NCBI GenBank assembly: GCA_938004065.1
Contig: CALKWM010000038.1
Location: forward strand, 2,466 to 66,465
Direction of reading: 5' to 3'
Length of the DNA stretch: 64,000 nt
Origin: an uncultured bacterium
GTDB lineage: Bacteria; Patescibacteriota; JAHJAL01
Position 1 is the first letter of the stretch; each line of letters opens with the position of its first letter. Positions 1-64,000 of the stretch are shown here, one piece after another. A program made the translations under genes and the position numbers. The notes under the pieces are model-generated. The model was not told where the DNA came from. It did not search any database and saw nothing but the letters and a program-made list of their open reading frames with translations.

Positions 1-239
1 TGTTTGGTTAAAATTCCGCGACCGGGACCTATTTCCAGTATTAAATCATTACTATTTAAATCAGCCGCCTGAATTATCTCAGGCAGCACAGACTGGTTTA
101 TCAAAAAATTTTGGGAAAACTTGGGCATTAATTCGAACTTTACAAAAATTTCAAACAATTTAAAAACTTTACAAACATTTTTAAATTAGTAGAATATTTG
201 GAAAGTTTGAAAATGTTTGGACTTGTTTGACTATGTTTA

Positions 240-1481
240 TTATAGAGGGCTGACTGTTACCTCCATCAACCCTTGACTTAATGGGGCAATACTGGAGAAG
301 GCGACGGAATTGAGATCAATGATACGTCCCGTCCATGCTTGCGGACCGTAATCGTTGACAGTAACTACAACCGATGCACCGGTAGAATTATTGGTAACTA
401 ATAATCTGGTACCTTTGGGATAGGTGCGATGAGCGCAGGTGGGAGTGGAGCCATAATTGTACCAACTGGCGGTACCGACATCGCCACCGGCCGGTGGAGT
501 GGAATATATGATTTCCGGTTGTTTCTTGCCAACGGCTACTTTTTTGGGTATCGGCTCTTTGATGATATTTTCAGATACGAGATGACGATCGGTTTCCTGA
601 CCGTCTTCGAAATTTACTTCAAAGACTAATTCTTTGTCGCCATTTTCTCCCCATTCAACTACCTGATCGTCGCCGATAAATGCGTCCCAATTTTCCACAT
701 AGATAGTGTCGGGATAAATTACCTCATGTTCGCTAGTTAGTTCACTAGTAACTCGAGTTACTTTGATTTCCTGCCCGGAATGCAGCTCTTCGTTCGAAGA
801 CAGAAGTGCCTGGTTGATTTCATCATCCGGAATACTTAGCTCGTCTTTGGCTTCGTTGACTGCGTCAGCGACGTTTTTGGCTCTTGTTTCCATCTGGTAT
901 GAATTTTTGCCATAGGTTATCTTGAGTGGAATAGCGCGATCAATGTAGATAGTTGAACCGGCTGAGATTTGTTTGTCCAGTGATGGAAAAACTTTATCTT
1001 TGTGACCGACATCGATATGACAGGAAATCAAAATATTACGAACGGAGTTGGCGGAGGTTGTGATGGTATATGATCGGTTGTCTTCGACAATTTTGACCGG
1101 TATTTTTGAACTTTCGATGTTAACATTGACCGTACCACCGTTGAGGGAAGTAAATCGATGCGGTTCGGAGATCAGGCCACTGGAAAGTTCATATCCGGAT
1201 TCGGTAAGAGCTTGGTGAAGTTTTTCTTGTTTGGTATAAACCACTTGTTTACGGCCGTCTTTGTTGATTACGATTTGAGTAGTTTTGTGAGTTAAATAGG
1301 TGGGAATATGTTTAATCGAAGAATCATGATCGGTTGGCTTATGGTGAAACAGTAGCTCCAAAACGTTTAAATCTTGGGTAAATGTGGAAGACACTAGCAA
1401 AACAGCCAGTAAAATTATACTGCCATACACGATCGATCCAAAATTGAATTTTGATTTCACCTCCATAAAAGCAAGTATCAA
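240..1481 (-). CDS. YabE-like cell-wall protein: N-terminal membrane anchor, DUF348/G5-like middle region, C-terminal 3D/RlpA-like double-psi beta-barrel
   Basis: C-terminus ASWYNYGSTPTCAHRTYPKGTRLLVTN...VVVTVNDYGP matches the RlpA/3D DPBB signature. N-terminal hydrophobic segment. Architecture matches B. subtilis YabE. Confidence 0.65.
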   Translation of the reverse strand: MILAFMEVKSKFNFGSIVYGSIILLAVLLVSSTFTQDLNVLELLFHHKPTDHDSSIKHIPTYLTHKTTQIVINKDGRKQVVYTKQEKLHQALTESGYELSSGLISEPHRFTSLNGGTVNVNIESSKIPVKIVEDNRSYTITTSANSVRNILISCHIDVGHKDKVFPSLDKQISAGSTIYIDRAIPLKITYGKNSYQMETRAKNVADAVNEAKDELSIPDDEINQALLSSNEELHSGQEIKVTRVTSELTSEHEVIYPDTIYVENWDAFIGDDQVVEWGENGDKELVFEVNFEDGQETDRHLVSENIIKEPIPKKVAVGKKQPEIIYSTPPAGGDVGTASWYNYGSTPTCAHRTYPKGTRLLVTNNSTGASVVVTVNDYGPQAWTGRIIDLNSVAFSSIAPLSQGLMEVTVSPL

Positions 1482-1644
1482 GGATCAAGAAACAAGTATC
1501 AAGTATTGGAATAATATATAAAGATTACTTGATAAAAGTAGAAATTGATATGCAAGGAGTATTGTATATCAAATTACGGATTTTGGCAAAAAGAAAGAAG
1601 TCGCAATTTGTAGCTTCAAAATTTATTATTGATATAATGAGTTT

Positions 1645-2427
1645 ATGTATAAAAAAGAATTACAATTGGCAATTGAGTTGGCTCGTGAAGCAAGTGAAGT
1701 ATTGCGGAAAGATTTCTATGAGCCCCGTCCCACTCCGGTAATTGATGAAAATGGTGTTCATCTGGCTATTGATCATGAAATCGAGCAGTTAATCAAAGGC
1801 AAAGTTAAACTGCAATTTCCCGATCATAGATTTTTAGGTGAGGAGGAAGGTGCAAGTGGTACGGAAAGTGATTATCGGTGGATAGTTGACCCGATTGATG
1901 GTACGTCAAACTATTTTTGTCATAATCCTTTTTTTTGTGTTTCCATCGCTTTGGCATATAAAGATGAGATTGTGATGGGGGTGATTGATGCTCCGATTAT
2001 CGATGAATCGTACGCGTTGGAAAAAGGAAAAAATTTATTTATCAATGACAAAGAGATATTGAATATTGAGTCGAAAAGTTTTGATAAAATTGTGATTGGC
2101 GGACGTTCATATGAAGCCAGGTGTTTGAATGTCAGCAATTATCACATTGATAATGAAAATACTTATTCAAAAATTGAAATGGGAGCGGCAGCGCTGGAAT
2201 TGGCTTACGTTGCCAGTGGCAAAATACAATGCTATATGGTGGAAGGGATAAAAGATTGGGATGTGGCGGCGGGAGTGTTGATGGTGCGGGAAATGGGAGG
2301 GAAGGTGGTCAATTGGAAAGGGCAAGATTGGAATTTTGGAGATGACCGCTTGATTGCGGGAAGAGATGATATTGTGGAGAAGTTGTTAGAGAAGGTAGTT
2401 TCAACAAGCAAAAATTCGTCCGCCTGA
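1645..2427 (+). CDS. suhB: inositol monophosphatase family protein (SuhB/IMPase-like)
   Basis: Motifs WIVDPIDGTSNY and DWDVAAG are typical of the IMPase/FIG superfamily. Confidence 0.8.
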   Translation: MYKKELQLAIELAREASEVLRKDFYEPRPTPVIDENGVHLAIDHEIEQLIKGKVKLQFPDHRFLGEEEGASGTESDYRWIVDPIDGTSNYFCHNPFFCVSIALAYKDEIVMGVIDAPIIDESYALEKGKNLFINDKEILNIESKSFDKIVIGGRSYEARCLNVSNYHIDNENTYSKIEMGAAALELAYVASGKIQCYMVEGIKDWDVAAGVLMVREMGGKVVNWKGQDWNFGDDRLIAGRDDIVEKLLEKVVSTSKNSSA

Positions 2428-2523
2428 TGGCGGAATAATCGAAATGATATTTTTTTAAACTTATCAAATATCAAACATAACAAACTTATCAAACAATAAA
2501 CTTATGAAAACTAGGAGAATACA

Positions 2524-3768
2524 ATGTTGGATATAAAATTGATCCGGGAAAACCCGGATATAGTTAAGAAAAACATCGAAAGAAGAGGCAAAGATCCCCA
2601 GATAGTGGATGAAGTATTGGGATTGGACAAGGAGTTGTGTGCTTTGACGGCAAAAATTGACGAATTGAGGTCCAAGAAAAATTTACCTAAAGGTAAACCA
2701 ACGGATGACGAATTGGAAATGTTGGTAAAAATAAAACAAGAGACCGATTCACTGGAAAAAGAAAGAGATGTCTTGGGATCGCAGTTTAAACAGAAAGTGA
2801 TGGCAATCCCAAATCTAACTGCCGATGACGTACCCGATGGCAAGGATGATAGTGAAAACAAGATAGTGGAAAAAGTTGGAGAAATTCCAAAATTTGATTT
2901 CGAAGTGCAAGATCACTTACAAATTGGTGAGAGGTTGGACTTGATTGATTTTGAGCGCGGATCAAAAGTTGCACAGAGCGGGTTTTATTATTTGAAGAAC
3001 GAATTGGCTATGCTTGATTTGTCTTTGCAGAGATATGCGATGGACAAATTGGCGGCTAAAGGATATATACCGATTATCACACCTGATATTGCCAAGGATG
3101 AAATGTGCATGGGTACAGGTTATAATCCGCGTGGAGATGAAAAACAAATTTTTAATATCGCCGATGAAGATATAAGTTTGGTGGGAACAGCGGAAATTAC
3201 TCTCGGAGGGTATTATGCCGATGAGATTATAAATAAAGATGATTTGCCGATAAAATTCGTTGGGTTGTCGCATTGTTTTCGAGTGGAGAAAGGCGGATAT
3301 GGGAAATACTCCAAAGGTTTATATCGAGTAAGGCAGTTTAGTAAAGTCGAAATGTTTATTTTATGTAAACCAGAGGATAGTGAAAAATATCATCAAGAAC
3401 TACTAAGTAACGAAAAAGAAATTTGGAATGAACTTGGCATCCCCTATCGTGTGATGTTGCAATGCACTGGAGACATGGGTAGTTCCAGTATGAAAACATA
3501 TGATGTCGAAGCGTGGATGCCCGGTCGGGGTGATTATGGCGAAGTAACCAGTACTTCCAATACCGGAGATTACCAGGCGCGACGTCTAAAGATTCGTTTC
3601 AAAGATGATGATGGTGCAAATAAATTTGTACACATGCTCAATGGGACTGCTGTCAACAACAGTCGTTTTCCTTTGACTATTTTGGAAAATGGGCAACAGG
3701 CGGATGGCAGCGTGAAGATTCCGGAAGTATTGTGGAAATACACGAGGTTTGATGTAATTACCAAATAG
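2524..3768 (+). CDS. serS: seryl-tRNA synthetase
   Basis: N-terminus MLDIKLIRENPD, coiled-coil arm, class II motifs (FRVEKGG..., GSSSMKTYDVEAWMPG). SD aggag upstream. Hairpin terminator at 3797-3823. Confidence 0.95.
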   Translation: MLDIKLIRENPDIVKKNIERRGKDPQIVDEVLGLDKELCALTAKIDELRSKKNLPKGKPTDDELEMLVKIKQETDSLEKERDVLGSQFKQKVMAIPNLTADDVPDGKDDSENKIVEKVGEIPKFDFEVQDHLQIGERLDLIDFERGSKVAQSGFYYLKNELAMLDLSLQRYAMDKLAAKGYIPIITPDIAKDEMCMGTGYNPRGDEKQIFNIADEDISLVGTAEITLGGYYADEIINKDDLPIKFVGLSHCFRVEKGGYGKYSKGLYRVRQFSKVEMFILCKPEDSEKYHQELLSNEKEIWNELGIPYRVMLQCTGDMGSSSMKTYDVEAWMPGRGDYGEVTSTSNTGDYQARRLKIRFKDDDGANKFVHMLNGTAVNNSRFPLTILENGQQADGSVKIPEVLWKYTRFDVITK

Positions 3769-3796
3769 TAATTGATAATGACTAATTAAATTAGAA

Positions 3797-3823
3797 AAAC
3801 TGCAGTTTGTTACTGCAGTTTTT
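3797..3823 (+). terminator. rho-independent terminator after serS (aaactgcagtttgttactgcagttttt)
   Basis: Perfect 8-bp stem followed by a T-run immediately after the serS stop. Confidence 0.7.
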
Positions 3824-3969
3824 GTTGACGAATACATGACTTTCCCAAAACTCTTTACTATATTGGAATTCTTCCTCGCTTTGACTTGAATTGTGAAAAT
3901 CGGGAGCGTAATTACCAGGAAAAGTGGCTACTTCGCTGGAGAGAGTGTTTTGGATTATGTAACGCGCAA

Positions 3970-4224
3970 TTATTTATTTTTCATCAGATCCAAGTCTATC
4001 AAAATATTGTCAGTGCCGTCTTTGACGGTTTTTTTGACGTCATCCAAGGCCTGGTTATAGATTTCGGGATGTAGTTGTTGCAGAAAAAAATCGAGAATTT
4101 CACCGGCAGCAATGATGCCGATTTCTTCATTTCGTTCGTTTTGAAAATAGCCGATAATTTCTTTGATTAGAAATTGCTTTTTTTGATCGTCTAAAATGTC
4201 CCATTTACGTTTAGTTTTATTCAT
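3970..4224 (-). CDS. small hypothetical protein (possibly DUF2164-like)
   Basis: 84-aa ORF with good spacing. Weak resemblance only. Confidence 0.3.
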   Translation of the reverse strand: MNKTKRKWDILDDQKKQFLIKEIIGYFQNERNEEIGIIAAGEILDFFLQQLHPEIYNQALDDVKKTVKDGTDNILIDLDLMKNK

Positions 4225-4327
4225 GTTATTTTTTTATAATGACTTTTTTTTATTTGGCTCTACAAAATTTCAGACACATGTCAAATGGCTAAATTGTTTT
4301 TAGCAATCCAATTATTTTCAATTTCGA

Positions 4328-4933
4328 TTAAACCAAGTATTTAATTGCAATAAAGCCAAGAACCAGCAAAAGGGTAAATGCTATAGCTAAAAGATTGAAT
4401 TGTTTGTCAATGAAGGTTTTGATGCGTGGTCCGTATTTCCAGATCAGGGCCGATAACAGGAAAAATCTGGCGCCACGGCTAATAATCGAGGCGATTAGAA
4501 ACATAAAAAAATTGATGCCGAAAACTCCGGAGGTGATGGTAAATACTTTGTAAGGAATCGGAGTAAAACCGGCGGTGAAGACAATCCAGAAATTGTATTG
4601 GTTGTATAGTTCCTTGATTTTGTCGTAGAGTTCAACCGTAAAACCGGGGATGTGATCAAAGAAAAACTGAGCAAATGAAGTAAAATCACCGACCGAGTTG
4701 ATCCAGATATAGTGCCCGATGGCATAGCCGGTTATGGCTCCCAGTATGGAGCCAACCAGACAAATGGTGGCAAATTTGAATGCTTTTTTTGGTTTTCCAA
4801 CACAGAGAGCAATCAGCAAGACATCCGGTGGTATGGGAAAAAAAACGGATTCAATAAAAGCGTGGATAAATATTGCCACTGAGCCATAAGGTGAGTTAGC
4901 CCACGAAAGAATCCAGTTATATATTTTTTTCAT
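4328..4933 (-). CDS. DedA/YqaA-family membrane protein
   Basis: Multi-TM protein with the FIESVFFPIPPDVLLIAL motif characteristic of the DedA/SNARE-associated (YqaA) family. Confidence 0.6.
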   Translation of the reverse strand: MKKIYNWILSWANSPYGSVAIFIHAFIESVFFPIPPDVLLIALCVGKPKKAFKFATICLVGSILGAITGYAIGHYIWINSVGDFTSFAQFFFDHIPGFTVELYDKIKELYNQYNFWIVFTAGFTPIPYKVFTITSGVFGINFFMFLIASIISRGARFFLLSALIWKYGPRIKTFIDKQFNLLAIAFTLLLVLGFIAIKYLV

Positions 4934-4993
4934 AAAAATATTATTTGTCTGATAGAGTTAATTATACATTAATGCATGAAAATATCTTGGATT

Positions 4994-6010
4994 TTATGAA
5001 TTTAAAAATGAATCAATCCGTCCGATCATTTTTTCCTTGTCTTTTTCGTCCAGAAAACTAGCTCGAAAGGAGTTTTTGGCAAGAGTGATGATTTGTTCGT
5101 TGGAAAGATCCAGGGCTTCGGCTAAGGCGTGATAATTTTCATTGAGATAGCCGCCGAAATACGCCGGATCATCAGAGTTGATCGTTACCAGAACGCCTTG
5201 TTTGAGCATAATTTTTAGCGGGTGTTTTGTTAAATCGGGCGCCACTTGCAATTTATAATTTGATAGCGGACACATAGTGAGAGGTATTTGGGCGTTGACG
5301 ATTTTCTCCAGTAATTGCTCGTCATCGATCGTATGATTGCCGTGATCAATGCGAGAAACTCCGAGTAAATCGATGGCTTCCCAGATGTATTGGGCCGGAC
5401 CTTCCTCGCCGGCATGGGCGACGGTTAAAAAACCATCTTTTCTGGCTTGTGCAAAAACTTTGGCAAATTTTGAGGGGGGATTGCCAACTTCAGACGAATC
5501 CAAACCAACAGCAACTATTTTGTTTTTATGGGGAAGAGCTGCTTGCAGTGTCTCGAAGGCTGACTTTTCATCAAGATGACGAAGAAAACACATAATTAAT
5601 TTTGAGTTTATGCCAAATTTGGTCTGACCATCTTGCAAAGCGTGGTAAATACCATTGATAACAGTATCAAAAGCTACCCCGCGGTCGGTGTGAGTTTGGG
5701 GGTCAAAAAATATCTCGGTGTGAATGATATTTTGCTCATGGCATTTTTCCAGATAGGCCCAGGTGAGATCAAAGAAATCCTGTTCGAGAGTCAAAACGCT
5801 GGCGCCGGCATAATAGATGTCGAGAAATTCTTGCAAATTATGAAAATTATAAGCCGAACGAAGTTCCTCAACCGTTTTGTATTTTATCTCAATTTTGTTA
5901 CGCCTGGCGATGGCAAACATCAATTCCGGTTCGAAAGTGCCTTCGATATGCAGATGTAATTCAGCTTTTGGTATATTGTTGATAAGATCTTGCCGGGAAA
6001 TGGTGTTCAT
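4994..6010 (-). CDS. add: adenosine deaminase
   Basis: [15 protein letters not shown] and [17 protein letters not shown] motifs of the metal-dependent adenosine/AMP deaminase family. Confidence 0.85.
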
Positions 6011-6056
6011 AAAAAAATGATTTAGACAGATAATATTTAATGCGAGATTGATATAT

Positions 6057-6180
6057 GAATAGTGCTATATAAAATTAAAATATGGTATGGATCCCCAATC
6101 CGCCCGAGGCGGACAAGTTATCGAATCGCCCGCCGATCCGCATCGAGGATGACAAATAAGAAAATTAGATAGCACTATTC
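6057..6180. mobile_element. ~120-bp MITE with ~25-bp terminal inverted repeats (GAATAGTGCTAT...AATAAGAAAATTAGATAGCACTATTC) enclosing a palindromic core GGATCCCC...GAGGATGACA
   Basis: Seen in sequence. Homologous copies at 14706-14823 (both TIRs) and 46201-46300 (one TIR). Core also contains the CCGCCCGAGGCGGAC palindrome. Confidence 0.7.
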
Positions 6181-6333
6181 TTTAATATATCGATTATGTT
6201 TTTTGAATGATAGTATTCTGTAGGAAAATTTTTCATATATATTGATCATATAATAAATTTTTCCGGTTTGGAAAAAACAGCAAGGGAAATTATAATAGAA
6301 GTAGTCAATATATTCTTTTTTTGATGGAGGAAA

Positions 6334-6888
6334 GTGATGCAGTTAATAATTTCAACCAGAAGACTGAATTTAACAGATGATGTCAGGGATTATGTTCATG
6401 AAAAAATGGAAAAGATGAACAATTTTTTTGATAACATTATTTTTGTCAGAGTGGAATTAAGTCGGGAAGAAAAGAGGGATGATGGCAAGCCATTTGGTTG
6501 CGAAGTGTTGGTGAGTGTGCCCAATAAACAATTCCGAGCAGGCAAGCGAGGAGGTGAATTGTTTGAAGCGATAGATTTAACCGAGGAAGCGTTGGAAGTG
6601 CAGATCAAATCTTTCAAAGAAAAAATTGATGACACGATGTTTAAAGACAAAGGACAAATGAATGAGGTTTTGCAAGAGGCGGAACTAAGTAGTCTGGATG
6701 AGGACAGAGAAGATCAGTATGATTATATCTACCGCGGACCGGGCGAGGCGATGACACTCGATGAAGCTAAACAACAGATGGAGCTTATGAAACAGGATTT
6801 TTATGTTTTTGTTAATGAAGAAACCGGCAAAACCAATACGGTATATAAAAAAGCCGATGGTCGGTATGGTGTGATTGTGGAGGGATAA
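6334..6888 (+). CDS. hpf: ribosome hibernation promoting factor (long HPF/RaiA family)
   Basis: N-terminal S30AE domain (MQLIISTRRLNLTDDVRDYV...) plus C-terminal dimerisation domain. Confidence 0.85.
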   Translation: MMQLIISTRRLNLTDDVRDYVHEKMEKMNNFFDNIIFVRVELSREEKRDDGKPFGCEVLVSVPNKQFRAGKRGGELFEAIDLTEEALEVQIKSFKEKIDDTMFKDKGQMNEVLQEAELSSLDEDREDQYDYIYRGPGEAMTLDEAKQQMELMKQDFYVFVNEETGKTNTVYKKADGRYGVIVEG

Positions 6889-6894
6889 ATAGAA

Positions 6895-6970
6895 GGGATA
6901 GGTTTTAAACCTGTCCCTACCCTGTGAATTTATAAAACCGGCAGTGGTCTTGATAGACTGCCGGTTTTTT
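6895..6970 (+). terminator. REP-like palindrome GGGATAGGTTTTAAACCTGTCCCTACC followed by a hairpin terminator (aaaccggcagt..actgccggttttttt)
   Basis: Perfect palindromes directly after the hpf stop. The first belongs to the repeat family also at 26818, 42166 and 43118. Confidence 0.6.
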
Positions 6971-6974
6971 TCTA

Positions 6975-7187
6975 TTAATTTTTTATGATGTCGACGATCT
7001 CATCGGGAGAATAATTTCTCCCAAATTTTTTATTGACAATTTGACATATTATTGTCAAATTTGTCATCCCGTTAACAAAAACATCGTCGATGAATAAAAT
7101 ATATAGTTGGCGGATATGTTCTTTAATCTGATAATCAGAATATTTCTGATTATCAACTTCATTGCAAAAAGTAGCGGTTGTGGTCAT
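6975..7187 (-). CDS. hypothetical protein with a PRTase-like motif (ILFIDDVFVNGMT)
   Basis: 70-aa ORF overlapping the upstream ORF by ATGA. Motif resembles the type-I phosphoribosyltransferase / ComF PRPP-binding loop. Confidence 0.3.
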   Translation of the reverse strand: MTTTATFCNEVDNQKYSDYQIKEHIRQLYILFIDDVFVNGMTNLTIICQIVNKKFGRNYSPDEIVDIIKN

Positions 7188-7459
7188 AAAGAAACTTTAT
7201 CCTCCAACTTTTTGAATTTCAAATTGATCCGACCTTTATTTGGCACGTCCACCAGTACGAGAAGTGGCGGTGTTTGGGAATTCAGAATGTATTTGAGCTT
7301 ACCTAGTTTTTCAAGTTTATATGTTGCGTATTCTTTGCCTGTGATAAGCTCAACCAAACTTTTTTTCTGATCAAGTGCTTTTTTTACATCCTGAAAATTT
7401 AATTCATTAATTCTTTTCAGTTGTTTTTTGGTCATTTTTGGATCAAGGTATAAGTGCAT
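7184..7459 (-). CDS. hypothetical protein, possibly the N-terminal part of a split ComF/PRTase-like gene
   Basis: 91-aa ORF translationally coupled (ATGA overlap) to 6975-7187. Confidence 0.3.
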   Translation of the reverse strand: MHLYLDPKMTKKQLKRINELNFQDVKKALDQKKSLVELITGKEYATYKLEKLGKLKYILNSQTPPLLVLVDVPNKGRINLKFKKLEDKVSL

Positions 7460-7683
7460 TAATTTTTTAACCTCCGTTTTGAAATTTTTTTCATTGAAGA
7501 TTTTTTGTGGGCTTTTTTTGCCCCATCACCTCCTAGATTATTAATTTGCAAACGAGATTTTTAAAAAAGCGGCAAAGATGAACAAGAAAGTTCAACCGAA
7601 GATGCAATCTCTGCCGCCAGGATTTTTATAGTGGTCGTTTTTAGACTATTTTATTGTAATAAATATTTGAATTATTGGCAAGA

Positions 7684-10524
7684 CTATTTTCTGGATAGTA
7701 TTTTCGCCAGGTATTGTCCGGTATATGATCGCTTTACCTTGGCTACTTCTTCCGGTGTACCGGTGGCCACAATTTCGCCACCCTCATCACCACCTTCCGG
7801 GCCCAGATCAATGATGTAGTCAGCCACTTTGATCATATCTAAATTATGTTCGATCATGAGAATAGAGTTACCACGACGAACAAGTTTGTTTAAGATTTTG
7901 ATCAAATTTTCGACATCGGCAAAATGCAAACCGATAGTTGGTTCATCCAAGATATAAAGTGTTTTACCGGTGGCACGACGAGCCAGTTCGGTAGATAATT
8001 TGATCCTTTGCGCCTCGCCACCGGAGAGAGTGTTGGCCGGCTGACCAAGTTGCAGATATCCCAACCCCACATCAACCAGAATTTTGAGTTTTTTCTCAAG
8101 GGCAGGAATGTTTTTGAAAAAAATATGCGCTTCTTCGGCGGTCATTTCCAGCACTTCGGAGATATTTTTTCCCTTGTAGTAAATATCCAGGGCTTCCGGA
8201 TTGTAACGGTGCCCGCCACATTCCGGGCAGGTGATATATACATCGGGCAAAAAATGCATTTCAATTTTGATACTGCCGTCCCCTTTACAGTGTTCGCATC
8301 GTCCGCCTTTGACGTTGAACGAAAACCGGCCGGCTTTGTAACCGCGCATTTTGGCCTCGGGGGTAGAAGCAAATAAATCTCGAATCAAGGTAAATGAGCC
8401 GGTATAGGTAGCCGGGTTGGAGCGGGGAGTGCGTCCAATCGGGCTTTGGTCGATGGTGATCACTTTGTCCAAATTTTCCAGGCCTTTGATTTCCCGGTGC
8501 TCACCGGCGGGTTGTTTGGAACGATGAAATTCACGAGCCAACTGTTTGGCCAGTATTTTATGAATCAGAGTAGATTTTCCCGATCCGGAGACGCCGGTTA
8601 CGCAAACAAATTGTCCGAGAGGAATTTTGACGTTGACGTTTTTCAGGTTATGTTCGTTGGCCCCGACAATTTCCAAATATTTGTCCGTAACCTTGCGACG
8701 GCCGGTAGGCACTTCAATCTTTTTTTTGCCGGATAGATACTGTCCGGTGAGAGAGTTTTTGTTTTTCATGACTTCTTTGGGAGTACCTTGCGCCATCAAT
8801 TCACCACCATGCTTGCCGGCGCCGGGCCCGATGTCAATCAAATGATCGGCGGCCAACATGGTTTCTTCGTCATGTTCAACAACGATAATCGAGTTGCCAA
8901 TATCGCGTAATTCTTTGAGCGACTCGATCAATTTACTATTGTCGCGTTGGTGCAAACCGATCGATGGTTCGTCGAGGATATACATGACTCCGGTTAGCAT
9001 CGAACCGATTTGGGTGGCCAGGCGAATACGTTGAGCTTCACCGCCGGACAGAGTATTGGCCGAGCGATGCAAAGTTAGATATCCCAGACCAACATTTTCC
9101 AAAAATCCCAATCTCTCGCCGATTTCTTTGATGATCGGGTTCGATATTTTGCTGTTTTCACGCGAAAATTTCAAGCCGGCAAAAAATTTGATTAGTTCAC
9201 GAACATTCATTTCAGTTACTTCGATGATATTTCTATCATCGATCGTAACCGCCAAAGATTCTATCCGTAAACGTTTACCACCACATTCCGGGCAGGTTTG
9301 TTCAATCATGTATTTTTCGATATCGCTACGCACGTATTCACTGCCTGTTTCCCGATACATTCTCATCAGTTGCGGAATGACGCCTTCGAAAGTTGTTTCG
9401 TATTCCTTGACTTTACCGTATGGTGAGGGATTGGTGACCAAATATGTTTTGCTACCGGTTCCGTGTAAAACAATTTGGATGTGTTCCGGTTTCATATCGG
9501 CAATCGGTGTATCGATATCAAATTTGTTGGCTTCGGCAACCGCCATCAGTATCCGCATATGCCAATTCTGGCGACCGGAAGTTTTGCTCCACGGACCGAT
9601 ACCGCCTTCGGCAATAGTCAATTTCGGGTTGGGAAAAATCATATTTTCATCAATTTCCTGTCTAATACCCAAACCGCTACAACCACTGCAGGCGCCTTGA
9701 GGATTGTTGAAAGAAAAAATGCGGGGGTTGATCTCGGGCAGGTTGATTCCGCACTCGGCACAGGCAAATTGTTCACTAAAGGCATCAATTTTTCCGGTAT
9801 CGGGTTGCAAGACATGAATTAAACCATTGCCATAATTGAGAGCCGTTTCCAATGATTCAACCAGACGGGAACGAAAATCAATGTCTTTTTTGTCGATTTG
9901 CAAACGGTCAACCACAATTTCGATCGTGTGCTTTTTTTGTTTATCGAGAACGATAGATTCCGATAAGTCGCGAATCTCGCCATTGACTCGCACCCGCACA
10001 AATCCGGCTTTTTTGATTTCAGCGAAAGTATTTTTGTGCTCGCCTTTTTGGGCGATAACCAAAGGTGACAGAATGATTATTTTAGTTTTGTTTTGAATGC
10101 TTTCAATCTGATCGGCGATTTGACCGACGGTTTGTGAAGAAATCGGTTTGTGACATTTGGGACAATGCGGGATACCCACCCGGGCAAACAAAAGACGCAA
10201 ATAATCATATATTTCCGTCACGGTTCCCACGGTGGAGCGAGGATTGGAACTGGCTGATTTTTGATCGATAGAAATAGCCGGCGATAATCCTTCAATTTTA
10301 TCCATATCCGGTTTTTCCATAATGCCTAAAAATTGCCTGGCATATGCGGATAGAGACTCGACGTATCGACGTTGACCTTCGGCGTAAATAGTATCAAAAG
10401 CCAATGAAGATTTGCCCGATCCGGAGATACCGGTAATCACAACCAATTCATTTTTGGGAATTACCAAATCGATATTTTTGAGATTGTGTTCTCTGGCTCC
10501 CTTGATAGTAATTTTGTCAATCAT
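7684..10524 (-). CDS. uvrA: excinuclease ABC subunit A
   Basis: 946 aa with two ABC ATPase modules ([23 protein letters not shown]), zinc-finger Cys clusters and LSGGEAQR signature motifs. Confidence 0.97.
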
Positions 10525-10819
10525 TTTTTTTTATAAAAAAATTTATTAAATATATTTTGCGAAATGGCCCATGAAAAAGTCGAAACGTTGTATATTTTTT
10601 AAAACTTGCGGTCGGAAATGATAGATGTTTTTTAGCTAAAACATAAAAATTGTAGCAACATTTTTGCTTTTTTTCAAGGGTAGAAAAAAAGAAGATTTGA
10701 TAATGATTTTTTTTCAAATACCGCTTTGAAGGAAATAAAATGGTTAAATTGTTAAATTGTTATGCAATAATTTTCTCAACCATTTAGCCATTTAACAAAT
10801 TATATTTCTTAAGTATTTC

Positions 10820-11566
10820 ATGCCTCATAATAAACAAATTTTTATTATAATAGAATTAATGATGAAAAAAGTGCACAAAAAATACAAACGTAAATATCGA
10901 CAAAAGGGTAGCTGGTTAAACTATTTGGTCTGGTCGTTGATCGGACTGGCGCTGTTACCGGTTTTATTGGCTGTTTTGGTGGCAACGTTTATGCTCGTTA
11001 GGCAGATTCCTTTTTTATCAACCACGATTTGGTATATAGTGTTAGGATTGGTGCTTTACACTTTTTTTCATACTTTTGTATATCAACCGGTGGGATTGTA
11101 TGTAATGGCACATGAATTTACTCATGCGGCGTTTGCTTTGTTGTTTGGCTATAGAGTAAAGAAAATCAAAATCTCAACCGGTGGCGGATATGTGGAGATG
11201 TCGGAATCAAATTTTGTGATTGACTTGGCGCCATATTTTTTTCCACTTTATACCGTGATATTAACCGCCGCTTTCTACGGACTGGACAGGTTGTTTGATT
11301 GGAGTAATTTTTACTGGTTGTTTTTTATTTTCGTCGGAATATTTCTCTCTTTTCATTTTCTATCAAACTGGGACGTTCTAAAAATTGGACAGCCCGATCT
11401 AAATTCGACGGGGAAAATTTTCGCGGTAATTTTTGTGATAATTTCCAATTTGTTGGTGATAAATGTTTTGATGGTGATTTTTTTCATTGATTATATAAAT
11501 TTAAATACAATTTTTGATAATTTTTATCATGCCGGTAGATTTGTTTACGGCTTGTTAGAAAGTTGA
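10820..11566 (+). CDS. polytopic membrane protein with HExxH motif (putative membrane zinc metalloprotease-like)
   Basis: MAHEFTHAAF motif inside a multi-TM protein. Family uncertain. Confidence 0.4.
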   Translation: MPHNKQIFIIIELMMKKVHKKYKRKYRQKGSWLNYLVWSLIGLALLPVLLAVLVATFMLVRQIPFLSTTIWYIVLGLVLYTFFHTFVYQPVGLYVMAHEFTHAAFALLFGYRVKKIKISTGGGYVEMSESNFVIDLAPYFFPLYTVILTAAFYGLDRLFDWSNFYWLFFIFVGIFLSFHFLSNWDVLKIGQPDLNSTGKIFAVIFVIISNLLVINVLMVIFFIDYINLNTIFDNFYHAGRFVYGLLES

Positions 11567-11671
11567 AAAATAGAATGTTTTTTGGTAAGTTTAGCTTACA
11601 AATGTCCTTGTTAAAATGTATTTAAAATGAGGATTTTTGCATTTTAAAAAGAAGGAGGAGCAATATATAAA

Positions 11672-12145
11672 GTGGCAAATCTATTTGAGGGACGGGCTTT
11701 GAGTTACAAGAAATCTTGTAAAGCAAAAAGACCTGGAGAAAAACAGGTGGTAAATTTATTTATCACCGAATTCGGAAAGATGAAAAAACTGACCGCAGTG
11801 GATTTAAATTTGATAGAGTATTTGTACGGCACCTACGAAAAGCGTGGGGCAGAAATCTATCTGCGGGAAGTGGTGACTGCTGATTCGGTATCCAGGATAT
11901 CTATCGGGCGAATGTATTTGATCGTCGAGCTAGTCAAAAAATATGATTTAGCTGAGGTTTTTGAGTTATTGTTAGATAAATTAAAAACCTTTATCGCCCG
12001 CAAAATTTGCACTTATAGTAAAAAGATAAAAGGAATTTTTATGGTACTAAAGAAAACTGAACTTGATATCAAAAAATTTATTGATAATATCGAGTTTAGA
12101 TTTTCTGATCATTCGCAGTTGGCCTACAGGTTAGCTGCAATATAA
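11672..12145 (+). CDS. hypothetical protein
   Basis: 157-aa ORF with no recognisable motif. Confidence 0.3.
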   Translation: MANLFEGRALSYKKSCKAKRPGEKQVVNLFITEFGKMKKLTAVDLNLIEYLYGTYEKRGAEIYLREVVTADSVSRISIGRMYLIVELVKKYDLAEVFELLLDKLKTFIARKICTYSKKIKGIFMVLKKTELDIKKFIDNIEFRFSDHSQLAYRLAAI

Positions 12146-12165
12146 AAAAGAAGAAAGGAAAAAAC

Positions 12166-12369
12166 ATGAAAAAGGGGGACGAGTTTGAACGAAGATCTAA
12201 TTTATTAAAAGAAATTGAAAAGATAAAGCCGGAGTATGCTGAAAAGTTTCTTGATCCAGCCAATGAAAGTCCTTTACATTTATTTTGTAAATGTGAGGCA
12301 ATGGACAGATTGGAAAAACTGGCAGATCGCTATAATTATTGTTTGAAAAAAAGCGATTTGCCCAATTAA
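12166..12369 (+). CDS. hypothetical small protein
   Basis: 67-aa ORF followed by a strong terminator at 12404-12433. Confidence 0.3.
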   Translation: MKKGDEFERRSNLLKEIEKIKPEYAEKFLDPANESPLHLFCKCEAMDRLEKLADRYNYCLKKSDLPN

Positions 12370-12403
12370 AAATATATTTAAGAAGACAGTATCTAATAAA
12401 ATA

Positions 12404-12433
12404 CTGTCTTTTGCCTTTTATGATACAAGGTGG
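12404..12433 (+). terminator. rho-independent terminator (gacagtatctaataaaatactgtctttt)
   Basis: 8-bp perfect stem plus T-run downstream of the 12166-12369 ORF. Confidence 0.7.
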
Positions 12434-12439
12434 TATAAT
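12411..12439 (+). promoter_or_regulatory. sigma70-like promoter for thrS leader: TTGCCT -17 bp- TGgTATAAT (extended -10)
   Basis: Seen in sequence. -35 TTGCCT at 12411-12416, TG-extended -10 TATAAT at 12434-12439. Confidence 0.55.
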
Positions 12440-12446
12440 TTTTTTG

Positions 12447-12700
12447 ACGGAACAAGTAGTTTGAAATAAGTATTTAACAGGGAATGAAAGCCCACGAGAC
12501 TGGAAGCTTTCTAGATACATTTCAAATGAAACCAACCATGATTAAAGTTTCAAGTATCAAAACCCGATAAACAAGTAAGTATCGATACTTTGTACAACAA
12601 TATGTAAGTGATAAGTGCCCTGTTACAAGGGAATTTGAGTGGAACCGCGGGATTTATCTCGTCTCAAAATGAATTTTTTGGGATGTTTTTTTAAAATCTA
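12447..12700 (+). promoter_or_regulatory. candidate T-box riboswitch leader upstream of thrS
   Basis: AATTTGAGTGGAACCGCGGGA at 12633-12653 matches the T-box consensus AAUUAGGGUGGNACCGCGG. Long (~400 nt) leader between promoter and thrS start. thrS is a classic T-box-regulated gene. Confidence 0.45.
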
Positions 12701-12851
12701 AAATATTAAATATAAAAAATCAAAAATTTCTTAAGTAGCTATTTTTTATAAACTATAATATACAGATTAAATGGTTATGTTTGGAAATAATAATTGAAAA
12801 ATGCATGTTTTTTAATTTTCTAATTGGAAAATATTATTTAGGAGAAATATT

Positions 12852-14624
12852 ATGAGTAAACTAACAAAAGAACAAAAAGAAGAGCAACTCCACGCCATGC
12901 GGCATTCGCTGGCGCACATCATGGCGGAGGCGGTGCAAGAGATGTTTCCGGAGGTCCAATTCGGGATTGGCCCGGTGATTGACAATGGATTTTATTATGA
13001 TTTCGATCTGCCCAGAACACTCGTGCCGGAAGATTTGCCGTTAATTGAAAAAAAGATGGCGGAGATTGTCAAACAGAAAAACCGATTTGAACGACAGGAA
13101 GTGAGCAAAAAAGAAGCATTGCAATTCTTTCAAAAAGCCAAAGAGCCGTACAAACTGGAACTGATTGCGGAATTGGAAGACGGGGAAATCACTTTGTTTA
13201 GAAGCGGTAAATTTGTCGATCTCTGCAAAGGTCCCCATGTGGAAAATACCGGACAAGTCGGTGCATTTAAACTGACTCATATCGCCGGGGCATACTGGCG
13301 AGGGGACGAGAAAAACAAGATGTTGCAGAGAATTTATGGTGTAGCTTTTGCGGATAAAAAAGAATTGAAGAAATACTTGAATATGGTGGAGGAGGCGAAG
13401 AAGCGAGATCATCGAAAATTGGGCAAGGAATTGGATTTGTTTTGTTTTTCTGATTTAGTCGGTCCGGGACTGCCACTTTATACACCCAGGGGAACGATTA
13501 TGAAAGATGAGCTGCAAAAGCATATTGAAAATATATGTAGAAAATATGGTTTTCAAAAAGTCTCCGCACCAGCTTTTGCCAAAGAAGAACTTTTTCAGAT
13601 ATCGGGACATGCTCAAAAATTTGCCGACGAACTTTTTCATGTTAGTTCAAAGAAAAAACATGATTTTGTTTTAAAACCGGTACAATGTCCACATCATACT
13701 CAGATATATGCCTCCAAAATCCGTTCATATAAAGATTTGCCGATTCGCTACATGGAATCTGACAAACAATATCGTGCTGAAAAAACCGGTGAAGTGGGGG
13801 GATTGTCAAGAGTGTATGCTATTACTATTGAAGACGGGCATTCTTTCTGCCAGGTTGAACAGGTCAAAGATGAAGTAGTAGGCATGGTAAACATTATTAA
13901 GGAATTTTACACTTCACTGGGGTTATGGAGGACTTTGAAAGTTTATTTATCGGTTAGAGATTATGAACATCCGGAAAAATACATTGGCACACCGGAAGAT
14001 TGGGATACTTGTGAGTCAATGTTGGCTGATGTTTGCGAAGAACTAAACTTGCAGGCGGAGCGTCAAGAAGGGGAAGCGGCGTTGTATGGGCCGAAAATTG
14101 ATTTTATGTTCAGAGATGCCCTGGGAAAAGAAATCCAAATACCTACAGTTCAATTGGATTTTGCCACTCCCAAAAGATTTAATTTGAAATATATCAATTC
14201 CGAGGGCAATGAAGTGCCACCGGTAATGGTGCACCGGGCAGTTTTGGGCTCCTACGAAAGATTTCTCGTTATGTTAATCGAGCATTTTGCCGGAATATTT
14301 CCGTTGTGGCTGGCGCCGGAGCAAGTGAGGGTGATACCGGTTTCAGCGGAAAAACATTTGGAATACGCAAAATCAATTGCCGAGGAACTTAGAAAAAATA
14401 ATTTCCGAGTGGAGTTGGATGATAGCGCCGAGTCGGTGGGTAAAAAAATCCGCAATGCCGATTTGATGAAAGTAAATTACATGATTATCGTTGGTGACAA
14501 AGATGTCGAAGCTGATACAGTTTCTGTTAGACCCTTGCGTGGCGAAGACATGGGAGCAATGAAATTGCAGAAATTCATTGAAATCATCGCAAAAGAACGT
14601 GATGAGAAGATTATCAAGAATTAA
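12852..14624 (+). CDS. thrS: threonyl-tRNA synthetase (lacks N-terminal TGS domain)
   Basis: HSLAHIMAEAV editing-domain motif, class II catalytic core, C-terminal anticodon-binding domain. 590 aa. Confidence 0.95.
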   Translation: MSKLTKEQKEEQLHAMRHSLAHIMAEAVQEMFPEVQFGIGPVIDNGFYYDFDLPRTLVPEDLPLIEKKMAEIVKQKNRFERQEVSKKEALQFFQKAKEPYKLELIAELEDGEITLFRSGKFVDLCKGPHVENTGQVGAFKLTHIAGAYWRGDEKNKMLQRIYGVAFADKKELKKYLNMVEEAKKRDHRKLGKELDLFCFSDLVGPGLPLYTPRGTIMKDELQKHIENICRKYGFQKVSAPAFAKEELFQISGHAQKFADELFHVSSKKKHDFVLKPVQCPHHTQIYASKIRSYKDLPIRYMESDKQYRAEKTGEVGGLSRVYAITIEDGHSFCQVEQVKDEVVGMVNIIKEFYTSLGLWRTLKVYLSVRDYEHPEKYIGTPEDWDTCESMLADVCEELNLQAERQEGEAALYGPKIDFMFRDALGKEIQIPTVQLDFATPKRFNLKYINSEGNEVPPVMVHRAVLGSYERFLVMLIEHFAGIFPLWLAPEQVRVIPVSAEKHLEYAKSIAEELRKNNFRVELDDSAESVGKKIRNADLMKVNYMIIVGDKDVEADTVSVRPLRGEDMGAMKLQKFIEIIAKERDEKIIKN

Positions 14625-14705
14625 AATAAGGGATATATTGTTATATGGCAATATTGTGAGTAATAAAATAGTTGCAAATTTGGCTGGAGAATTATTGAAT
14701 TAATG

Positions 14706-14823
14706 AGTTGTGCTAATTAATTTTCTTATCTGTCATCCTCGAATCGAAAGTCCGCCGAATCGGCGGGCGCTTCGATATCGGGGATCCATACCATATTTCT
14801 TATTTTTATTTAGCACTACTCAT
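14706..14823. mobile_element. MITE copy with both TIRs (GAGTTGTGCTAATTAATTTTCTTATC ... TTTCTTATTTTTATTTAGCACTACTCAT) around core TGTCATCCTCGA...GGGGATCCATACCAT
   Basis: Reverse-complement homologue of the 6057-6180 element. Confidence 0.7.
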
Positions 14824-14972
14824 AAATCGTTTTTTGTTGTATTGTTGCCAGAAAGATAGCTGGACAAAGATGCTTGGTTTGTGTTAAAATTTGGTTGGAG
14901 ATGGAGAAAAGACATTAAAAACCTCTGGTGTTTGAGACCGGGGGTTTTTGTCTAAGTTGAAACTTAACAATT

Positions 14973-15341
14973 TTGTTAACAATACAAAATAGAATGGTGG
15001 TGAAAATGATGAGTACGCAAAAAAGAGATATGCTGGATATTTTAATAAACAAGATCGAATTTGCGGTGGAACGTAAGTATTGTCAGATCACTACTAATCG
15101 GGAAATAGAAAACAGTGGCGAGCAGGCGGAATTGATTGATAGAGCATCTTTTGCCGGAAACGCAGTGGCGTCACTACTGAATTCAAAAGATGTATTTATC
15201 GAATACATCAATAAAAGGAATTCGTCTTTAACTGACCATGTAAAATCAATTTTCGACTATCTTTCAAAAGAAAATTCTTCCGAGAAGGATTTCAAAAGAG
15301 CAAGGTCGAATGTTCAAAACATCAAAAAAGTAATTTTTTAG
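14973..15341 (+). CDS. hypothetical protein
   Basis: 122-aa ORF with no motif. Confidence 0.3.
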   Translation: MLTIQNRMVVKMMSTQKRDMLDILINKIEFAVERKYCQITTNREIENSGEQAELIDRASFAGNAVASLLNSKDVFIEYINKRNSSLTDHVKSIFDYLSKENSSEKDFKRARSNVQNIKKVIF

Positions 15342-15443
15342 AAAGGAGTGATAATATTCGCTCTTTCTACTCAGGTTTTAATGAAAAAAAATCAATATAT
15401 TCTTATAAAAATCTCCTAAAGAAGGGAGATTTTTTATTGGGTT

Positions 15444-17393
15444 TTGTTTATAATAAGGGTTATGAATAAAAATAAAGCAAAAACTTTTTGCATCATCACT
15501 TTCGGGTGTGCCATGAATTATAGCGACTCGGACCGAATCGAGGCAGTATTGAAGGAAAACGGTTTGGTTCCGACCAAAAAAGATATTGAGGCCGATTTAG
15601 TGATTATCAATAGTTGCAGTGTCCGGCAAATGGCGGAGGATAGAACATATGGCAAAATCAGTAAATTGGCCAAGTTGAAAAAAAGACCCAAAATAATAGC
15701 CACCGGTTGCTTGGTGTCGGACAAGATTTGGAAAAAATTGTTGGACAAAAACAAATTTGATTTGTGTTTGCCGATTGACCGGATGATTGAACTGCCGAAA
15801 TATCTGGCGGAATGGGGACTGAATTGTCATCCCGAACACGAAAGCGAGTCATCGAGCGTTTCGAGCGATTCGGGATCCCAGAAGAAAATTACCAATTACC
15901 AATTACCAATTACCAATAAAATTCCAAATTCCAAATTCCAAATTCCAAACGAAACATATCTGTCGTCCTCGAGTCGAATGAGTGAAGCGAATATCGACAT
16001 CGGGGATCCAGAAAATAAATCTAAAGTATCAAGTAATAAGTATCAAGGATCAAGTTTGGTGTCCCTCGAACCCGAAGGGTCCACATTGGGACAACTCGGG
16101 ACGATAAATAATGAGATCCTGAATGGCTCGAATAGCCCTGCGGGCTTTCGGGTTCAGGATGACACCAAAAAATACAAGCATTATCTCGACATTGTGCCGA
16201 AGGGGAAACAGACTTTTACGGCGTATATCCCAATCATGACCGGGTGCAATAATTTTTGTTCATATTGTGCGGTGCCATACACTAGAGGCCGCGAAGTTTC
16301 GCGGCCGATGGCGGATGTAATCAACGAAGCCAAGATATTGGCGGAAAATGGGTGTATCGACTTAACTTTGTTGGGGCAGAATGTGAACTCATATAAGTGT
16401 CATCCTGAACTCGGAAGCGAGTCATCGAGCGCTTCGAGCGATTCAGGATCCCAGAAGAAAATTACCAATTACCAATTACCAATTACCAATAAAATTCCAA
16501 ATTCCAAATTCCAAATTCCAAACGAAACATATTTGTCATCCTCGAGTCGAATGAGTGAAGCGGATATCGACAACGGGGATCCAGAAAATAAATATCAAAT
16601 CTCGAATAAATCGCATGGATCCCCGATCCTGCATCCGGGCATTCGCCGGACAGGTTCGCTGGACAAGTTAGCGAAGCGCCCGCCTAAACTAGGAGGGGGA
16701 AGTGAATTAAATAACTCTTTTGTGGAATTATTGCGAAGAGTATCGGATATTAAAGAATTAAAAAGAATATTTTTTATTTCCTCGCATCCGAAAGATATGT
16801 CGGAGGAGTTGATTAGTTTGGTGGCTAGTCGTGATAATTTGTGTAATTACATCCATTTGCCGGTACAGGCGGGAGATAATGAAATTTTAAAAAAGATGAA
16901 CCGGCATTACACACGTGAGCAATATCTTGATCTGGTGGCAATGATTAGAAATACTATTCCCAATGTTAGTTTGACGACAGATCTGATCGTTGGCTTTCCG
17001 GGCGAAAGCGAAAAACAATTTGAGCAATCAGTTGATTTATTCCGACGATGTAAATTTGATATGGCTTTTATCGCCGAGTATTCACCGCGACCCAAAACAG
17101 CCGCTGCTAATTTGAAAGATAATGTCCCCAAAGCGGAAAAACATAGACGAAAGAAGTTTTTAAATGACGAGGTGTTAGCAGTATCTGCACTTGAAAATAA
17201 CAAAAAACTGGAAGGCAAAATTATACCGGTTTTAATATCTCGAGCGAATAAAAATGGATTGATTGGGTTGACTGAAGGGTTAAAACAAGTGCATATCAAA
17301 GGGGATAAAAAAATGATCGGGCAGATTTTGCCGATCAAGATTGTTAAAGCAATGAAGTGGGCGCTGGAGGGAAGAGTTATCAATCATCGATAA
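15444..17393 (+). CDS. miaB: tRNA-i6A37 methylthiotransferase MiaB carrying two in-frame blocks of palindromic repeat-element insertions
   Basis: MTTase N-domain (FCIITFGCAMNYSDS), radical-SAM CNNFCSYCAV and a C-terminal TRAM-like region. 649 aa against ~440-450 expected. Extra ~200 aa map to 15825-16165 and 16398-16700 and consist of copies of the hairpin repeats found intergenically. Confidence 0.85.
   Translation: MFIIRVMNKNKAKTFCIITFGCAMNYSDSDRIEAVLKENGLVPTKKDIEADLVIINSCSVRQMAEDRTYGKISKLAKLKKRPKIIATGCLVSDKIWKKLLDKNKFDLCLPIDRMIELPKYLAEWGLNCHPEHESESSSVSSDSGSQKKITNYQLPITNKIPNSKFQIPNETYLSSSSRMSEANIDIGDPENKSKVSSNKYQGSSLVSLEPEGSTLGQLGTINNEILNGSNSPAGFRVQDDTKKYKHYLDIVPKGKQTFTAYIPIMTGCNNFCSYCAVPYTRGREVSRPMADVINEAKILAENGCIDLTLLGQNVNSYKCHPELGSESSSASSDSGSQKKITNYQLPITNKIPNSKFQIPNETYLSSSSRMSEADIDNGDPENKYQISNKSHGSPILHPGIRRTGSLDKLAKRPPKLGGGSELNNSFVELLRRVSDIKELKRIFFISSHPKDMSEELISLVASRDNLCNYIHLPVQAGDNEILKKMNRHYTREQYLDLVAMIRNTIPNVSLTTDLIVGFPGESEKQFEQSVDLFRRCKFDMAFIAEYSPRPKTAAANLKDNVPKAEKHRRKKFLNDEVLAVSALENNKKLEGKIIPVLISRANKNGLIGLTEGLKQVHIKGDKKMIGQILPIKIVKAMKWALEGRVINHR
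15825..16165. repeat. insertion block 1 in miaB: hairpin element TGTCATCCCGAAC..GATTCGGGATCC, heptamer repeats (ATTACCA)x3-(ATTCCAA)x4, element TGTCGTCCTCGAG..GGGGATCCA, element GTGTCCCTCGAACC..CTCGGGACGA, element GAGATCCTGAAT..GGGTTCAGGATGACA
   Basis: Seen in sequence. Same families occur in intergenic DNA (e.g. 21529, 24647, 19336). Confidence 0.8.
16398..16700. repeat. insertion block 2 in miaB: near-duplicate of block 1 (TGTCATCCTGAAC..GATTCAGGATCC, heptamers, TGTCATCCTCGAG..GGGGATCCA, GGATCCCCGATCC..GCGAAGCGCCCGCC)
   Basis: Encodes CHPELGSESSSASSDSGSQKKITNYQLPITNKIPNSKFQIPNETYLSSSSRMSEADIDNGDPENK, almost identical to the block-1 peptide. Confidence 0.8.
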
Positions 17394-17801
17394 TTATTTT
17401 TTTGAATTTGTTTATTAAAAAAATTAATGAACTGGATATTATAAAATAAAATAGAATTTCGATAGTTTTTATCAGATATAATCCAAAAATATTATTGGAG
17501 TGCGTAATTCCAAGGTAAAATTTGTAAACGATCGAGCAAAGTAATAAAACTATCAGAATAATCAGGTGATCATATTTGAGTATGTTTCCTATGGAAAGAA
17601 TTATTCCAAGCAATATGACGGTTATTATCAGCATCATATTTTTTTCACTCCTTTGAAAAAAAATTAATTTTTAAAAAACATAGGTTTCTTTATTGAAAGT
17701 GTATTGTTTGTAGGTATTAATGTCAAATATTTGCCTAGATTTTTTTAATAAATAAATAGCAAATAATGATTGTTTCTGCTATAATCAAACCATAAAAAAA
17801 T

Positions 17802-17993
17802 ATGAAAAAGGAGTTATTTAGCATGAACAACGAAAACGGGGACAATACGAAGGGGAAAAAAAGGGCAGAAAAAAGTTTCCGGGAAAAACATCGAATGAAG
17901 GTAACTGGTAAGAGTGCCCTGCTTTGGGAAAAGTTAAAGAATGAAAGGGCGGAAAAGTTGAAAAAAATTCAGAAAGAAAGGAAGAGGAAATAA
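17802..17993 (+). CDS. small lysine-rich hypothetical protein
   Basis: 63-aa highly basic ORF. May be spurious. Confidence 0.2.
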   Translation: MKKELFSMNNENGDNTKGKKRAEKSFREKHRMKVTGKSALLWEKLKNERAEKLKKIQKERKRK

Positions 17994-18002
17994 TGGCTGA
18001 GA

Positions 18003-18062
18003 AAATACACAACCACCCCATCCGCCCAGGGCGGATTGCCCCTCCTTCAAAAGGAGGGGAGT
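18003..18062. repeat. GC-rich palindromic repeat CACCCC..CCGCCCAGGGCGGA..CCCCTCCTTCAAAAGGAGGGG
   Basis: Homologous to the first element of the in-frame insertion in trmD (27117-27175). Confidence 0.6.
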
Positions 18063-18114
18063 TTAATAATCTCTGCAAAAAAACTGTTTAAGAAATATTG
18101 CGAACTAGAACTAT

Positions 18115-19296
18115 ATGACAAGAAATAATTCTAAAAAAGTGAAGTTGGTGTGTATCGGGGGGCCGACAGCTTCGGGGAAAACCGAAGCATCTTTAGTATT
18201 GGCGGAAAAATTTGATGGAGCGATAATTTCCTGTGATTCGAGGCAGATTTACAAAGAGCTGGATGTTTCGACTGATAAAATACCATACTCTCTCCCCTAT
18301 CATGACCCGATTTTATATCGTGGTATAGAACATTATGGAATAAATGTCGCTGAGATTGATAAGCCATTCACATTGTTTGATTGGATGACATATTGCCGAG
18401 GAGCGATTGCCAAAATCGTAAATTCAGGGAAAATTCCATTTCTAGTGGGCGGGACCGGATTATACATTCAGTCAATTATTGAAAATTATAAATTGAAACA
18501 GGATTTTGATGCTGAGTTGAGAGAAGAATTGAATAAAATGTCATTGAAACAATTGCAGACGAGATTGAAAGAATTAAATCCTGATTTGTATGAAAAGATT
18601 GATGTTAATAATCCGCGGAGGGTGGTGAGAGGGATAGAAAGAGCCATTCTGTCATCCTCGAGTCGGAAGCCCGAAGGGCGATCAGACATCGGGGATCCAG
18701 AAAATAAATCTCAAATATCAAATATCAAATATCAAGCAAAAAAAACACATGGATCCCCGATAGCGAAGCGCCCGCCGAGTCGGTGGACTTTCGATTCGAG
18801 GATGACAAAAGAGAGTATCGTAAATCATTCTAAATCCCTGCACGAAGCGGATGGTAATGATGAAAACAATGAGATCCTGAATCGCTCGGAAACTCATCCG
18901 ATAAAAAATCGGATTCGTATCCGGGTTCAGGATGACAAAATAAAAAAATTTGACAGTCTGGTATTGTCATTTAATCCAGAGCGAGAGTTGATTAGACAAC
19001 GGATCGAGAATCGTGTCAAAAAACACCAAGAAATCGGAGTAATTGATGAGGTGAAAAGATTGGTAGAAAAATATGGGGCTGACAATCAGATCTTGAATTC
19101 TACTATTAGTGTGCAGGAATACATTCCATATGTTTTGGGAAAAATTTCATTGGAAAAAGCGCAAGAAAGGGTTGTTATAAATAATTATCAGTATGCCAAA
19201 AGGCAGATGACCTGGTTTAAGAAGTATGGAAATACGGTATTTGTCGATAGTGTAAAGGAGATGGAGAGAGAGATTGTTAAATGGATAAATGGATAA
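18115..19296 (+). CDS. miaA: tRNA dimethylallyltransferase MiaA with an in-frame ~96-aa insertion made of three hairpin repeat elements
   Basis: P-loop GGPTASGKTE, DSRQIYKELD, LVGGTGLY motifs. 393 aa against ~300 expected. Insertion 18650-18937. Confidence 0.85.
   Translation: MTRNNSKKVKLVCIGGPTASGKTEASLVLAEKFDGAIISCDSRQIYKELDVSTDKIPYSLPYHDPILYRGIEHYGINVAEIDKPFTLFDWMTYCRGAIAKIVNSGKIPFLVGGTGLYIQSIIENYKLKQDFDAELREELNKMSLKQLQTRLKELNPDLYEKIDVNNPRRVVRGIERAILSSSSRKPEGRSDIGDPENKSQISNIKYQAKKTHGSPIAKRPPSRWTFDSRMTKESIVNHSKSLHEADGNDENNEILNRSETHPIKNRIRIRVQDDKIKKFDSLVLSFNPERELIRQRIENRVKKHQEIGVIDEVKRLVEKYGADNQILNSTISVQEYIPYVLGKISLEKAQERVVINNYQYAKRQMTWFKKYGNTVFVDSVKEMEREIVKWING
18650..18937. repeat. insertion block in miaA: TGTCATCCTCGAG..GGGGATCCA; ATATCAA heptamer x3; GGATCCCCGA..GAGGATGACA; GAGATCCTGAAT..GGGTTCAGGATGACA
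   Basis: Seen in sequence. Translated in the same frame (LSSSSR...DIGDPENK) as the copies in miaB. Confidence 0.8.
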
Positions 19297-19569
19297 AAAA
19301 TTAACATATCAAACTTAGCAATTAACAAACTTAAGAAGTTTCAAGACTCAAGTATCAAGGATCAAGTATTGGTGTCCCTCGACAAGCTCGGGACGATATT
19401 TATTCAAAGCTATAAAAAGGAAAACAATCTCAAGGTTTTTACGGAAGTTTTAATGTTTGGATGGTAAAATGGGATAAGTTATAAGTAAAAAGTAATAAGT
19501 AAAAAATTAGCACAAATATAAGTTTTGGAAAGTTTGTAATTGTTTGAAAAGTTTGATTAAGTTTGTCCC

Positions 19570-21525
19570 ATGGATTTTTTTGGAAAAAAATATGATTCCT
19601 TGCCCGGAGACGACAAGAAAAGACAAATCAAAAAAAACTGGCAGGAGATTGATAGCTGGGAAGGATATCTGTCCAGTGATGATCAAGTATTATCCAAACA
19701 ACGAGATATATCGGAAATTGTGCCAACGAGAAATTTTGGCAACTTAAATATCATATATCTGGTATGTTTTTTGCTATGTGTGATTTTGGCGGGTCGACTG
19801 TGGCAGTTGCAGATAGTACAAGGCAAGGAAAGTTTGGAAAAAGCCGAAGGCAATATACTGCATGTAGAAACGGTATATGCGCCGCGTGGGGTGATATATG
19901 ATCGTAACCGCAATATTTTGGCCGGCAATAAATCACGTTATGACTTGACTGTTATACCTGCCCACATGAGTCAAGACGTCGAGAAACGCTATGATTGTTA
20001 TCTACAAATATCACAAATATTGGGCAAAGATTCCAGTGAAATACGGGCAATTGTAGAAGAGAAAGGTATAAATAATTGGAATGAAGTAAAAGTGGTTAAG
20101 GATTTGGAACGAGAAAAAGCATTAATCCTAAAAACAAAACAATTACCCGGTTTTGAAGTAGAGAATATTTCTTCCAGAAAATATTATTGTGATGAACAAT
20201 GTGCGCATGTCTTGGGATATACCGGTCAGGTCTCAGAAAATGAATTACTTGCAGACGCTGAATACCAACCAATTGATCAGGTTGGCCGGGCCGGTTTGGA
20301 GTCGTATTATGAACGGGAACTAAAAGGCACAAATGGAGCTGAATATCGCATCGTCGATGCTTCAGGAGAAACTATCAATGTACTTACGCCCAGAGAAGGA
20401 GTGTCTGGGAACAACATTGTAACCGCTCTCGATATGGATTTACAAAAACTCGCTTTTGAAGAAATCTCCTCACAGATTGGTCGAGGCAATACAACCGGTG
20501 GATCGGTAGTGGTGTCCAACCCAAATACGGGCGAGATTATTGCCTTGGTCAGTGCGCCAGCTTATTCGTCGGAAAAAATGTCAGCCGGATTAACCGAGGA
20601 AGAATACGCAAATTTACTCAATAATGACAAATTACCATTGTTCAACCGGCCGATTACCGGTGAATACCCTCCGGGGTCGACATTCAAGATCGTATCGGCG
20701 ACCGGGATTTTGTCGGAGGGATTGGCCGACATCTATGATTATGTTAACGACCAGGGTACGATCAGGGTAGTAAATAAATATGATCCGAATATCATATACT
20801 ATTTTTATAGCTGGGACCGTTCCGGTTTAGGTTCGGTCAATATCATCGGGGCTTTGGAAAAATCTTCCGATATTTATTTCTATGTATATGGTGGTGGTTG
20901 GGAAGATATCGAAGGATTGGGAATCGAACGAATTAAAGAATACAGTGAAAGATTTATGATATCCAAGACACTGGGAATCGACATTGAGGGAGAGCGGCCC
21001 GGATTTATCCCAACACCGGAGTGGAAATACAAAACCTTCGGTGAAGACTGGTATCTGGGAGATGATTATAATACTATTATCGGCCAGGGTTCAATCCAAG
21101 CAACACCGTTGCAAGTCAATGCTTATACTGCAGCTATCGCTAATGGTGGCAAAATATATCGACCGCATATCGTAAACGAAGTCATTGATAGCACGGGCAA
21201 TGTGATTAACAGGATAAAACCGGAAATTATCAAACAAGACATTGCCTTACCGGAAGTTATTGGTATTATCAGACAAGGACTGGAGGCGGTGGTAAATACC
21301 GGTACAGCCGGTATTATGAAAAATGCTATAGTTAGTGTAGCCGGCAAAACCGGTACCGCACAGTATGAAAATAATACCAAAGAACACGCTTGGTTTACAT
21401 GTTATGCTCCGGTGGACAATCCTCAAATCGCAGTAACGGTAATGGTTGAAGGTGGCGGAGAAGGTTCCAGTGTGGCCGTACCGATTGCATTGAAATTGGT
21501 AAATGAATATTTTCGGGAAGAGTAA
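19570..21525 (+). CDS. mrdA: penicillin-binding protein 2 (peptidoglycan D,D-transpeptidase)
   Basis: N-terminal TM, dimerisation domain, transpeptidase motifs STFK (PGSTFKIVSA), SSD/SxN-like, KTGT (GKTGTAQ). Confidence 0.85.
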   Translation: MDFFGKKYDSLPGDDKKRQIKKNWQEIDSWEGYLSSDDQVLSKQRDISEIVPTRNFGNLNIIYLVCFLLCVILAGRLWQLQIVQGKESLEKAEGNILHVETVYAPRGVIYDRNRNILAGNKSRYDLTVIPAHMSQDVEKRYDCYLQISQILGKDSSEIRAIVEEKGINNWNEVKVVKDLEREKALILKTKQLPGFEVENISSRKYYCDEQCAHVLGYTGQVSENELLADAEYQPIDQVGRAGLESYYERELKGTNGAEYRIVDASGETINVLTPREGVSGNNIVTALDMDLQKLAFEEISSQIGRGNTTGGSVVVSNPNTGEIIALVSAPAYSSEKMSAGLTEEEYANLLNNDKLPLFNRPITGEYPPGSTFKIVSATGILSEGLADIYDYVNDQGTIRVVNKYDPNIIYYFYSWDRSGLGSVNIIGALEKSSDIYFYVYGGGWEDIEGLGIERIKEYSERFMISKTLGIDIEGERPGFIPTPEWKYKTFGEDWYLGDDYNTIIGQGSIQATPLQVNAYTAAIANGGKIYRPHIVNEVIDSTGNVINRIKPEIIKQDIALPEVIGIIRQGLEAVVNTGTAGIMKNAIVSVAGKTGTAQYENNTKEHAWFTCYAPVDNPQIAVTVMVEGGGEGSSVAVPIALKLVNEYFREE

Positions 21526-21528
21526 TTT

Positions 21529-21981
21529 TGTCATCCTGAACCCGAATCCGCTCAGAGCGGATATCGAGCTATTCAGGATCTTGCAACTCATCACTTAGAA
21601 ACTTGGCAATACAAATCGTTCCAAGAAGAATTATTTCTCTCTATTAGTTTGACTTTTCAGGATATATTCCAGTCTTTTTAGTATTTTTTCTTTTCCAATG
21701 GCATCGTCAATATCATCAAACATCTCAAAATAAACGAGTTGATCAATATTGTATTTGGATGCAAAACATTTTATAATCCTATTTTTATGTGCCCAAACTC
21801 TACCCTTTAAATAATTTTTGACTCCAATATACAAAATCCCTTTTGCTCTATTTGCTAGAATATAAACATAATAATCATTTTTCATAATCTGATTTTTTCA
21901 ATTTAGAGAATAATTTAATATTAAGAGATCCTGAATTGCTCGATGTGCTCATAAAAATTCGCTTTCGGGTTCAGGATGACA
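21529..21981. mobile_element. GIY-YIG cassette: hairpin element (21529-21580, TGTCATCCTGAA..ATTCAGGATC), GIY-YIG ORF, inverted hairpin element (21925-21981, GAGATCCTGAAT..GGGTTCAGGATGACA)
   Basis: Outer ends are perfect inverted repeats TGTCATCCTGAAC / GTTCAGGATGACA. Second copy with the same architecture at 26029-26466. Confidence 0.6.
21631..21885 (-). CDS. GIY-YIG nuclease superfamily protein (YhbQ/URI-like)
   Basis: YYVYILANRAKGILYIGVKNYLKGRVWAHKN matches the GIY-(10-11)-YIG pattern of small URI-domain nucleases. Confidence 0.75.
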   Translation of the reverse strand: MKNDYYVYILANRAKGILYIGVKNYLKGRVWAHKNRIIKCFASKYNIDQLVYFEMFDDIDDAIGKEKILKRLEYILKSQTNREK

Positions 21982-21995
21982 CCAAGGATTAATAC

Positions 21996-22835
21996 ATGAA
22001 AATATTGGACGGGAAAAAATTGGCGGGGGAAGTTACAGAACGACTGAAAAATGAAGTCGTTAAATTAAGACAAAACGGTATAGTGCCCAAACTAATAATA
22101 TTTCAAGTGGGGAATAATCCCGCTTCAAATGTTTATGTGCGTATGAAACAGAAAAAAGCCGAAGAGATCGGGGCGATTTGCCGGGTGGAGAAATTGGATG
22201 AATCCGCAGGAGAAGAAAAGCTGTGTGAATTGATAACAAAGTTCAATAGTGACGAAGAAGTAAAAGGGATAATTGTCCAACTTCCCCTACCCGATGGCTG
22301 GGATAAAAATCGGATAATCAACATGATTGACGAAAAAAAAGATGTGGATGGATTGACGGACGCCAATCAGATCAAAATTTTAAATGGTGATTTGTCAGGT
22401 TTGAAACCGGCCACGCCAAAAGGAATAGTTTCGATATTGGACAAATACGAGATTCCAATTGCCGGTGCCAGAGTGGTGGTGGTCGGCCGGAGCCGACTGG
22501 TTGGCAAGACCGTTGCTTTGATGCTTTTAAACCGGAACGCCACCGTTACAATATGCCACAGCAAGACAGATGATTTGAAAAGTGTTACCAGGGAAGCGGA
22601 TATCTTGATATCCGCCGTGGGAGTGCCAAAATTGATCACTGTAAAGCATGTCAAATCGGGAGCAATAGTTGTTGATGTCGGTATCAGCCAGGAAACAGAT
22701 ACCGGAATGGTCGGCGATGTGGATTTCGAGGCGGTAAAGGATGTAGCCGGCATGATCTCGCCGGTGCCGGGTGGAGTGGGCCCGATGACGGTCGTATGTT
22801 TGTTTGAAAATCTGATCGATTCGTGCCAGAATTAA
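21996..22835 (+). CDS. folD: bifunctional methylenetetrahydrofolate dehydrogenase/cyclohydrolase
   Basis: Typical FolD N-terminus MKILDGKKLAGEV, IVQLPLP motif, Rossmann GRSRLVGKTVAL. Confidence 0.9.
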   Translation: MKILDGKKLAGEVTERLKNEVVKLRQNGIVPKLIIFQVGNNPASNVYVRMKQKKAEEIGAICRVEKLDESAGEEKLCELITKFNSDEEVKGIIVQLPLPDGWDKNRIINMIDEKKDVDGLTDANQIKILNGDLSGLKPATPKGIVSILDKYEIPIAGARVVVVGRSRLVGKTVALMLLNRNATVTICHSKTDDLKSVTREADILISAVGVPKLITVKHVKSGAIVVDVGISQETDTGMVGDVDFEAVKDVAGMISPVPGGVGPMTVVCLFENLIDSCQN

Positions 22836-22881
22836 TATATTGAATATAAAAAAACATAAAAGTTTATCTTACAATCAGTCT

Positions 22882-22919
22882 CCCCAACTTTTTTTAAAAA
22901 AAGTTGGGGTATTTTTTTT
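22882..22919 (+). terminator. rho-independent terminator after folD (ccccaacttttttt aaaaaaagttgggg + T-run)
   Basis: Perfect palindrome followed by tttttttt. Confidence 0.7.
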
Positions 22920-23799
22920 GTGATAAACCAAAGAATAATGATAAATAGTGATAAATATGACTATTGACATTCACCAATTTTTTCGATACAAATAATCTAT
23001 CGAAAATTAAAAAATTCAAAAAAGAAAGGATGTGAAATATAGTGATAGAATTTACCTTCTATACACTAGAATGTTGGATCAGTTTATTCACCAGGAGATT
23101 GATCGATTTTGTGAGTGAATTGTTTAAAACAAGAAATCACAAACCGGTCAGAAAAATATCGCCGGTGAACAAAAAATACGTCGCCAGTTGGGAAAGACGG
23201 CACGAGCGACGTGATTTTAGAAAAATCGGTGGCCAAAAAAAGGATGCAAAAAGGCCATCAAAGGATAACTTTTCTCAGTTTTCAGGGAAAAAGTTATCCA
23301 ATACAAAGAAAGGAGTGTTGTCAAAATGTTTTGGTAAAATTAATTTTTCAAAACAATTGAATAACGCTACTACCACCACCATATGATATGGTGGATTTTT
23401 TTTGCTAAAAAACTACGTTTTCATAGATTATTTTATGGTTAGGATGGTATTTTATAACATTTAAACCTTGACTTTTTGATATTTTTGATTTATAATGCTG
23501 TTGTGAACGATCGTCCCCAGCAAAAAATGAGAAAAAAATAACTTACTCTTTTTTGATGGGGATAAAAAAAATTTGTCAGGAGGTGAAAAAAGTTGATTTT
23601 CGGATAATGTAATTTTTGAAATGGATTATTTTTCAAAAAACATATCCATAAGATCAACTGGAAAAAATGAAGAATTATTTTTTTGATCAAAAAAAAGATC
23701 TGCCAGGTTCAGGTGGACTTGGCTGGTAAAGGAAAAAAAAATGGAGTTTAACCACATATTAAAAAAGTTAGACTCCTTTTTTAAAAAAATTATTATCAC

Positions 23800-24633
23800 A
23801 TGATTAACAAAATATTTTTAAATCTCGGGATGACAGAGCGGGAAGCTAAAGTGTATTTAGCAATTTTGAAATTGTGCAATCCCAATATCAGCGACTTACA
23901 AAAACAGACCGGCCTTTCCAGGAGTACGGTTTATTATTGTATCGATTTATTGATTAAGAATGATATCGTTTTTTCTAAAAAGCTTAATGAGAAGACAGTT
24001 TATGAAGCTATTTCCCCTGAACAATTGAAAAAAATCGTAGAATATAAAATTACCGAGCTCAAAAAAGACATAACGATATTTGAAAAAGCTATACCGGATA
24101 TCGTTCAGTCAACAAAAAAAGGGAAAATGAATCTGAAAATGCTAAAAGGATTTAAGTCTTTGACCAATACGATGCGAGATGTGTACATCGGTCACAAAAA
24201 TTCAACCGTAAGAGTTTTTGGCACAAAACCGAAAGAGTATAATTTAAAACATTTCGACAAATCTTTTGAAAAAACCATAAATAATCGAATAACAAACAAT
24301 GTTTTTTTGAAAGGAATTAGCCCTATTACGAAAAACAAATTTCTTGTTCGAGATAAAGACTTAAAACAACTTCGCGAGTCTAGATTTTTGCCGGAAAAGA
24401 CCTTTAATTTTCAAAGTGAGATATTTATTTTCGACGACTTGGTACTGGTAATCAGTGAGGATATTGAAAATGAAGTAAATACAATTTATTTTGATGATGT
24501 AAACTATGTGAATACTATGAAAATGATATTTGATTTGGCGTGGGAAGCGGCGGGGAAATATGATAAAGAAGTGGTGGCGGAGTATGAGAAAAACATATCA
24601 AACTTATCAAATATCAAACATAGCAAACAATAA
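23800..24633 (+). CDS. TrmB-like transcriptional regulator (N-terminal wHTH, C-terminal ligand domain)
   Basis: N-terminus LGMTEREAKVYLAILKLCNPNISDLQKQTGLSRSTVYYCIDLLIKNDIV is typical of TrmB-family HTH. C-terminal codons overlap ATATCAA-type heptamer repeats. Confidence 0.55.
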   Translation: MINKIFLNLGMTEREAKVYLAILKLCNPNISDLQKQTGLSRSTVYYCIDLLIKNDIVFSKKLNEKTVYEAISPEQLKKIVEYKITELKKDITIFEKAIPDIVQSTKKGKMNLKMLKGFKSLTNTMRDVYIGHKNSTVRVFGTKPKEYNLKHFDKSFEKTINNRITNNVFLKGISPITKNKFLVRDKDLKQLRESRFLPEKTFNFQSEIFIFDDLVLVISEDIENEVNTIYFDDVNYVNTMKMIFDLAWEAAGKYDKEVVAEYEKNISNLSNIKHSKQ

Positions 24634-24646
24634 ATAAGTATAAAAA

Positions 24647-24697
24647 GATCCTGAATCGCTCGAACGCTCGATGACTCGCTTTCGGGTTCAGGATGAC
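24647..24697. repeat. hairpin element GATCCTGAATCGCTCGAACGCTCG..GGGTTCAGGATGACA
   Basis: Same family as 21925, 26415, 18871, 16113 and 44284. Confidence 0.75.
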
Positions 24698-25274
24698 AAA
24701 AAAGAAACACCTTATTTAATTTTGTAAAGGTGTTTATAGTATAATTTAGGCGGAAAATAGTTTCAAAATCCCTCACCTATTCCTAGGTTGGGTTTTTATT
24801 TTTGTGTTTGTTAGCTAATTTTTAGAAGATGATCTTACACATTTTTTTTTATATTAATTTTTGATAAGCATTTTAAAAAGGTACAAAGAATACTTGAAAA
24901 AGGATAATTTTGTTTTTGTTTTTGTTTTGGCCCTACCTTTTGAGGCGAAAATTTTTTCGTTTTTGTTCTCTTTCAAGTATTCTTGTTCATAAGGTGCATT
25001 GGGCTTAACCCAACATTTTTTGTTTTTGGATATTGGGTTTCTTTTTCCAATATCGTATTAGTGTAGCAAATCTGGAATAATAAGTCAATAGTCAGGTAAA
25101 CGAAACCTATCAAATTCCAAACATATCAAACTTATCAAACATATACATAAATTTAATTATGGTTTGTTAAGTTTGATATTTGCTAGGTTTGATATGTTTA
25201 ATACAGAGACGATTTGCAATTCACTGATTATTATTTATAATTGATATGATATTTTTATAACAAATTATTACATT

Positions 25275-25994
25275 ATGTCGAAGATGCGTTTGCAAAAATT
25301 TCTAGCGGAGAGCGGTGTCGGTTCCAGAAGGGAATGCGAGGAGCATATCTGGGAGGGACGGGTAAGGGTCAACGGACGAAAAGTGGCGGAAATGGGTGTA
25401 ATAATTGATCCGGAAGTGGATGAAGTGCGATTTAAAAATCGAATCGTGCGACTTGATGAAAAAGTATATTATGTTTTAAATAAACCGGTTGGTTATGTTT
25501 CAACCAGGAGAGATATTAACGCTCCCAAGATGGTAGTGGATTTGGTTCCCCAAAACCCGCCCGTTTACCCTGTCGGCAGGTTGGACAAGGAATCGGAAGG
25601 ATTGATTTTGATTACCAATGACGGTGAGTTGACCAATCAATTAACCCATCCTTCCAGTCATGTGGAAAAGGAATATATGGTTGTGTGCCGGCCTCGATTT
25701 GATGATTTGAGATTGATGGAAGCGGTCAAAAAGTTGCAAAAAGGAGTGTTAATTGACGGATATCTGACACGTGAGGCCAAAGTGTTTGCGGTCAGTGAAG
25801 ATCGGAGTAAAGTAAAGTTCAATATCATCATCAAAGAGGGTAAAAATCGGCAGATTCGCCGGATGTGCCACAATGTCGGATTGAAGGTTATATCGCTCAA
25901 AAGAATCAGAATAGGCAGGTTAAAATTGGGAGGGTTGAAGAAGGGAGAATACAAAGTGTTAGATATCAATAATATTAAGAAACTATTATACTAA
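25275..25994 (+). CDS. rluB: RluB/RsuA-family 23S/16S rRNA pseudouridine synthase (S4 domain + catalytic domain)
   Basis: S4 domain (MRLQKFLAESGVGSRRECEEHI), catalytic motif GRLDKESEGLILITNDG. Confidence 0.8.
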   Translation: MSKMRLQKFLAESGVGSRRECEEHIWEGRVRVNGRKVAEMGVIIDPEVDEVRFKNRIVRLDEKVYYVLNKPVGYVSTRRDINAPKMVVDLVPQNPPVYPVGRLDKESEGLILITNDGELTNQLTHPSSHVEKEYMVVCRPRFDDLRLMEAVKKLQKGVLIDGYLTREAKVFAVSEDRSKVKFNIIIKEGKNRQIRRMCHNVGLKVISLKRIRIGRLKLGGLKKGEYKVLDINNIKKLLY

Positions 25995-26028
25995 CAATGT
26001 CAAATTGCGAGTAAATTTGTCATCCTGA

Positions 26029-26466
26029 ACCCGAAAGGTCCGTCTTCGGACCGCTTCGAGTGATTCAGGATCCCTCCAATTACCAGAATTGAATATCATT
26101 ATACAAATCATTCCAATTCGGATTTTCTTTTTCTATCAATTTTATTTTCCAACTTCTTTTCCAATCTTTTAACTTTTTTTCTCTGTATATTGCTTCATTG
26201 ATATCCTCAAATATTTCATAGTACACTATTTTATCAATATTATATTTTGATGTGAATCCTCTGATGATTTTGTTCTTATGTTCCCATACTCGACCCTTTA
26301 AAACACTTGTAACGCCAATATACAAACTAGCTCGTTTTTTGTTTGTTAAAATGTAGACATAATAAATATTTTTCATAATTATATTATCTAACTTAGTAAT
26401 TAAATATATATTAAGAGATCCTGAATTGCTTGAAGCGCCCTTCGGGCTTTCAGGTTCAGGATGACA
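26029..26466. mobile_element. second GIY-YIG cassette: hairpin element (26029-26085), GIY-YIG ORF, inverted hairpin element (26415-26466)
   Basis: Same architecture and flanks (..atattaagagatcctgaattgct..) as 21529-21981. An extra solo right end ..GCAAGTTCAGGATGACA at 26518-26534. Confidence 0.6.
26080..26376 (-). CDS. GIY-YIG nuclease superfamily protein (paralog of 21631-21885)
   Basis: YYVYILTNKKRASLYIGVTSVLKGRVWEHKN. Confidence 0.75.
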   Translation of the reverse strand: MKNIYYVYILTNKKRASLYIGVTSVLKGRVWEHKNKIIRGFTSKYNIDKIVYYEIFEDINEAIYREKKLKDWKRSWKIKLIEKENPNWNDLYNDIQFW

Positions 26467-26565
26467 CTTTTTCTTTAATTTTGATCAAATTTGATAATTT
26501 CCGCCCATGGTGGCTTGCAAGTTCAGGATGACATAATTAGTTTGACATTTGCTAAGTATAATTAA

Positions 26566-27519
26566 ATGAAAATAGACATTATTACCCTATTTCCCGAGAT
26601 GTTTGCTGGTGTATTTGAGGCCAGTATTATCGGACGTGCCAGGGAAAAGGGCTTGATAGAGATAAATTTGCATAATCTCAGGGACTGGGCAGTCGATAAA
26701 CACAAAACCGTTGATGACACGCCTTATGGCGGAGGCGCGGGGATGGTGATCAAGGTGGAGGTGATGGACCGATGCCTGACAGACATAATTCAAAAATCAA
26801 AAATCAAAAATCAAAAAGGACAGGTTACAAACCTGTCCCTACAACGGATATTAATGACACCGCAGGGAAGGACATTTGATCAGAAAAAGGCGAGGGAGAT
26901 GGCGAAATTGGACCAAATCGTTTTGATCTGCGGGCATTACGAAGGATTTGATCAAAGAATTCATGAAAATTTGGTGGACGAGGAATTATCGATCGGAGAT
27001 TTTGTCCTGACCGGTGGAGAGATTCCGGCGATGGCGGTAGTAGATGCGGTAGCTCGACTGGTGCCGGGGGTGATCAAAGAAGAGTCACATATGAATGAGA
27101 GTTTTTCGGTGGTACCTGATAACCACCCCGCCACGCCTCATCGGCGGGAGCCCCTCCTTGAAAAGGAGGGGTGTAAAAAGAAGGAGAAAAGTGATGGATC
27201 CCCCCACCACACCGCCACGCCTTCGCTCATAAAAAGGGAGCTTCGGCGAGCTGCTCCTACTCGAACAGGGGGGAACTACCACCACCCCGAATCGGTCTGC
27301 GACCTTTCTACCCTTCCACTGGTCCACCCCAAAAATTGTTTCACAATTTCTGGGGACCCCGGGGCAGGAGGGGAATATAGACAAGATTTGTATCTAGAAT
27401 ATCCGCATTATACAAAACCGGCGGAATACAAAGGGTGGAAAGTGCCGGAGGTGCTAATGTCCGGCAATCACGCCGAGATTGAAAAATGGAGACAAAAAAA
27501 TATCAAAAAGAAGCCATGA
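26566..27519 (+). CDS. trmD: tRNA (guanine37-N1)-methyltransferase TrmD with two in-frame repeat insertions
   Basis: MKIDIITLFPEMF, GGGAGMV, LICGHYEGFDQR, LTGGEIPAMAVVDAV, SGNHAEIEKWR motifs. 317 aa against ~230-250 expected. Insertions at 26790-26850 and ~27115-27375. Confidence 0.85.
   Translation: MKIDIITLFPEMFAGVFEASIIGRAREKGLIEINLHNLRDWAVDKHKTVDDTPYGGGAGMVIKVEVMDRCLTDIIQKSKIKNQKGQVTNLSLQRILMTPQGRTFDQKKAREMAKLDQIVLICGHYEGFDQRIHENLVDEELSIGDFVLTGGEIPAMAVVDAVARLVPGVIKEESHMNESFSVVPDNHPATPHRREPLLEKEGCKKKEKSDGSPHHTATPSLIKRELRRAAPTRTGGNYHHPESVCDLSTLPLVHPKNCFTISGDPGAGGEYRQDLYLEYPHYTKPAEYKGWKVPEVLMSGNHAEIEKWRQKNIKKKP
26790..26850. repeat. in-frame insertion 1 in trmD: (AAAATCA)x3 heptamers + REP palindrome GGACAGGTTACAAACCTGTCCCTAC
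   Basis: Palindrome family also found intergenically at 6895, 42166 and 43118. Confidence 0.7.
27115..27375. repeat. in-frame GC-rich insertion 2 in trmD (CACCCCGCCACGCC..GCCCCTCCTTGAAAAGGAGGGG.. and further GC-rich palindromic units)
   Basis: Strong local GC shift inside a low-GC gene. First unit homologous to the intergenic element at 18003-18062. Sits between conserved ...EESFS and LEYPHYTKP... segments of TrmD. Confidence 0.65.
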
Positions 27520-27542
27520 AAAAAATTGGCTTCTTTTTTTGC
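27508..27542. terminator. bidirectional hairpin terminator between trmD and the convergent gene (aagaagccatgaaaaaaattggcttcttttttt)
   Basis: Stem gaagcca/tggcttc with flanking A/T runs. Confidence 0.5.
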
Positions 27543-27983
27543 TTATAGTTTTTGTTTGATGCGATCTGTCCAGGCGGTGAAATCGTCGGGAGCAACGGCA
27601 TAATAATAATCCCCCCTGTTATTTTGTCTGACTTCAACCTGAAAATTTATGGGAACTTCTTGTTCAATCAAATCCAAGATTTTTTGTGAAAATCTCCGGA
27701 AATGAGATCGAAAATCTTTTTTGACCATGATCTCAAATTCCTCATCGCCTCGATCATTGGTAACCGTCGCATAGAGGTGAATTTGGGCGGGCTGTGAAAA
27801 ACCACCCAATCCATGTCCCAAGTTTTTGAAACTTCGATTTGATTTTTGTCCTTTTTTTGTACCTTGGACTAAATTGAAGTTTCCTTTTACGACTTTTATG
27901 CCTAGTAGTTTAGCCGGTAATATTTTTGCCAAGTGTATCATCCTTTCTTTTTTCTGGGCTGGTGCGGGATCCACGGACCCCAT
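27543..27983 (-). CDS. hypothetical protein
   Basis: 146-aa ORF. Likely start at the internal Met (MIHLAKI...). No recognised motif. Confidence 0.3.
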   Translation of the reverse strand: MGSVDPAPAQKKERMIHLAKILPAKLLGIKVVKGNFNLVQGTKKGQKSNRSFKNLGHGLGGFSQPAQIHLYATVTNDRGDEEFEIMVKKDFRSHFRRFSQKILDLIEQEVPINFQVEVRQNNRGDYYYAVAPDDFTAWTDRIKQKL

Positions 27984-30900
27984 TTATCTTCGAAGATCGC
28001 TTTGTTTTTGTTAAAGATCTGCATATATTTTTGATCGTCCAATTTGGCGAAACTGGCACGACCAATATGATGGACAAACACATCATCGGTCATTACAATC
28101 TTTTTGTCAATTTGTTTAAATTTATGGGAGAGGTCATCATCTTCAAACATACCAACTTCGTACTCTTCACTTAACAATCCGACTTTTTCCAAGTCTGATT
28201 TGCGGGCAATTGTGCAAAACAATGCTAACATTTTGTTTTCATTTATTATGTCCTGATTTTTGCGAGTATATTTCCAGGCAAATTGTTGCATGCCTTCAAT
28301 ATCTCGATAATCGACATCAATTTTTTGTTCATTGCCGATTGAGTTGGTTACCGGTCCCAAAAGCCCGATGTCGGGATTGGTTTCCATGTGATAAACCATA
28401 CCCCAAATCCAGTCATTGGTAACGATGGTGTCGTTGTTTAATAAAATTATATATTCACCTTCGGCAATTTTGATGCCTTGATTGTTGGCTTTGGCAAATC
28501 CCTTGTTATCCTGATTCAAGATAATTTTGATATTGGGAAAAATGTCTGAAATTTCCTGTAAATAAGCCGGGGTACTATCTGATGAATTATTGTCGATAAT
28601 TATTAATTCATAATTGGGGTAGCGAGAGTATTTGAAAATACTTTCCAGACAATTTTTGGTGTACTCGAGATTACCAAAAGTAACTATGACAATACTAACC
28701 GAAGGATATAGTTGGTAAATTTTTTTCTCAAAATCATCGACTCGTGATTTCCAGGAATTGGCCAGAGCAACGGCCTTGCGCTTGGATATGATTTCATTGT
28801 CATTTTCATCCAGAGCTTTTTGAATATTGTCGATAAACTCTTGCTGAGATTTGGAAAAATAACAAATGTCTTGGTGATCTTTTAGTTCCGGAAGTTCGAC
28901 TGTTACAACCGCTTTCCCGGAAGAAATGTATTCGTAGAATTTAACCGGATTGGTGGCCAAAGTAAGATTATTGATTTTGAACGGGATCAGACAAACATCA
29001 AAACAAGAAAGTAAATTGGGTAATTCTTCATATTTTTTTTCGCCCAAGAGATGAACATTGGGCAGATTTTCGATTGGTCGTAAATCCGCACCATAGGTGT
29101 TGCCGATCAAGACAAAACTGTAATTTGGATAATGTTTGGCACAGCGGGCCACTAATTCACAATCAAACCAATCAGATATGGCACCATAATAGCCAATGAT
29201 CGGTTTTTTGATTAATGACTCTTGACATGAAGGTAGATTGGCAAAGTGCTTGATATCACTCCCATTTCGTATCAATGCCGTGTTTTGATTGTATTCATGG
29301 GCTTTTTGGTGTAGAGATACAGATGTTGTGATCACACAATCTGACGATGATAATAAATCATTTTCCAGATCTGATTGTTTGGTAGTATTGGTGGAAAAAC
29401 CGGAATGATCATCCATGCAGTCATAGACAATTTTGTTGCGACTAATTGTTTTAACCAAAGAAAACCAAAATGGTTGATGAACAATGGAAACACTATGACC
29501 TATTTTAAATTTGTCTTTGATGATACTGATAGACTTTTGCAGAATATTGACTTGATCTGGAGCAAGAGTGTCTTGATAGATATTAATATCCTGGGTACTT
29601 GGCAACTGAATTTGGTAAATATTTTCACAAATATTGCCAATCTTGATAGATTTTTCCAAATCAGTAGAATCGGTCCGGTTGAAAGTTGGGGAAAAATAAA
29701 ACACTCGGTGTCCCCTCTTGGCCAGTCGGGAAATAATCTGTTGCGGTCTTTGATAGCGACCATGCCAATCGATAACAGGAAAAACAAAAATATCGAGCAT
29801 AGTCTCGCGATGCAGAGTATCATCAATCAGGTCAGGATCAACTTTGTCGAGAGTGAGTTGCAAGACGCTATTGTTGGGAATGCCCGAAAACAAGCGGTGA
29901 TAGACGGGTTTGATAGTATTTTTTATGGGTTGCGGAATGTATGGAGCGAGTTTGTCGAGTTGTCGCTTGGTCTGGATGCGGGTATTGATGGTTGATTTTT
30001 TGATAAAATCCATACCTGATCGAAGAGGTTGGGTTAGTTTCCAGGAGGTGGAGGATTCTAATTCTTGGAGGCGGGATTTTAATAACGAATTTTCATTTTC
30101 TTTATCAACCAAATTCTTTAACTTTGCTTCAAGTTGGATTATTTTCTGGTCTTTTGCAAAAATATCTTCATTGAGAACAGAAAGTCGGTTTTTTAAATCC
30201 AAAATATGATTTGCAGATTTTGAAATTGAGATTTTTTTCTGAAGCTCAAGCTCCCACATATAAAAATATTTCCAATAATCGATCCATTCTTCATCTGATA
30301 TTTCATGTAAAATAATTTTTGATATTGTATTTTTGCATAGCTTATGAAACCAGAAGTCTTTTTTGAATATTAATTCCCTAAATTTGCTTGGACTATCCGA
30401 TGGTATCGTGTTTTCTAGAGAAAGAAGTTGCTGAAAAAAATTGTGGAAAAACCTCAAAGTAGGGATAATTTTGTTAGTGGTAGTGACTAATTCCCAATCA
30501 ATTATCCAATTGGAGTCATTGTTGTAGAAAATATTTTGAGCGATTAGATCGCAGTTTTGTGAATTTTTATCTCGAAGTATAAGATATTTTGATTCAAAAA
30601 AAGTCATTTCTTTCGTGGAATCTATTTGAAAAGGAGATGCAGTCGAAATATGAATATCTTGAAAAGTGTTAAACAAATCTAACCAGTCAAAAAACAGTTT
30701 GTTTGTGATTTTTTCAATATTGTCAGATTTGCATTTTTCGATAATCTTTTGCCACGAGATACCTGATGCCGGTTTTTCGAAATAGACTAGATGGTTGCTG
30801 AAAGTATATTTGTCTACCGTAACAGGAATATTTGGAAATTTTGAGGAATATATTTTTTTTACATCGTCTTCAAATCTAATAACTCTGCCAGAATCTTCGT

Positions 30901-31084
30901 TTTTGGCAATCTTGGTAATTAGAAAAGGGTTTTTTGTTCCTTGGATAAACCAGAGTACAATTATTTTCGAGTAATCTAAAATTTTGTTGGGATTGGAGTT
31001 GATCTGAATAAAAGATATATCATCTGACTCAAGATTGAATCTTATTTTGTTTTCTAAAATATATTGTTTTATCTTGTAGATCAT
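27938..31084 (-). CDS. multidomain glycosyltransferase (N-terminal unknown domain, coiled coil, GT1/GT4-like domain, C-terminal GT2 domain)
   Basis: GT2 signature VSIVIVTFGNLEYT...IIDNNSSD...GFAKANNQG...LLNNDT. GT4-like EX7E region KFYEYISSGKAVV. Coiled coil around LEAKLKNLVDKENE. Confidence 0.7.
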   Translation of the reverse strand: MIYKIKQYILENKIRFNLESDDISFIQINSNPNKILDYSKIIVLWFIQGTKNPFLITKIAKNEDSGRVIRFEDDVKKIYSSKFPNIPVTVDKYTFSNHLVYFEKPASGISWQKIIEKCKSDNIEKITNKLFFDWLDLFNTFQDIHISTASPFQIDSTKEMTFFESKYLILRDKNSQNCDLIAQNIFYNNDSNWIIDWELVTTTNKIIPTLRFFHNFFQQLLSLENTIPSDSPSKFRELIFKKDFWFHKLCKNTISKIILHEISDEEWIDYWKYFYMWELELQKKISISKSANHILDLKNRLSVLNEDIFAKDQKIIQLEAKLKNLVDKENENSLLKSRLQELESSTSWKLTQPLRSGMDFIKKSTINTRIQTKRQLDKLAPYIPQPIKNTIKPVYHRLFSGIPNNSVLQLTLDKVDPDLIDDTLHRETMLDIFVFPVIDWHGRYQRPQQIISRLAKRGHRVFYFSPTFNRTDSTDLEKSIKIGNICENIYQIQLPSTQDINIYQDTLAPDQVNILQKSISIIKDKFKIGHSVSIVHQPFWFSLVKTISRNKIVYDCMDDHSGFSTNTTKQSDLENDLLSSSDCVITTSVSLHQKAHEYNQNTALIRNGSDIKHFANLPSCQESLIKKPIIGYYGAISDWFDCELVARCAKHYPNYSFVLIGNTYGADLRPIENLPNVHLLGEKKYEELPNLLSCFDVCLIPFKINNLTLATNPVKFYEYISSGKAVVTVELPELKDHQDICYFSKSQQEFIDNIQKALDENDNEIISKRKAVALANSWKSRVDDFEKKIYQLYPSVSIVIVTFGNLEYTKNCLESIFKYSRYPNYELIIIDNNSSDSTPAYLQEISDIFPNIKIILNQDNKGFAKANNQGIKIAEGEYIILLNNDTIVTNDWIWGMVYHMETNPDIGLLGPVTNSIGNEQKIDVDYRDIEGMQQFAWKYTRKNQDIINENKMLALFCTIARKSDLEKVGLLSEEYEVGMFEDDDLSHKFKQIDKKIVMTDDVFVHHIGRASFAKLDDQKYMQIFNKNKAIFEDKWGPWIPHQPRKKKG

Positions 31085-31086
31085 GA

Positions 31087-32124
31087 TTATTTTTCTGAAA
31101 TAATGAAGTATGAAGAAACTTTACCTTGTAACTCTTCGGAATTACTTTTTTCCAGTAATTCCAATTCCTGTTTGACTGCGGTTTTTTCGTAGTCATTGAA
31201 AATATTTATTGGTAATACTTTTTCGTATAGATATTGCAGATTTTCAATATTGTCGATTTCGATTATTGCTTGATTGTCTTTGTACGATTTGACCGGATAA
31301 TAATATTTGGTTTTTTGGGTATAAAAACCGGCTTCTTTGAGAAGTTGTTGATAACCATTCATATCATAGGTGTATGTTCGATAGTCTTTTTTGTGTTTTT
31401 CTTGCATCATTGAATTGGCCGTTGCTCTATCTTGATATGATATCTGTGGTAATCCGGCATGATCGTCAGGAGCTCCGGCAAAATACTTGAGTCCATGAGA
31501 ATTTTCGATTCCGATTACTAACTGCCCTTCTTTTTTAAGCACTCTTCTGATTTCTTGCAAAGCTTGTAACTGGATGTCTCTGGGATCACCACTGGCAAAT
31601 CCTTCCGGTATCCACTCCAAAACACCTACCAAAAAAACGAAGTCGATTGTATCGTCTACAAGTGGCAATTTAGTGGTGTGGGAAACAAAATATTCATTTT
31701 TCTCATGTTTGGCTTGAATGCATCTGGTTTTTACAAAATCCACTTTGATTGGATTGGCATCAGTTGCGTAGACCTTTTGACACATACTAGAAAGTGGTTC
31801 GGTGATTTGTCCCCAACCACAGCCGATATCCAGACAAATCTTGTCTTCGAGATCAAGTAGATATAAAAAATCAGCTCTGTTTTGTGAGGTGATAATATGA
31901 TTGAGCCAAGGATTGTCGGCCGTGTATTTTTGGACTACCTCGAGCCATGGTTTTTGCTTTGACTCTTTGATTATTTTTTCTAGTATCGGAGTGTCTGAGT
32001 ATTCTATAATTGACTTGGTACGGAAATCAATGATGTTGTTTTGTTGCAAAAAAGTTTTGGAACATCGATTACAGGTATCGACGGACAAATTATGATGACA
32101 AATTGGACAGACAAATTTGGACAT
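31087..32124 (-). CDS. class I SAM-dependent methyltransferase with N-terminal zinc-ribbon
   Basis: CPICHHNL..CNRC ribbon, motif I LDIGCGWGQ. Confidence 0.6.
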   Translation of the reverse strand: MSKFVCPICHHNLSVDTCNRCSKTFLQQNNIIDFRTKSIIEYSDTPILEKIIKESKQKPWLEVVQKYTADNPWLNHIITSQNRADFLYLLDLEDKICLDIGCGWGQITEPLSSMCQKVYATDANPIKVDFVKTRCIQAKHEKNEYFVSHTTKLPLVDDTIDFVFLVGVLEWIPEGFASGDPRDIQLQALQEIRRVLKKEGQLVIGIENSHGLKYFAGAPDDHAGLPQISYQDRATANSMMQEKHKKDYRTYTYDMNGYQQLLKEAGFYTQKTKYYYPVKSYKDNQAIIEIDNIENLQYLYEKVLPINIFNDYEKTAVKQELELLEKSNSEELQGKVSSYFIISEK

Positions 32125-32155
32125 TATTAATGTTTTCTAAAAATAACTCAAAAAT

Positions 32156-32995
32156 ATGATATCTGTAGTAGTGATTATCTATAATATGAAAAGAGAGGTA
32201 GAAAGGACATTCTACTCGCTGTCTAAATTATATCAGAAAGAAGCTAAAAATGGTTATGAAATAATTGTGGTGGACAATGGTTCTGATGAAAGATTATCAG
32301 ATGATTTTATCCTGAGTTTTGGAGATAATTTCAAATATTATTATTTGGAGAATGCTTCTGCTTCTCCCGCTAGCGCTGTGAATTTTGGGGCTAGCAAGGT
32401 CACAGGTGATATTATTGGGATTGTGATAGATGGTGCGAGAATAATATCAGATGCTGTTATTAGAAAAACAGAGAATGTCTTTGAGAAATGGAACAATCCA
32501 ATCGTAGCAGTACTTGGGTATCATTTGGGACCGGATTTGCAGTCAAAATCCATTCAAAATGGTTATTGTCAAAACGTGGAAGATAAAATACTTGAAGAAA
32601 TCGATTGGAAAAATAATCCAAACAAATTATTTGAGGTGTCGGTGCTGGCCGGTTCTAATCCTGAAGGTATGGATGGTTCTATTGCCGAGTCTAATTGTAT
32701 GTTTATCAAAAAAAGTACTTTCGAAAAAATCGGTGGGATGGATGCCAGATTTAACTCTCCAGGAGGTGGGTTGGTAAATTTGGATTTTTTTAAAAGATTA
32801 CTAGAACTGAATGACGTTCAACTGGTACTATTGAGAGATGAAGGAAGTTTTCATCAGATACATGGAGGGATAATGTCGAATGTGTCAGGAGAGGAAAAGT
32901 CGATTGAAAATTTTATAAAATACTTAGAGGAGTATAAGAAAATTACCGGCAAAGATTATGAGGTGCCGATAATAAATAATAGAGTTATTATTTAG
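32156..32995 (+). CDS. family 2 glycosyltransferase
   Basis: VVVIIYNMKREVERT...IIVVDNGSDE typical of the GT2 N-terminal region. Confidence 0.65.
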   Translation: MISVVVIIYNMKREVERTFYSLSKLYQKEAKNGYEIIVVDNGSDERLSDDFILSFGDNFKYYYLENASASPASAVNFGASKVTGDIIGIVIDGARIISDAVIRKTENVFEKWNNPIVAVLGYHLGPDLQSKSIQNGYCQNVEDKILEEIDWKNNPNKLFEVSVLAGSNPEGMDGSIAESNCMFIKKSTFEKIGGMDARFNSPGGGLVNLDFFKRLLELNDVQLVLLRDEGSFHQIHGGIMSNVSGEEKSIENFIKYLEEYKKITGKDYEVPIINNRVII

Positions 32996-32996
32996 A

Positions 32997-34139
32997 TTAT
33001 TTGACAATCCAAGAATGATTAATTTCGACAAGACCTCGATATTTTTGATTTCCAATAATTTCAAATTTGAACGCTTGTCCAACAAAATCCAGAAATTTGA
33101 TTTCATCTTTATTAAAACATACTACATTTATGTAATAATTGCCCGGAAGTAAACTTTGTTTTCGTAATATTGTTTCTATTGTTCCGTTTTTAAAAGGTTT
33201 GATTTTTATTTTGTCATGCGAAGTATTGAATCCAAAAATATACTCATTTAAATTGTCCGAATATATGCCCAACCCAAAATTTATTGATTTCGAAACATCC
33301 ATAGCCTGATATTTGATTGTAATTTTTATATCTTCCTTGGTTTTATAAATATTTTTATCACAATTTACACTACGGATCGAGACCTTAGAATTTTCAATTT
33401 TTCTGATTGTAGAAAACACATGAGACTGAATGTATCGGTTTACAATTTTTTTGGCATTATCAAAACTCTTAATTTTTCCTGACTCCATCCATATGACTTT
33501 GTCAGAAAAATTCACAATCTGTTTGAGATTGTGTGAAACAAACACAATTGTTTTTCCCTTTTCTTTAATCTCTTCAAATTTTTGAAAACATTTTTGTTGA
33601 AAACTAACATCCCCAACAGCCAATACTTCATCCAATAAGAGATTATCGAAATCGGCGTGGATGGCGACGGAAAATGCCAATCTAACATACATGCCGGAAG
33701 AAAAATGCTTTAATGGGGTATTGATGAATTTTTCTAATTCAGAGAAAGATATAATGTCATTGAGTTTTTCATCTATTTGAGACTTGGTCATGCCGAGAAG
33801 TGAGCCGTAGAGATAGATGTTGTCCAAGGCGGAAAGTTCTTCTTGAAAACCGACACCGAGCTCAAGAAATGGGCTGACTTTGCCGTTTATTTCAATTTTC
33901 CCAGTATCGGGCTCTATGATGCCGGCGAGAATTTTGAGCAAGGTGCTTTTGCCACAACCGTTTTGGCCGATAATTCCGATAAACTCTCCTTTTTTGATGT
34001 CAAAACTAATGTCGTCCAGAACTGTTAGTTTTTGACGAGTGCCACCAAACACATTGAGTAATGTGTATTTTAGTGACCGGGAAGAGACGGAATTGATCAT
34101 GAAGGACTTGGATAGGTTTTTTATTTTGATGGCGCGCAT
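32997..34139 (-). CDS. wzt: polysaccharide ABC transporter ATP-binding protein (Wzt/TagH-like with C-terminal extension)
   Basis: Walker A GQNGCGKSTLLK, signature FSSGMYVRLAFS, Walker B LLLDEVLAVGD. ~150-aa C-terminal carbohydrate-binding-type extension. Confidence 0.85.
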   Translation of the reverse strand: MRAIKIKNLSKSFMINSVSSRSLKYTLLNVFGGTRQKLTVLDDISFDIKKGEFIGIIGQNGCGKSTLLKILAGIIEPDTGKIEINGKVSPFLELGVGFQEELSALDNIYLYGSLLGMTKSQIDEKLNDIISFSELEKFINTPLKHFSSGMYVRLAFSVAIHADFDNLLLDEVLAVGDVSFQQKCFQKFEEIKEKGKTIVFVSHNLKQIVNFSDKVIWMESGKIKSFDNAKKIVNRYIQSHVFSTIRKIENSKVSIRSVNCDKNIYKTKEDIKITIKYQAMDVSKSINFGLGIYSDNLNEYIFGFNTSHDKIKIKPFKNGTIETILRKQSLLPGNYYINVVCFNKDEIKFLDFVGQAFKFEIIGNQKYRGLVEINHSWIVK

Positions 34140-34237
34140 TTGAAAAGAATTACTAATGACTAATTACAAATTACTAATGAAAAAATATAAATCGAAAAGA
34201 AGATAATAATCGCAACATAATAGAAATTAAGGAAATG

Positions 34238-34280
34238 GATCCCGGATAATCTAGCGCTTCGCTTAGATTTCCGGGATGAC
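34238..34280. repeat. hairpin element GGATCCCGGATAATCTAGCGCTTCGCTTAGATTTCCGGGATGACA between wzt and wzm
   Basis: Variant of the GGATCC...GGATGACA hairpin family. Confidence 0.55.
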
Positions 34281-34332
34281 AACAATAGTAAATTTCTTTC
34301 GGACCCGAGAGATCTTTGTTGGGGCATGAAAG

Positions 34333-35100
34333 CTACAGTTGCTCGGCGAAGGAACGTTGGGAGCGTTGAAAAATAACTAGTCCTAAAATTAATATAAGAA
34401 AAATTCCAAAAAGATGAAGCCAGGGATAATATGGGAGAGTCGGATAATCAAACGTAATAAATATCAGGCGAAAGTCGGTGATAATTTGGGCGATTGGGTT
34501 AATCATCAGATATTTATCATATGGTGAGGTAATCATACTAAAAGGGTAAATGATGGGAGTGGCGTAAAAAAATATTTGCAGAAATAATTCCCAGATATAC
34601 GATATGTCACGATAGCGGACATACAAACTAGACAAGATTAGTGCTAGTGAGAATCCCAAAACCCATAGTTCAATGATATAAAGTGGAGCCAATAAAGTTT
34701 TCAGGTGAAAAACATCGATCTTGAAAATTATCATGAGAATAATCAGAACCATAACATTGAAAGATAAATTTATCAAAGCGCTGAAAGATGAGACTAGTAC
34801 AATAATTATCCTAGGAAAATAGATTTTTTTGATCAAGGAGGAACGTTGGACGATTGAATGTAGCCCATTGGTGGTAACTTCGACAAAAAAATTCCACAAG
34901 ACTATACCGATGAGCAAATACATCGGAAAATTGGGAACGGAATCGCCAAAACGGAGCATTTGGGCGAATACTATATAGAGAACCAAAAACAATCCTAGTG
35001 GCTTCAAAAACGACCAGAGATATCCCAAGACCGACCCCGAGTAGCGGAGTTTGAAGTCGGTGTAAGTGAGTTGGCGGATTATTTCGAGGTTTTGTTTCAT
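34333..35100 (-). CDS. wzm: ABC-2 type polysaccharide exporter permease (Wzm/TagG-like)
   Basis: 6-TM ABC-2 permease immediately upstream of wzt. Overlaps the next gene by 4 nt. Confidence 0.8.
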   Translation of the reverse strand: MKQNLEIIRQLTYTDFKLRYSGSVLGYLWSFLKPLGLFLVLYIVFAQMLRFGDSVPNFPMYLLIGIVLWNFFVEVTTNGLHSIVQRSSLIKKIYFPRIIIVLVSSFSALINLSFNVMVLIILMIIFKIDVFHLKTLLAPLYIIELWVLGFSLALILSSLYVRYRDISYIWELFLQIFFYATPIIYPFSMITSPYDKYLMINPIAQIITDFRLIFITFDYPTLPYYPWLHLFGIFLILILGLVIFQRSQRSFAEQL

Positions 35101-35867
35101 TTGATCTTTTTCAATACAAAATAATGATGAAGGCCAACTAGCGTCATAATGGGACTGATAATGTATTCGAAAGCTTTGAGAGCAGGAAAGGCAAAGTTGG
35201 GAAGTTTTTGATCAAGCCAGATTCCACCTGTAGCAATATAGCGGATAAATCCAAATGGTTTATGATAGACCAGTTTAAATTGAGGGAATAATTTCTGAAA
35301 TTTTTCTTTGTCTCTTTTGAGAAGTAAATAACTCAGGGCTTGATTACTACCGGACATAGGACCGGACTTTTCTAGTTGCCACACAGATGCGTATTCGTCG
35401 AACGGCTCGGGATGGATATTTTTGTATAGATATTTGGCAAGCGGACTCCAGTATGGCTCTACCATAACCAATCCCCCACCCGAGATTAATACTCTGTCTG
35501 CTTCATGAAAAAATTTGGTGACATCGGGAATGTGGTGTAGGACATGCACGGCGAATATTGAATTGAGAGAATTGTTATCAAAGGGAATATTTTGGGCATC
35601 AATGATATGATCGACATTTTCCACTTCTTTGACGTCTGAGGTAATAATATCAGGATACAAATCTTTTAAGAAACCTCCACCTGAACCAAGTTCGAGTATT
35701 TTATCACCATCATCGAGAAATTTTTTATTTAGCGACATCATATGATGATAAATTTCTGAGTAAACGTCGTTTAGACATTTCTTGTTTCTCATAATTTCTA
35801 CCGCTTGCAAGGTAGTCTCGGGAGAGTCAAAGTCTATCTCCTGATATTCTTTTGGTTGGATAATCAT
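35097..35867 (-). CDS. class I SAM-dependent methyltransferase
   Basis: Motif I ILELGSGGGFL, acidic residue DIITSD. Confidence 0.65.
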   Translation of the reverse strand: MIIQPKEYQEIDFDSPETTLQAVEIMRNKKCLNDVYSEIYHHMMSLNKKFLDDGDKILELGSGGGFLKDLYPDIITSDVKEVENVDHIIDAQNIPFDNNSLNSIFAVHVLHHIPDVTKFFHEADRVLISGGGLVMVEPYWSPLAKYLYKNIHPEPFDEYASVWQLEKSGPMSGSNQALSYLLLKRDKEKFQKLFPQFKLVYHKPFGFIRYIATGGIWLDQKLPNFAFPALKAFEYIISPIMTLVGLHHYFVLKKIK

Positions 35868-36245
35868 TTAAATAGTTTCTTGATTAAAACCGGCGATGAT
35901 AAATATGCCAATAATTATCAAAAATGTTCCCAATAAATGCGACCAGCTGATATTCTCGTGAATAACCATATATGCAGCCAAAAAATTGAAAATATATGTC
36001 AAAGCTGTTAGAGGGATAACCAAGGAAAGTTGGTAGTGGGATAAAAGATAAAAGAACAGAATCATAGATATGCCGTAAAATATTATTCCTAGTATGATTT
36101 TGAATGACAAGAAAAGTGAAATAATGTTTCCGGGGTTTTGGAATGTAAAAGGGTTGGTGGCAAGCTCCAACTTCCAGAAAGTATTGGCGGCGGCATTGAG
36201 CAATGTCGCTAGTAAAATTGGAATTAATAATTTGAGAATGCTCAT
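35868..36245 (-). CDS. small 4-TM membrane protein (SMR/DMT-like, candidate lipid-linked sugar flippase subunit)
   Basis: 125 aa with four hydrophobic segments. Size and context resemble ArnE/ArnF or GtrA-type proteins. Confidence 0.4.
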   Translation of the reverse strand: MSILKLLIPILLATLLNAAANTFWKLELATNPFTFQNPGNIISLFLSFKIILGIIFYGISMILFFYLLSHYQLSLVIPLTALTYIFNFLAAYMVIHENISWSHLLGTFLIIIGIFIIAGFNQETI

Positions 36246-37144
36246 TTTTTGAGATATTTATTGATAATTGCAAAAGTTTCATTGGCATGTTTTTGAGAGG
36301 AAAGACCAATGACGATATTTTTGATTTTGGGTAGTGAGAAAAGATAATCGTAAGCTTCATGGGGATCGATAGAGCCAGATGCCAAGGTGGCCATGGCTAA
36401 AACTTTGTAATTGTTTTTCGTGAGCGCTTTTTCGCAAGCTTTTCGACTGGGATTCATAAGAAACCCGCGTTTGTTGAAAGATGCCATGACAATGGTGTTT
36501 TTTATTCCCGATTTTTTAAGAAGCTGGCAAAACTTGGGGTAGTTGAGAGTGCAAAATGCAGGAATAACTCCATATTTTTTTTGGATATAGTCATAGTAAC
36601 TACGGATAACATTGGTCATCTGATACCCTAGCGCCAAATCACTAAGTGCATTGTGAAGAAAGACTGCTTTGAGATTGAGATCAAAGAATGGGTTGAGCTC
36701 GGCATCGACAAGCCGATTGGTAATGGAAAGATAGTTATTGGTAGCAACAGCATATGCACTTTTGGCAAAATACTCTGTGGATTTTAAAAAACTTTGTCCT
36801 TTAAAAACGGTTTTAATCGATTCATACATACCCATTTCACTGGCCATGCGAACATACTTGACAATATAAGGAAGGTTGACATAGATATTGAGATTTTTTT
36901 TAAGTGCAGAATCACCGCGAATCATATCTGTAATTTCATAGATTCGAGGATGTGTGGAAAATACGATACCATTTACTCCTTTATCCATAGCATAATGGAT
37001 GATTTTTTTAATTTCCGACATATCTTTGAATTTTTTTTCGCTGATTTTTCCTTTTTCCTGAGACATATGATTAACACCGAAGAATTGATTGTCTCCAAGA
37101 ATAATTGGGTCGATATCAGCTGTATTAATAAATTTCTGATTCAT
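36242..37144 (-). CDS. hypothetical protein (possible TIM-barrel sugar-modifying enzyme)
   Basis: 300-aa ORF in operon context. No diagnostic motif. Confidence 0.35.
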   Translation of the reverse strand: MNQKFINTADIDPIILGDNQFFGVNHMSQEKGKISEKKFKDMSEIKKIIHYAMDKGVNGIVFSTHPRIYEITDMIRGDSALKKNLNIYVNLPYIVKYVRMASEMGMYESIKTVFKGQSFLKSTEYFAKSAYAVATNNYLSITNRLVDAELNPFFDLNLKAVFLHNALSDLALGYQMTNVIRSYYDYIQKKYGVIPAFCTLNYPKFCQLLKKSGIKNTIVMASFNKRGFLMNPSRKACEKALTKNNYKVLAMATLASGSIDPHEAYDYLFSLPKIKNIVIGLSSQKHANETFAIINKYLKK

Positions 37145-38150
37145 TGATTTTTATTAATTGATTGTTTGACGAAGATCTGTAAATACAATCAATGAGATAT
37201 TGCACATAGAGAGCGGTCTTGATATTTGTACCGGGTTGTTTTTGATTGAGAATGCTGTCTACAAAATCATTCATTTGAGAACTATAATTGGGGCCACCGA
37301 TATCTATATTGTATCCGGAATAAAGCTCGGGATAATAAATTTCCTTGATCATTTTTCCATTTTTCTCTATGTGAATGGTTTGATCGGTGACTGTCATAGT
37401 ACCTTTAGAACCAGTGATAATCATCTTGGCATATGATTTGCGGTGTTCGGGTTTGCTCCAAGAAGAATATAGATTAGCTTTGATATTGTTTTTGAAATTT
37501 ATATCAACATTGACTTCGTCTTCTACATCTAATGAATACAATTGAGCTGTCTTGCCTTTCACAGAATCTACCTTGCCAAAATACCATGTGAGCAAATCAA
37601 GCATATGGACTGAGAAATCAAGCAGAACTCCCCCGCCAGCAATGGATTTTTGAAATCGCCAACCTTTTTGGGGAGAAAGGACGTCACAGATGTGCATAAA
37701 TGATTTAACAGTTTCAATTTCTCCAATTATTTTTTCTTGTAATATTTGCCTGCCTTTAATAAAAGTTGGAACATAACGCATACAAAAAGCCACTAGATTG
37801 ATTGCGGATAAATCTTTGGTGGTATCGTAAAGTTTTTTGGCGTCAAGTAGATTTGTACTTAATGGTTTTTCGATGAACAGATGGATATTCTTTTTGGCGG
37901 CTTTAAGAGCTATTGGCACATGGCAAAATGTGGGGGTGGAAATAATGAGTGCGTTAACATCGGAATTTTGCAGTAAATCATCCTCAGATGTGTAAAATTG
38001 TATATCAGGCATTACAGAATGATATGCTTTGACCATGAAGGAAGACTTGTCAGCTACTGCAATCAAATTACATTTTTCATGGGCATTTATTAATGCTCCG
38101 TGAAGCATTCCCATTTTACCAAATCCGATGATTCCAGCATTAATTTTCAT
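37125..38150 (-). CDS. Gfo/Idh/MocA-family NAD(P)-dependent sugar oxidoreductase
   Basis: Rossmann INAGIIGFGKMGMLHG at the N-terminus. Length and pattern typical of UDP-sugar dehydrogenases in O-antigen loci. Confidence 0.75.
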   Translation of the reverse strand: MKINAGIIGFGKMGMLHGALINAHEKCNLIAVADKSSFMVKAYHSVMPDIQFYTSEDDLLQNSDVNALIISTPTFCHVPIALKAAKKNIHLFIEKPLSTNLLDAKKLYDTTKDLSAINLVAFCMRYVPTFIKGRQILQEKIIGEIETVKSFMHICDVLSPQKGWRFQKSIAGGGVLLDFSVHMLDLLTWYFGKVDSVKGKTAQLYSLDVEDEVNVDINFKNNIKANLYSSWSKPEHRKSYAKMIITGSKGTMTVTDQTIHIEKNGKMIKEIYYPELYSGYNIDIGGPNYSSQMNDFVDSILNQKQPGTNIKTALYVQYLIDCIYRSSSNNQLIKINESEIY

Positions 38151-38239
38151 GTATTTAATGAATCATGTTTATAATTAATATATATGCAAACAAATGCTTG
38201 CATGCGTGAAGTCTGATATCTTTTTATATTATCTAATAT

Positions 38240-40312
38240 TTGAGGTCAAAATTAAAGATGACTATTCTTAGAAAATATGGTTCTGCAATATTGTATGTAT
38301 TGATATTGCTTGTATTTGGATTTGGATACTGGATGAGTTGGCAAAACAAAATATGGACTGCAGCAAATATCAACGTGCTAATGCTAAGCACAATCAGCAT
38401 GATTGTCCTGGGAGGAATGTGGGCAGTCTTTTTTGCATTGAAGAGGGAATATATTATCTTGTTTCTGATTCCAATTTTAATATTGATAAAGGGTGAAGTG
38501 GTTGGATTGATTGGTTTGGTTGTATGGTTTTTGGCAAATCATACTACGGGAATGTGGATCAAGGATTTTTTGATCAAAAAAAAGAACAGTTTGTTTCAGA
38601 TATTTTTAGCGCAGTTTTTGGGAATGGGGGTCAACGCTTATCTAGTCTGGGGAATAATGCATTTTCCTATTAATTATAGCTGGGTGTATTATTTGATTTT
38701 TGTCTTTGAGATTGTTTTATTTAGGAAACATTTAATTCAATTTGGAAAGAAATTACAGTCAGTTATTTTAGAATTCAAGCCAAATTGGGAAATACGAATT
38801 GTGCTTTTTTTCATAATATATTTTCTTGTTTACAGCTTGAGTTCCTACTACAATTGGGATGATATTGCTAAACATTTGTTTATCGCAAAACAAACCTATT
38901 TGCAGGGGGTGTTTGATTTTGATCCAAGATATGTAGTGGGATTGGACACAAGTATTATTGCTCAGAACTCTTATGTGTCGGGATATATGTTGGGTGGAGA
39001 GATGACTGACAGATTGATAAATCTGATGATGTTTGCTTGCGGATGGTTGGTGTTGGCTGATTTTTGGAGAAACAAATTTGGAAATGGAAGTATTCTCGGA
39101 ATTTTGCTACTGATAATCACTCCTTTTGTGTTGTGGCAAATAGATATTAGCTTTATTGATTCATTTAATTTTTTCTCACTAGTCGTAATATTGATAGTTT
39201 TTTACAAGTTGATACAAAGGATAAAAGGTAAATACTTGACACTATACTTTATCTTGGCTGGTTTGGCATTCTTGACCAAGCAACAATCAGTATTCTTTCT
39301 AATACCGACTAGCGCAGTATTGACCGGTCTGATATTAATCAGAGACAGAAAATATATCAAGCATCTGTTGGTCGGAATAATCGCTTCGATAATGATCGTA
39401 TTGCCAATATTGGGCACAAATTACGCTGTTACTGCCAATCCATTTTATCCCTATATGAATAAAGTTTTTCAATCTGACTATCTGACGAGTGAAAACATAG
39501 GAGATCAATGGAAGAAGGATACATTTCCTCCGGATTTTGTATATGACATCACATTTAATGGGCAAGATTATATTGAAAATCACGCTTATAGTTTCGGTAT
39601 ATCTTATGTGATGTTAATATGGTTTATTCCTGTGATTATTATCGACAAAAAAAGATTGTCCAATGTATTGCTGATACTAACTTTTGCGGTTGGTGTAGCT
39701 ACGTGGTTTTTTGTGTCGGGTCCGTATATGAGATACTTTGTGGCTTTGATGCCTCTGGGTGCAACTTTGATAACTATGACAATTGCAAAGATTCAGGAAA
39801 TTCTAGACAATAAATATATGAAGGGAGTATTTGTTTTTATTTTGGCACCGGTGGTTTTACTAAATTTTTTGTGTATGACAGGTATTTCCAATGTAATGCC
39901 TACATATCCTATAACAAATCTTTATCAAAAAGACGTGGAATTTGTAAGTTATCAGGATATTAAAAAATCTTTTGAAGAAGCTGATAAAATATTTGAAAAT
40001 AACAACAAAGGATTATTGGTGGAATCTCCTGCATTATATTTTGCTAATACAAAAATTGAGAGTTTGTATTGGTATCATTGGAAAAATTATGAAGAAATCG
40101 CCACTTCGGGATTGTTCAATGAAGAATTGAGAGATTTGATTTTTAAAAAAAAAGAATTTGATTATATAGTGATACCAAATACTGACAACTATGGTTTGTT
40201 TACAGAGGAATTTTTGACTCTACTAAAACCAATTTATAAAGGAAATAGCTTTTCAGCGTATATAAATAATGAGAAAACAAGACAAAATACTAGCGATAGT
40301 ACCGGCGTATAA
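38240..40312 (+). CDS. large polytopic membrane protein (GT-C-like glycosyltransferase / polymerase candidate)
   Basis: 690 aa, >12 predicted TM segments, adjacent to the Dpm1-like synthase that would supply a polyprenyl-P-sugar donor. Confidence 0.4.
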   Translation: MRSKLKMTILRKYGSAILYVLILLVFGFGYWMSWQNKIWTAANINVLMLSTISMIVLGGMWAVFFALKREYIILFLIPILILIKGEVVGLIGLVVWFLANHTTGMWIKDFLIKKKNSLFQIFLAQFLGMGVNAYLVWGIMHFPINYSWVYYLIFVFEIVLFRKHLIQFGKKLQSVILEFKPNWEIRIVLFFIIYFLVYSLSSYYNWDDIAKHLFIAKQTYLQGVFDFDPRYVVGLDTSIIAQNSYVSGYMLGGEMTDRLINLMMFACGWLVLADFWRNKFGNGSILGILLLIITPFVLWQIDISFIDSFNFFSLVVILIVFYKLIQRIKGKYLTLYFILAGLAFLTKQQSVFFLIPTSAVLTGLILIRDRKYIKHLLVGIIASIMIVLPILGTNYAVTANPFYPYMNKVFQSDYLTSENIGDQWKKDTFPPDFVYDITFNGQDYIENHAYSFGISYVMLIWFIPVIIIDKKRLSNVLLILTFAVGVATWFFVSGPYMRYFVALMPLGATLITMTIAKIQEILDNKYMKGVFVFILAPVVLLNFLCMTGISNVMPTYPITNLYQKDVEFVSYQDIKKSFEEADKIFENNNKGLLVESPALYFANTKIESLYWYHWKNYEEIATSGLFNEELRDLIFKKKEFDYIVIPNTDNYGLFTEEFLTLLKPIYKGNSFSAYINNEKTRQNTSDSTGV

Positions 40313-40973
40313 CGAATCAAATAATATCCGTAAAGTAATTCTCGATTTGAAGAAGCATTGCCACAATGCAGACGTATTGCTTGTAAACGACTGTTCTACA
40401 GACAAGACATATAAAATAGCAGACAAATACGCTGACTACATTGTTGATTTGCCAATAAATCTTGGCATAGGGGGTGCGGTCCAAACCGGTTTTGTATTTG
40501 CGCGAGACAATAATTATGATATTGCTTTTCAGTTTGACGGTGATGGACAACACAACGCTGAGGAGGTGAAAATATTAATCGATTCAATACAGTCTGGTAA
40601 TGCAGATGTTGTAATTGGATCTAGATTCTTACGAGAAGATGAAGGATTTAAATCTACTGTGTTGCGCAGGATTGGAATAAAGATTTTTTCCTTTATAAAT
40701 TCATTATTGATAAAACAATATATTACTGATAACACATCAGGATTCCGTGCTTATAACTTGAAAGCAATAAAATTTTTATCGGATAATTATCCATCTGATT
40801 ATCCTGAACCTGAGGCGGTAATAATGCTAGGTAAAAAGAATTTCAAAATACTGGAAGTACCGGTACTCATGAAAAAGAGAGAAAAAGGAAAGTCATCGAT
40901 TACTGGTGTATATTCTTTTTATTATATGATAAAAGTGTTGTTAGCAATATTTATGACATCTACAAGGGAGTAA
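40269..40973 (+). CDS. polyprenyl-phosphate sugar synthase (Dpm1/ArnC-like GT2)
   Basis: ILAIVPAYNESNNI...LLVNDCSTD...DGDGQH motifs of the dolichyl-/undecaprenyl-phosphate glycosyltransferase family. Confidence 0.8.
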   Translation: MRKQDKILAIVPAYNESNNIRKVILDLKKHCHNADVLLVNDCSTDKTYKIADKYADYIVDLPINLGIGGAVQTGFVFARDNNYDIAFQFDGDGQHNAEEVKILIDSIQSGNADVVIGSRFLREDEGFKSTVLRRIGIKIFSFINSLLIKQYITDNTSGFRAYNLKAIKFLSDNYPSDYPEPEAVIMLGKKNFKILEVPVLMKKREKGKSSITGVYSFYYMIKVLLAIFMTSTRE

Positions 40974-40974
40974 A

Positions 40975-41397
40975 ATGTTTGATTTGTTGGACAAAGTGAA
41001 TACGAACAGAATTCAAATTTTTGCTATCATTGGTAGTATATTGTTTTTTGGTTTTGTATTTGAATTGGTGAGAAAAAGAAAGATAAGAGAGCAGTATGCT
41101 TTACTGTGGTTGTTTTTTGGACTTGTTTTTTTAGTTATATCGATATGGCGTGGTTTGCTGGAAAAAATTTCGATAATGCTTGGGATTGTTTATCCACCAG
41201 CGGCTTTTTTGTTGATATTGATAATAGCCATATTTTTGATTTTGATTCAGTATTCCGTAGTAATTTCGCAATTGACTGAGAAAACAAAAAAAATGAGTCA
41301 GGAGATTGGTTTGCTGAAGGAGAAGTTGAATAGAAAAAAGAATAGAAATCACAGCAAAATAAAAATTAAGGAATTGAATTCGATAAGCAACAAGTAA
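40975..41397 (+). CDS. DUF2304-family small membrane protein
   Basis: IQIFAIIGSILFFGFVFELVRKRKI...LLWL pattern and position right after the Dpm1-like gene match DUF2304. Confidence 0.55.
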   Translation: MFDLLDKVNTNRIQIFAIIGSILFFGFVFELVRKRKIREQYALLWLFFGLVFLVISIWRGLLEKISIMLGIVYPPAAFLLILIIAIFLILIQYSVVISQLTEKTKKMSQEIGLLKEKLNRKKNRNHSKIKIKELNSISNK

Positions 41398-41504
41398 GAG
41401 CAGAATCGCAATATATTTTTTAGATTAATGTACTGGATTTACGATAATTAATGTTCTTTACTCTAACATCATTTCGGGGATGACGAATTATAAAGAGGAT
41501 AATC

Positions 41505-42158
41505 ATGCAACTAATTGAAATCGTAAAACAATCGGATAAAATCCTCGATATCGGGACCGGCCCCGCAGGGTCGCATTTTTATCCATATGCAAAACCGGAG
41601 ACCATTATTGTCGGGATTGATAAATACAACAAACCGGAAGTGGAGCATCCGAATTTTATATATGAAGCGTTGGACGCGATGGATCTGGATAAAGTTGGCA
41701 CAGGATTATTTTCGAAATTCAAACCGGGGTGGATGGAATATTTTGATCTGGTAGTAGCTGATCATGTGATGGAGCATGTCAGTAATCCCGAAAAATTGGT
41801 AACAGGAATTAAAAAAGTATTAAAAAAAGACGGGATTGCACATATCGCGATTCCCGATCCAAATAATTTCACTGAGAAATTTTATCACCTGATTCATCCA
41901 GAGGGTGGTGGACATGTGAGCAAAATTCCAAAAAAAGAACTAATTGCTCTTTTTGAAAAGCATGGTTTTGAGTTGTTGTATTATACTGACATACCTGATG
42001 ATTGGAAGTGGTTGGAATTTTTGTATGATTGGAAACGAAGAGGGATCAAATATTTTGCCAATGAGGATATAAAATCTATCGTGGAGACTTTCCGGAAGGA
42101 ACTAACGGCGGAGAAAGGGTATTTTTATGGCGGTGAGTATTTTTGGCGGAGGAAATGA
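41505..42158 (+). CDS. class I SAM-dependent methyltransferase
   Basis: ILDIGTGPAG motif I, VVADHVMEHV. Confidence 0.6.
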   Translation: MQLIEIVKQSDKILDIGTGPAGSHFYPYAKPETIIVGIDKYNKPEVEHPNFIYEALDAMDLDKVGTGLFSKFKPGWMEYFDLVVADHVMEHVSNPEKLVTGIKKVLKKDGIAHIAIPDPNNFTEKFYHLIHPEGGGHVSKIPKKELIALFEKHGFELLYYTDIPDDWKWLEFLYDWKRRGIKYFANEDIKSIVETFRKELTAEKGYFYGGEYFWRRK

Positions 42159-42290
42159 CAAATTGGTAGGGACAGGTTTGAAACCTGTCCCTACCAAAAG
42201 GACAACCCGAGGGTTGCCCCTACAAATAATCATACGCCACCCTGGTTCACGAAAAACATGTGGATGGTACGGATGATGATGAAATGATTT

Positions 42291-42713
42291 TTATTTTTCT
42301 ATTATGTGCTTTTTGACAAACTTTTCAATCGCTGAAACTGTTTCTTCTTTCATATCAGGTGGACTGCTCGCAATCCAAACGGCGAAATTATAGAACTCAA
42401 CATTGTCGACTTGCAACCATTTGCCATTTTTTTCCAAAAATACCAAGAGTGCAGTGATAGCGATTCGTTTGTTGCCATTTTGAAACGGATGATTTTTTAT
42501 CATTAGATAAAACAATATTGCCGCTTTTCCTGCCAATCCTTTGTATAATGGCTTTTTATCGAATTTTTGAAATGGTACCAGAAGGCAACTTTCAAGAATC
42601 TTGGGGTAACGAGTGAAAAAGTCCGGAATTGGCTCCTGATAATCCATGTACTTCTTGGCGATATAAAAAGCGATTTTTTCTACCTCGGCCAATTTTATGG
42701 ATTTGATTGCCAC
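42291..42713 (-). CDS. doc: Fic/Doc-family toxin (death-on-curing)
   Basis: HPFQNGNKRIAITA matches the Doc variant of the Fic motif H-x-F-x-x-G-N-K-R. Confidence 0.75.
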   Translation of the reverse strand: MAIKSIKLAEVEKIAFYIAKKYMDYQEPIPDFFTRYPKILESCLLVPFQKFDKKPLYKGLAGKAAILFYLMIKNHPFQNGNKRIAITALLVFLEKNGKWLQVDNVEFYNFAVWIASSPPDMKEETVSAIEKFVKKHIIEK

Positions 42714-42716
42714 TTT

Positions 42717-42974
42717 TTATTCCTCCCCCAATAATTCGAGTGTGTGCCCATAATCCTTGATTACCCGATCTACTACTCTTTTAATATTTTTTTCTCTCTG
42801 CTTGGAGACTTCAAAGCCAAAAATATCCGTCAAATCCGTTGTGTCTATCACATAGTTGCGACCAACTTTTTGCGCTTTTATTTCTCCCGATTTGATTTTC
42901 TTGAAAACCGCAACATGGGAGATCCCCAATAATTGAGCTAAATCGTTGGTAGAGATTAAATTTTGTTTTTTCAT
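42717..42974 (-). CDS. putative antitoxin with excisionase/MerR-type HTH DNA-binding domain
   Basis: LISTNDLAQLLGISHVAVFKKIKSGEI HTH. 3-nt spacing to doc. Confidence 0.5.
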   Translation of the reverse strand: MKKQNLISTNDLAQLLGISHVAVFKKIKSGEIKAQKVGRNYVIDTTDLTDIFGFEVSKQREKNIKRVVDRVIKDYGHTLELLGEE

Positions 42975-43301
42975 ATCTTAACTTATGTTTTATAATTAAT
43001 ATATATTAACTTACTATATATAGGTTAACATATTATTAATTTTATTTCAATAGGATAATTTAAGAGAAAAATAAAGGAGGGAGATGATATATTTGTAGGG
43101 GCAATTCCCGCCCAAGGCGGACAGGAGCAACCTGTCCCTACGGGAAATCACACCTCACCACGGTTTACAAAAAACATTCTGACAGTGCGGGGGATGATAA
43201 TTTGATACAAAGTGATCGAATATATTTATTGACCTGAAATTTATATTTGTTTCTTTAAGATAAATAATTATAGAGATAAGATATTTATAAATCTGTCCAA
43301 C

Positions 43302-43737
43302 ATGAAGCCGCTAAATATTGTAATTTTTGAAGTAACAGATTGAGTCGGAAAAACAACTGCTTTCAATAATCTGACAAACTACAGTTTTTATTACATCGAT
43401 CGTTTCACCGGATCGGGGTTTGTTTACGACTCTATTTATGGTCGAGCAGATAATCGTAGTCGGATTATTAATTTTAAAAAAGAATTTTTTAAAAATTAAT
43501 AATGCCATTGTATTTATGGTCTATTTACATTGTGCCCGGAAAGAACAAATTAAACGGATACGACAGTATGACGAAAAATATTTGGACCGAATAGAAAAAT
43601 TGGATTTATCTTTGGAAGGATATCGAGAGTATTTAACATTAACACCTAATAAAATAATTATTGATACTACCAGTTCCTCTCCTAAAAATACAGTCAAAGA
43701 AATTTTGGAACAAATAAATAGGTATTTAAAAAGATAA
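43302..43737 (+). pseudogene. thymidylate/deoxynucleoside-kinase-like P-loop kinase disrupted by an in-frame TGA and a frameshift
   Basis: Reading from 43302 gives MKPLNIVIFEVTD*VGKTT...YYIDRFTGSGFVYDSIYG (P-loop and DRY..S..AY motif). The downstream ORF 43420-43737 continues a kinase-like C-terminus in another frame. Confidence 0.4.
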
Positions 43738-43743
43738 TAGTAT

Positions 43744-44187
43744 CTAGCTTTTTTTTACCGCCATTTTTATTTGTGCTCTGGTACCAGTAGGAGAATCAAT
43801 GCCAATCGTATCCAATGCGTCAATTTCCTCGATGTCAAACCAACCATAATCCATAAGTTCCGGAGATAATTTCACTTTAGTTTTGTTGTTATCAATATCT
43901 ACCAAAAAAATTAAGCCCAGGCGATAGATGTCGTTAGAGTCTTTTTGCCAACTGTAACTATGCAAATATTTTACAGGTGTGTCAGATGTAATTTTTATGC
44001 CTACTTCTTCATAAATTTCTCGAATTAAAGTTTGTTCCACCGATTCGCCAATTTCCATTTTCCCTCCCAGATTTTGCCATTTCCCGGGAAAAATATCGTC
44101 GTTTATATTTCTTCTAACTAGAAGATATTTGTGAGCGCTATTTTTTATAACGGCAATTACGGATACAATTTGTAATAAATTGGTCAT
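43744..44187 (-). CDS. Nudix hydrolase
   Basis: Nudix box GGKMEIGESVEQTLIREIYEEVGI. Confidence 0.8.
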   Translation of the reverse strand: MTNLLQIVSVIAVIKNSAHKYLLVRRNINDDIFPGKWQNLGGKMEIGESVEQTLIREIYEEVGIKITSDTPVKYLHSYSWQKDSNDIYRLGLIFLVDIDNNKTKVKLSPELMDYGWFDIEEIDALDTIGIDSPTGTRAQIKMAVKKS

Positions 44188-44270
44188 GGTTTTTTGATAA
44201 TAATTTTACGGATCTATCTCCCCGCCCTTTGGGCAATTCAGAATGTTCAGTTATTCAAACCACCTTCATT

Positions 44271-44640
44271 TCTCAGGATGACAGAGATCCTGAATCGCTC
44301 GAGCGCTCGTATAACTCGCCTCGGGTTCAGGATGACATTGTAATTTGTTTGGAATTTGATTAGACAAGGATGGGTGGAACAACGTAGAACTCCTTCCATT
44401 TCTTAAGATGACAGAGATCCTGAATCGCTCGAGTGCTAGTATAACTCGCCTCGGGTTCAGGATGACATTGTGATTTGTTTGGAATTTGATTAGACAAGGA
44501 TGGGTGGAACAACGTAGAACTCCTTCCATTTCTTAAGATGACAGAGATCCTGAATCGCTCGAGTGCTCGTATAACTCGCCTCGGGTTCAGGATGACATTG
44601 TGATTTGTTTTCCGCCCAAGGCGGACCAGTCATAAACTGG
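44271..44640. repeat. tandem array, ~2.8 copies of a 130-bp unit (hairpin element GAGATCCTGAATCGCTCGAG..GGGTTCAGGATGACA + 73-bp spacer)
   Basis: Unit starts at 44284, 44414 and 44544. Spacers are identical between units. Confidence 0.8.
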
Positions 44641-44672
44641 GGAAATTGGAAATTGATACTTGGAAATTGTCC

Positions 44673-46040
44673 TCAAACCCCTCCCCTATTTACAAAAAAC
44701 ATTCTGACAGTGCGGAGGATAATGATGAAATCCAGGAAAAGTGATCGGTTTTTGAGGTAATAGAGATCGTACTGGAGTTTTTCGTCGGCGTCGGAAAAGG
44801 ACGCGCTGTAGTTCATATTGATTTGCGCCCAACCGGTTAATCCCGGTTTGATGAGATGTCTTTTGTAATATAATTTTTGTCGTTGTTCCAGTTTGCCAGT
44901 AAATTCCGGCCGTTCGGGACGGGGACCGACGAGACTCATGTCCCCTATCAAAATATTCCAAAATTGCGGGAGCTCATCGAGACAAGATTTGCGCAGGAAT
45001 CGGCCGATGTTGGTAACTCGGTTGTCGTGGGTGGTAGCCCATTTGGCTTTTTTGGTTTCGGCATTTACCGTCATGGTGCGAATTTTGTAGAGATTGAATA
45101 CTTGATTATTGATGCCCATCCGAGATTGCGAGTAGAAAAACGGACCGCGAGAGTCGATTTTGACCAGAATGTATAATAGTGGAAATAAAATAACAAAAAT
45201 AATTAATCCGATCAAACCGGCCACGATATCGATCAATCTCTTGAAATAGATATTGATTTTATGCGGAGAGTGGTTGATATTGGCAAAAATTATCTGGCTG
45301 ATATGCTCCAAGGGGATTTTGCCGGTTAGGTGCTCGTACAGGTAAGAGATGTCAATCAGTTGAGCGTGGTTGGTCAAGCAGTAATCGGTAATTATCGCCA
45401 ATTCATCATGATGGTTGGACAATTTGTTGATGTCCAGAACGATAACATCGATTTGCCGGCGAGCGAGAATTTTTTTGATGTCACCGAGGTGACCGATAGT
45501 TTTTAATTGATTGTTGCGAATAGATTGATTGGTAACTATCATACCGTTTAATTGATAGCCAAAAGAGGGATTGGAATTGATCAGGCGAGATAAATTGGAT
45601 TCAAATTTCTGATTGCCGATAATAATGATTTTTTTTAACAGTGGGCGGGAGATGAAGATTTTGTTGAAAATTATCCGCCAGACAAAAAGGGAAAAGCCGG
45701 TAACTAAAAGCAGGATAATCAAAATAGTTTTGGGGGTAATGTTGAAGGCGGGAAAACTGTAAAAAAAGATAATTGATATGATAAAGTTAATTATAGATGA
45801 GCGAAGAGTGGCATAGGTTAAAAATTGTATATTGGAAAACTGAAAATAGTCGTAAAGTTGGTTGATATAGTACACAATCAGCCAGAGGACAAAAACCGGA
45901 ATAAAGACATACAAATGCTCGCGATAGTTGTAAAAAATATCGTTTAATATTTGGTATCGGATAAAAACACTTAGCCAGAGGGCGAGGATCAAAATACACA
46001 GGTCGCCCGAAAATAATGTAAGACGTTTAACGAGATTCAT
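44673..46040 (-). CDS. polyprenyl-phosphate hexose-1-phosphate transferase (WbaP/WcaJ-like bacterial sugar transferase)
   Basis: N-terminal TM bundle and C-terminal catalytic domain with DELPQFWNILIGDMSLVGPRPERPEF and a terminal ...RTVRMFFVNRGGV. Confidence 0.85.
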   Translation of the reverse strand: MNLVKRLTLFSGDLCILILALWLSVFIRYQILNDIFYNYREHLYVFIPVFVLWLIVYYINQLYDYFQFSNIQFLTYATLRSSIINFIISIIFFYSFPAFNITPKTILIILLLVTGFSLFVWRIIFNKIFISRPLLKKIIIIGNQKFESNLSRLINSNPSFGYQLNGMIVTNQSIRNNQLKTIGHLGDIKKILARRQIDVIVLDINKLSNHHDELAIITDYCLTNHAQLIDISYLYEHLTGKIPLEHISQIIFANINHSPHKINIYFKRLIDIVAGLIGLIIFVILFPLLYILVKIDSRGPFFYSQSRMGINNQVFNLYKIRTMTVNAETKKAKWATTHDNRVTNIGRFLRKSCLDELPQFWNILIGDMSLVGPRPERPEFTGKLEQRQKLYYKRHLIKPGLTGWAQINMNYSASFSDADEKLQYDLYYLKNRSLFLDFIIILRTVRMFFVNRGGV

Positions 46041-46200
46041 TGAGGAGAAATTACAAATTACAAATTACTAATTACGAGATAAAAAACTTTTCCCAGCCCA
46101 AGGCTGGTCCGCCCAGGGCGGAAAACTTGTTCAAACATTTTTAAACTTTCCAAAATTTATGAAGTAGAAAGTGAAAAGTTGGAAAGTGAAAATTTTTTCT

Positions 46201-46300
46201 GGATCCCCAATCCAGCATTCGCCGGACAAGTTGTCTAATCGCTCGTCCCTCGCTTTCGACTCGAGGATGACAGATAAGAAAATTAATTAGCACTACTCAT
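46201..46300. mobile_element. MITE copy (core GGATCCCCAATCC..CGAGGATGACA + right TIR GATAAGAAAATTAATTAGCACTACTCAT; left TIR absent)
   Basis: Homologous to 6057-6180 and 14706-14823. Confidence 0.6.
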
Positions 46301-46389
46301 TAATTTAAGTTTGCTAAGTTTGAAAATTGGTATGCTTGATAAGTTTATAATTGATTCTAATCTAATTTAACCATAACTAATAATAAAAA

Positions 46390-48591
46390 GTGAAATTAAA
46401 TAAAAATTATCCCACGTATTATTATCTCGATGTGGCAATGCAGTTTTTCCTGATTTTGGCATTGACGCTGGTACCAATTTACTTTACGACCATGATCCAC
46501 AACTCTTTTACAATCGAGAAACATGTTATTTTCCGCGTCTGTGTACTGCTCATGTTTGCAATCGGCGTGATCAAATATTCATATTTTAGTGCTCGAAAGT
46601 TACCCAAGGTTTTCTGGTTGATGCCTTTGTTTGGTTTGGTGGGAGTACTTTCGACAATTTTTTCGATCAATCCGGCGGTCAGTTTGTGGGGTATTCATCT
46701 GCGGATGGACGGATTGGTAAATATGTTGTTTCTGGTGATGTTTTTTGTGTTGGCATATCTGCAGTTGGATACCAAAACCAAGATAAAACAAGTGATATTG
46801 GCCATCGTGTTGGGTTCGATAATACCGGTTGTCTATGCCATCATGCAAAAAATTGGCGCCGATCCGCTGGAATGGAAAGGGGTAAATGCGGAGGAAAGGG
46901 TGTTTGGCACTACCGGTAACCCGGCTTATCTCGGCGCCTATTTGTTGTTTACCATTCCTCTAACTTGCTATCTGGGAATAAAATACAATTCTCTCAAAAA
47001 ATATTTTTTTTATGTACTTGGTTTGGCTTCAATCTATGTTTTGATCCTGACCTGGACGAGAGCGGCTTATCTGGCTTTGGGATTGGAAATATCAATTTTG
47101 GCTATGGCGTATTTTTGGATGAGCCATAAAAAACGGCTGTTTTATGTTTTTTCGGGACTGATATTGGCGGGAATACTATTTGTCGGGGCGTTAAATGTAA
47201 ATCCCGGCTTGGTAAACACTTTGGGGAACAATCGCTATCTGGAAAGATTGTCGCAACTTACGCAAACTACCGAGGGGACGGGAAAAGACAGGTTGGAAAT
47301 GTGGAAAATTTCGGTTAAAGCGATCGAAGAAAGACCGTTACTGGGTGCCGGTTTGAGTCAGTATATCCAGTATTTCAATAAATACTATCCAAATTACATG
47401 GACGCTCGCCCGGACAAAGACCGTTACAGCAATTATTCTCACAATCTCTGGCTAGATACGGGAGTGGCACATGGATTGGCCGGGATTTTGGTTCTGCTTT
47501 CCATTTATGCCTCTTTTATCTGGTTGGGTCTTAAAAAAATGCGCGCTCAGGAAACTCTGGAGGAAAAATTTTTGTATCTTTCGGTTATAGTAGCGATTTT
47601 GGGCTATCTCACTCAGGCAATGTTCAATATCGAAACAATTATTACCTGGGAATATAGTTTTGGACTGTTGGCAGTATTGCTGGCGATGGTAAATTTAAAC
47701 GAAGAGCAAGAACTGCATTCTAAATCCCCTACCGTCTGGAAACAAATTTTGACGACGGTGCTAGTGGTGGCGGGATTGGTTGGTGTTTATTTTCTCGCAA
47801 TCAATCCTTGGTCGGCGGATAAAAATTATTTCTATGTCAATAGTGCAAATCTGCCGATTGATCAAAAATTGGCACTGGCTCAGGAGGCGGAAATATTTAC
47901 CCCCTATTTTGAATATGCTCCAATCAGGATTGGTGATATCTATGCTTCGCAAATTGATTTAAGCAAAACCCAAGAAGCCACAGATTTATTTACTAATTCG
48001 GTTGAACAAGTGAACAAAGCCCTCGCTATTAACCCGCTTAATTACAAAAACTATATGTCGCTGGCGACCATCTACGGATCGTGGGCAAGGATAGACAATA
48101 CCAAATTGGTACAAGCCGAAGAGCATTTCAAAAAAGCTAAAACGATGAGTCCGAACCGACTGGATTTACATTGGACATGGGGCAATGTTTATCTGGATTT
48201 AAATATGGTGGACAAAGCCCATGAGCAATACGAAGAAGCCCGGAAATTGAATCCGGAAATTGGAGAAACATATTTCAATTTGGCAAAAGTGGCGATTTTG
48301 CAAGGCGAGCAACAACAGGCCGATGAATTTTTGCAAACAGCTTTGGATAAAGGATATGTTTATGAAGAGTTAAAATTTTACCAGGATATGGCACTGATGG
48401 TTTACAAGCAAAGTAATTTTTTACTGGCCGGTTCGTTGGCCGGGCGGGCCAATGAAATATCCGTGTCTGAAATGTCGGCCATGATCGAAATCCAAGCTAA
48501 TTTGGAATTGGATCAAAGCGATGTGGCCGGTTCCTTGTTGAATGAGTATAGCAAACTTGTCCCGGGGTTGGAGGAGAAGTTTCAACAATAA
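46390..48591 (+). CDS. O-antigen ligase/polymerase-like (Wzy_C) membrane protein fused to C-terminal TPR repeats
   Basis: ~12 TM N-terminal region containing LTWTRAAYLALGLE (Wzy_C-like). C-terminal ~250 aa with TPR-like helices (ATIYGSWARIDN..AEEHFKKAKTMSPN..). Confidence 0.65.
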   Translation: MKLNKNYPTYYYLDVAMQFFLILALTLVPIYFTTMIHNSFTIEKHVIFRVCVLLMFAIGVIKYSYFSARKLPKVFWLMPLFGLVGVLSTIFSINPAVSLWGIHLRMDGLVNMLFLVMFFVLAYLQLDTKTKIKQVILAIVLGSIIPVVYAIMQKIGADPLEWKGVNAEERVFGTTGNPAYLGAYLLFTIPLTCYLGIKYNSLKKYFFYVLGLASIYVLILTWTRAAYLALGLEISILAMAYFWMSHKKRLFYVFSGLILAGILFVGALNVNPGLVNTLGNNRYLERLSQLTQTTEGTGKDRLEMWKISVKAIEERPLLGAGLSQYIQYFNKYYPNYMDARPDKDRYSNYSHNLWLDTGVAHGLAGILVLLSIYASFIWLGLKKMRAQETLEEKFLYLSVIVAILGYLTQAMFNIETIITWEYSFGLLAVLLAMVNLNEEQELHSKSPTVWKQILTTVLVVAGLVGVYFLAINPWSADKNYFYVNSANLPIDQKLALAQEAEIFTPYFEYAPIRIGDIYASQIDLSKTQEATDLFTNSVEQVNKALAINPLNYKNYMSLATIYGSWARIDNTKLVQAEEHFKKAKTMSPNRLDLHWTWGNVYLDLNMVDKAHEQYEEARKLNPEIGETYFNLAKVAILQGEQQQADEFLQTALDKGYVYEELKFYQDMALMVYKQSNFLLAGSLAGRANEISVSEMSAMIEIQANLELDQSDVAGSLLNEYSKLVPGLEEKFQQ

Positions 48592-48863
48592 ATTTCCAAT
48601 TTTCAATTCTCAATTTCCAATGAAGCGCAGGAACGAAGAAAAAATCCCTGGAGAAATCCGGGGGTTTTGTTAATTTTAAGTTACAAAAAATGACCCGAAA
48701 GAGAATTGTTATATTGTGATATTGAAAAAAAATAAATGGTTAAATTGTTAAATGGTTGGGAAATTTATTGAAAACTGCTTGTACTAGAATAGGTAATTGA
48801 AAACTGAAAATTATTTATTTGCTATAGTGGAGATAGACTATAATTTTTTGAAGGAAGATAAAT

Positions 48864-51080
48864 ATGAAAAAGTTTTTTGGGTGGGTGGTGGTTTTTGTAC
48901 TTTTAGCGTCGTTATTCATAAATATTCAAGGTGTAAAAGCAGCGACGACTATATTGCATGAGTTTTCAGGAGGAGGGAGTGATGGAGCTAATCCACGCAC
49001 TGGTCTTACTCACTACGACGGTAAACTTTATGGAACAACGTTTAATGGAGGGGATTCAAATGAAGGAACAGTTTTTAGAGTTGATATAGATGGCTCAAAC
49101 TTCACTTTGTTGCATGAATTTGCGGGAGGAGGGAGTGATGGAGCAAAACCTTTTAGTGCTTTGCTAATAGAATCTGGCGTGATTTATGGAACAACCACCA
49201 AAGGAGGTGATAATAATATTGGAACAATATTCTCAATGAATACTAATGGAACAGGATTCACTTTATTGCATGAATTTGCAGGTGGTGCAAATGATGGCCA
49301 AAGTCCACTTGGCTCTTTAATTCTAGATACTGGTGTTCTTTATGGAACAACAGATCGAGGTGGAGACTACAATTATGGAACCATATATTCCATCCAAACA
49401 GATGGAAATAATTTTTCTTTGTTGCATGAGTTCGCGGGATCTCCAAACGAAGGAAGTTACCCTAAGGGCAATTTACTTTATAGTGAAGGAAAGCTATACG
49501 GAACTACAAACAGTGGAGGAAATGCGACAGGATATGGGTATGGATATGGCACAATATTCTCTATCGATACAGATGGAACTAATCACGTACTTTTACACGA
49601 ATTTGGTGGAGGAAATAATGATGGTGCTTATCCATACGGAGGATTAGTTATCGACTCAGGCACGCTTTATGGCTTAACTAATAGTGGAGGCGACAGTGGC
49701 TATGGAACTATTTTTTCGATAGATACCAATGGAACAAATTTTACTCTGTTGCATGAGTTTGCTGGGGGCAATGATGACGGTAATAGTCCTAAAGATTCAT
49801 TATTGTTAAGTAATGGAACATTGTTTGGAACAACATTTTATGGAGGTGAATTTGGAGCTGGTTTTGGCTATGGTACTATTTTCTCAATTGATACTAATGG
49901 TTTGAATTTTGGTTTACTACATGAGTTTGAATCAGGTACAGATGATGGTAGCTGGCCAGAAGGAAATCTAATTCTGGTTTCTAATAATTTTTACTCAACC
50001 ACAAATGCTGGTGGTGACAGCAATTTAGGTACAATTTTTAGTACAGATCTGCCTATATCTTCAGGTCCTACATCAATCAAAAACACGCTAAGCAGTTCCG
50101 CTCCCGGGGAATTGGTGAATATGACTATCGAATACACTCCAGCACTAACAACTGCTGTGACTGATGGATCGGTTAAATTAACCCTCGCTGAAGAATTTGA
50201 TTTTAACGGAATATCAAAAGACGACGTATCTGCCAGTGGTGGAGATGTTACTTGGGATCCTAATGAGATAATAACAGTCGATGGGACAATAATCACAAGA
50301 AATAATAGCTGGGTAGACAGAGTTTACGCGCAGGGAGAAGATAGTATTGTGTTTGGATTTACGGGAGATTTGGACAATACTGGCGGGACAATTACATTTA
50401 CCATCAATGGAGCGACCGCTCCGTTGAATCCCGGTTCAATTGGTTCATATGATTTCAATGTGGGAGTTTTTTCGACCAGCGACGGTACCGGTGCGGCTTT
50501 GGAAGTAAGAGATGGGAGAGTGGCGATTGCCAGTCAAGTAAATGTTACCGCCACCGTTCCATCTACCCTAACTCTAACAATTAATGGAGTGGCAAGTGGA
50601 AACGCGTGTAGTAATAGTGGTAGCAATGCATCAGTTACAACAACATCTTCTACTATTCCATTTGGAATATATACCGGAGCACAAACCAAGATAGCTTGTC
50701 AGACATTAACAGTAAGTACCAATGCTACCAATGGATATATCGTAACTGTCGAACAAGATCAAGATCTAACCAGTGCCGGATCAGATACAATGAAAGCTTT
50801 TTCCGGTACTTATGCCACTCCAACAACTTGGGCAACACCTCCGGGGAGTGGAACGGAATCATTTTTTGGATTTACGACTGATGATACCGGCTACTCCAGT
50901 TTTCAAACAGCTAAATACGCGGGATTTGCGGTGGATAATACTCCATATGCCATCATGACCGGACCGGAACCGGTGGTTGATGAAGAGAATGTAATTTCCT
51001 ATCAATTGGAAGTTACTAACTTGCAAGAAGCGGGTGTTTATAGTAATACTGTAATGTATATTGCGACGGCGATGTTTTAG
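48864..51080 (+). CDS. secreted repeat protein: signal peptide, 8 tandem ~45-aa beta-propeller-like repeats (LLHEFxGGxxDGxxPxxxL....LYGTTxxGG....GTIFSI) resembling choice-of-anchor GloVer-type repeats, plus ~330-aa C-terminal module shared with the 57651-62075 protein
   Basis: Signal peptide MKKFFGWVVVFVLLASLFINIQGVKA. LHEF occurs 8 times at regular spacing. C-terminal module ends ...VMYIATAMF. Confidence 0.7.
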   Translation: MKKFFGWVVVFVLLASLFINIQGVKAATTILHEFSGGGSDGANPRTGLTHYDGKLYGTTFNGGDSNEGTVFRVDIDGSNFTLLHEFAGGGSDGAKPFSALLIESGVIYGTTTKGGDNNIGTIFSMNTNGTGFTLLHEFAGGANDGQSPLGSLILDTGVLYGTTDRGGDYNYGTIYSIQTDGNNFSLLHEFAGSPNEGSYPKGNLLYSEGKLYGTTNSGGNATGYGYGYGTIFSIDTDGTNHVLLHEFGGGNNDGAYPYGGLVIDSGTLYGLTNSGGDSGYGTIFSIDTNGTNFTLLHEFAGGNDDGNSPKDSLLLSNGTLFGTTFYGGEFGAGFGYGTIFSIDTNGLNFGLLHEFESGTDDGSWPEGNLILVSNNFYSTTNAGGDSNLGTIFSTDLPISSGPTSIKNTLSSSAPGELVNMTIEYTPALTTAVTDGSVKLTLAEEFDFNGISKDDVSASGGDVTWDPNEIITVDGTIITRNNSWVDRVYAQGEDSIVFGFTGDLDNTGGTITFTINGATAPLNPGSIGSYDFNVGVFSTSDGTGAALEVRDGRVAIASQVNVTATVPSTLTLTINGVASGNACSNSGSNASVTTTSSTIPFGIYTGAQTKIACQTLTVSTNATNGYIVTVEQDQDLTSAGSDTMKAFSGTYATPTTWATPPGSGTESFFGFTTDDTGYSSFQTAKYAGFAVDNTPYAIMTGPEPVVDEENVISYQLEVTNLQEAGVYSNTVMYIATAMF

Positions 51081-51221
51081 GAAGAAAGTTTAACGAGAAA
51101 GTTTTAAGTGACAAGTACAAAGTATCAAGAGAAGCACAGGAACGAAGGATAACAAACTAGTACAAACATATCCAAACTTTCCAAACATTATTAGCTACAC
51201 TAAAAAAACAGACTTGAAAAC

Positions 51222-51623
51222 TTGAATAGATATTATTTAAGGTTTTTTGGTATGTTTAAAATGGTATGTTTGTCTAGAAAAATGTATATGAAAAAAATTT
51301 ATCACAAAAATTTATCAAAAGACAAGTGGTTTGAAATGACTTTGGCGGAACAGATGGCAAACATCGGTAGCGAGTATTTCAGAGCGAAAAACTGGAAACA
51401 AAAAGACAATAAAAAATATTTCGAACCGGCATTTGATCGAATGCTGGAGCTTTTAAACTTAAGTCTGTCTGATAAAAGATGGAAATCGAGTCAACTTAAA
51501 GAATTGGCCAGATTGAAAGAATTTGTTGTTCGTTATTTGTTTAATGAAGAAAGTTTTCGAAATGATAAAGATTTTGATAGTTATTTTATGCAATTTAGTT
51601 TACTTGCAAGATCTAATAGATAA
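51222..51623 (+). CDS. hypothetical protein
   Basis: 133-aa ORF followed by hairpin terminators at 51626-51700. Confidence 0.3.
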   Translation: MNRYYLRFFGMFKMVCLSRKMYMKKIYHKNLSKDKWFEMTLAEQMANIGSEYFRAKNWKQKDNKKYFEPAFDRMLELLNLSLSDKRWKSSQLKELARLKEFVVRYLFNEESFRNDKDFDSYFMQFSLLARSNR

Positions 51624-51657
51624 AAAATCCCAATCGAGAATGAAGGGATTTTTACAA

Positions 51658-51700
51658 ATGCGGTTATCCTAAGGGGGAGTTGGATAACCGCATTTTTTAT
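51658..51700. terminator. bidirectional rho-independent terminator (gcggttatcc..ggataaccgc + T-run)
   Basis: 10-bp perfect stem flanked by A/T runs between convergent genes. Confidence 0.65.
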
Positions 51701-51714
51701 ATTAGCATTTTTTT

Positions 51715-52071
51715 TCAAAAAGAGCAATCAGGAAGTAATTTTTTTATCGCAGATTTAATTTTTTCTGTCGAGAAAGGTTCGAGAAAGATAATTTCTCTTT
51801 TGAATCCATTGGAAGAAATTATGTTTCCGGTTTTATGATATCCTTCATCGACAAACAGAACAGGAATATTTTTAAAGTAAGCAGGATTTATGATATTACA
51901 ATAACTACTAGGAATTATGAGAAATGAATATCTTCCTTCTTCTTCAAAAATATCCTGATAATTTTCCGACAAATCGACACTAATTTTCAGACAATTACTG
52001 ATGTAATTGACTAAAAAATGCCGACTTTTATCGCTTAAACCAACCGCGAGAGCTTGGTGCGCCATGGACAT
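51715..52071 (-). CDS. degenerate receiver-like (REC) domain protein
   Basis: PVLFVDEG segment and size similar to CheY-like domains, but key residues unclear. Confidence 0.3.
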   Translation of the reverse strand: MSMAHQALAVGLSDKSRHFLVNYISNCLKISVDLSENYQDIFEEEGRYSFLIIPSSYCNIINPAYFKNIPVLFVDEGYHKTGNIISSNGFKREIIFLEPFSTEKIKSAIKKLLPDCSF

Positions 52072-52172
52072 TCCACCTTTCTTGTTTTTAAAGTTTTAAG
52101 GGCATGTGGTGATTGTAACGAATAAATACACACCCGGTCAAGAAAAAAATGCCCACCAATGTTTGGGGCATT

Positions 52173-52533
52173 TTAACAATTATTTTTAATTTTTTTTAAT
52201 ATTTGATCTATCGTAAAGGGTTTTTGAATTACTTCTACTTCTTTATTTATAATTGCAGAAGTAATGTATCCAGTTACGATAAATATTTTTTTTATCAAAC
52301 CGGTATCTATTTTTTTCAAAACAGATTCGCCACTGATCCCACTTAAACACAGATCGCAAAAAACTATGCAACCGGGATTGTCATTTATAATTTCGATAGC
52401 TTTTTGGCCATCAGAGCAAAATATGGCTTCTATATCGTCCCTGTCGACTTTCTCCATGATCATTTTATAGATGTCAATTATAACATCTTCGTCTTCGATG
52501 AAAATGACTTTTTTTATATTGTTACCAGACATT
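52173..52533 (-). CDS. single-domain response regulator (CheY-like receiver)
   Basis: Start MSGNNIKKVIFIEDEDV (SD ggaagg upstream). Acidic pocket and conserved T/K positions. Confidence 0.6.
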
Positions 52534-52996
52534 TCCCACTTCCTTCCAAAGATGAAATCTTTATGATCAAGTCGACCACAATTTTTTTGATTTTGTGACC
52601 AATCAAGTATCCTTTGTCCAGTGACACTATCCGATCGTAAAAAGCTCGTTGTTGAACAAAATCTGACATAATATTGGAACTCTCGGAACAATACAGTACC
52701 AGGACGGGTAGTTCTTGGCCCTTGGTTTGTGCAAAAATACTGTACAACAGTTGAGTTCCGGTTGGTTCCGTTCCCTTGGGCATTTCCTGATCGGATACCA
52801 CCAAACAAATACTATCCAGATTCTCCAGAATATATTTAATGGCTTTCTTGGGATCGCTGTATGTTTTTATCGTGATATTAACAAAACTTACTTCCGGAAT
52901 TGTCTGGAATAATTCTCTAATCGTTGCTTGAAAGAAACATTTGTTGATTCCGAGTAAATCAACATCGTCATCGATCAGAATTATCTGATTTTTCAT
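52514..52996 (-). CDS. single-domain response regulator (CheY-like receiver)
   Basis: MKNQIILIDDDVD...LVVSDQEMP... Confidence 0.6.
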   Translation of the reverse strand: MKNQIILIDDDVDLLGINKCFFQATIRELFQTIPEVSFVNITIKTYSDPKKAIKYILENLDSICLVVSDQEMPKGTEPTGTQLLYSIFAQTKGQELPVLVLYCSESSNIMSDFVQQRAFYDRIVSLDKGYLIGHKIKKIVVDLIIKISSLEGSGKCLVTI

Positions 52997-53093
52997 TTTT
53001 TAACCTCCCTAAAAATTTTAAAGTACAAAAAAAAATTAATTTAATGTTTAATATTAAATTAATATTTTCTTAAGCTAGAATTAATATACCGGT

Positions 53094-54692
53094 TTAGTTG
53101 AAAGTTATCAAGTTTTGACCGGTCATATCTGAACCTTTGGGTAAGCCCAACAGATAGAGCATGGTTGGAGCGATATCCCTAAGCTCGGTTGAGTAATCGG
53201 ATGGGATATTGGAATTGGGTATCAACCGGTTTTGTGAATCACAGACAATCAACGGCACCGGATTGCGGGTGTGCTCCGGATCGGGTCGGCCGGTTTCGAT
53301 ATCTACCATTTGCTCGGCATTGCCGTGATCGGCGGTAACGATTAGGATTCCGTTCATTTTTTTTACCATCTCCCAGACCTCTCCCAGACATTCATCACTG
53401 GCTTCGCATCCTTCAATCGTGGCCGAGAGATCGCCGGTGTGGCCGGTCATATCGGGATTGGCAAAGTTACAGATGTAGCTATCGTATTTGTTGTTTTTTA
53501 GAGAATTTAGCAGAGTTTTGGTCACTTTATCAATACTCATACGGGGAACGAGATCGTATGTTTTGTCTTCGATCGAGGGAATAAGCGCGCGATATTCGTT
53601 GGGAAAAGGATTTTCCCGACCGCCGTTGATAAAGAAGGTAACATGTGGGTATTTTTGTGATTCGGCGATATGAAATTGGCTGAGGCCATTGTTGGAAATT
53701 ACTTCCGCCAAACACTCTTCTTTGGCCTCAATTTTGAAGGCGATATTTGGTGGTAGATTGGGGGAATAATAGGCCATGGAACAGAAATATATCGCTGGCC
53801 ATTTTTGGCGTTTAAAACCGTTGAAATCAGCATTGCAGAGAGCTTTGGAAATCTGGCGAGTACGGTCGGCGCGAAAATTGGCGAAGATCATTACATCCTG
53901 ATCGTCGATAGTGGCAATGGGTTTTTGATCGGCATCGACAATGACAGAGGGGACGATGTATTCATCTGTAACGTCACGGGCGTAACTCATAGTAAAAACT
54001 TCTTCCGGATTTTGATAAAATTCGCCTCGGCCCAGCACCATGGCGTTGTAAGTGCGTTCGGTACGCTCATAACGTTTGTTACGGTCCATGGCAAAATAAC
54101 GGCCGGTGATAGTGGCAATCTCCCCCACTCCCAATTCTGTTAGTTTCTCCAGTAAACGGTGAACCTGCTCAAAACCTTCTCGTTGCGGAGCATCGCGTCC
54201 ATCGGAAAAACCGTGGATATAGACTTTGGATAGTCCTTGCTCTTTGGCTAATTTACATAAATTGTAAACATGATCGATGGAACCGTGAACTTGAGCGCCA
54301 ACTGAAAGCATACCCATGATATGCAGTTTGGAATTGCGTTGTTTGGCGGTTTGCATGGCTTTGATAAGTTCGGGGTTTTGAAAAAATGTACCGTCTTCGA
54401 TAGATTTGTTGATCAGATATAGGTGCTGATGAACAATTCGGCCGGCACCGATGGCAACATGGCCAACCTCGGAGTTTCCAGGCATCATGGTCGGCAACCC
54501 GACGGCACCTTCAGCGGCTTTGAGAGTAAAATGCGGATGGGTGGTCCATAGATGATCAAAATTGGGTGTGTCGCCCATGGTAATGGCGTTGCCACCCCAG
54601 GCGTGGGCATATCCCCAACCGTCGAGGATAAGCAAAACGACTGGCGGTTTGTCGGTTAATTTGGTTTTTTTGAAAAGGTCAAATAGTCCCAT
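53094..54692 (-). CDS. gpmI: 2,3-bisphosphoglycerate-independent phosphoglycerate mutase
   Basis: LLILDGWG, NSEVGHVAIGAGR and downstream metal-binding motifs of iPGM. 532 aa. Confidence 0.95.
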   Translation of the reverse strand: MGLFDLFKKTKLTDKPPVVLLILDGWGYAHAWGGNAITMGDTPNFDHLWTTHPHFTLKAAEGAVGLPTMMPGNSEVGHVAIGAGRIVHQHLYLINKSIEDGTFFQNPELIKAMQTAKQRNSKLHIMGMLSVGAQVHGSIDHVYNLCKLAKEQGLSKVYIHGFSDGRDAPQREGFEQVHRLLEKLTELGVGEIATITGRYFAMDRNKRYERTERTYNAMVLGRGEFYQNPEEVFTMSYARDVTDEYIVPSVIVDADQKPIATIDDQDVMIFANFRADRTRQISKALCNADFNGFKRQKWPAIYFCSMAYYSPNLPPNIAFKIEAKEECLAEVISNNGLSQFHIAESQKYPHVTFFINGGRENPFPNEYRALIPSIEDKTYDLVPRMSIDKVTKTLLNSLKNNKYDSYICNFANPDMTGHTGDLSATIEGCEASDECLGEVWEMVKKMNGILIVTADHGNAEQMVDIETGRPDPEHTRNPVPLIVCDSQNRLIPNSNIPSDYSTELRDIAPTMLYLLGLPKGSDMTGQNLITFN

Positions 54693-54889
54693 TGGTGGAA
54701 GAATAAGAAGTAAGAAATAAGAAGTAAGAAATAAGATTTGTATTTATTGGCTTATGTTTATTGTAGTGGAAAATTGGTAAATGGTTAAATTGTCAAAAAA
54801 GAACAAAATAAGAAATCAAAAAATACCGTGGTTGTAAGATGTCAGTTTATTATAGTATTGTAGTTTATTTGATTAACTTAACTAACAAA

Positions 54890-57523
54890 CTAAATATTAA
54901 AATTTTTGTTTTCATAGTTATTCATCCAAATTACATCCATATTTTGTTGATGGTAATTATTGAAATATGAAAATCTTTTTGGTTCTGGGAAAATATATTT
55001 CTCATTAATAAGAGCAATTCTTTCTTTGAGAGCTTCTTCAAAAGCACCACCGGTGCGATTGGTTCTTATTTGAGGATTTTCTGAAGTGAGAATTTTATCG
55101 ATACCGTTATCGGTGGCAAAAATCGATAGTTGTTTTATCAGTTCGTCAAAGAGTAGTTTTTCATCGATTTTAAAGAGAAATGTGCTGCAAGGATTTAGTG
55201 AGGCGGTAAGAATTTTTTGGCTATTTTCCTCGTAGTAATGGAGCAACACTAATCCTTGACAATTTTTTGTTTGCGAGTCATGTAAAGCCATTTGGAAATA
55301 ATTTGACATTTCCCACATATTTTCCGGTCTTTTTTCATTTCCTTCGTATGATAGAGGGTTGTCTCCGGATACGCATACACCGCCAACAGACCGAGTATGG
55401 GCGGAGGTATGATTTTTGGTGATATAACAATCGAGTTTTTTTAGTTGAGTAACTCGATCACTTGTAGTTTCTATGGGTTGAAATTTGGCAATTTCCTGAT
55501 CGATAAAATTTATCTCTTCCAAAAATATATCGTGAAATAATTGGGTTAAATAATTTGCAAAAAGATGCTGATCATAAGATTTATTGCCAATATTTTTTTC
55601 GAGGTCCAGATATTCTGTCAAATTTAATTCCCCCAAATGGATTGAAGCGGGATCGATTTTTTCCTTTTTTAGAATTTCCAGGGCTTTGGCAGCTTTGTTT
55701 TGTTCATTGGAAATAATACCGGCAATTGCTTTGCCTTTTTGGTCCAGGATGATTTCTTTGGTCTCATTCGTTTTAAAAAGTTTAGTTTTTTTGTTTTTTA
55801 ATACGTTTTCGATTTTCACCAATACATGAACACCGCCAATCTTGTCAATTTGCATTTTGTTTATTTTGTCCTGCATTAGTATTTCTTGTTCTTGACCGGA
55901 TATTTTCTGGTAGAAATGAGTTAAAATCTTTTCGAATACTTTATTTTCGAGGGCTTTGGTAACGATTTCTCTCTGGGTATCTTTGATTTTATCGGTGAAA
56001 AACTCTCTTATTTCCAATAGATAAAAATATTCCGGACTGGTTGATTGGTTTACTCTGTCTCGTGTGCCTTGCAAGTACTCCTCAATCACAGGAAAATGGG
56101 CTATTTGGTATTCGATAATGATTTGTTTTATTTCCGACGTGGTAATATCGGGATTCAGTTGAGCTTCCAGTAGAAGGACCAGAATCTTATCTTCATTGGT
56201 ACATAGTTTATCTTGAGAAATATTAAATTTATTAAAAATCGAATCAATTTTATGGCTAAACAAGGTTAGCTTTTCGTCGGAATTAAATTTGGTAATCTCA
56301 GATACGGGGTGTTTGATCTGGTATTCCAAAGTGGATAATTTATTTTTATCAAGTTTAACATTTTCTTTGACAACCATTTTATTACCAGGCATCAATTTGA
56401 TAGGATAATTATCTCTGATTGAAAATATTGATAAATCGGCTGTGCGGTCCGGGCAACTTTCATTGCTTTTAAAGCTGCTATATTGTGAATTTTGAGGATA
56501 GAGAGCTTTGATGATATCTTGGTAGTATTTTTCGTCGATAATGTTGGGATCTTGTTTGGAAGGAGAGGTAAATTTTTCTTTTTTCTGGTTAATGTCGTCA
56601 ATAAAACCCTGGAGAAGAATGGGGTCGTTCTGTTTTCTCAGATTGTGATAATCTTTTAGAACTTCACCATAGACAACTCCCGTATCTTGGTGACAGGATA
56701 GTAAACTGTATTCTGTTTCTAGATATTTAACCGCTTTTTTGTCGAATTTTGACAAATGCAACATAATTTCATGAGGTTCTCTTTCTTGCATTATTACTTG
56801 AAGTGACTCAATACCCAGATTTTTAAATTTGGGATAGTATTCAAGGTTAAAAATATTTAATGAGGTGTGCCGGGAGATTTTGATGGCAACACTATCTGAT
56901 AACCAGGGCATTTTTTGCAGTAAGTTAGTTACCAAAAAATATTTATCAATCCCATCGATCAGACCGGCAATGTAGTCATTGATTTTGACAATTAATTGGT
57001 GAGACAATTTTTGCATTTGATCAGCATTCAATACATGAGTAATATACATTATGCCTTCATTGTTTTTGTCACTTTCGAGAATTTGGTTGGCAATGTAGTT
57101 TATATCACAGCCCGAAAGATCATCGGCAATTTTTAAAAGATAATTTATTTTGTTAGCTGCAAGTAATTTATCAACTACAAGATGATGAAATACAGGGTCG
57201 ATTTCTTTGGCAAAACATGCCAAATGCAGAATCAAACCTTTTTCATACATTTTTTCAATAATTGTTGTTGGATCAGGGATATTAAATTGGTCTAAATGTC
57301 TGGCCAACTCACTTCCCAAGCCCGAGTCAATGAGGTGGAGGGCGTATTTCGTATGCATATTTTGGGGCAATTCGGAAACAAAAATTGAGTCAAAATCTTC
57401 AGAATTTTCGATTTTTTCCAGCCATTTTTGCTGATTGATTTTGTCTTGAAAAGCCGAATTTTCGTCGGGTAATTTTTTCGAATCTGATTCAGAAGGTCTA
57501 TATTGGTCAAAATTCTGGTTCAT
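54890..57523 (-). CDS. large cytoplasmic hypothetical protein (877 aa, predominantly alpha-helical, Cys/His-containing C-terminal region)
   Basis: Long uninterrupted ORF, no signal peptide. No recognisable domain. C-terminal segment CYITKNHTSAHTRSVGGVCVSGD... Confidence 0.5.
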   Translation of the reverse strand: MNQNFDQYRPSESDSKKLPDENSAFQDKINQQKWLEKIENSEDFDSIFVSELPQNMHTKYALHLIDSGLGSELARHLDQFNIPDPTTIIEKMYEKGLILHLACFAKEIDPVFHHLVVDKLLAANKINYLLKIADDLSGCDINYIANQILESDKNNEGIMYITHVLNADQMQKLSHQLIVKINDYIAGLIDGIDKYFLVTNLLQKMPWLSDSVAIKISRHTSLNIFNLEYYPKFKNLGIESLQVIMQEREPHEIMLHLSKFDKKAVKYLETEYSLLSCHQDTGVVYGEVLKDYHNLRKQNDPILLQGFIDDINQKKEKFTSPSKQDPNIIDEKYYQDIIKALYPQNSQYSSFKSNESCPDRTADLSIFSIRDNYPIKLMPGNKMVVKENVKLDKNKLSTLEYQIKHPVSEITKFNSDEKLTLFSHKIDSIFNKFNISQDKLCTNEDKILVLLLEAQLNPDITTSEIKQIIIEYQIAHFPVIEEYLQGTRDRVNQSTSPEYFYLLEIREFFTDKIKDTQREIVTKALENKVFEKILTHFYQKISGQEQEILMQDKINKMQIDKIGGVHVLVKIENVLKNKKTKLFKTNETKEIILDQKGKAIAGIISNEQNKAAKALEILKKEKIDPASIHLGELNLTEYLDLEKNIGNKSYDQHLFANYLTQLFHDIFLEEINFIDQEIAKFQPIETTSDRVTQLKKLDCYITKNHTSAHTRSVGGVCVSGDNPLSYEGNEKRPENMWEMSNYFQMALHDSQTKNCQGLVLLHYYEENSQKILTASLNPCSTFLFKIDEKLLFDELIKQLSIFATDNGIDKILTSENPQIRTNRTGGAFEEALKERIALINEKYIFPEPKRFSYFNNYHQQNMDVIWMNNYENKNFNI

Positions 57524-57650
57524 TTTAGGTAAGGGGGATTAATTTTCCAATTTTCAAATAAAATAATTTAAAATGAAAAAAATGTTGAATTGTTATTTTC
57601 GTTCTGCGACTTTACTTTATACTTGATACTTGAAACTTGTGACTTTTTCG

Positions 57651-60600
57651 TTAGAAGGTCGGCGTCGCGATATAGGTGATAGTGGTGGAATAGGTGCCGG
57701 GTGATTGGAATTTGGTTAGATTCAATCGATAACCGATACGAGTGATCTGGTCGGCTACGGGGCCGGAGTCATAGGCCACTTCTTGCGGTAGTGTGTCGAA
57801 AGCGGCCCATTTATCAGAAACGAAACGATCTACCGGTGAAGTAAAGAGCGAATCATCGGAAGTTGTATAACCGAAATACCCTTCGGTACCGGAGCCGGGA
57901 GGAGCGCTCCAAGTGGCCGGTGAAGAGTTGGAATGAGGGAAGTTTGAAATAGTGCCTGTTGCAGAAGTCATGGTCTGATCGTATTCGATAGTAACTACGT
58001 AACCGTCGGTAGCGTTGGTGGAAACTTGCAAATCATGAGCTTGGATACGGTCATCGGCATCGGAGTATAGACCAAAATCAACAGCGCCGGGGGAAGTGGT
58101 GGCAGAGGTGATAGTTGCACCGTTGACGTTGCCGGTGGCAACCGGTAAAATGTCGAAAGTTAGATATGATGGTACGGTGGCGGTTACGATAACAACGTGG
58201 TTTAAAAATACCATACCGTCCCCTATCTCAACCGGCTCACCAAAGCCACTCTGATTGTCATACAGGTTGTAACTCACCGAGAAAGAACCGGTACTGGATG
58301 GATTGGTCGGTTCGTTGAGGGCACCGATCGTAAATGATAGCTGGCCATCGGAATTGTCGATAGTGCCGGTAAATGGGAAGACGATAGCATCTTCACCGGC
58401 GGCATAACCGTGTTCAATCCACCATGCCCAGTGGTTGGCAACGATGGTACCGTCGTCGTAGATTATTTCATCGTTTGTCCAGGTAACATCACCACCACTG
58501 GCCGAGACGTCGTCTTTGGTTAGTTGTGAAAGATCATAATCATTGTGTAGTCGAATTTTGATACTACCATTGGAGATGGCGGTGGTAGTTAAATCAAGTG
58601 TGAACGTAACCAAGATATTTCCGGATTTTCCCGGATCGGAAGTTTCAAGCAATGCCCTCATACCTCCACCGGCTAAATTTTCATCAACTTCGTAATCGAT
58701 TTGATATGAATTGGTGGATTTGTTGCCGGCTACGTCCATGCAACGCATAAATACTGACTTGAAGCCGTCGGAATAATGGGCAACCGTACAATTGGTGGTG
58801 CTTTCACAAGTGCCGGTCATAGAGTCGTAAGCAACATTGGAATTACTCCATTTGCAGGCGACGGCGTCGGTGTCGGCAGTGTAAACGATCAAGGCCACGC
58901 CATCTTCGACGATATCAACATAGGGTGCCTGGGTGTCACCAGCGACGGAGCTAACGGTTAAAACATTGGGGACTATGCTGTCTATGGTGTAATTGACTTC
59001 ATAACTACTGGTCATCTTGTTGCCGGCTTCGTCACGACATCTAATATAAACAGTTTTGGCACCTTGACCGGAAAGATTGGCGGTACAATTGCCGGCCGAA
59101 GTACAAGTGTTGGGCATACTATCGTACGCCTGATCTACGAAAGACCATTTGCACTCGGTTGGGTCGCCACTGGTGTTGTATAGTATCTGAGTGGAACTAT
59201 CGTCGGTAGTGTCATAATAAGGCGAAGTGGTGTCGCCGGCAATTGATGTGATTGATGTGATTGACGGTGGAGTAGCATCAATAGTGTAATTTAGAACATA
59301 TGATGTTGGAGAATCCAGTTCGTTGGCATCACGGCAACGCATATAGACAGTTTTGGCGGTTTCGCCGGTAAGATCCAGATTACAATTGGAGGTATCGGTA
59401 CAAGTATTGGCCATAGCGCCGTAAGTCAAATCGGTTTCGTCCCATTTGCAACTGACGGCATCGGCCGAAGCGGTATAAATCACGTCTGTTGAGCCATCGT
59501 CAGTAGTGTCGTAATAAGTAGTAGTGGTATCACCGGCGACAGAGGTAATGGAAATAACTTCCGGCGGGGTGGAATCGATGGTGTAGTTGAGAGTGTAAGA
59601 AGATGAAGCCGCATTGTCAGCGCCGTCGATACATCGCAGGTAAACCGTATGGGCGGATTCGCCGGTCAGATTGAGTGTACAATGAGAGGAGTCAGTACAA
59701 CTATTGACCATAGCGCCGTAAGTTAAATCGGTTTCGTCCCATTTGCATCCGGTAACGCCGGTTAAATTGTCTGAAGAAGTAAATACGACCTGGGTATTAC
59801 CATCATCGGTAGTATCGACATAAGGGGCAGAAGTATCGCCAGCCACTGAAGTAATGGAATCAATGGTCGGTGCGGTTTTGTCGTATCTGGTCTCGTAGTT
59901 GTATTCATCGCCCCAGATGTCAGCCGAAGAGAACGGCCGAACATGCATGAAATGTATGCCTTCGGTAAATAAATAATTGTCAATATTGGAGTCGAGAGAA
60001 AGTTTTCGTAAATATTCATTGGATATTTCAGAAGGACTTAGAGCTTGATCAAAAATTTTCACCTCGTCTATGTCTCCATTAAATCTTCTCAGTACACTGC
60101 TCCATGAGATATAAATATCGCCATTGGAATTTTTGATGTTACCGGTAAAAGGATTTGAGTCTTCAAGCTGACCATTAATATAAAGTGATACATTACTACC
60201 GTCATAAACACCAACCACATGCGTCCAGACTCCATTATTTATTGTTGATGAAGAAATGGCATCGCCATAAGAGCCGGAAGTATTTTGGACATAGAACCGC
60301 CAATAGGGATTATACATTTGAAGATAAAAATCATCTCCTCCGCTATGCGGATCAGTACAAACCAGAGCATCATAACTGCTCACTGCTGCATTCCTTTTGA
60401 CCCAGGCCGATACCGTGATGGCATTTGACGGATGCAGTTCAATCGAGGAAGGTATTGTGACGTGATCATTTACGCCATCAAATGTTCTGGCATTACCCAA
60501 TTGGCCGGTGGTAACAGTCGATTCACTTAAAGTTCCATGGTTTCCTTCCCCACTGTGATCAAACGCTGTCGTAGTATTATCATTTTCAAAATTCCACCAG

Positions 60601-62075
60601 CCGACCAGATCGTCGTTGGTGATAGCGGGCACACTTGAGTCATTTTCCAGATAATAGTAATAGTAAAGCGGTTCGCTGATCTGATTGGAATAAGTTGATG
60701 TGCTCCAGTCGGAAATATTGTCCAAGGCGTCTTTGGCGCGGACAAAGTAATAGTAAGTGTTTTCATCCAGACTGGTGAATGTATATTCCGGATCAGTCAG
60801 CCACCCTGATGGAGTACAACCGGTAGTGGAATCCGTGTCGTTAATACAAAATTGATATTGGACAGTATCAACTCCGTCATCAATCACACTGGTGGAAGAG
60901 ACTGTGTTCTCTGTACCGGAAGTGTATTCCGGTTCGGCATTCATGGTCGGCACGGGTGGCGGGGTATTGTCTTGTTCGTATTCATAGTCTGATGAGGTGA
61001 GGTAACAATTGTTGGCATCGTCACAAGTTATGTATTTGAAATGACTGGTAATGGAAATGGAATGATCCGCCCAGGTGGGAGACGATTGGTCGGGCTCACT
61101 GGTGTCGTCAGTGTAACGAATTATAGTTCCTCCGGTTCCCGGCGTACAAGCAACAGCCAAATCGTCTTTGAAGTAAGTACCACTGACCGGGGTACAGGTA
61201 GGAGAGGCAGTGGGACCGGATTTATCGATTTTGAATTGGAGTGATTGAATACTTTGTTCATTGCCAGCATTGTCCAGTGAATAATAACGGAAATAATTTG
61301 TACCTTCAGTTGAAAAAGCTTGTGGTGATAAGTATTCGGTAGTGGGTGTACATGTATTGGTTTGATCAGTACAGAAATAAGTTGTATCAATGCCGGAAAA
61401 ATTATCCACTGGTACAGCAGTGATAGTGATATCGGTGGTGTACCAGTTATCACTACCCAACGTTCCTGCGGTAACTGAGGCGGAGGTAGTCGGGTCGGTT
61501 ACGTCTTTGTCGATACCAAACGATCGGGTTATGCTTTCATAATAGCCATCGTGGGCGCGAACATAGATGGTAGTCGCACCGTCGGCCGGGTAGTTTGTCC
61601 AAGAGGAAACATCGGGTGTGCCGACCATCGTCAAATCATCCACCGGACTGAGTTCGGTATCTATTGTATGCCAGTTAATTTCGTCAAAAGACCCTTCACA
61701 AGTAATCGTCTGATCCGATTCCGTGTCCGTCACACCCAGACACTGAATATTGAAAGCGGTTTGATTGAGTGAATTTATATAGCTTTCCGAGGTGGTAGCG
61801 CTATCCAGCAAAACTTCGTTGTCCGACTGGATGAAGCCGGATTCCAGATCGTAAGTTGTATTGCTGTCATGACTGCCGGCAAACGGTTCGCCAAAACTGT
61901 CGGTCAAAAAATAGTTGGTTGATGTGCTATCATCTGCACCGGCATTATTGGTTACATCATGTACAATCTCATAATTGGCACTGTTCATAGCCATGGCCGA
62001 ATAGCTAACCAAACCGGTCATCCAGACGGAGACAAGCATTACCAGAAATTTATTATTGATTAGTTTGGTTAACAT
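57651..62075 (-). CDS. giant secreted/surface protein: signal anchor, Ig/CHB_HEX_C-like DNAGN segments, LamG-like jellyroll domain, four ~96-aa Cys-containing tandem repeats, and a ~330-aa C-terminal module shared with 48864-51080
   Basis: N-terminal MLTKLINNKFLVMLVSVWMTGLVSYSAMA. LamG-like region (..NHGTLSES..FDGVNDHVTIPSS..VSAWVKR..GDIDEVKIFDQALS). Four repeats ..SITSVAGDT..YYDTTDDGST..CKW.ETDLTYGAM.N.CTD.S.C.L.LTGE.A.TVY.RC.D.A.N... C-terminus ...ITYIATPTF. Confidence 0.75.
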   Translation of the reverse strand: MLTKLINNKFLVMLVSVWMTGLVSYSAMAMNSANYEIVHDVTNNAGADDSTSTNYFLTDSFGEPFAGSHDSNTTYDLESGFIQSDNEVLLDSATTSESYINSLNQTAFNIQCLGVTDTESDQTITCEGSFDEINWHTIDTELSPVDDLTMVGTPDVSSWTNYPADGATTIYVRAHDGYYESITRSFGIDKDVTDPTTSASVTAGTLGSDNWYTTDITITAVPVDNFSGIDTTYFCTDQTNTCTPTTEYLSPQAFSTEGTNYFRYYSLDNAGNEQSIQSLQFKIDKSGPTASPTCTPVSGTYFKDDLAVACTPGTGGTIIRYTDDTSEPDQSSPTWADHSISITSHFKYITCDDANNCYLTSSDYEYEQDNTPPPVPTMNAEPEYTSGTENTVSSTSVIDDGVDTVQYQFCINDTDSTTGCTPSGWLTDPEYTFTSLDENTYYYFVRAKDALDNISDWSTSTYSNQISEPLYYYYYLENDSSVPAITNDDLVGWWNFENDNTTTAFDHSGEGNHGTLSESTVTTGQLGNARTFDGVNDHVTIPSSIELHPSNAITVSAWVKRNAAVSSYDALVCTDPHSGGDDFYLQMYNPYWRFYVQNTSGSYGDAISSSTINNGVWTHVVGVYDGSNVSLYINGQLEDSNPFTGNIKNSNGDIYISWSSVLRRFNGDIDEVKIFDQALSPSEISNEYLRKLSLDSNIDNYLFTEGIHFMHVRPFSSADIWGDEYNYETRYDKTAPTIDSITSVAGDTSAPYVDTTDDGNTQVVFTSSDNLTGVTGCKWDETDLTYGAMVNSCTDSSHCTLNLTGESAHTVYLRCIDGADNAASSSYTLNYTIDSTPPEVISITSVAGDTTTTYYDTTDDGSTDVIYTASADAVSCKWDETDLTYGAMANTCTDTSNCNLDLTGETAKTVYMRCRDANELDSPTSYVLNYTIDATPPSITSITSIAGDTTSPYYDTTDDSSTQILYNTSGDPTECKWSFVDQAYDSMPNTCTSAGNCTANLSGQGAKTVYIRCRDEAGNKMTSSYEVNYTIDSIVPNVLTVSSVAGDTQAPYVDIVEDGVALIVYTADTDAVACKWSNSNVAYDSMTGTCESTTNCTVAHYSDGFKSVFMRCMDVAGNKSTNSYQIDYEVDENLAGGGMRALLETSDPGKSGNILVTFTLDLTTTAISNGSIKIRLHNDYDLSQLTKDDVSASGGDVTWTNDEIIYDDGTIVANHWAWWIEHGYAAGEDAIVFPFTGTIDNSDGQLSFTIGALNEPTNPSSTGSFSVSYNLYDNQSGFGEPVEIGDGMVFLNHVVIVTATVPSYLTFDILPVATGNVNGATITSATTSPGAVDFGLYSDADDRIQAHDLQVSTNATDGYVVTIEYDQTMTSATGTISNFPHSNSSPATWSAPPGSGTEGYFGYTTSDDSLFTSPVDRFVSDKWAAFDTLPQEVAYDSGPVADQITRIGYRLNLTKFQSPGTYSTTITYIATPTF

Positions 62076-62111
62076 TAATTTAAATATTTTTAATAATTTC
62101 TTATTTTTTTC

Positions 62112-62894
62112 TTAACTACAATAATTTCGAATACAGCGGAAATATCGCAAACTACTATCGGTTTTGGTCACGGTACTTGATCCGCCAAAACTGAAATTGG
62201 TCGTGAAGGCGGTATTGACATCATTTTGATACGAACTCCAATAATCATTGGGTTGAAAACCACCTCCAGCAGAAACGCGATTGGTAAACAATGTACCAAG
62301 TTGAGTTTGTGCCGGTAAGAACCAGTCGCTATATCCATATTTGATTAAATTGTAACAATGATCGGCAGCCGGATTGGTCGGCGGATTATTGTTATATAAC
62401 CAGGTAGTGAGAGTTTCACCATCAGTAGGATCGCCGCCTGGCCATTCATTGTAGCCAACCGCACTAGCCCATTGTTTGGTCACCAGATCAATACCGCTAC
62501 AAGCCGGTTCATTTGTAGAGTTGGCACAACCGCTTGGCATTGCTACCATACAATTGGCGTATTTATAACCACCACCGCAGTTGGTACCGACGGCATCACC
62601 GGCAGTACATTCACAAGTTGGACCGGTACAGGTCGGACCACATGTAACATTGGCCAATCCACCGGCAGTACATTTATCATTGAAAGCGTTCCATTCCAAA
62701 TCAGTGTTGTTTGGCACAAAGTAGTCATACGAACTGTTATTGACTACTTGTCGGCTACGTTCGGTAATTACCGTGGTGGTCCCGTGGTTGGCACGATAAT
62801 AAGTAGCGGCATAGGCGATCAGAATCGGAATCGTAATCAAACAAAGCAGACTTAAAGCAACTATTAAAAATGTTTTTGTTTTGAACTTGAACAT
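62112..62894 (-). CDS. secreted Cys-rich protein with DUF1566 (Lcl C-terminal)-like domain
   Basis: N-terminal signal anchor. Cys-rich segment TCGPTCTGPTCECT. C-terminal DWFLPAQTQLGTLF...NDYWSS...YFRCIRN resembles DUF1566. Confidence 0.5.
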   Translation of the reverse strand: MFKFKTKTFLIVALSLLCLITIPILIAYAATYYRANHGTTTVITERSRQVVNNSSYDYFVPNNTDLEWNAFNDKCTAGGLANVTCGPTCTGPTCECTAGDAVGTNCGGGYKYANCMVAMPSGCANSTNEPACSGIDLVTKQWASAVGYNEWPGGDPTDGETLTTWLYNNNPPTNPAADHCYNLIKYGYSDWFLPAQTQLGTLFTNRVSAGGGFQPNDYWSSYQNDVNTAFTTNFSFGGSSTVTKTDSSLRYFRCIRNYCS

Positions 62895-62917
62895 AACTTA
62901 TTTTTTATTTTTTATGT

Positions 62918-63985
62918 TTATTTATTTTTCAATGTTTCAACTTCTTGTTTCAATTGATCAATTTGGGTTTGTTGTTCTTGAATCGCTTTCAACAATACCG
63001 CTGTCATGTTGCCGTATTCCATCCCTTTCATGCCAGTGCTTGGATTGGTAGTTACAAGCTCCGGATAATACTTCTCAACATCTTGGGCGATAAAACCTAT
63101 TTCCTTGTCGCCGCCGGTTTTCCAATTAAAGGTAACCGGTTGAATTTGTTTAACTTTTTCTAAAGTATTATCAGCCAATGGTTGAATATTGGTTTTCAAT
63201 CGTTGGTCGGAACTATAGATGAAAGAAGCAGCTTGCACGTCACCATTAACATCTAGTTCTTGTCCTGGATTTGTCATCCCAATCCCAACCATGCCGCCAT
63301 TGGGATTCAATGTGAGTGCAGTAGTTGTGACGCCGTTATAAACCGATTGAATCCAACCATAATACGGACTTGCGCCATTATTGTATCCCATCGCCAAACG
63401 ATATTGGTTTCCTCCACCAGTAACCAACAAAGAACCAAGTTCACCTGACGGTGAGGTGCTGGCTCCAGCAATATGAGTAGTAGTCAATGGTCCTGTAGTG
63501 CCAATCCCGAAATTACCGCCAGATGGATTAATAGTAACGGGCACAGAAGCTGCGTCATTAAGCATACCTTGTAGCCAGGTAGAACCATTGGACAAAGTTC
63601 CCATCGCTAAGCCATAGCCGTTATCAGATCCACGTAAATACAGTGATGAATTAGCTACACTGACACTAGAGGGAACAGTTCTGAGAATGCTAACTTTGGA
63701 AGATAATGTTCCAGTAGCACCGATACCAACATTCCCGGAAGAATCAACCATTATGTCGTCTTTGGAATTTGTACGACCTATACCAAAACTATTAGTGGCT
63801 CCGCTCCAACGATTACCGATATACCAATCGCTAGCGGTATCTTTGAAATGTATATTTTGGTCATAACTGGCACCACCTGTACTCTCGATTAATATTGAAG
63901 CATCTGCAGAACTTCTATTGAGGTGCAAACCGGCCGCTGGCGTAACTGTTCCTATACCAACGTTACCATTCCATCTCCAAGTCAT
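62918..63985 (-). CDS. tail-fibre-like Gly-rich beta-helical protein with C-terminal peptidase S74 intramolecular-chaperone domain (5' end probably beyond window)
   Basis: SDQRLKTNIQPLADNTLEKV...GFIAQDVEKYYPELV...MEYGNMTAVLLKAIQEQQ matches the S74 chaperone-of-endosialidase domain. Reading frame open to the window edge. Confidence 0.65.
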   Translation of the reverse strand: MTWRWNGNVGIGTVTPAAGLHLNRSSADASILIESTGGASYDQNIHFKDTASDWYIGNRWSGATNSFGIGRTNSKDDIMVDSSGNVGIGATGTLSSKVSILRTVPSSVSVANSSLYLRGSDNGYGLAMGTLSNGSTWLQGMLNDAASVPVTINPSGGNFGIGTTGPLTTTHIAGASTSPSGELGSLLVTGGGNQYRLAMGYNNGASPYYGWIQSVYNGVTTTALTLNPNGGMVGIGMTNPGQELDVNGDVQAASFIYSSDQRLKTNIQPLADNTLEKVKQIQPVTFNWKTGGDKEIGFIAQDVEKYYPELVTTNPSTGMKGMEYGNMTAVLLKAIQEQQTQIDQLKQEVETLKNK

Positions 63986-64000
63986 TAGATTAATACCTTG

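Follow-up and report, generated by a model that had tools for sequence, protein, structure and literature searches.

Among the closest described systems to the protein analysed here is the Pam pilus of CPR bacteria, in which cryo-EM of PamA and PamB described a layout of NTD, linker strand and CTD, with conservation concentrated in the linker strand (Troman et al. 2026, bioRxiv 10.64898/2026.03.03.709456). The same preprint places a tail-fibre-like gene of the Peptidase_S74 type at the centre of pam neighbourhoods, notes paired cysteines in extracellular Pam proteins, and gives as unknown how Pam fibres contact the host; its text contains none of the words "adhesin", "LamG", "lectin" or "fusion" (bioRxiv 10.64898/2026.03.03.709456). 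The means by which ultrasmall epibiotic bacteria recognise their hosts and stay attached to them are, more widely, a largely open question. Large secreted, cysteine-rich proteins were reported from Peribacteria with a proposed role in attachment (Anantharaman et al. 2016, PMC4736985), which is the same genome-level phenomenon as we describe here, large secreted Cys-rich CPR proteins, although that study defined neither the repeat, its fold, the disulfide pairing nor the link to a pilin-type anchor.

The protein described below carries four cysteine-containing repeats (Cys-repeats) and a C-terminal unit (C-unit) whose predicted two-domain-plus-linker layout matches PamA and PamB, and which likewise occurs in Patescibacteria, with a tail-fibre-like gene nearby as in Pam loci. 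Unlike Pam pilins, however, the C-unit carries an N-terminal passenger of ~1100 aa, its per-residue conservation is spread evenly with no focus on the linker strand, the copy in the repeat protein contains no cysteines, and no pamC-, pamD- or pamR-like genes were found near the repeat-protein gene. Tip adhesins of chaperone-usher pili (FimH, PapG, CupB6) follow the same logic of an N-terminal lectin part joined to a C-terminal pilin domain that works by strand complementation, and the C-unit has weak Foldseek matches to CupB6 and PapG, but these adhesins have no demonstrated sequence relationship to the repeat protein, no usher or outer-membrane context is established for the CPR bacterium here, and FimH and PapG lack the long multi-domain stalk that the repeat protein has between head and pilin unit. 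The extenders of giant adhesins (SiiE, the BIg repeats of RTX adhesins, SasG) are, as here, seamless arrays of a variable number of beta-sandwiches projecting a distal binding region, and the Cys-repeat has a Foldseek match to SiiE; the stiffness of these extenders comes from Ca2+ or from inter-domain interfaces, whereas the conserved feature of the Cys-repeat is two probable intradomain disulfides.

A secreted multidomain surface protein

The window, by which we mean the whole 64,000-nucleotide stretch of DNA analysed, encodes the repeat protein and, elsewhere, a second protein ending in a C-unit (Table 1). The repeat protein is rich in Asp (9.8%) and poor in Lys and Arg (3.5% together), and an identical copy is present on five metagenome contigs, with a contig of 0.2–1 Mb known to carry the gene; a scan of the genome contigs with the whole protein returned no match. 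Cleavage of the probable signal peptide after SYSAMA was assigned by eye from the sequence and is best regarded as putative. A sequence scan of the whole protein found no C-terminal transmembrane (TM) helix, LPXTG or other wall-binding motif. The N-terminal S-x-N-Y segment scored 29.7 bits against NCBIfam CPR_pilus_PamT (cutoff 240) and, among the neighbours and relatives searched, is common only to one orthologue (P0020). Searching PDB sequences with the repeat protein gave matches to the LamG region, including 4qvs_A (E 1e-9), a marginal match to 8okw_C (E 0.12) and nothing else.

Table 1 Features of the repeat protein and of the second pilin-like unit in the window (nucleotide positions in window coordinates)
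Feature	Residues	Position	Strand	Basis or remark
Repeat-protein gene		57651..62075	-	ORF list and translation; encodes a multidomain surface protein of 1474 aa, secreted, acidic and rich in Ser/Thr
Stop codon		57651-57653	-	
Probable Sec signal peptide (...SYSAMA/M)	aa 1-30	61986..62075	-	Hydrophobic window from aa 10
N-terminal segment with three S-x-N-Y motifs	aa 31-106	61758..61985	-	Weak PamT-like match
Four divergent Ig-like modules	aa 107-482	60630..61757	-	Weak Cys-repeat HMM matches
OmpL47-type domain, inside Ig-like modules	aa 215-283	61227-61433	-	NF047446, 50.1 bits, above cutoff 40
LamG / concanavalin-A-like jelly-roll domain, putative binding head	aa 533-685	60021..60479	-	Pfam Laminin_G_3, E 7.8e-33
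Cys-repeat copy 1 (Cys 777/793/799/815)	aa 740-841	59553..59858	-	
Cys-repeat copy 2 (Cys 876/892/898/914)	aa 842-940	59256..59552	-	Copy used for AF2 model
Cys-repeat copy 3 (Cys 975/991/997/1013)	aa 941-1039	58959..59255	-	
Cys-repeat copy 4 (Cys 1074/1090/1096/1112)	aa 1040-1138	58662..58958	-	Ends in conserved EVDE..GGG hinge
C-terminal Pam-pilin-like unit (~335 aa)	aa 1139-1474	57654..58661	-	NCBIfam, AF2, hhalign
Beta domain of C-unit	aa ~1139-1291		-	
Isolated linker strand of C-unit	aa 1305-1312		-	
C-terminal domain of C-unit	aa 1329-1474	57654-58091	-	
Second pilin-like unit, C-terminus of 738-aa GloVer-repeat protein (gene 48864-51080)		50076..51077	+	NCBIfam, C-unit HMM

A large family of repeats with two probable disulfides

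The four Cys-repeats are seamless and tandem, 99–102 aa each, and together occupy aa 740–1138 (nt 58662–59858, minus strand). The original prediction had described four tandem repeats with conserved cysteines, following a LamG-like domain in a giant surface protein, and was correct in the number of repeats, in their cysteines and in the order of the domains; it gave no strand, its repeat length of ~96 aa was too short, its extent (58720–59875) covers nearly the whole array but begins 17 nt too soon and misses the last 58 nt of copy 4, and "giant" is generous for 1474 aa, though relatives reach 6.4 kaa. Compared with one another by blastp, the copies share 36–61% identity (E 4e-27 to 6e-48), far beyond chance, and 23 columns are invariant across all four, including the four cysteines, which are spaced 16, 6 and 16 residues apart in every copy. 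The N-terminal third of each copy contains an acidic loop, YYDTTDDGST, with invariant Asp residues, and the hinge that closes copy 4 is also seen in C-unit sequences. Tandem Repeats Finder detected no long-period array in the DNA at the Cys-repeats and similarity at DNA level is retained only between copies 1 and 2 (72% identity over 227 nt), so the duplications are old rather than recent DNA duplications.

An exhaustive profile search recovered 6633 proteins with the Cys-repeat at E<=1e-3 (191 at E<=1e-30), a family size badly understated by a word-indexed homologue search with the repeat region, which gave just five matches. The repeat defines a large, un-curated Ig-like family with a clear two-disulfide signature, found, among the matches with a named source, mostly in giant surface proteins of CPR lineages. 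Copies number 1–30 per protein in seamless head-to-tail arrays, and their identity within a protein ranges from 32% to 97%: P0007 (30 copies) and P0010 (six near-identical copies) are almost entirely repeats, while P0005, from a Peribacteraceae MAG, has five. A homologue search with a diverse repeat alignment returned mainly short fragments, few of them named, and the repeat alignment A2 was too variable for designing a pattern.

Across 394 homologous copies from 86 proteins, Cys1 is retained in 97% and Cys4 in 96%, and 310 copies have all four cysteines, 67 have C1 and C4 only, ten have C2 and C3 only and seven show another pattern. Because the cysteines are lost in pairs, two disulfides per repeat are supported, C1–C4 and C2–C3, and we infer from this pattern that these bonds probably form. 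No thiol-disulfide oxidoreductase (Dsb/VKOR-like) was found among the window ORFs scanned, which were those of at least 150 aa apart from 35097–35867, 35884–36360 and 36242–37144. An AF2 model of copy 2 (~100 aa) had a pLDDT of 94.5 and the form of a seven-strand Ig/FN3-like sandwich, and the Cys-repeats are accordingly modelled as tandem Ig/FN3-like beta-sandwich domains. Foldseek against the PDB returned PKD-like, FN3 and Y_Y_Y domains as top matches of this copy (probability ~1.0), yet these are weak by other measures (best E 0.013, TM 0.4–0.64) and do not fix the sandwich sub-type, nor was any close solved relative found in this search. The two disulfides per repeat and the Ig-like fold had both been foreseen in the original prediction, as had the failure of the repeat to match a nameable family, to which we return below.

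A C-terminal unit related to Pam pilins

The C-unit scores 33.6 bits against NCBIfam NF058581 (CPR_Pam_pilin_C) when the whole protein is searched and 40.2 bits in isolation, compared with a curated cutoff of 55 and with 102.6 bits for a bona fide Pam pilin (P0195). The same model matches all 15 members of the C-unit family, every one below the cutoff. A C-unit profile (A3) reached P0195 at E 7e-9 in a search of 5.8 billion sequences, and hhalign aligned the C-unit with this pilin at 96.9% probability (E 1.6e-10) over 205 columns that run from the last part of the NTD across the linker strand and CTD. These profile comparisons show the C-unit to be homologous to Pam pilins, as a diverged subfamily that falls below the NCBIfam cutoff. 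The AF2 model (pLDDT 84.3, pTM 0.53) predicts a pair of beta domains separated by an isolated strand; in a PDB set that lacks Pam structures, Foldseek retrieved other two-domain adhesins and pilins, all at low TM, and a PDB sequence search with the C-unit profile gave no match.

The C-unit constitutes the whole mature part of stand-alone pilin-like proteins of 320–420 aa, and more than 11 giant proteins (1.5–6.4 kaa) with varied passengers also end in it. Examples of the stand-alone proteins are P0167 and the product of 6341–7381 at a related locus, L007. The two C-units in the window share 43% identity over 341 aa (E 5.6e-72), the second of them belonging to a GloVer protein of the "choice-of-anchor" type in which it stands in place of the usual anchor. 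In every Patescibacteria locus examined the last Cys-repeat ends exactly where the C-unit starts. In P0008, P0001 and P0009 it is the last copy, the one next to the pilin-like unit, that copy 4 matches best, and copy 3 best matches the penultimate copy of P0001; judged by these best matches, the pilin-proximal copies are positional orthologues, and the sequences compared show the order of a Cys-repeat array followed by a pilin-type unit to be recurrent. This recurrent architecture, a repeat array joined directly to a pilin-type unit, suggests how CPR bacteria may mount lectin-like heads and adhesins on surface fibres and offers a testable model.

Extending this, we tentatively propose that the diverged Pam-type pilin unit is a universal Patescibacteria "plug": passengers of various kinds (Cys-stapled Ig stalks, LamG arrays, GloVer repeats) would each be joined to a complete pilin and would enter chaperone-assembled surface fibres, or cap their tips, by donor-strand exchange, giving Pam-like pili host specificity, with repeat number setting reach. 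If true, this would be the adhesin so far missing from the CPR pilus system, and a modular means of display that has not been described for that system. The C-unit might instead be a non-polymerising envelope anchor or sorting domain, the protein then being a stand-alone fibril or S-layer-associated adhesin whose stalk rises from the cell surface, a reading we think rather unlikely, though it accounts for several observations. No PamC/PamD-like chaperone, PamR-like anchor or, beyond the weak N-terminal match in the repeat protein, PamT-like tip was detected by NCBIfam and Pfam among the neighbours scanned at the L007 locus or the window ORFs (the same set as scanned for oxidoreductases), the window has no stand-alone or shaft pilin gene, and just one small stand-alone pilin-like gene directly adjoins the L007 fusion gene; the substitution of the usual anchor in the GloVer protein, the sub-cutoff score and the even conservation across the C-unit also fit such an anchor. 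Against it, the C-unit is a complete mature pilin with stand-alone versions, one of them next to a fusion gene, its alignment to a bona fide Pam pilin spans both the linker strand and the CTD, and the repeat protein is without a TM helix, LPXTG or other wall-binding motif. Whichever applies, the repeat signature and the C-unit are practical markers for candidate host-recognition proteins in CPR metagenomes.

The repeats as a probable stalk

Since the Cys-repeats abut the C-terminal unit, which is the probable anchor and was overlooked in the original prediction, the LamG domain and the N-terminal Ig-like modules would form the distal end, and the idea of a stalk, raised in the original prediction, is geometrically sensible. 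We consider that the Cys-repeats probably form a stalk, rigid and tunable in length, that separates a pilin-type anchor from the LamG/Ig-like binding modules. Each repeat would be stapled twice, C1–C4 joining strand C to strand F and C2–C3 forming a short C-x5-C loop staple, so that the four repeats would make a stiff, protease-resistant extender of roughly 15–20 nm in a Sec-secreted surface protein of an ultrasmall Patescibacteria (CPR) bacterium, the lineage to which the organism belongs. The array would be bolted through the short EVDE-GGG hinge onto the C-unit, a probable attachment or polymerisation device that, by analogy with Pam pili, may anchor the protein by strand exchange, through beta-strand complementation with a pilus or anchor subunit. 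The stalk would hold the LamG jelly-roll and the four Ig-like modules off the fibre or cell, where these presumably distal modules could bind a ligand carried by a host or substrate, and copy number, which is 1–30 in relatives, would set the reach. Carbohydrate binding by the LamG domain and adhesion to a host, both raised in the original prediction, would be putative functions of this distal part.

Ig-fold repeats bind ligands in many bacterial adhesins. The Cys-repeats could accordingly be adhesive themselves rather than a passive spacer, making multivalent contacts with a host envelope polymer or Ca2+-dependent homophilic contacts of a cadherin-like or SasG type. The acidic loop with its invariant Asp residues could bind Ca2+ or a ligand, and proteins such as P0007 and P0010, composed of little but repeats, would fit this idea. 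We regard it as doubtful, however, as the consensus of the 394 copies is undefined at the acidic loop and instead retains the structural core (the cysteines, a Trp, a Tyr and a D-x-x-GN turn), the place beside the anchor is fixed although both the number of copies and their sequence vary freely, and dedicated binding-type domains (LamG, GloVer) sit distally. A stalk that carries these distal domains is the reading we keep.

Relation to curated Ig-like families

No curated model reaches its threshold on the Cys-repeats. Big_13 (PF19077) is the nearest, and the sole one that repeatedly matches them: within the window it hits copy 4 only (18.2 bits, E 0.0036, below the gathering cutoff of 27 bits), and across the family it matches 8/16 and 18/48 copies at E<=0.01, with a best E-value of 7e-8. 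The OmpL47-type model NF047446 (cutoff 40 bits) gave no match within aa 740–1138, and hhalign of the Cys-repeat with the OmpL47-type module gave 60% probability (P 8e-5). PKD profiles (PF00801 / PF18911) matched 0/16 copies in one set and 1/48 (E 0.009) in the other, the likeness to PKD domains being at fold level only, and cadherin families were absent among the Pfam matches of the Cys-repeats at E<=10 or E<=0.01. The repeat has therefore not turned out to belong to a known Ig-like, PKD or cadherin family whose cysteines are unconserved.

Big_13 and OmpL47-type domains are, like the Cys-repeat, beta-sandwich modules of ~70–100 aa found in tandem in large surface proteins, and all three have a common terminal motif, ...Y-x-R-x-x-D-x-A-G-N...Y-x-x-D-x-x-x-P; the four pairwise-coupled cysteines and the signature C-[KR]-W ... 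Y-x-x-M ... C-x5-C set the Cys-repeat apart. That the repeat is simply an ordinary Big_13 or OmpL47-type Ig-like domain with incidental cysteines seems to us very improbable: the Big_13 matches across the family favour it, as do iterated searches seeded with the OmpL47-type module, which pull in most Cys-repeat copies, but the window copies fall short of the gathering score, clean profile–profile comparisons give probabilities of only 60–84%, and no columns of the family are better conserved than the cysteines, which are lost only in pairs. Should the fusion model prove wrong, the Cys-repeats would still make up a new and clearly delimited subfamily of Ig-like stalk domains in bacteria, useful for annotation if unsurprising.

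The N-terminal Ig-like modules of the repeat protein resemble the Cys-repeats moderately by hhalign (P 7e-6 to 8e-4, probabilities 60–84%). A closer kinship, suggested by a jackhmmer search from these modules, in which nearly all Cys-repeat copies were recruited, was discounted as possible profile drift, the clean hhalign comparison being only moderate.

Genomic neighbourhood

The second gene upstream of the repeat-protein gene is tail-fibre-like, with a Peptidase_S74 domain. This neighbour led us to consider a phage or prophage origin for the repeat protein, which we rejected, as its relatives and their synteny point to chromosomal Patescibacteria loci (iPGM, Wzy_C/TPR, Bac_transf).

Cysteine repeats in the giant surface protein

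The interval for which four tandem cysteine-bearing repeats had been proposed (58720-59875) lies wholly inside one minus-strand open-reading frame, which we refer to as the giant, but leaves out the final 58 nt of the fourth copy (ORF list and translation, see table). Four head-to-tail copies were confirmed, with a period of 99-102 aa and not the ~96 aa expected, sharing 36-61% identity with each other (pairwise blastp of the four window copies, E 4e-27 to 6e-48). Across these copies 23 columns are invariant, including all four cysteines, and the Cys-to-Cys steps are identical (16, 6 and 16 residues). Tandem Repeats Finder detected no array at the DNA level; detectable DNA similarity is left only between copies 1 and 2, so the duplications are old and have been kept up at the protein level.

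The giant is strongly acidic with a signal-like N-terminus and, as predicted, its repeats come after a LamG-like domain. This domain is seemingly nested in a split FN3-like module ('YYYYLENDSS...' ahead, '...GIHFMHVRPF...YDKTAP' behind), a layout seen again in an upstream 3514-aa protein. Near the N-terminus of the giant, a segment with three S-x-N-Y motifs has its sole counterpart, within the proteins and loci compared, in the ortholog P0020. A weak match to PamT (NCBIfam, 29.7 bits against a cutoff of 240), involving about the first 100 residues of that model, covers aa 12-106 of the giant.

Coordinates of features in the window and on related contigs
Feature	Residues (aa)	Nucleotides	Strand	Remarks
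Giant	1-1474	57651-62075	-	1474 aa
S-x-N-Y segment	31-106	61758-61985	-	N-terminal
Apparent split FN3-like module with LamG	483-739	~59859-60629	-	
Laminin_G_3 domain	533-685		-	Pfam E 8e-33
Cys-repeat copy 1	740-841	59553-59858	-	translation
Cys-repeat copy 2	842-940	59256-59552	-	translation
Cys-repeat copy 3	941-1039	58959-59255	-	translation
Cys-repeat copy 4	1040-1138	58662-58958	-	translation
GloVer 'choice-of-anchor' repeat protein		48864-51080	+	738 aa, secreted, seven GloVer repeats
Surface-polysaccharide cluster		27938-48591		
877-aa ORF		54890-57523	-	
260-aa Cys-rich protein		62112-62894	-	secreted
Tail-fibre-like gene		62918-64000	-	cut by window end, continues at L001 7095-9158; full length 687 aa
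3514-aa protein		L001 1-6999		upstream, same orientation as the giant
Stand-alone pilin-like gene		L007 6341-7381		346 aa

Fusion of the repeat array to a Pam-pilin-like unit

Neither a TM helix nor LPXTG was found in the giant's sequence, which leaves its C-terminal pilin unit as the only candidate attachment device, a feature that the original prediction overlooked. That prediction is partly supported: its structural claims hold, and its functional ones are putative. CPR_Pam_pilin_C (NCBIfam) weakly matches aa 1329-1474 (33.6 bits against a cutoff of 55), and the last ~335 aa share 43% identity (E 6e-72) with the C-terminus of the GloVer protein, whose aa 405-738 align to the giant's aa 1139-1474. 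Its occurrence at the end of both proteins suggests that this organism uses the unit generally as an anchor for surface display. The unit also ends at least 11 other giant repeat-bearing proteins (1.5-6.4 kaa), and in a 15-member alignment all 15 units match CPR_Pam_pilin_C, every one under the cutoff (best 40.2 bits). Searching databases with this alignment recovered many stand-alone proteins of 320-420 aa, in which the segment opening the giant's unit comes directly after the signal peptide; since their mature start matches the unit start, the unit is a complete mature pilin. Among these stand-alone proteins is P0195, which scores 102.6 bits for CPR_Pam_pilin_C and so is a genuine Pam pilin; hhalign aligned it to the 15-member alignment over 205 columns (96.9% probability), spanning the end of the N-terminal domain, the linker strand and the C-terminal '...TTITYIA-PT[YF]'. 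An AF2 model of the unit (pLDDT 84.3) comprises two beta domains and an isolated strand joining them; conservation is not focused on this linker.

The same junction recurs: the last Cys-repeat stops within a few residues of the unit start in the giant and in Patescibacteria MAG loci L003/L004 (9 copies), L006 (4 contiguous copies) and L007, with a conserved EVDE...GGG(G) hinge between them. The giant's copy 4 is most similar to the final copies in P0008, P0001 and P0009, so pilin-proximal copies are positionally conserved whilst distal copies expand. Arrays are seamless, and the range in copy number (1-30 per protein) and within-protein identity (32% to 97%) implies ongoing expansion and contraction. 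In L007, the 2024-aa fusion gene is directly followed by a stand-alone pilin-like gene, a candidate shaft pilin, flanked by nucleotide-metabolism genes, not chaperones.

The NCBIfam Pam models derive from a 2026 preprint, which proposes assembly of Pam pili via membrane-anchored chaperones and describes a tail-fibre-like gene as conserved and central in Pam neighbourhoods (bioRxiv 10.64898/2026.03.03.709456). The array-to-pilin fusion is absent from it, and the words 'adhesin', 'LamG', 'lectin' and 'fusion' occur nowhere in its text (bioRxiv 10.64898/2026.03.03.709456); we consider this fusion a more interesting lead than the repeat itself. The window ORFs scanned and the genes beside L007 yielded neither PamC/D/R-like genes nor Dsb-like oxidases, and the window has no shaft pilin.

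With the pilin unit as anchor, the Cys-repeats would be anchor-proximal, and the distal part would comprise LamG and four Ig-like modules. Most simply, this can be read to mean that the repeats form a disulfide-stiffened stalk of tunable length holding out putative binding modules, and that the unit, by analogy with Pam pili, may join a fibre or anchor through strand complementation; FimH/PapG-type two-domain adhesins would be the functional analogue. Possible, though less favoured, is a non-polymerising anchor, which is compatible with the stalk.

Fold, distribution and cysteine pairing of the repeat

Ig-like modules had been proposed, and modelling of copy 2 with AlphaFold2 from a 16-copy alignment agrees: the model is an all-beta, seven-strand sandwich (pLDDT 94.5, pTM 0.83). 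Foldseek returned no PDB structure at E<=1e-3, the best hits (E 0.013, TM 0.53-0.64) being clostridial collagenase PKD-like domains, FN3 modules, Y_Y_Y domains and SiiE. As these are all generic sandwiches, the modelled repeat belongs to the Ig/FN3-like sandwiches but has no near relative of solved structure. Nor could the family be named, in keeping with the original prediction, as no curated model reaches threshold: Pfam Big_13 matches only copy 4 of the giant (18.2 bits against 27) and NCBIfam nothing in the repeat region. Among family copies Big_13 matches 8/16 and 18/48 (best E 7e-8), with other Pfam matches spread over Ig/FN3/PKD families. The giant's N-terminal modules, which include a genuine OmpL47-type domain (50.1 bits), appear at best remote relatives (hhalign P 7e-6, 84%, and 8e-5, 60%); iterated searches merge the two families, possibly by profile drift. 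The Cys-repeat thus represents a new subfamily, so far un-curated, of the bacterial Ig/FN3-like stalk domain, which is itself a known kind. A 2016 paper reported large Cys-rich secreted CPR proteins but defined no domains in them (PMC4736985). That Patescibacteria have Ig-fold adhesins is already recognised in general terms.

A word-indexed search with the repeat region found only 5 proteins; when 1.84 billion cluster representatives were searched exhaustively with a profile, the count rose to 6633 (E<=1e-3), of which 1722 reach E<=1e-10 and 191 reach E<=1e-30. Named members belong to Patescibacteria, Peribacteraceae and Magasanikbacteria, and one further MAG carries the label Nitrospirota. 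The family has the signature C-[KR]-W..D..Y..M...C.....C...L...G..T-V-Y-x-x-C-x-D-x-x-G-N. In 394 near-full-length copies (86 proteins, among the top 150), Cys1 to Cys4 are retained in 97%, 65%, 82% and 96%, respectively, with exactly four cysteines in 76% and exactly two in 20%. All four positions are kept in 310 copies, C1+C4 only in 67, C2+C3 only in 10, and 7 show any other pattern. Losses paired in this way are what disulfides C1-C4 and C2-C3 would lead one to expect, in line with the two disulfides per repeat suggested previously, and from it we infer that these bonds probably form. The model places C1 on strand C (C-K-W) and C4 on strand F (R-C-x-D), with C2 and C3 on either side of a C-x5-C loop ahead of strand E. 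The two-Cys (C1+C4) variant, with an FN3-like pattern 'Y-x-Y-Y-V-R-C-x-D', is more widespread and occurs outside CPR in P0207 (an Aenigmarchaeota MAG fragment, DPANN archaeon), P0199 and P0204.

It is doubtful that the repeats themselves bind ligand or Ca2+ through the acidic YYDTTDDG loop, which is not conserved across the family. More unlikely still is an ordinary Big_13 domain with incidental cysteines, as these are the best-conserved columns and are coupled pairwise.

Genomic neighbourhood

The window shows synteny to the P0008 locus (giant, iPGM, Wzy_C/TPR, Bac_transf), and genome matches (n=5) are from Patescibacteria only; the two findings together assign the window to Patescibacteria. 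The window's own tail-fibre-like gene, encoding Peptidase_S74 (endosialidase-chaperone), is two genes upstream of the giant; past the window edge follows the 3514-aa protein, rich in LamG_3/Toxin_R_bind_N, in which the 2332 aa covered by L001 contain one copy of the Cys-repeat and lack a pilin unit. The 260-aa protein, encoded between these two window genes, matches Lcl_C (Legionella collagen-like adhesin C-terminal) below threshold. Immediately downstream of the giant, the 877-aa ORF has no signal peptide and no match in Pfam or NCBIfam, and keeps its position on other giant-bearing contigs (L001, L002). The polysaccharide cluster encodes a 1048-aa glycosyltransferase fusion, GT2 genes, methyltransferases, a Wzt/Wzm-type ABC exporter, a polyprenyl glycosylphosphotransferase and a Wzy_C-TPR membrane protein, and is a possible source of glycans on Ser/Thr-rich surface proteins. 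The 64-kb window contains no tRNA genes or Rfam families at gathering threshold; its GC content is 34-43%, with positive GC skew along the entire length.

Follow-up and report, generated by a model that had tools for sequence, protein, structure and literature searches.

A probable chromosomal attachment locus encoding a MAT-like fibre in a likely CPR bacterium

We describe a gene block that is probably a chromosomal cell-surface attachment locus of a likely CPR/Patescibacteria bacterium, and whose S74 protein is a fibre resembling the mosaic adhesive trimer (MAT) fibres rather than part of a prophage; we put the probability of this reading at roughly 0.7. That the organism belongs to the CPR is itself probable, a placement drawn from named homologues only. 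CPR/Patescibacteria account for a large share of bacterial diversity, and the cultivated ones are attached to other microbes. To our knowledge, apart from type IV pili and the recently reported Pam pili, how these bacteria recognize hosts is largely unexplained. The domains found here are known ones, and NCBI already names such products 'tail fiber domain-containing protein', so the value of the locus lies in context and linkage and not in a new kind of protein. It indicates that MAT fibres, which Bdellovibrio uses on prey, also occur in probable CPR bacteria, that MAT-like fibres exchange cassettes between close strains, and that their genes show linkage to Pam-like subunits and lectin-like Lcl_C modules. 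As far as its sequence indicates, the fibre corresponds in CPR bacteria to the prey-recognition fibres of Bdellovibrio. The locus offers testable candidates for host-range determinants in hard-to-culture organisms, and it points to a possible partner for the MAT N-domain, the anchoring of which the Bdellovibrio study left open.

The window, by which we mean the whole 64-kb stretch analysed, lies within a 326-kb bacterial contig (GCA_036848155.1). The block consists of four co-directional genes spaced 95, 23 and 36 nt apart and runs from a 3514-aa LamG/propeller giant through the 687-aa fibre and a 260-aa lectin-like protein to a 1474-aa LamG/Ig protein (Table 1). The first-pass annotation had located the fibre and DUF1566-like genes correctly, on the minus strand, but had called them downstream of a giant adhesin; in transcription order both lie upstream of that 1474-aa 'giant', which is in turn outsized by the 3514-aa protein just outside the window. 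One relative keeps all four genes in unchanged order, with identities of 56% for the fibre, 87% for the lectin-like protein and 54% for the 1474-aa protein. Each of the three block proteins whose N-termini were seen (fibre, lectin-like protein, 1474-aa protein) begins with a Sec-type signal peptide, and so does the nearby GloVer protein. About 3300 residues of the 3514-aa LamG protein were seen, the first ~214 not being recovered. A promoter scan of the locus returned promoter-like sites no more often than expected from shuffled sequence, and a terminator scan found no terminator-like site in the intergenic gaps. Cellular context, signal peptides and MAT-like matches support the original suggestion of a surface attachment module that joins a cellular fibre to a DUF1566-like partner, and we infer an attachment role for these two genes. 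For the fibre, recognition of or adhesion to host cells or surfaces is the most likely function by analogy.

Table 1 Features of the attachment locus in window coordinates
Feature	Position	Strand	Remarks
Fibre gene, last 360 codons (residues 328–687) and stop	62918..64000	−	ORF open to base 64000
S74 segment (intramolecular chaperone/self-cleaving peptidase), residues 591–687	62921..63211	−	Pfam match to residues 591–644
Capping-loop repeat 3, NGNVGIGTVTPAAGLHL, from residue 339	63917..63967	−	Regex; aligns with Bd2133 (8ond) and 8ojn chain
Capping-loop repeat 4, SGNVGIGATGTLSSKVSI, from residue 416	63686..63736	−	Regex
Capping-loop repeat 5, GGNFGIGTTGPLTTTHI, from residue 489	63467..63517	−	Regex
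Capping-loop repeat 6, GGMVGIGMTNPGQELDV, from residue 563, last ahead of cleavage site	63245..63295	−	Regex
Gene for 260-aa secreted Cys-rich protein, 23 nt after fibre gene	62112..62894	−	C-terminal Lcl_C/DUF1566 domain
Lcl_C/DUF1566-like domain, residues 158–256	62127..62423	−	Pfam 27.0 bits, below gathering score
Cys-rich segment, residues 75–133, 10 conserved Cys	62496..62672	−	In a ~165–185-aa module common to many relatives
Gene for secreted 1474-aa protein, 36 nt after lectin-like gene	57651..62075	−	Pfam, NCBIfam, local HMM
GloVer-repeat 738-aa secreted protein	48864..51080	+	NCBIfam Gloeo_Verruco, 258 bits

The ATG at 63985 is an internal codon, Met333, since the frame stays open to the window's edge. 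We read the full gene of 687 codons from identical contigs (L001 7914–9977 and L003 10001–12064); its product equals P0001. Residues 1–327, outside the window, hold the signal peptide (MKNLIKKISLAIGIGLLFLSSLSPAFA, with the cut before SV judged by inspection), the N-domain and the first two shaft repeats, and glycine makes up 12.9% of the fibre. Its C-terminal S74 domain, proposed at first reading, scores 74.1 bits against Pfam PF13884 (Peptidase_S74; E 1.1e-20, gathering score 22) across profile positions 1–58 of 58. The SDQRLK motif noted at the same time is present as S591-D-Q-R-L-K596, with an intact dyad of Ser591 (codon 63209–63211) and Lys596 (codon 63194–63196). Conservation of the S–D cleavage site, which the first-pass annotation had marked for checking, extends to those 76 of the 120 best homologues that carry SDxxxK. 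The chaperone region aligns with SSDRRIK of S16 gp37 (6f45), and a coiled-coil-like C-terminal tail stands behind the S74 match. We infer that the fibre trimerizes, cleaves itself and acts in adhesion; the S74 segment is predicted to be released after trimerization.

The shaft consists of six capping-loop repeats of the form G-x-VGIGT-x-x-P-x-x-x-L, which a regular expression places from residues 194, 260, 339, 416, 489 and 563. A PDB sequence search matched the fibre to solved MAT fibres, namely Bd2133 (8ond, E 1.9e-5) and 8ojn (E 2.3e-4). The ~110-aa N-domain matches NCBIfam Bdello_MAT_N with E 7e-6 over profile positions 3–78 of 162, at 26 bits against the curated cut-off of 60 for this Bdellovibrio subfamily model; 34 of 40 N-domain homologues match the same model, the best at 6.8e-10. 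Structure prediction gave a confident all-beta beta-sandwich (pLDDT 86). PDB and viral fold searches with this model returned generic Ig-like similarities only, none with E ≤ 1e-3, and the MAT authors likewise found no significant fold match for their N-domain (PMC10769870).

Comparing P0001 with P0002, P0003, P0004 and P0005 uncovered a cassette pattern of variation. P0002 is 100% identical to P0001 over residues 1–210, falls to 14–35% over 260–400, returns to 93–95% over 420–460, drops again to 20–30% over 480–560 and reaches 80–92% over S74. The 44 complete metagenomic relatives of the fibre range from 139 to 2338 aa, with an S74 terminus in 13, and together describe a mosaic family with a conserved N-end and variable tips, Lcl_C-tipped members included. 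No relative of the whole fibre or of the N-domain was found in IMG/VR; collection scans with the N-domain used a 12-sequence alignment, the 40-sequence one being too diverse. The shaft repeats recur in true phage tail fibres, those of cyanophages and pelagiphages, at 24–30% identity, which makes a phage origin of shaft and chaperone likely.

MAT fibres were described in 2024 in Bdellovibrio bacteriovorus, with an S74 subgroup that includes Bd3182 (Caulton et al. 2024, PMC10769870), and in them the signal peptide leads straight into a conserved, beta-rich N-domain some 130 aa long (PMC10769870). Our fibre has a signal peptide and then a beta-rich domain that is probably a distant relative of this N-domain; like MAT fibres it continues with a capping-loop shaft with the motif V-G-x-x-x-x-P-x-x-x-L and a C-terminal S74 domain with SDxxxK. 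Further likenesses are a mosaic family with S74 and non-S74 tips and chromosomal genes, and MAT is the surface fibre of a bacterium that lives on other cells. Several features set the new fibre apart. Its host is probably a CPR bacterium, and Supplementary Table S3 of PMC10769870 lists no CPR member; its N-domain is distant, as scored above; it measures 687 aa against a typical ~1000 aa; and it is set among giant LamG proteins, beside separate Lcl_C and Pam-like proteins. CPR bacteria have no outer membrane (bioRxiv 10.64898/2026.03.03.709456), so the anchor of the fibre must differ from that of MAT. With phage S74 fibres (K1F endosialidase, 3GW6; T5 pb1, 4UW8; S16 gp37, 6F45) it has in common the S74 domain and its Ser–Lys dyad, and with the cyanophage and pelagiphage fibres the shaft repeats. 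Unlike these, it begins with a Sec signal peptide and a cell-type N-domain, where phage fibres have a baseplate-binding N-terminus; no phage genome surrounds it in the window or the 12 kb beyond, and the IMG/VR scans yielded no full-length relative.

The surroundings are those of a bacterial chromosome. Encoded in the window are tRNA synthetases, UvrA and a PBP together with a glycan-export cluster, and its 64 kb contain no capsid, terminase, portal, tape-measure, baseplate or sheath gene. It had been suggested that phage structural genes just beyond the window would make this a prophage tail region; the next 12 kb contain the remainder of the S74 gene, the 3514-aa LamG protein and nothing else, and the early remark that no phage genes lie nearby stands for the window and these 12 kb. 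GC3 is 0.36–0.46 in the block genes and 0.37–0.49 in housekeeping genes. In a complete Peregrinibacteria genome, distant homologues of the fibre are surrounded by FtsH, a PBP and MscS; on a 1.2-Mb contig, others have LamG/Gly-rich surface proteins around them. Recent horizontal transfer was considered as the source of the raised GC of the block and rejected, because GC3 is native and the excess falls in codon positions 1 and 2, these proteins being rich in Gly, Ser and Thr.

The lectin-like protein is secreted and Cys-rich, as initially described, with an N-terminal signal sequence (ending ILIAYA, before AT) and 12 Cys in the mature region, all of them kept in the five other members of its cluster. 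The Lcl_C assignment made at the same time fared less simply. The direct match to Pfam PF07603 (E 5.9e-6, profile positions 5–117 of 117) has 27.0 bits, below the gathering score of 34.9, but all ten relatives scanned (E 1e-13 to 1e-38 to the query) pass that cut-off with 41.9–135 bits, and the assignment therefore holds by transitive homology. Judged by these profiles, the protein carries a divergent Lcl_C-like domain and is not a curated member of the family. Three further libraries match the same C-terminal domain, with NCBIfam adhesin_Lcl at E 1.9e-5, the solved Lcl C-terminal domain 8q4e at E 3e-4 and PHROG 4245 at E 3.5e-10. The Legionella Lcl equivalog NF046116 scores 23.4 bits against a cut-off of 500, and the 260-aa sequence has no collagen repeats. 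An AlphaFold model, with six near-identical sequences as input, has a pLDDT of 38.

A word-indexed homologue search of the 260-aa protein returned its own cluster only, and an exhaustive search returned 3281 relatives. Among the best 149 of these, a MAT-like N-domain is present in 8 and S74 in 3; Pfam confirms proteins that combine the N-domain with Lcl_C, plus one that combines Lcl_C with S74. An HMM built from close relatives only detected no Lcl-like neighbour at 76 other fibre loci, and small lectin-like homologues occur in a Planctomycete-like context without a fibre neighbour. Like Legionella pneumophila Lcl (8Q4E, its C-terminal domain, Lcl-CTD; PMC11162425), to which its own C-terminal domain corresponds, the protein is apparently a secreted surface protein. 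Unlike Lcl it lacks both a collagen-like stalk and an N-terminal coiled coil, stands alone instead of heading its own fibre, and contains 12 Cys, whereas Lcl-CTD, a trimer, has no disulfides (PMC11162425). Targeting of the DUF1566-like gene by a DGR was considered and rejected, there being no template-like repeat and the gene being highly conserved.

A further thread leads to the Pam pilus, described in Ca. Mycosynbacter amalyticus and other CPR bacteria (Troman et al. 2026, bioRxiv 10.64898/2026.03.03.709456). From N to C terminus, the 1474-aa protein comprises a PamT-like module (three SxNYxI repeats, residues ~30–95), an OmpL47-type barrel, LamG (533–685), Ig-like repeats and a Pam-pilin-C-like domain (1329–1474). 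The last of these matches CPR_Pam_pilin_C over model positions 3–148 of 148 (E 3.7e-8) at 33.6 bits, below the cut-off of 55, and the match to PamT reaches 29.7 bits against a cut-off of 240. The GloVer protein ends in a similar domain (27.5 bits, again below 55); its C-terminal ~200–330 aa and the C-terminal module of the 1474-aa protein are paralogous, at 44% identity over 203 aa, which bears out the proposed link between the GloVer propeller protein and the cluster. All these proteins have signal peptides, as in the Pam system. Departures from that system are that every score lies under its curated cut-off, that the PamT-like protein contains a ~1240-aa LamG/Ig insertion, and that the window has no PamR, no ATP-synthase neighbourhood and no PamC/PamD (membrane-anchored PapD-like chaperones). 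No chaperone of the PamC/PamD type or other Pam component appeared among the window's ORFs, unannotated ones included, and the 3514-aa giant has no Pam-like domain in the ~3300 residues read.

The linkage extends beyond this locus. A protein with the PamT-like N-module is encoded on the same strand within eight genes of the fibre gene at 21 of 76 loci, and at 14 of the 33 loci of at least 8 kb. In a control, the PamT-like HMM was run on the window and eight other loci (~200 kb) and matched only the 1474/1477-aa seed proteins. The PamT-like neighbours of MAT-like fibres match PamT at E 1e-12 to 3e-17. Beside some MAT-like fibre genes stand Pam-like operons encoding 227–234-aa proteins made of PamT-like and Pam_pilin_C parts without the insertion, and the Pam preprint reports that pam operons co-localize with a tail-fibre-like protein (bioRxiv 10.64898/2026.03.03.709456).

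Could the region instead belong to a prophage, phage remnant or tailocin as its tail-fibre module? Tail-fibre families are its top PHROG matches, S74 is best known from phage fibres, and cyanophage and pelagiphage fibres contain the shaft repeats. We give this account very little credence, since the fibre and its neighbours with seen N-termini have signal peptides, hallmark genes are absent for 64 kb on one side and 12 kb on the other (up to the 3514-aa gene), the N-domain is a MAT-like domain of the cell type and absent from the IMG/VR scans, homologues sit among housekeeping genes in a complete genome, and GC3 is native. The first-pass annotation had also favoured a cellular trimeric fibre over a phage one, and cellular context, signal peptide and MAT-like N-domain side with it, the trimeric state being presumptive. 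Alternatively, the S74 protein might be a tailspike-like enzyme, comparable to endosialidase, and depolymerize a host's capsule or wall polymer instead of adhering to it. It was on endosialidases that S74 chaperones first came to light, and CPR parasites need to breach host envelopes; yet Pfam, NCBIfam and PDB searches revealed no catalytic domain, and MAT-type capping-loop modules fill the whole region between N-domain and S74, which leaves an enzyme very improbable.

Two other proposals concern how the block's products fit together. The 260-aa protein could be a separate tip adhesin that caps the fibre once the S74 chaperone is released. In phages S16 and T2, gp38 reportedly plays this capping part on the mature gp37 long tail fibre, which the 2018 work of Dunne et al. 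on PDB 6F45 is said to describe, and its small adhesin gene is said to lie directly behind the fibre gene, as at this locus. The short spacing between the two genes is kept in a relative, the chaperone region aligns with S16 gp37, Lcl_C domains form the tips of fibres with the same N-domain, and the Lcl C-terminal domain is itself trimeric. We nonetheless consider such capping doubtful. A lectin-like protein conserved at 87% sits awkwardly as the docking partner of a fibre with swapped distal modules, unless the conserved last repeat is where it binds, and the other S74 fibres examined have no such small gene behind them. Unlikely too, if somewhat easier to credit, is a narrower version of the main explanation, in which fibre and lectin-like protein are physical parts of a Pam-type donor-strand-exchange pilus, with the 1474-aa PamT-like giant as tip subunit and the fibre, the lectin or both docking on that giant or on the pilus base. 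The PamT-like and Pam_pilin_C-like ends of the 1474-aa protein, the short two-part proteins in Pam-like operons adjoining fibre genes, the PamT-like linkage across loci and the preprint's remark on a tail-fibre-like neighbour all speak for it. Against it, every Pam match falls under its curated cut-off, the window yielded no chaperone gene, neither the fibre nor the seen part of the 3514-aa giant has a Pam-like domain, and gene linkage is no proof of physical contact.

Under the main reading of a chromosomal attachment block, the signal peptide would direct export of the fibre by Sec, after which the C-terminal S74 domain would act as an intramolecular chaperone and nucleate trimerization of the shaft. 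It would then cut itself off at Ser591 through the Ser591/Lys596 dyad and expose the distal tip. Self-cleavage chemistry of this kind is established for the S74 domains of K1F endosialidase, T5 pb1 and Bdellovibrio Bd3182. By analogy with the MAT family, the conserved ~110-aa beta-sandwich N-domain may anchor the fibre on the producer cell, and the shaft modules between capping loops, varying in cassettes between strains, may carry binding specificity. The 260-aa neighbour would supply a strongly conserved C-type-lectin-like (Lcl_C) module for binding or trimerizing, and the fibre would work alongside the Pam-like pilus subunits encoded next to its gene.

A more speculative extension, to which we attach little weight, is that CPR bacteria capture hosts with a single apparatus built from MAT-type fibres and Pam-type pili, with the triple S-x-N-Y-x-I module possibly docking the MAT N-domain. 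The 1474-aa protein would then tether or carry the fibre, and the conserved Lcl_C-like protein would serve as a lectin head, detachable here but fused to the fibre in other lineages. Beside MAT-like fibres, the S-x-N-Y-x-I module precedes a Pam pilin C-domain in some proteins and giant adhesins in others. Separately, some other downstream neighbours of the fibres have a C-terminal membrane anchor and an S-x-x-Y pattern visible by eye and undetected by the HMM. As to the 3514-aa giant, its sole match in a search among representative genomes was a Nanoarchaeota LamG protein, and P0183 is its paralogue.

The right end of the window carries three minus-strand surface-protein genes, and a fourth gene of the same block lies just past the edge. 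The reading frame of the gene carrying the S74 domain remains open to base 64000, which means that the window edge truncates it. Identical DNA occurs in several assemblies (GCA_036848155.1 contig DAIUKQ010000001.1, 326,524 bp, which runs opposite to the window; ENA and Logan contigs), and on these the gene has 687 codons. Its product, hereafter the fibre (P0001), sets the residue numbering. The next gene upstream encodes a giant protein of 3514 aa that combines several LamG domains with a series of propeller-like repeats. The four genes are separated by 95, 23 and 36 nt, and a further 127-nt gap sets the block apart from the gene of an unrelated-looking cytoplasmic protein of 877 aa. We found the same four genes, order unchanged, in a relative whose fibre is 56% identical. 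Compared with 50–70% for the giant and 54% for the 1474-aa protein, the small Cys-rich, lectin-like protein is 87% identical, which argues for much stronger constraint on it than on its neighbours. No DGR-like repeat was found for its gene.

Coordinates of the block, its surroundings and comparison loci (window positions unless a locus is named)
Feature	Location	Strand	Remark
Glycan cluster	~27500-48600		
DOC/Fic-family toxin gene and HTH partner	42291-42713, on to ~43900	-	
GloVer protein gene	48864-51080	+	
877-aa protein gene	54890-57523	-	
1474-aa protein gene	57651-62075	-	Head to tail with next two genes; last gene of block
Lectin-like protein gene	62112-62894	-	260 aa
Fibre ORF	from 62918	-	ORF lister start ATG 63985
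Fibre S591 codon	63209-63211		
TM-helix protein, L026	6660-7634		305-327-aa class, beside PamT-like gene
TM-helix protein, L013	3627-4610		305-327-aa class, beside PamT-like gene
TM-helix protein, L044	5633-6550		305-327-aa class, beside PamT-like gene
S74 homologue P0008, L011	~10001-13060		JGI 1.2-Mb contig
Tandem repeats of giant, L003	~600-1600		

Ahead of its LamG modules the giant carries a tandem array of about nine propeller- or BNR-like repeats of ~45 aa ('YQIWTA...DG..WS'), and NCBIfam marks four TafC-like stretches in it. The 877-aa protein has no signal peptide, is rich in Lys, Ile and Glu (gene GC 0.34) and has no match in Pfam or NCBIfam. Its gene is kept beside the block in the same species (L002), and the protein probably stands outside the surface block.

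The first-pass annotation had read an S74 domain with an SDQRLK motif at the end of the fibre, and this is borne out. Pfam Peptidase_S74 scores 74.1 bits against the part of the fibre inside the window (cut-off 22), and the motif, S591 to K596, aligns with the chaperone region of the phage S16 long-tail-fibre tip structure 6f45. SDxxxK recurs in 76 of the 120 best fibre homologues. Through repeated G-x-VGIGT-x-x-P-x-x-x-LHV motifs, the shaft matches the solved structures of Bd2133 (8ond, E 1.9e-5) and of a 'cell wall surface anchor family protein' (8ojn, E 2.3e-4). Both are mosaic adhesive trimers (MATs; Caulton et al. 2024, PMC10769870), of which Bdellovibrio bacteriovorus has 21 as surface fibres. 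MATs have a signal peptide and a conserved N-domain, beta-rich and ~130 aa long; their shaft is a trimeric beta-helix with capping loops, and they end in an S74 domain with SDxxxK or another adhesive tip. Autocleavage has been demonstrated experimentally for Bd3182 (PMC10769870). The fibre has sequence-level counterparts of these features: a signal peptide, a conserved and putatively MAT-type N-domain, six capping-loop motifs and a C-terminal S74 domain. The NCBIfam model Bdello_MAT_N matches the N-domain at E 7e-6, with a score under the 60-bit cut-off of this subfamily model; of 40 homologous N-domains, it matches 34 (best 6.8e-10). The N-domain is conserved (alignment A1) and is modelled as a beta-sandwich (pLDDT 86). 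A fold search with this model against PDB and viral models returned no significant match, which fits the published remark that the PDB contains no homologue of the N-domain of MATs (PMC10769870).

Variants of the fibre differ in blocks. P0002, a Logan variant, is 100% identical to P0001 over residues 1-210, falls to 14-35% over residues 260-400, recovers to 93-95% over 420-460, falls again to 20-30% over 480-560 and is 80-92% identical in the S74 domain. Three others (P0003, P0004 and P0005) share this block pattern. The variable blocks are situated between capping-loop motifs, and the second comes immediately before the predicted cleavage site, which would therefore place it at the distal tip of the matured fibre. 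Metagenomic relatives with the same N-domain include 44 complete proteins of 139 to 2338 aa, 13 of them S74-ended.

Whether such a gene is cellular or part of a prophage tail had been judged in favour of a cellular fibre, on the ground that no phage genes are nearby. We found no phage structural genes across the 64-kb window, and the extension that the annotation asked for yielded, over 12 kb past the edge, solely the 5' part of the fibre gene and the LamG giant. The window holds genes for SerRS, ThrRS, UvrA, a PBP, MiaB/MiaA-type enzymes, TrmD and iPGM, together with a glycan cluster (Wzm/Wzt, glycosyltransferase, Wzy_C); no tRNA was found in it. Sec-type signal peptides begin the fibre, the lectin-like protein, the 1474-aa protein and the GloVer protein. 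G+C in the block is elevated at codon positions 1 and 2, and GC3 is inside the housekeeping-gene range. In a complete Peregrinibacteria genome a distant fibre homologue is flanked by FtsH, PBP, MscS and AdoHcyase, and a second homologue, on a 1.2-Mb contig, has LamG, Gly-rich and Fib_succ_major surface proteins as neighbours. The shaft nevertheless has kin among genuine phage fibres, matching 22 cyanophage and pelagiphage records at 24-30% identity. Neither the whole fibre nor an N-domain alignment found a relative when scanned against IMG/VR, and a scan of JGI metagenomes found 277; this difference carries only moderate weight, as the two collections are ~80-fold apart in size and were scanned with different patterns. 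The housekeeping context, signal peptides, GC3 and homologues in cellular loci agree with the earlier judgement, and the evidence points to a cellular fibre gene.

The sole mobile-element-like feature seen is a toxin-antitoxin pair, in which a small HTH protein accompanies a toxin of the DOC/Fic family (TIGR01550, 54 bits); it is not phage structural. At L011, the neighbours of the S74 homologue P0008 are large proteins whose Class_III (archaeal-type pilin) signal matches are weak or faint, and P0008 also adjoins a 1594-aa protein with a weak match to Fib_succ_major, a family related to DUF1566.

The lectin-like protein begins with a signal sequence, and its 12 Cys are invariant across its six cluster members. 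It had been called DUF1566-like. Its match to Lcl_C (PF07603) is full-length and scores 27.0 bits (E 5.9e-6), under the gathering score of 34.9. Further matches are to NCBIfam adhesin_Lcl (E 1.9e-5), PHROG 4245 (E 3.5e-10) and PDB 8q4e (E 3e-4), the C-terminal domain of Legionella Lcl. A word-indexed homologue search found nothing beyond its own cluster; an exhaustive HMMER search found 3281 relatives (E <= 1e-3), and all ten that were scanned exceed the Lcl_C threshold (41.9-135 bits). Given a full-length match below cut-off, agreeing libraries and ten relatives above threshold, we accept a putative divergent Lcl_C-like domain after a Cys-rich segment; the earlier call holds in this form, with PF07603 itself staying under its threshold. 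Orthology to Lcl was ruled out (no collagen stalk; equivalog score 23 vs 500). An AlphaFold model was unusable (pLDDT 38).

Eight of the 149 best relatives of the lectin-like protein begin with a MAT-like N-domain and three end in S74. By Pfam, four proteins join the N-domain to Lcl_C (P0305, in a cellular context, P0349, P0229 and P0316), P0263 has collagen between the two, and P0233 joins Lcl_C to S74. These fusions argue that the Lcl_C-like module may function together with fibres of the MAT-like kind. In 76 other fibre loci a narrow HMM detected no Lcl-like neighbour, and small stand-alone homologues exist without a neighbouring fibre, which is evidence against fibre-lectin pairing as a general rule.

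The remaining block gene bears on Pam pili, a donor-strand-exchange type reported from CPR bacteria only, whose domains are stated to be CPR-specific and whose operon neighbourhoods centrally feature a 'tail fibre-like protein' (Troman et al. 2026, bioRxiv 10.64898/2026.03.03.709456). Residues 12-106 of the 1474-aa protein match NCBIfam CPR_pilus_PamT below its cut-off (29.7 vs 240 bits), and its last 146 residues match the full CPR_Pam_pilin_C model at 33.6 bits (cut-off 55; E 3.7e-8). Small uninterrupted versions occur in Pam-like operons beside MAT-like fibre genes (L013, L025, L026 and L044). From the matches at both ends and these small versions we propose a PamT-type subunit with an insertion: the protein looks like a ~230-aa PamT-type protein (residues ~30-95 and 1329-1474) split by ~1240 aa, which hold an OmpL47-type barrel, LamG and four ~100-aa Ig-like repeats.

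We ran local HMMs on 76 fibre loci, 33 of at least 8 kb. Proteins with a PamT-like N-module, which repeats S-x-N-Y-x-I three times, on the fibre's strand and at most eight genes away, are present at 21 of the 76, including 14 of the 33. As a control, the window and eight other loci (~200 kb) were searched as six-frame ORFs, and there the PamT-like HMM matched the 1474/1477-aa proteins alone. Small PamT-like proteins of 227-234 aa match PamT at E 1e-12 to 3e-17 and adjoin secreted proteins of 305-327 aa with a C-terminal TM helix, which are candidate Pam chaperones; no chaperone gene was found within the window. The L026 protein scores 28.1 against Pfam WxLIP_PGBD (gathering score 27.3), a hint that Pam-like operons may be related to WxL/Csc surface-protein clusters of Firmicutes.

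The secreted 738-aa GloVer protein contains seven GloVer repeats (TIGR03803, 258 bits). Its C-terminal end scores 27.5 bits against CPR_Pam_pilin_C, under the cut-off of 55, and the C-terminal modules of this and the 1474-aa protein are 44% identical. From sequence, its C-terminal ~200-330 aa are a paralogue of that module, and the whole resembles a fusion of a passenger domain to a pilin-like module. At the more distant loci L057, L070 and L071 the S74 fibre gene is directly followed, at -1 to 6 nt (overlapping or nearly abutting), by a gene for a ~200-220-aa protein that has a signal peptide and a C-terminal TM helix, with an N-terminal segment of the S-x-x-Y type. These proteins form one family by BLAST, were not detected by the SxNY HMM (the PamT N-module) and might anchor the fibre in the membrane.

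Almost all of the closest homologues of the fibre and giant that bear a name come from Parcubacteria, Berkelbacteria, Peregrinibacteria, Moranbacteria, Nealsonbacteria or 'Patescibacteria group'. Together with the Pam-type domains, said to be CPR-specific, this makes a CPR bacterium the probable source of the window. In NCBI such proteins already go by the name 'tail fiber domain-containing protein'. The published list of MAT members from other phyla has no CPR entry (PMC10769870). In the full-text literature we found no paper joining CPR terms with S74 or MAT terms, save one sentence in the Pam preprint (bioRxiv 10.64898/2026.03.03.709456). The fibre may be linked to Pam-like subunits and to a lectin module that would be detachable. 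The large glycan cluster adjoining the surface-protein genes encodes a multi-GT protein of 1048 aa and methyltransferases, a Wzm/Wzt ABC exporter that carries a Wzt_C domain, and two further proteins, one PMT_2-like and one of the Wzy_C-TPR kind; it could glycosylate the surface proteins or make a surface polymer.
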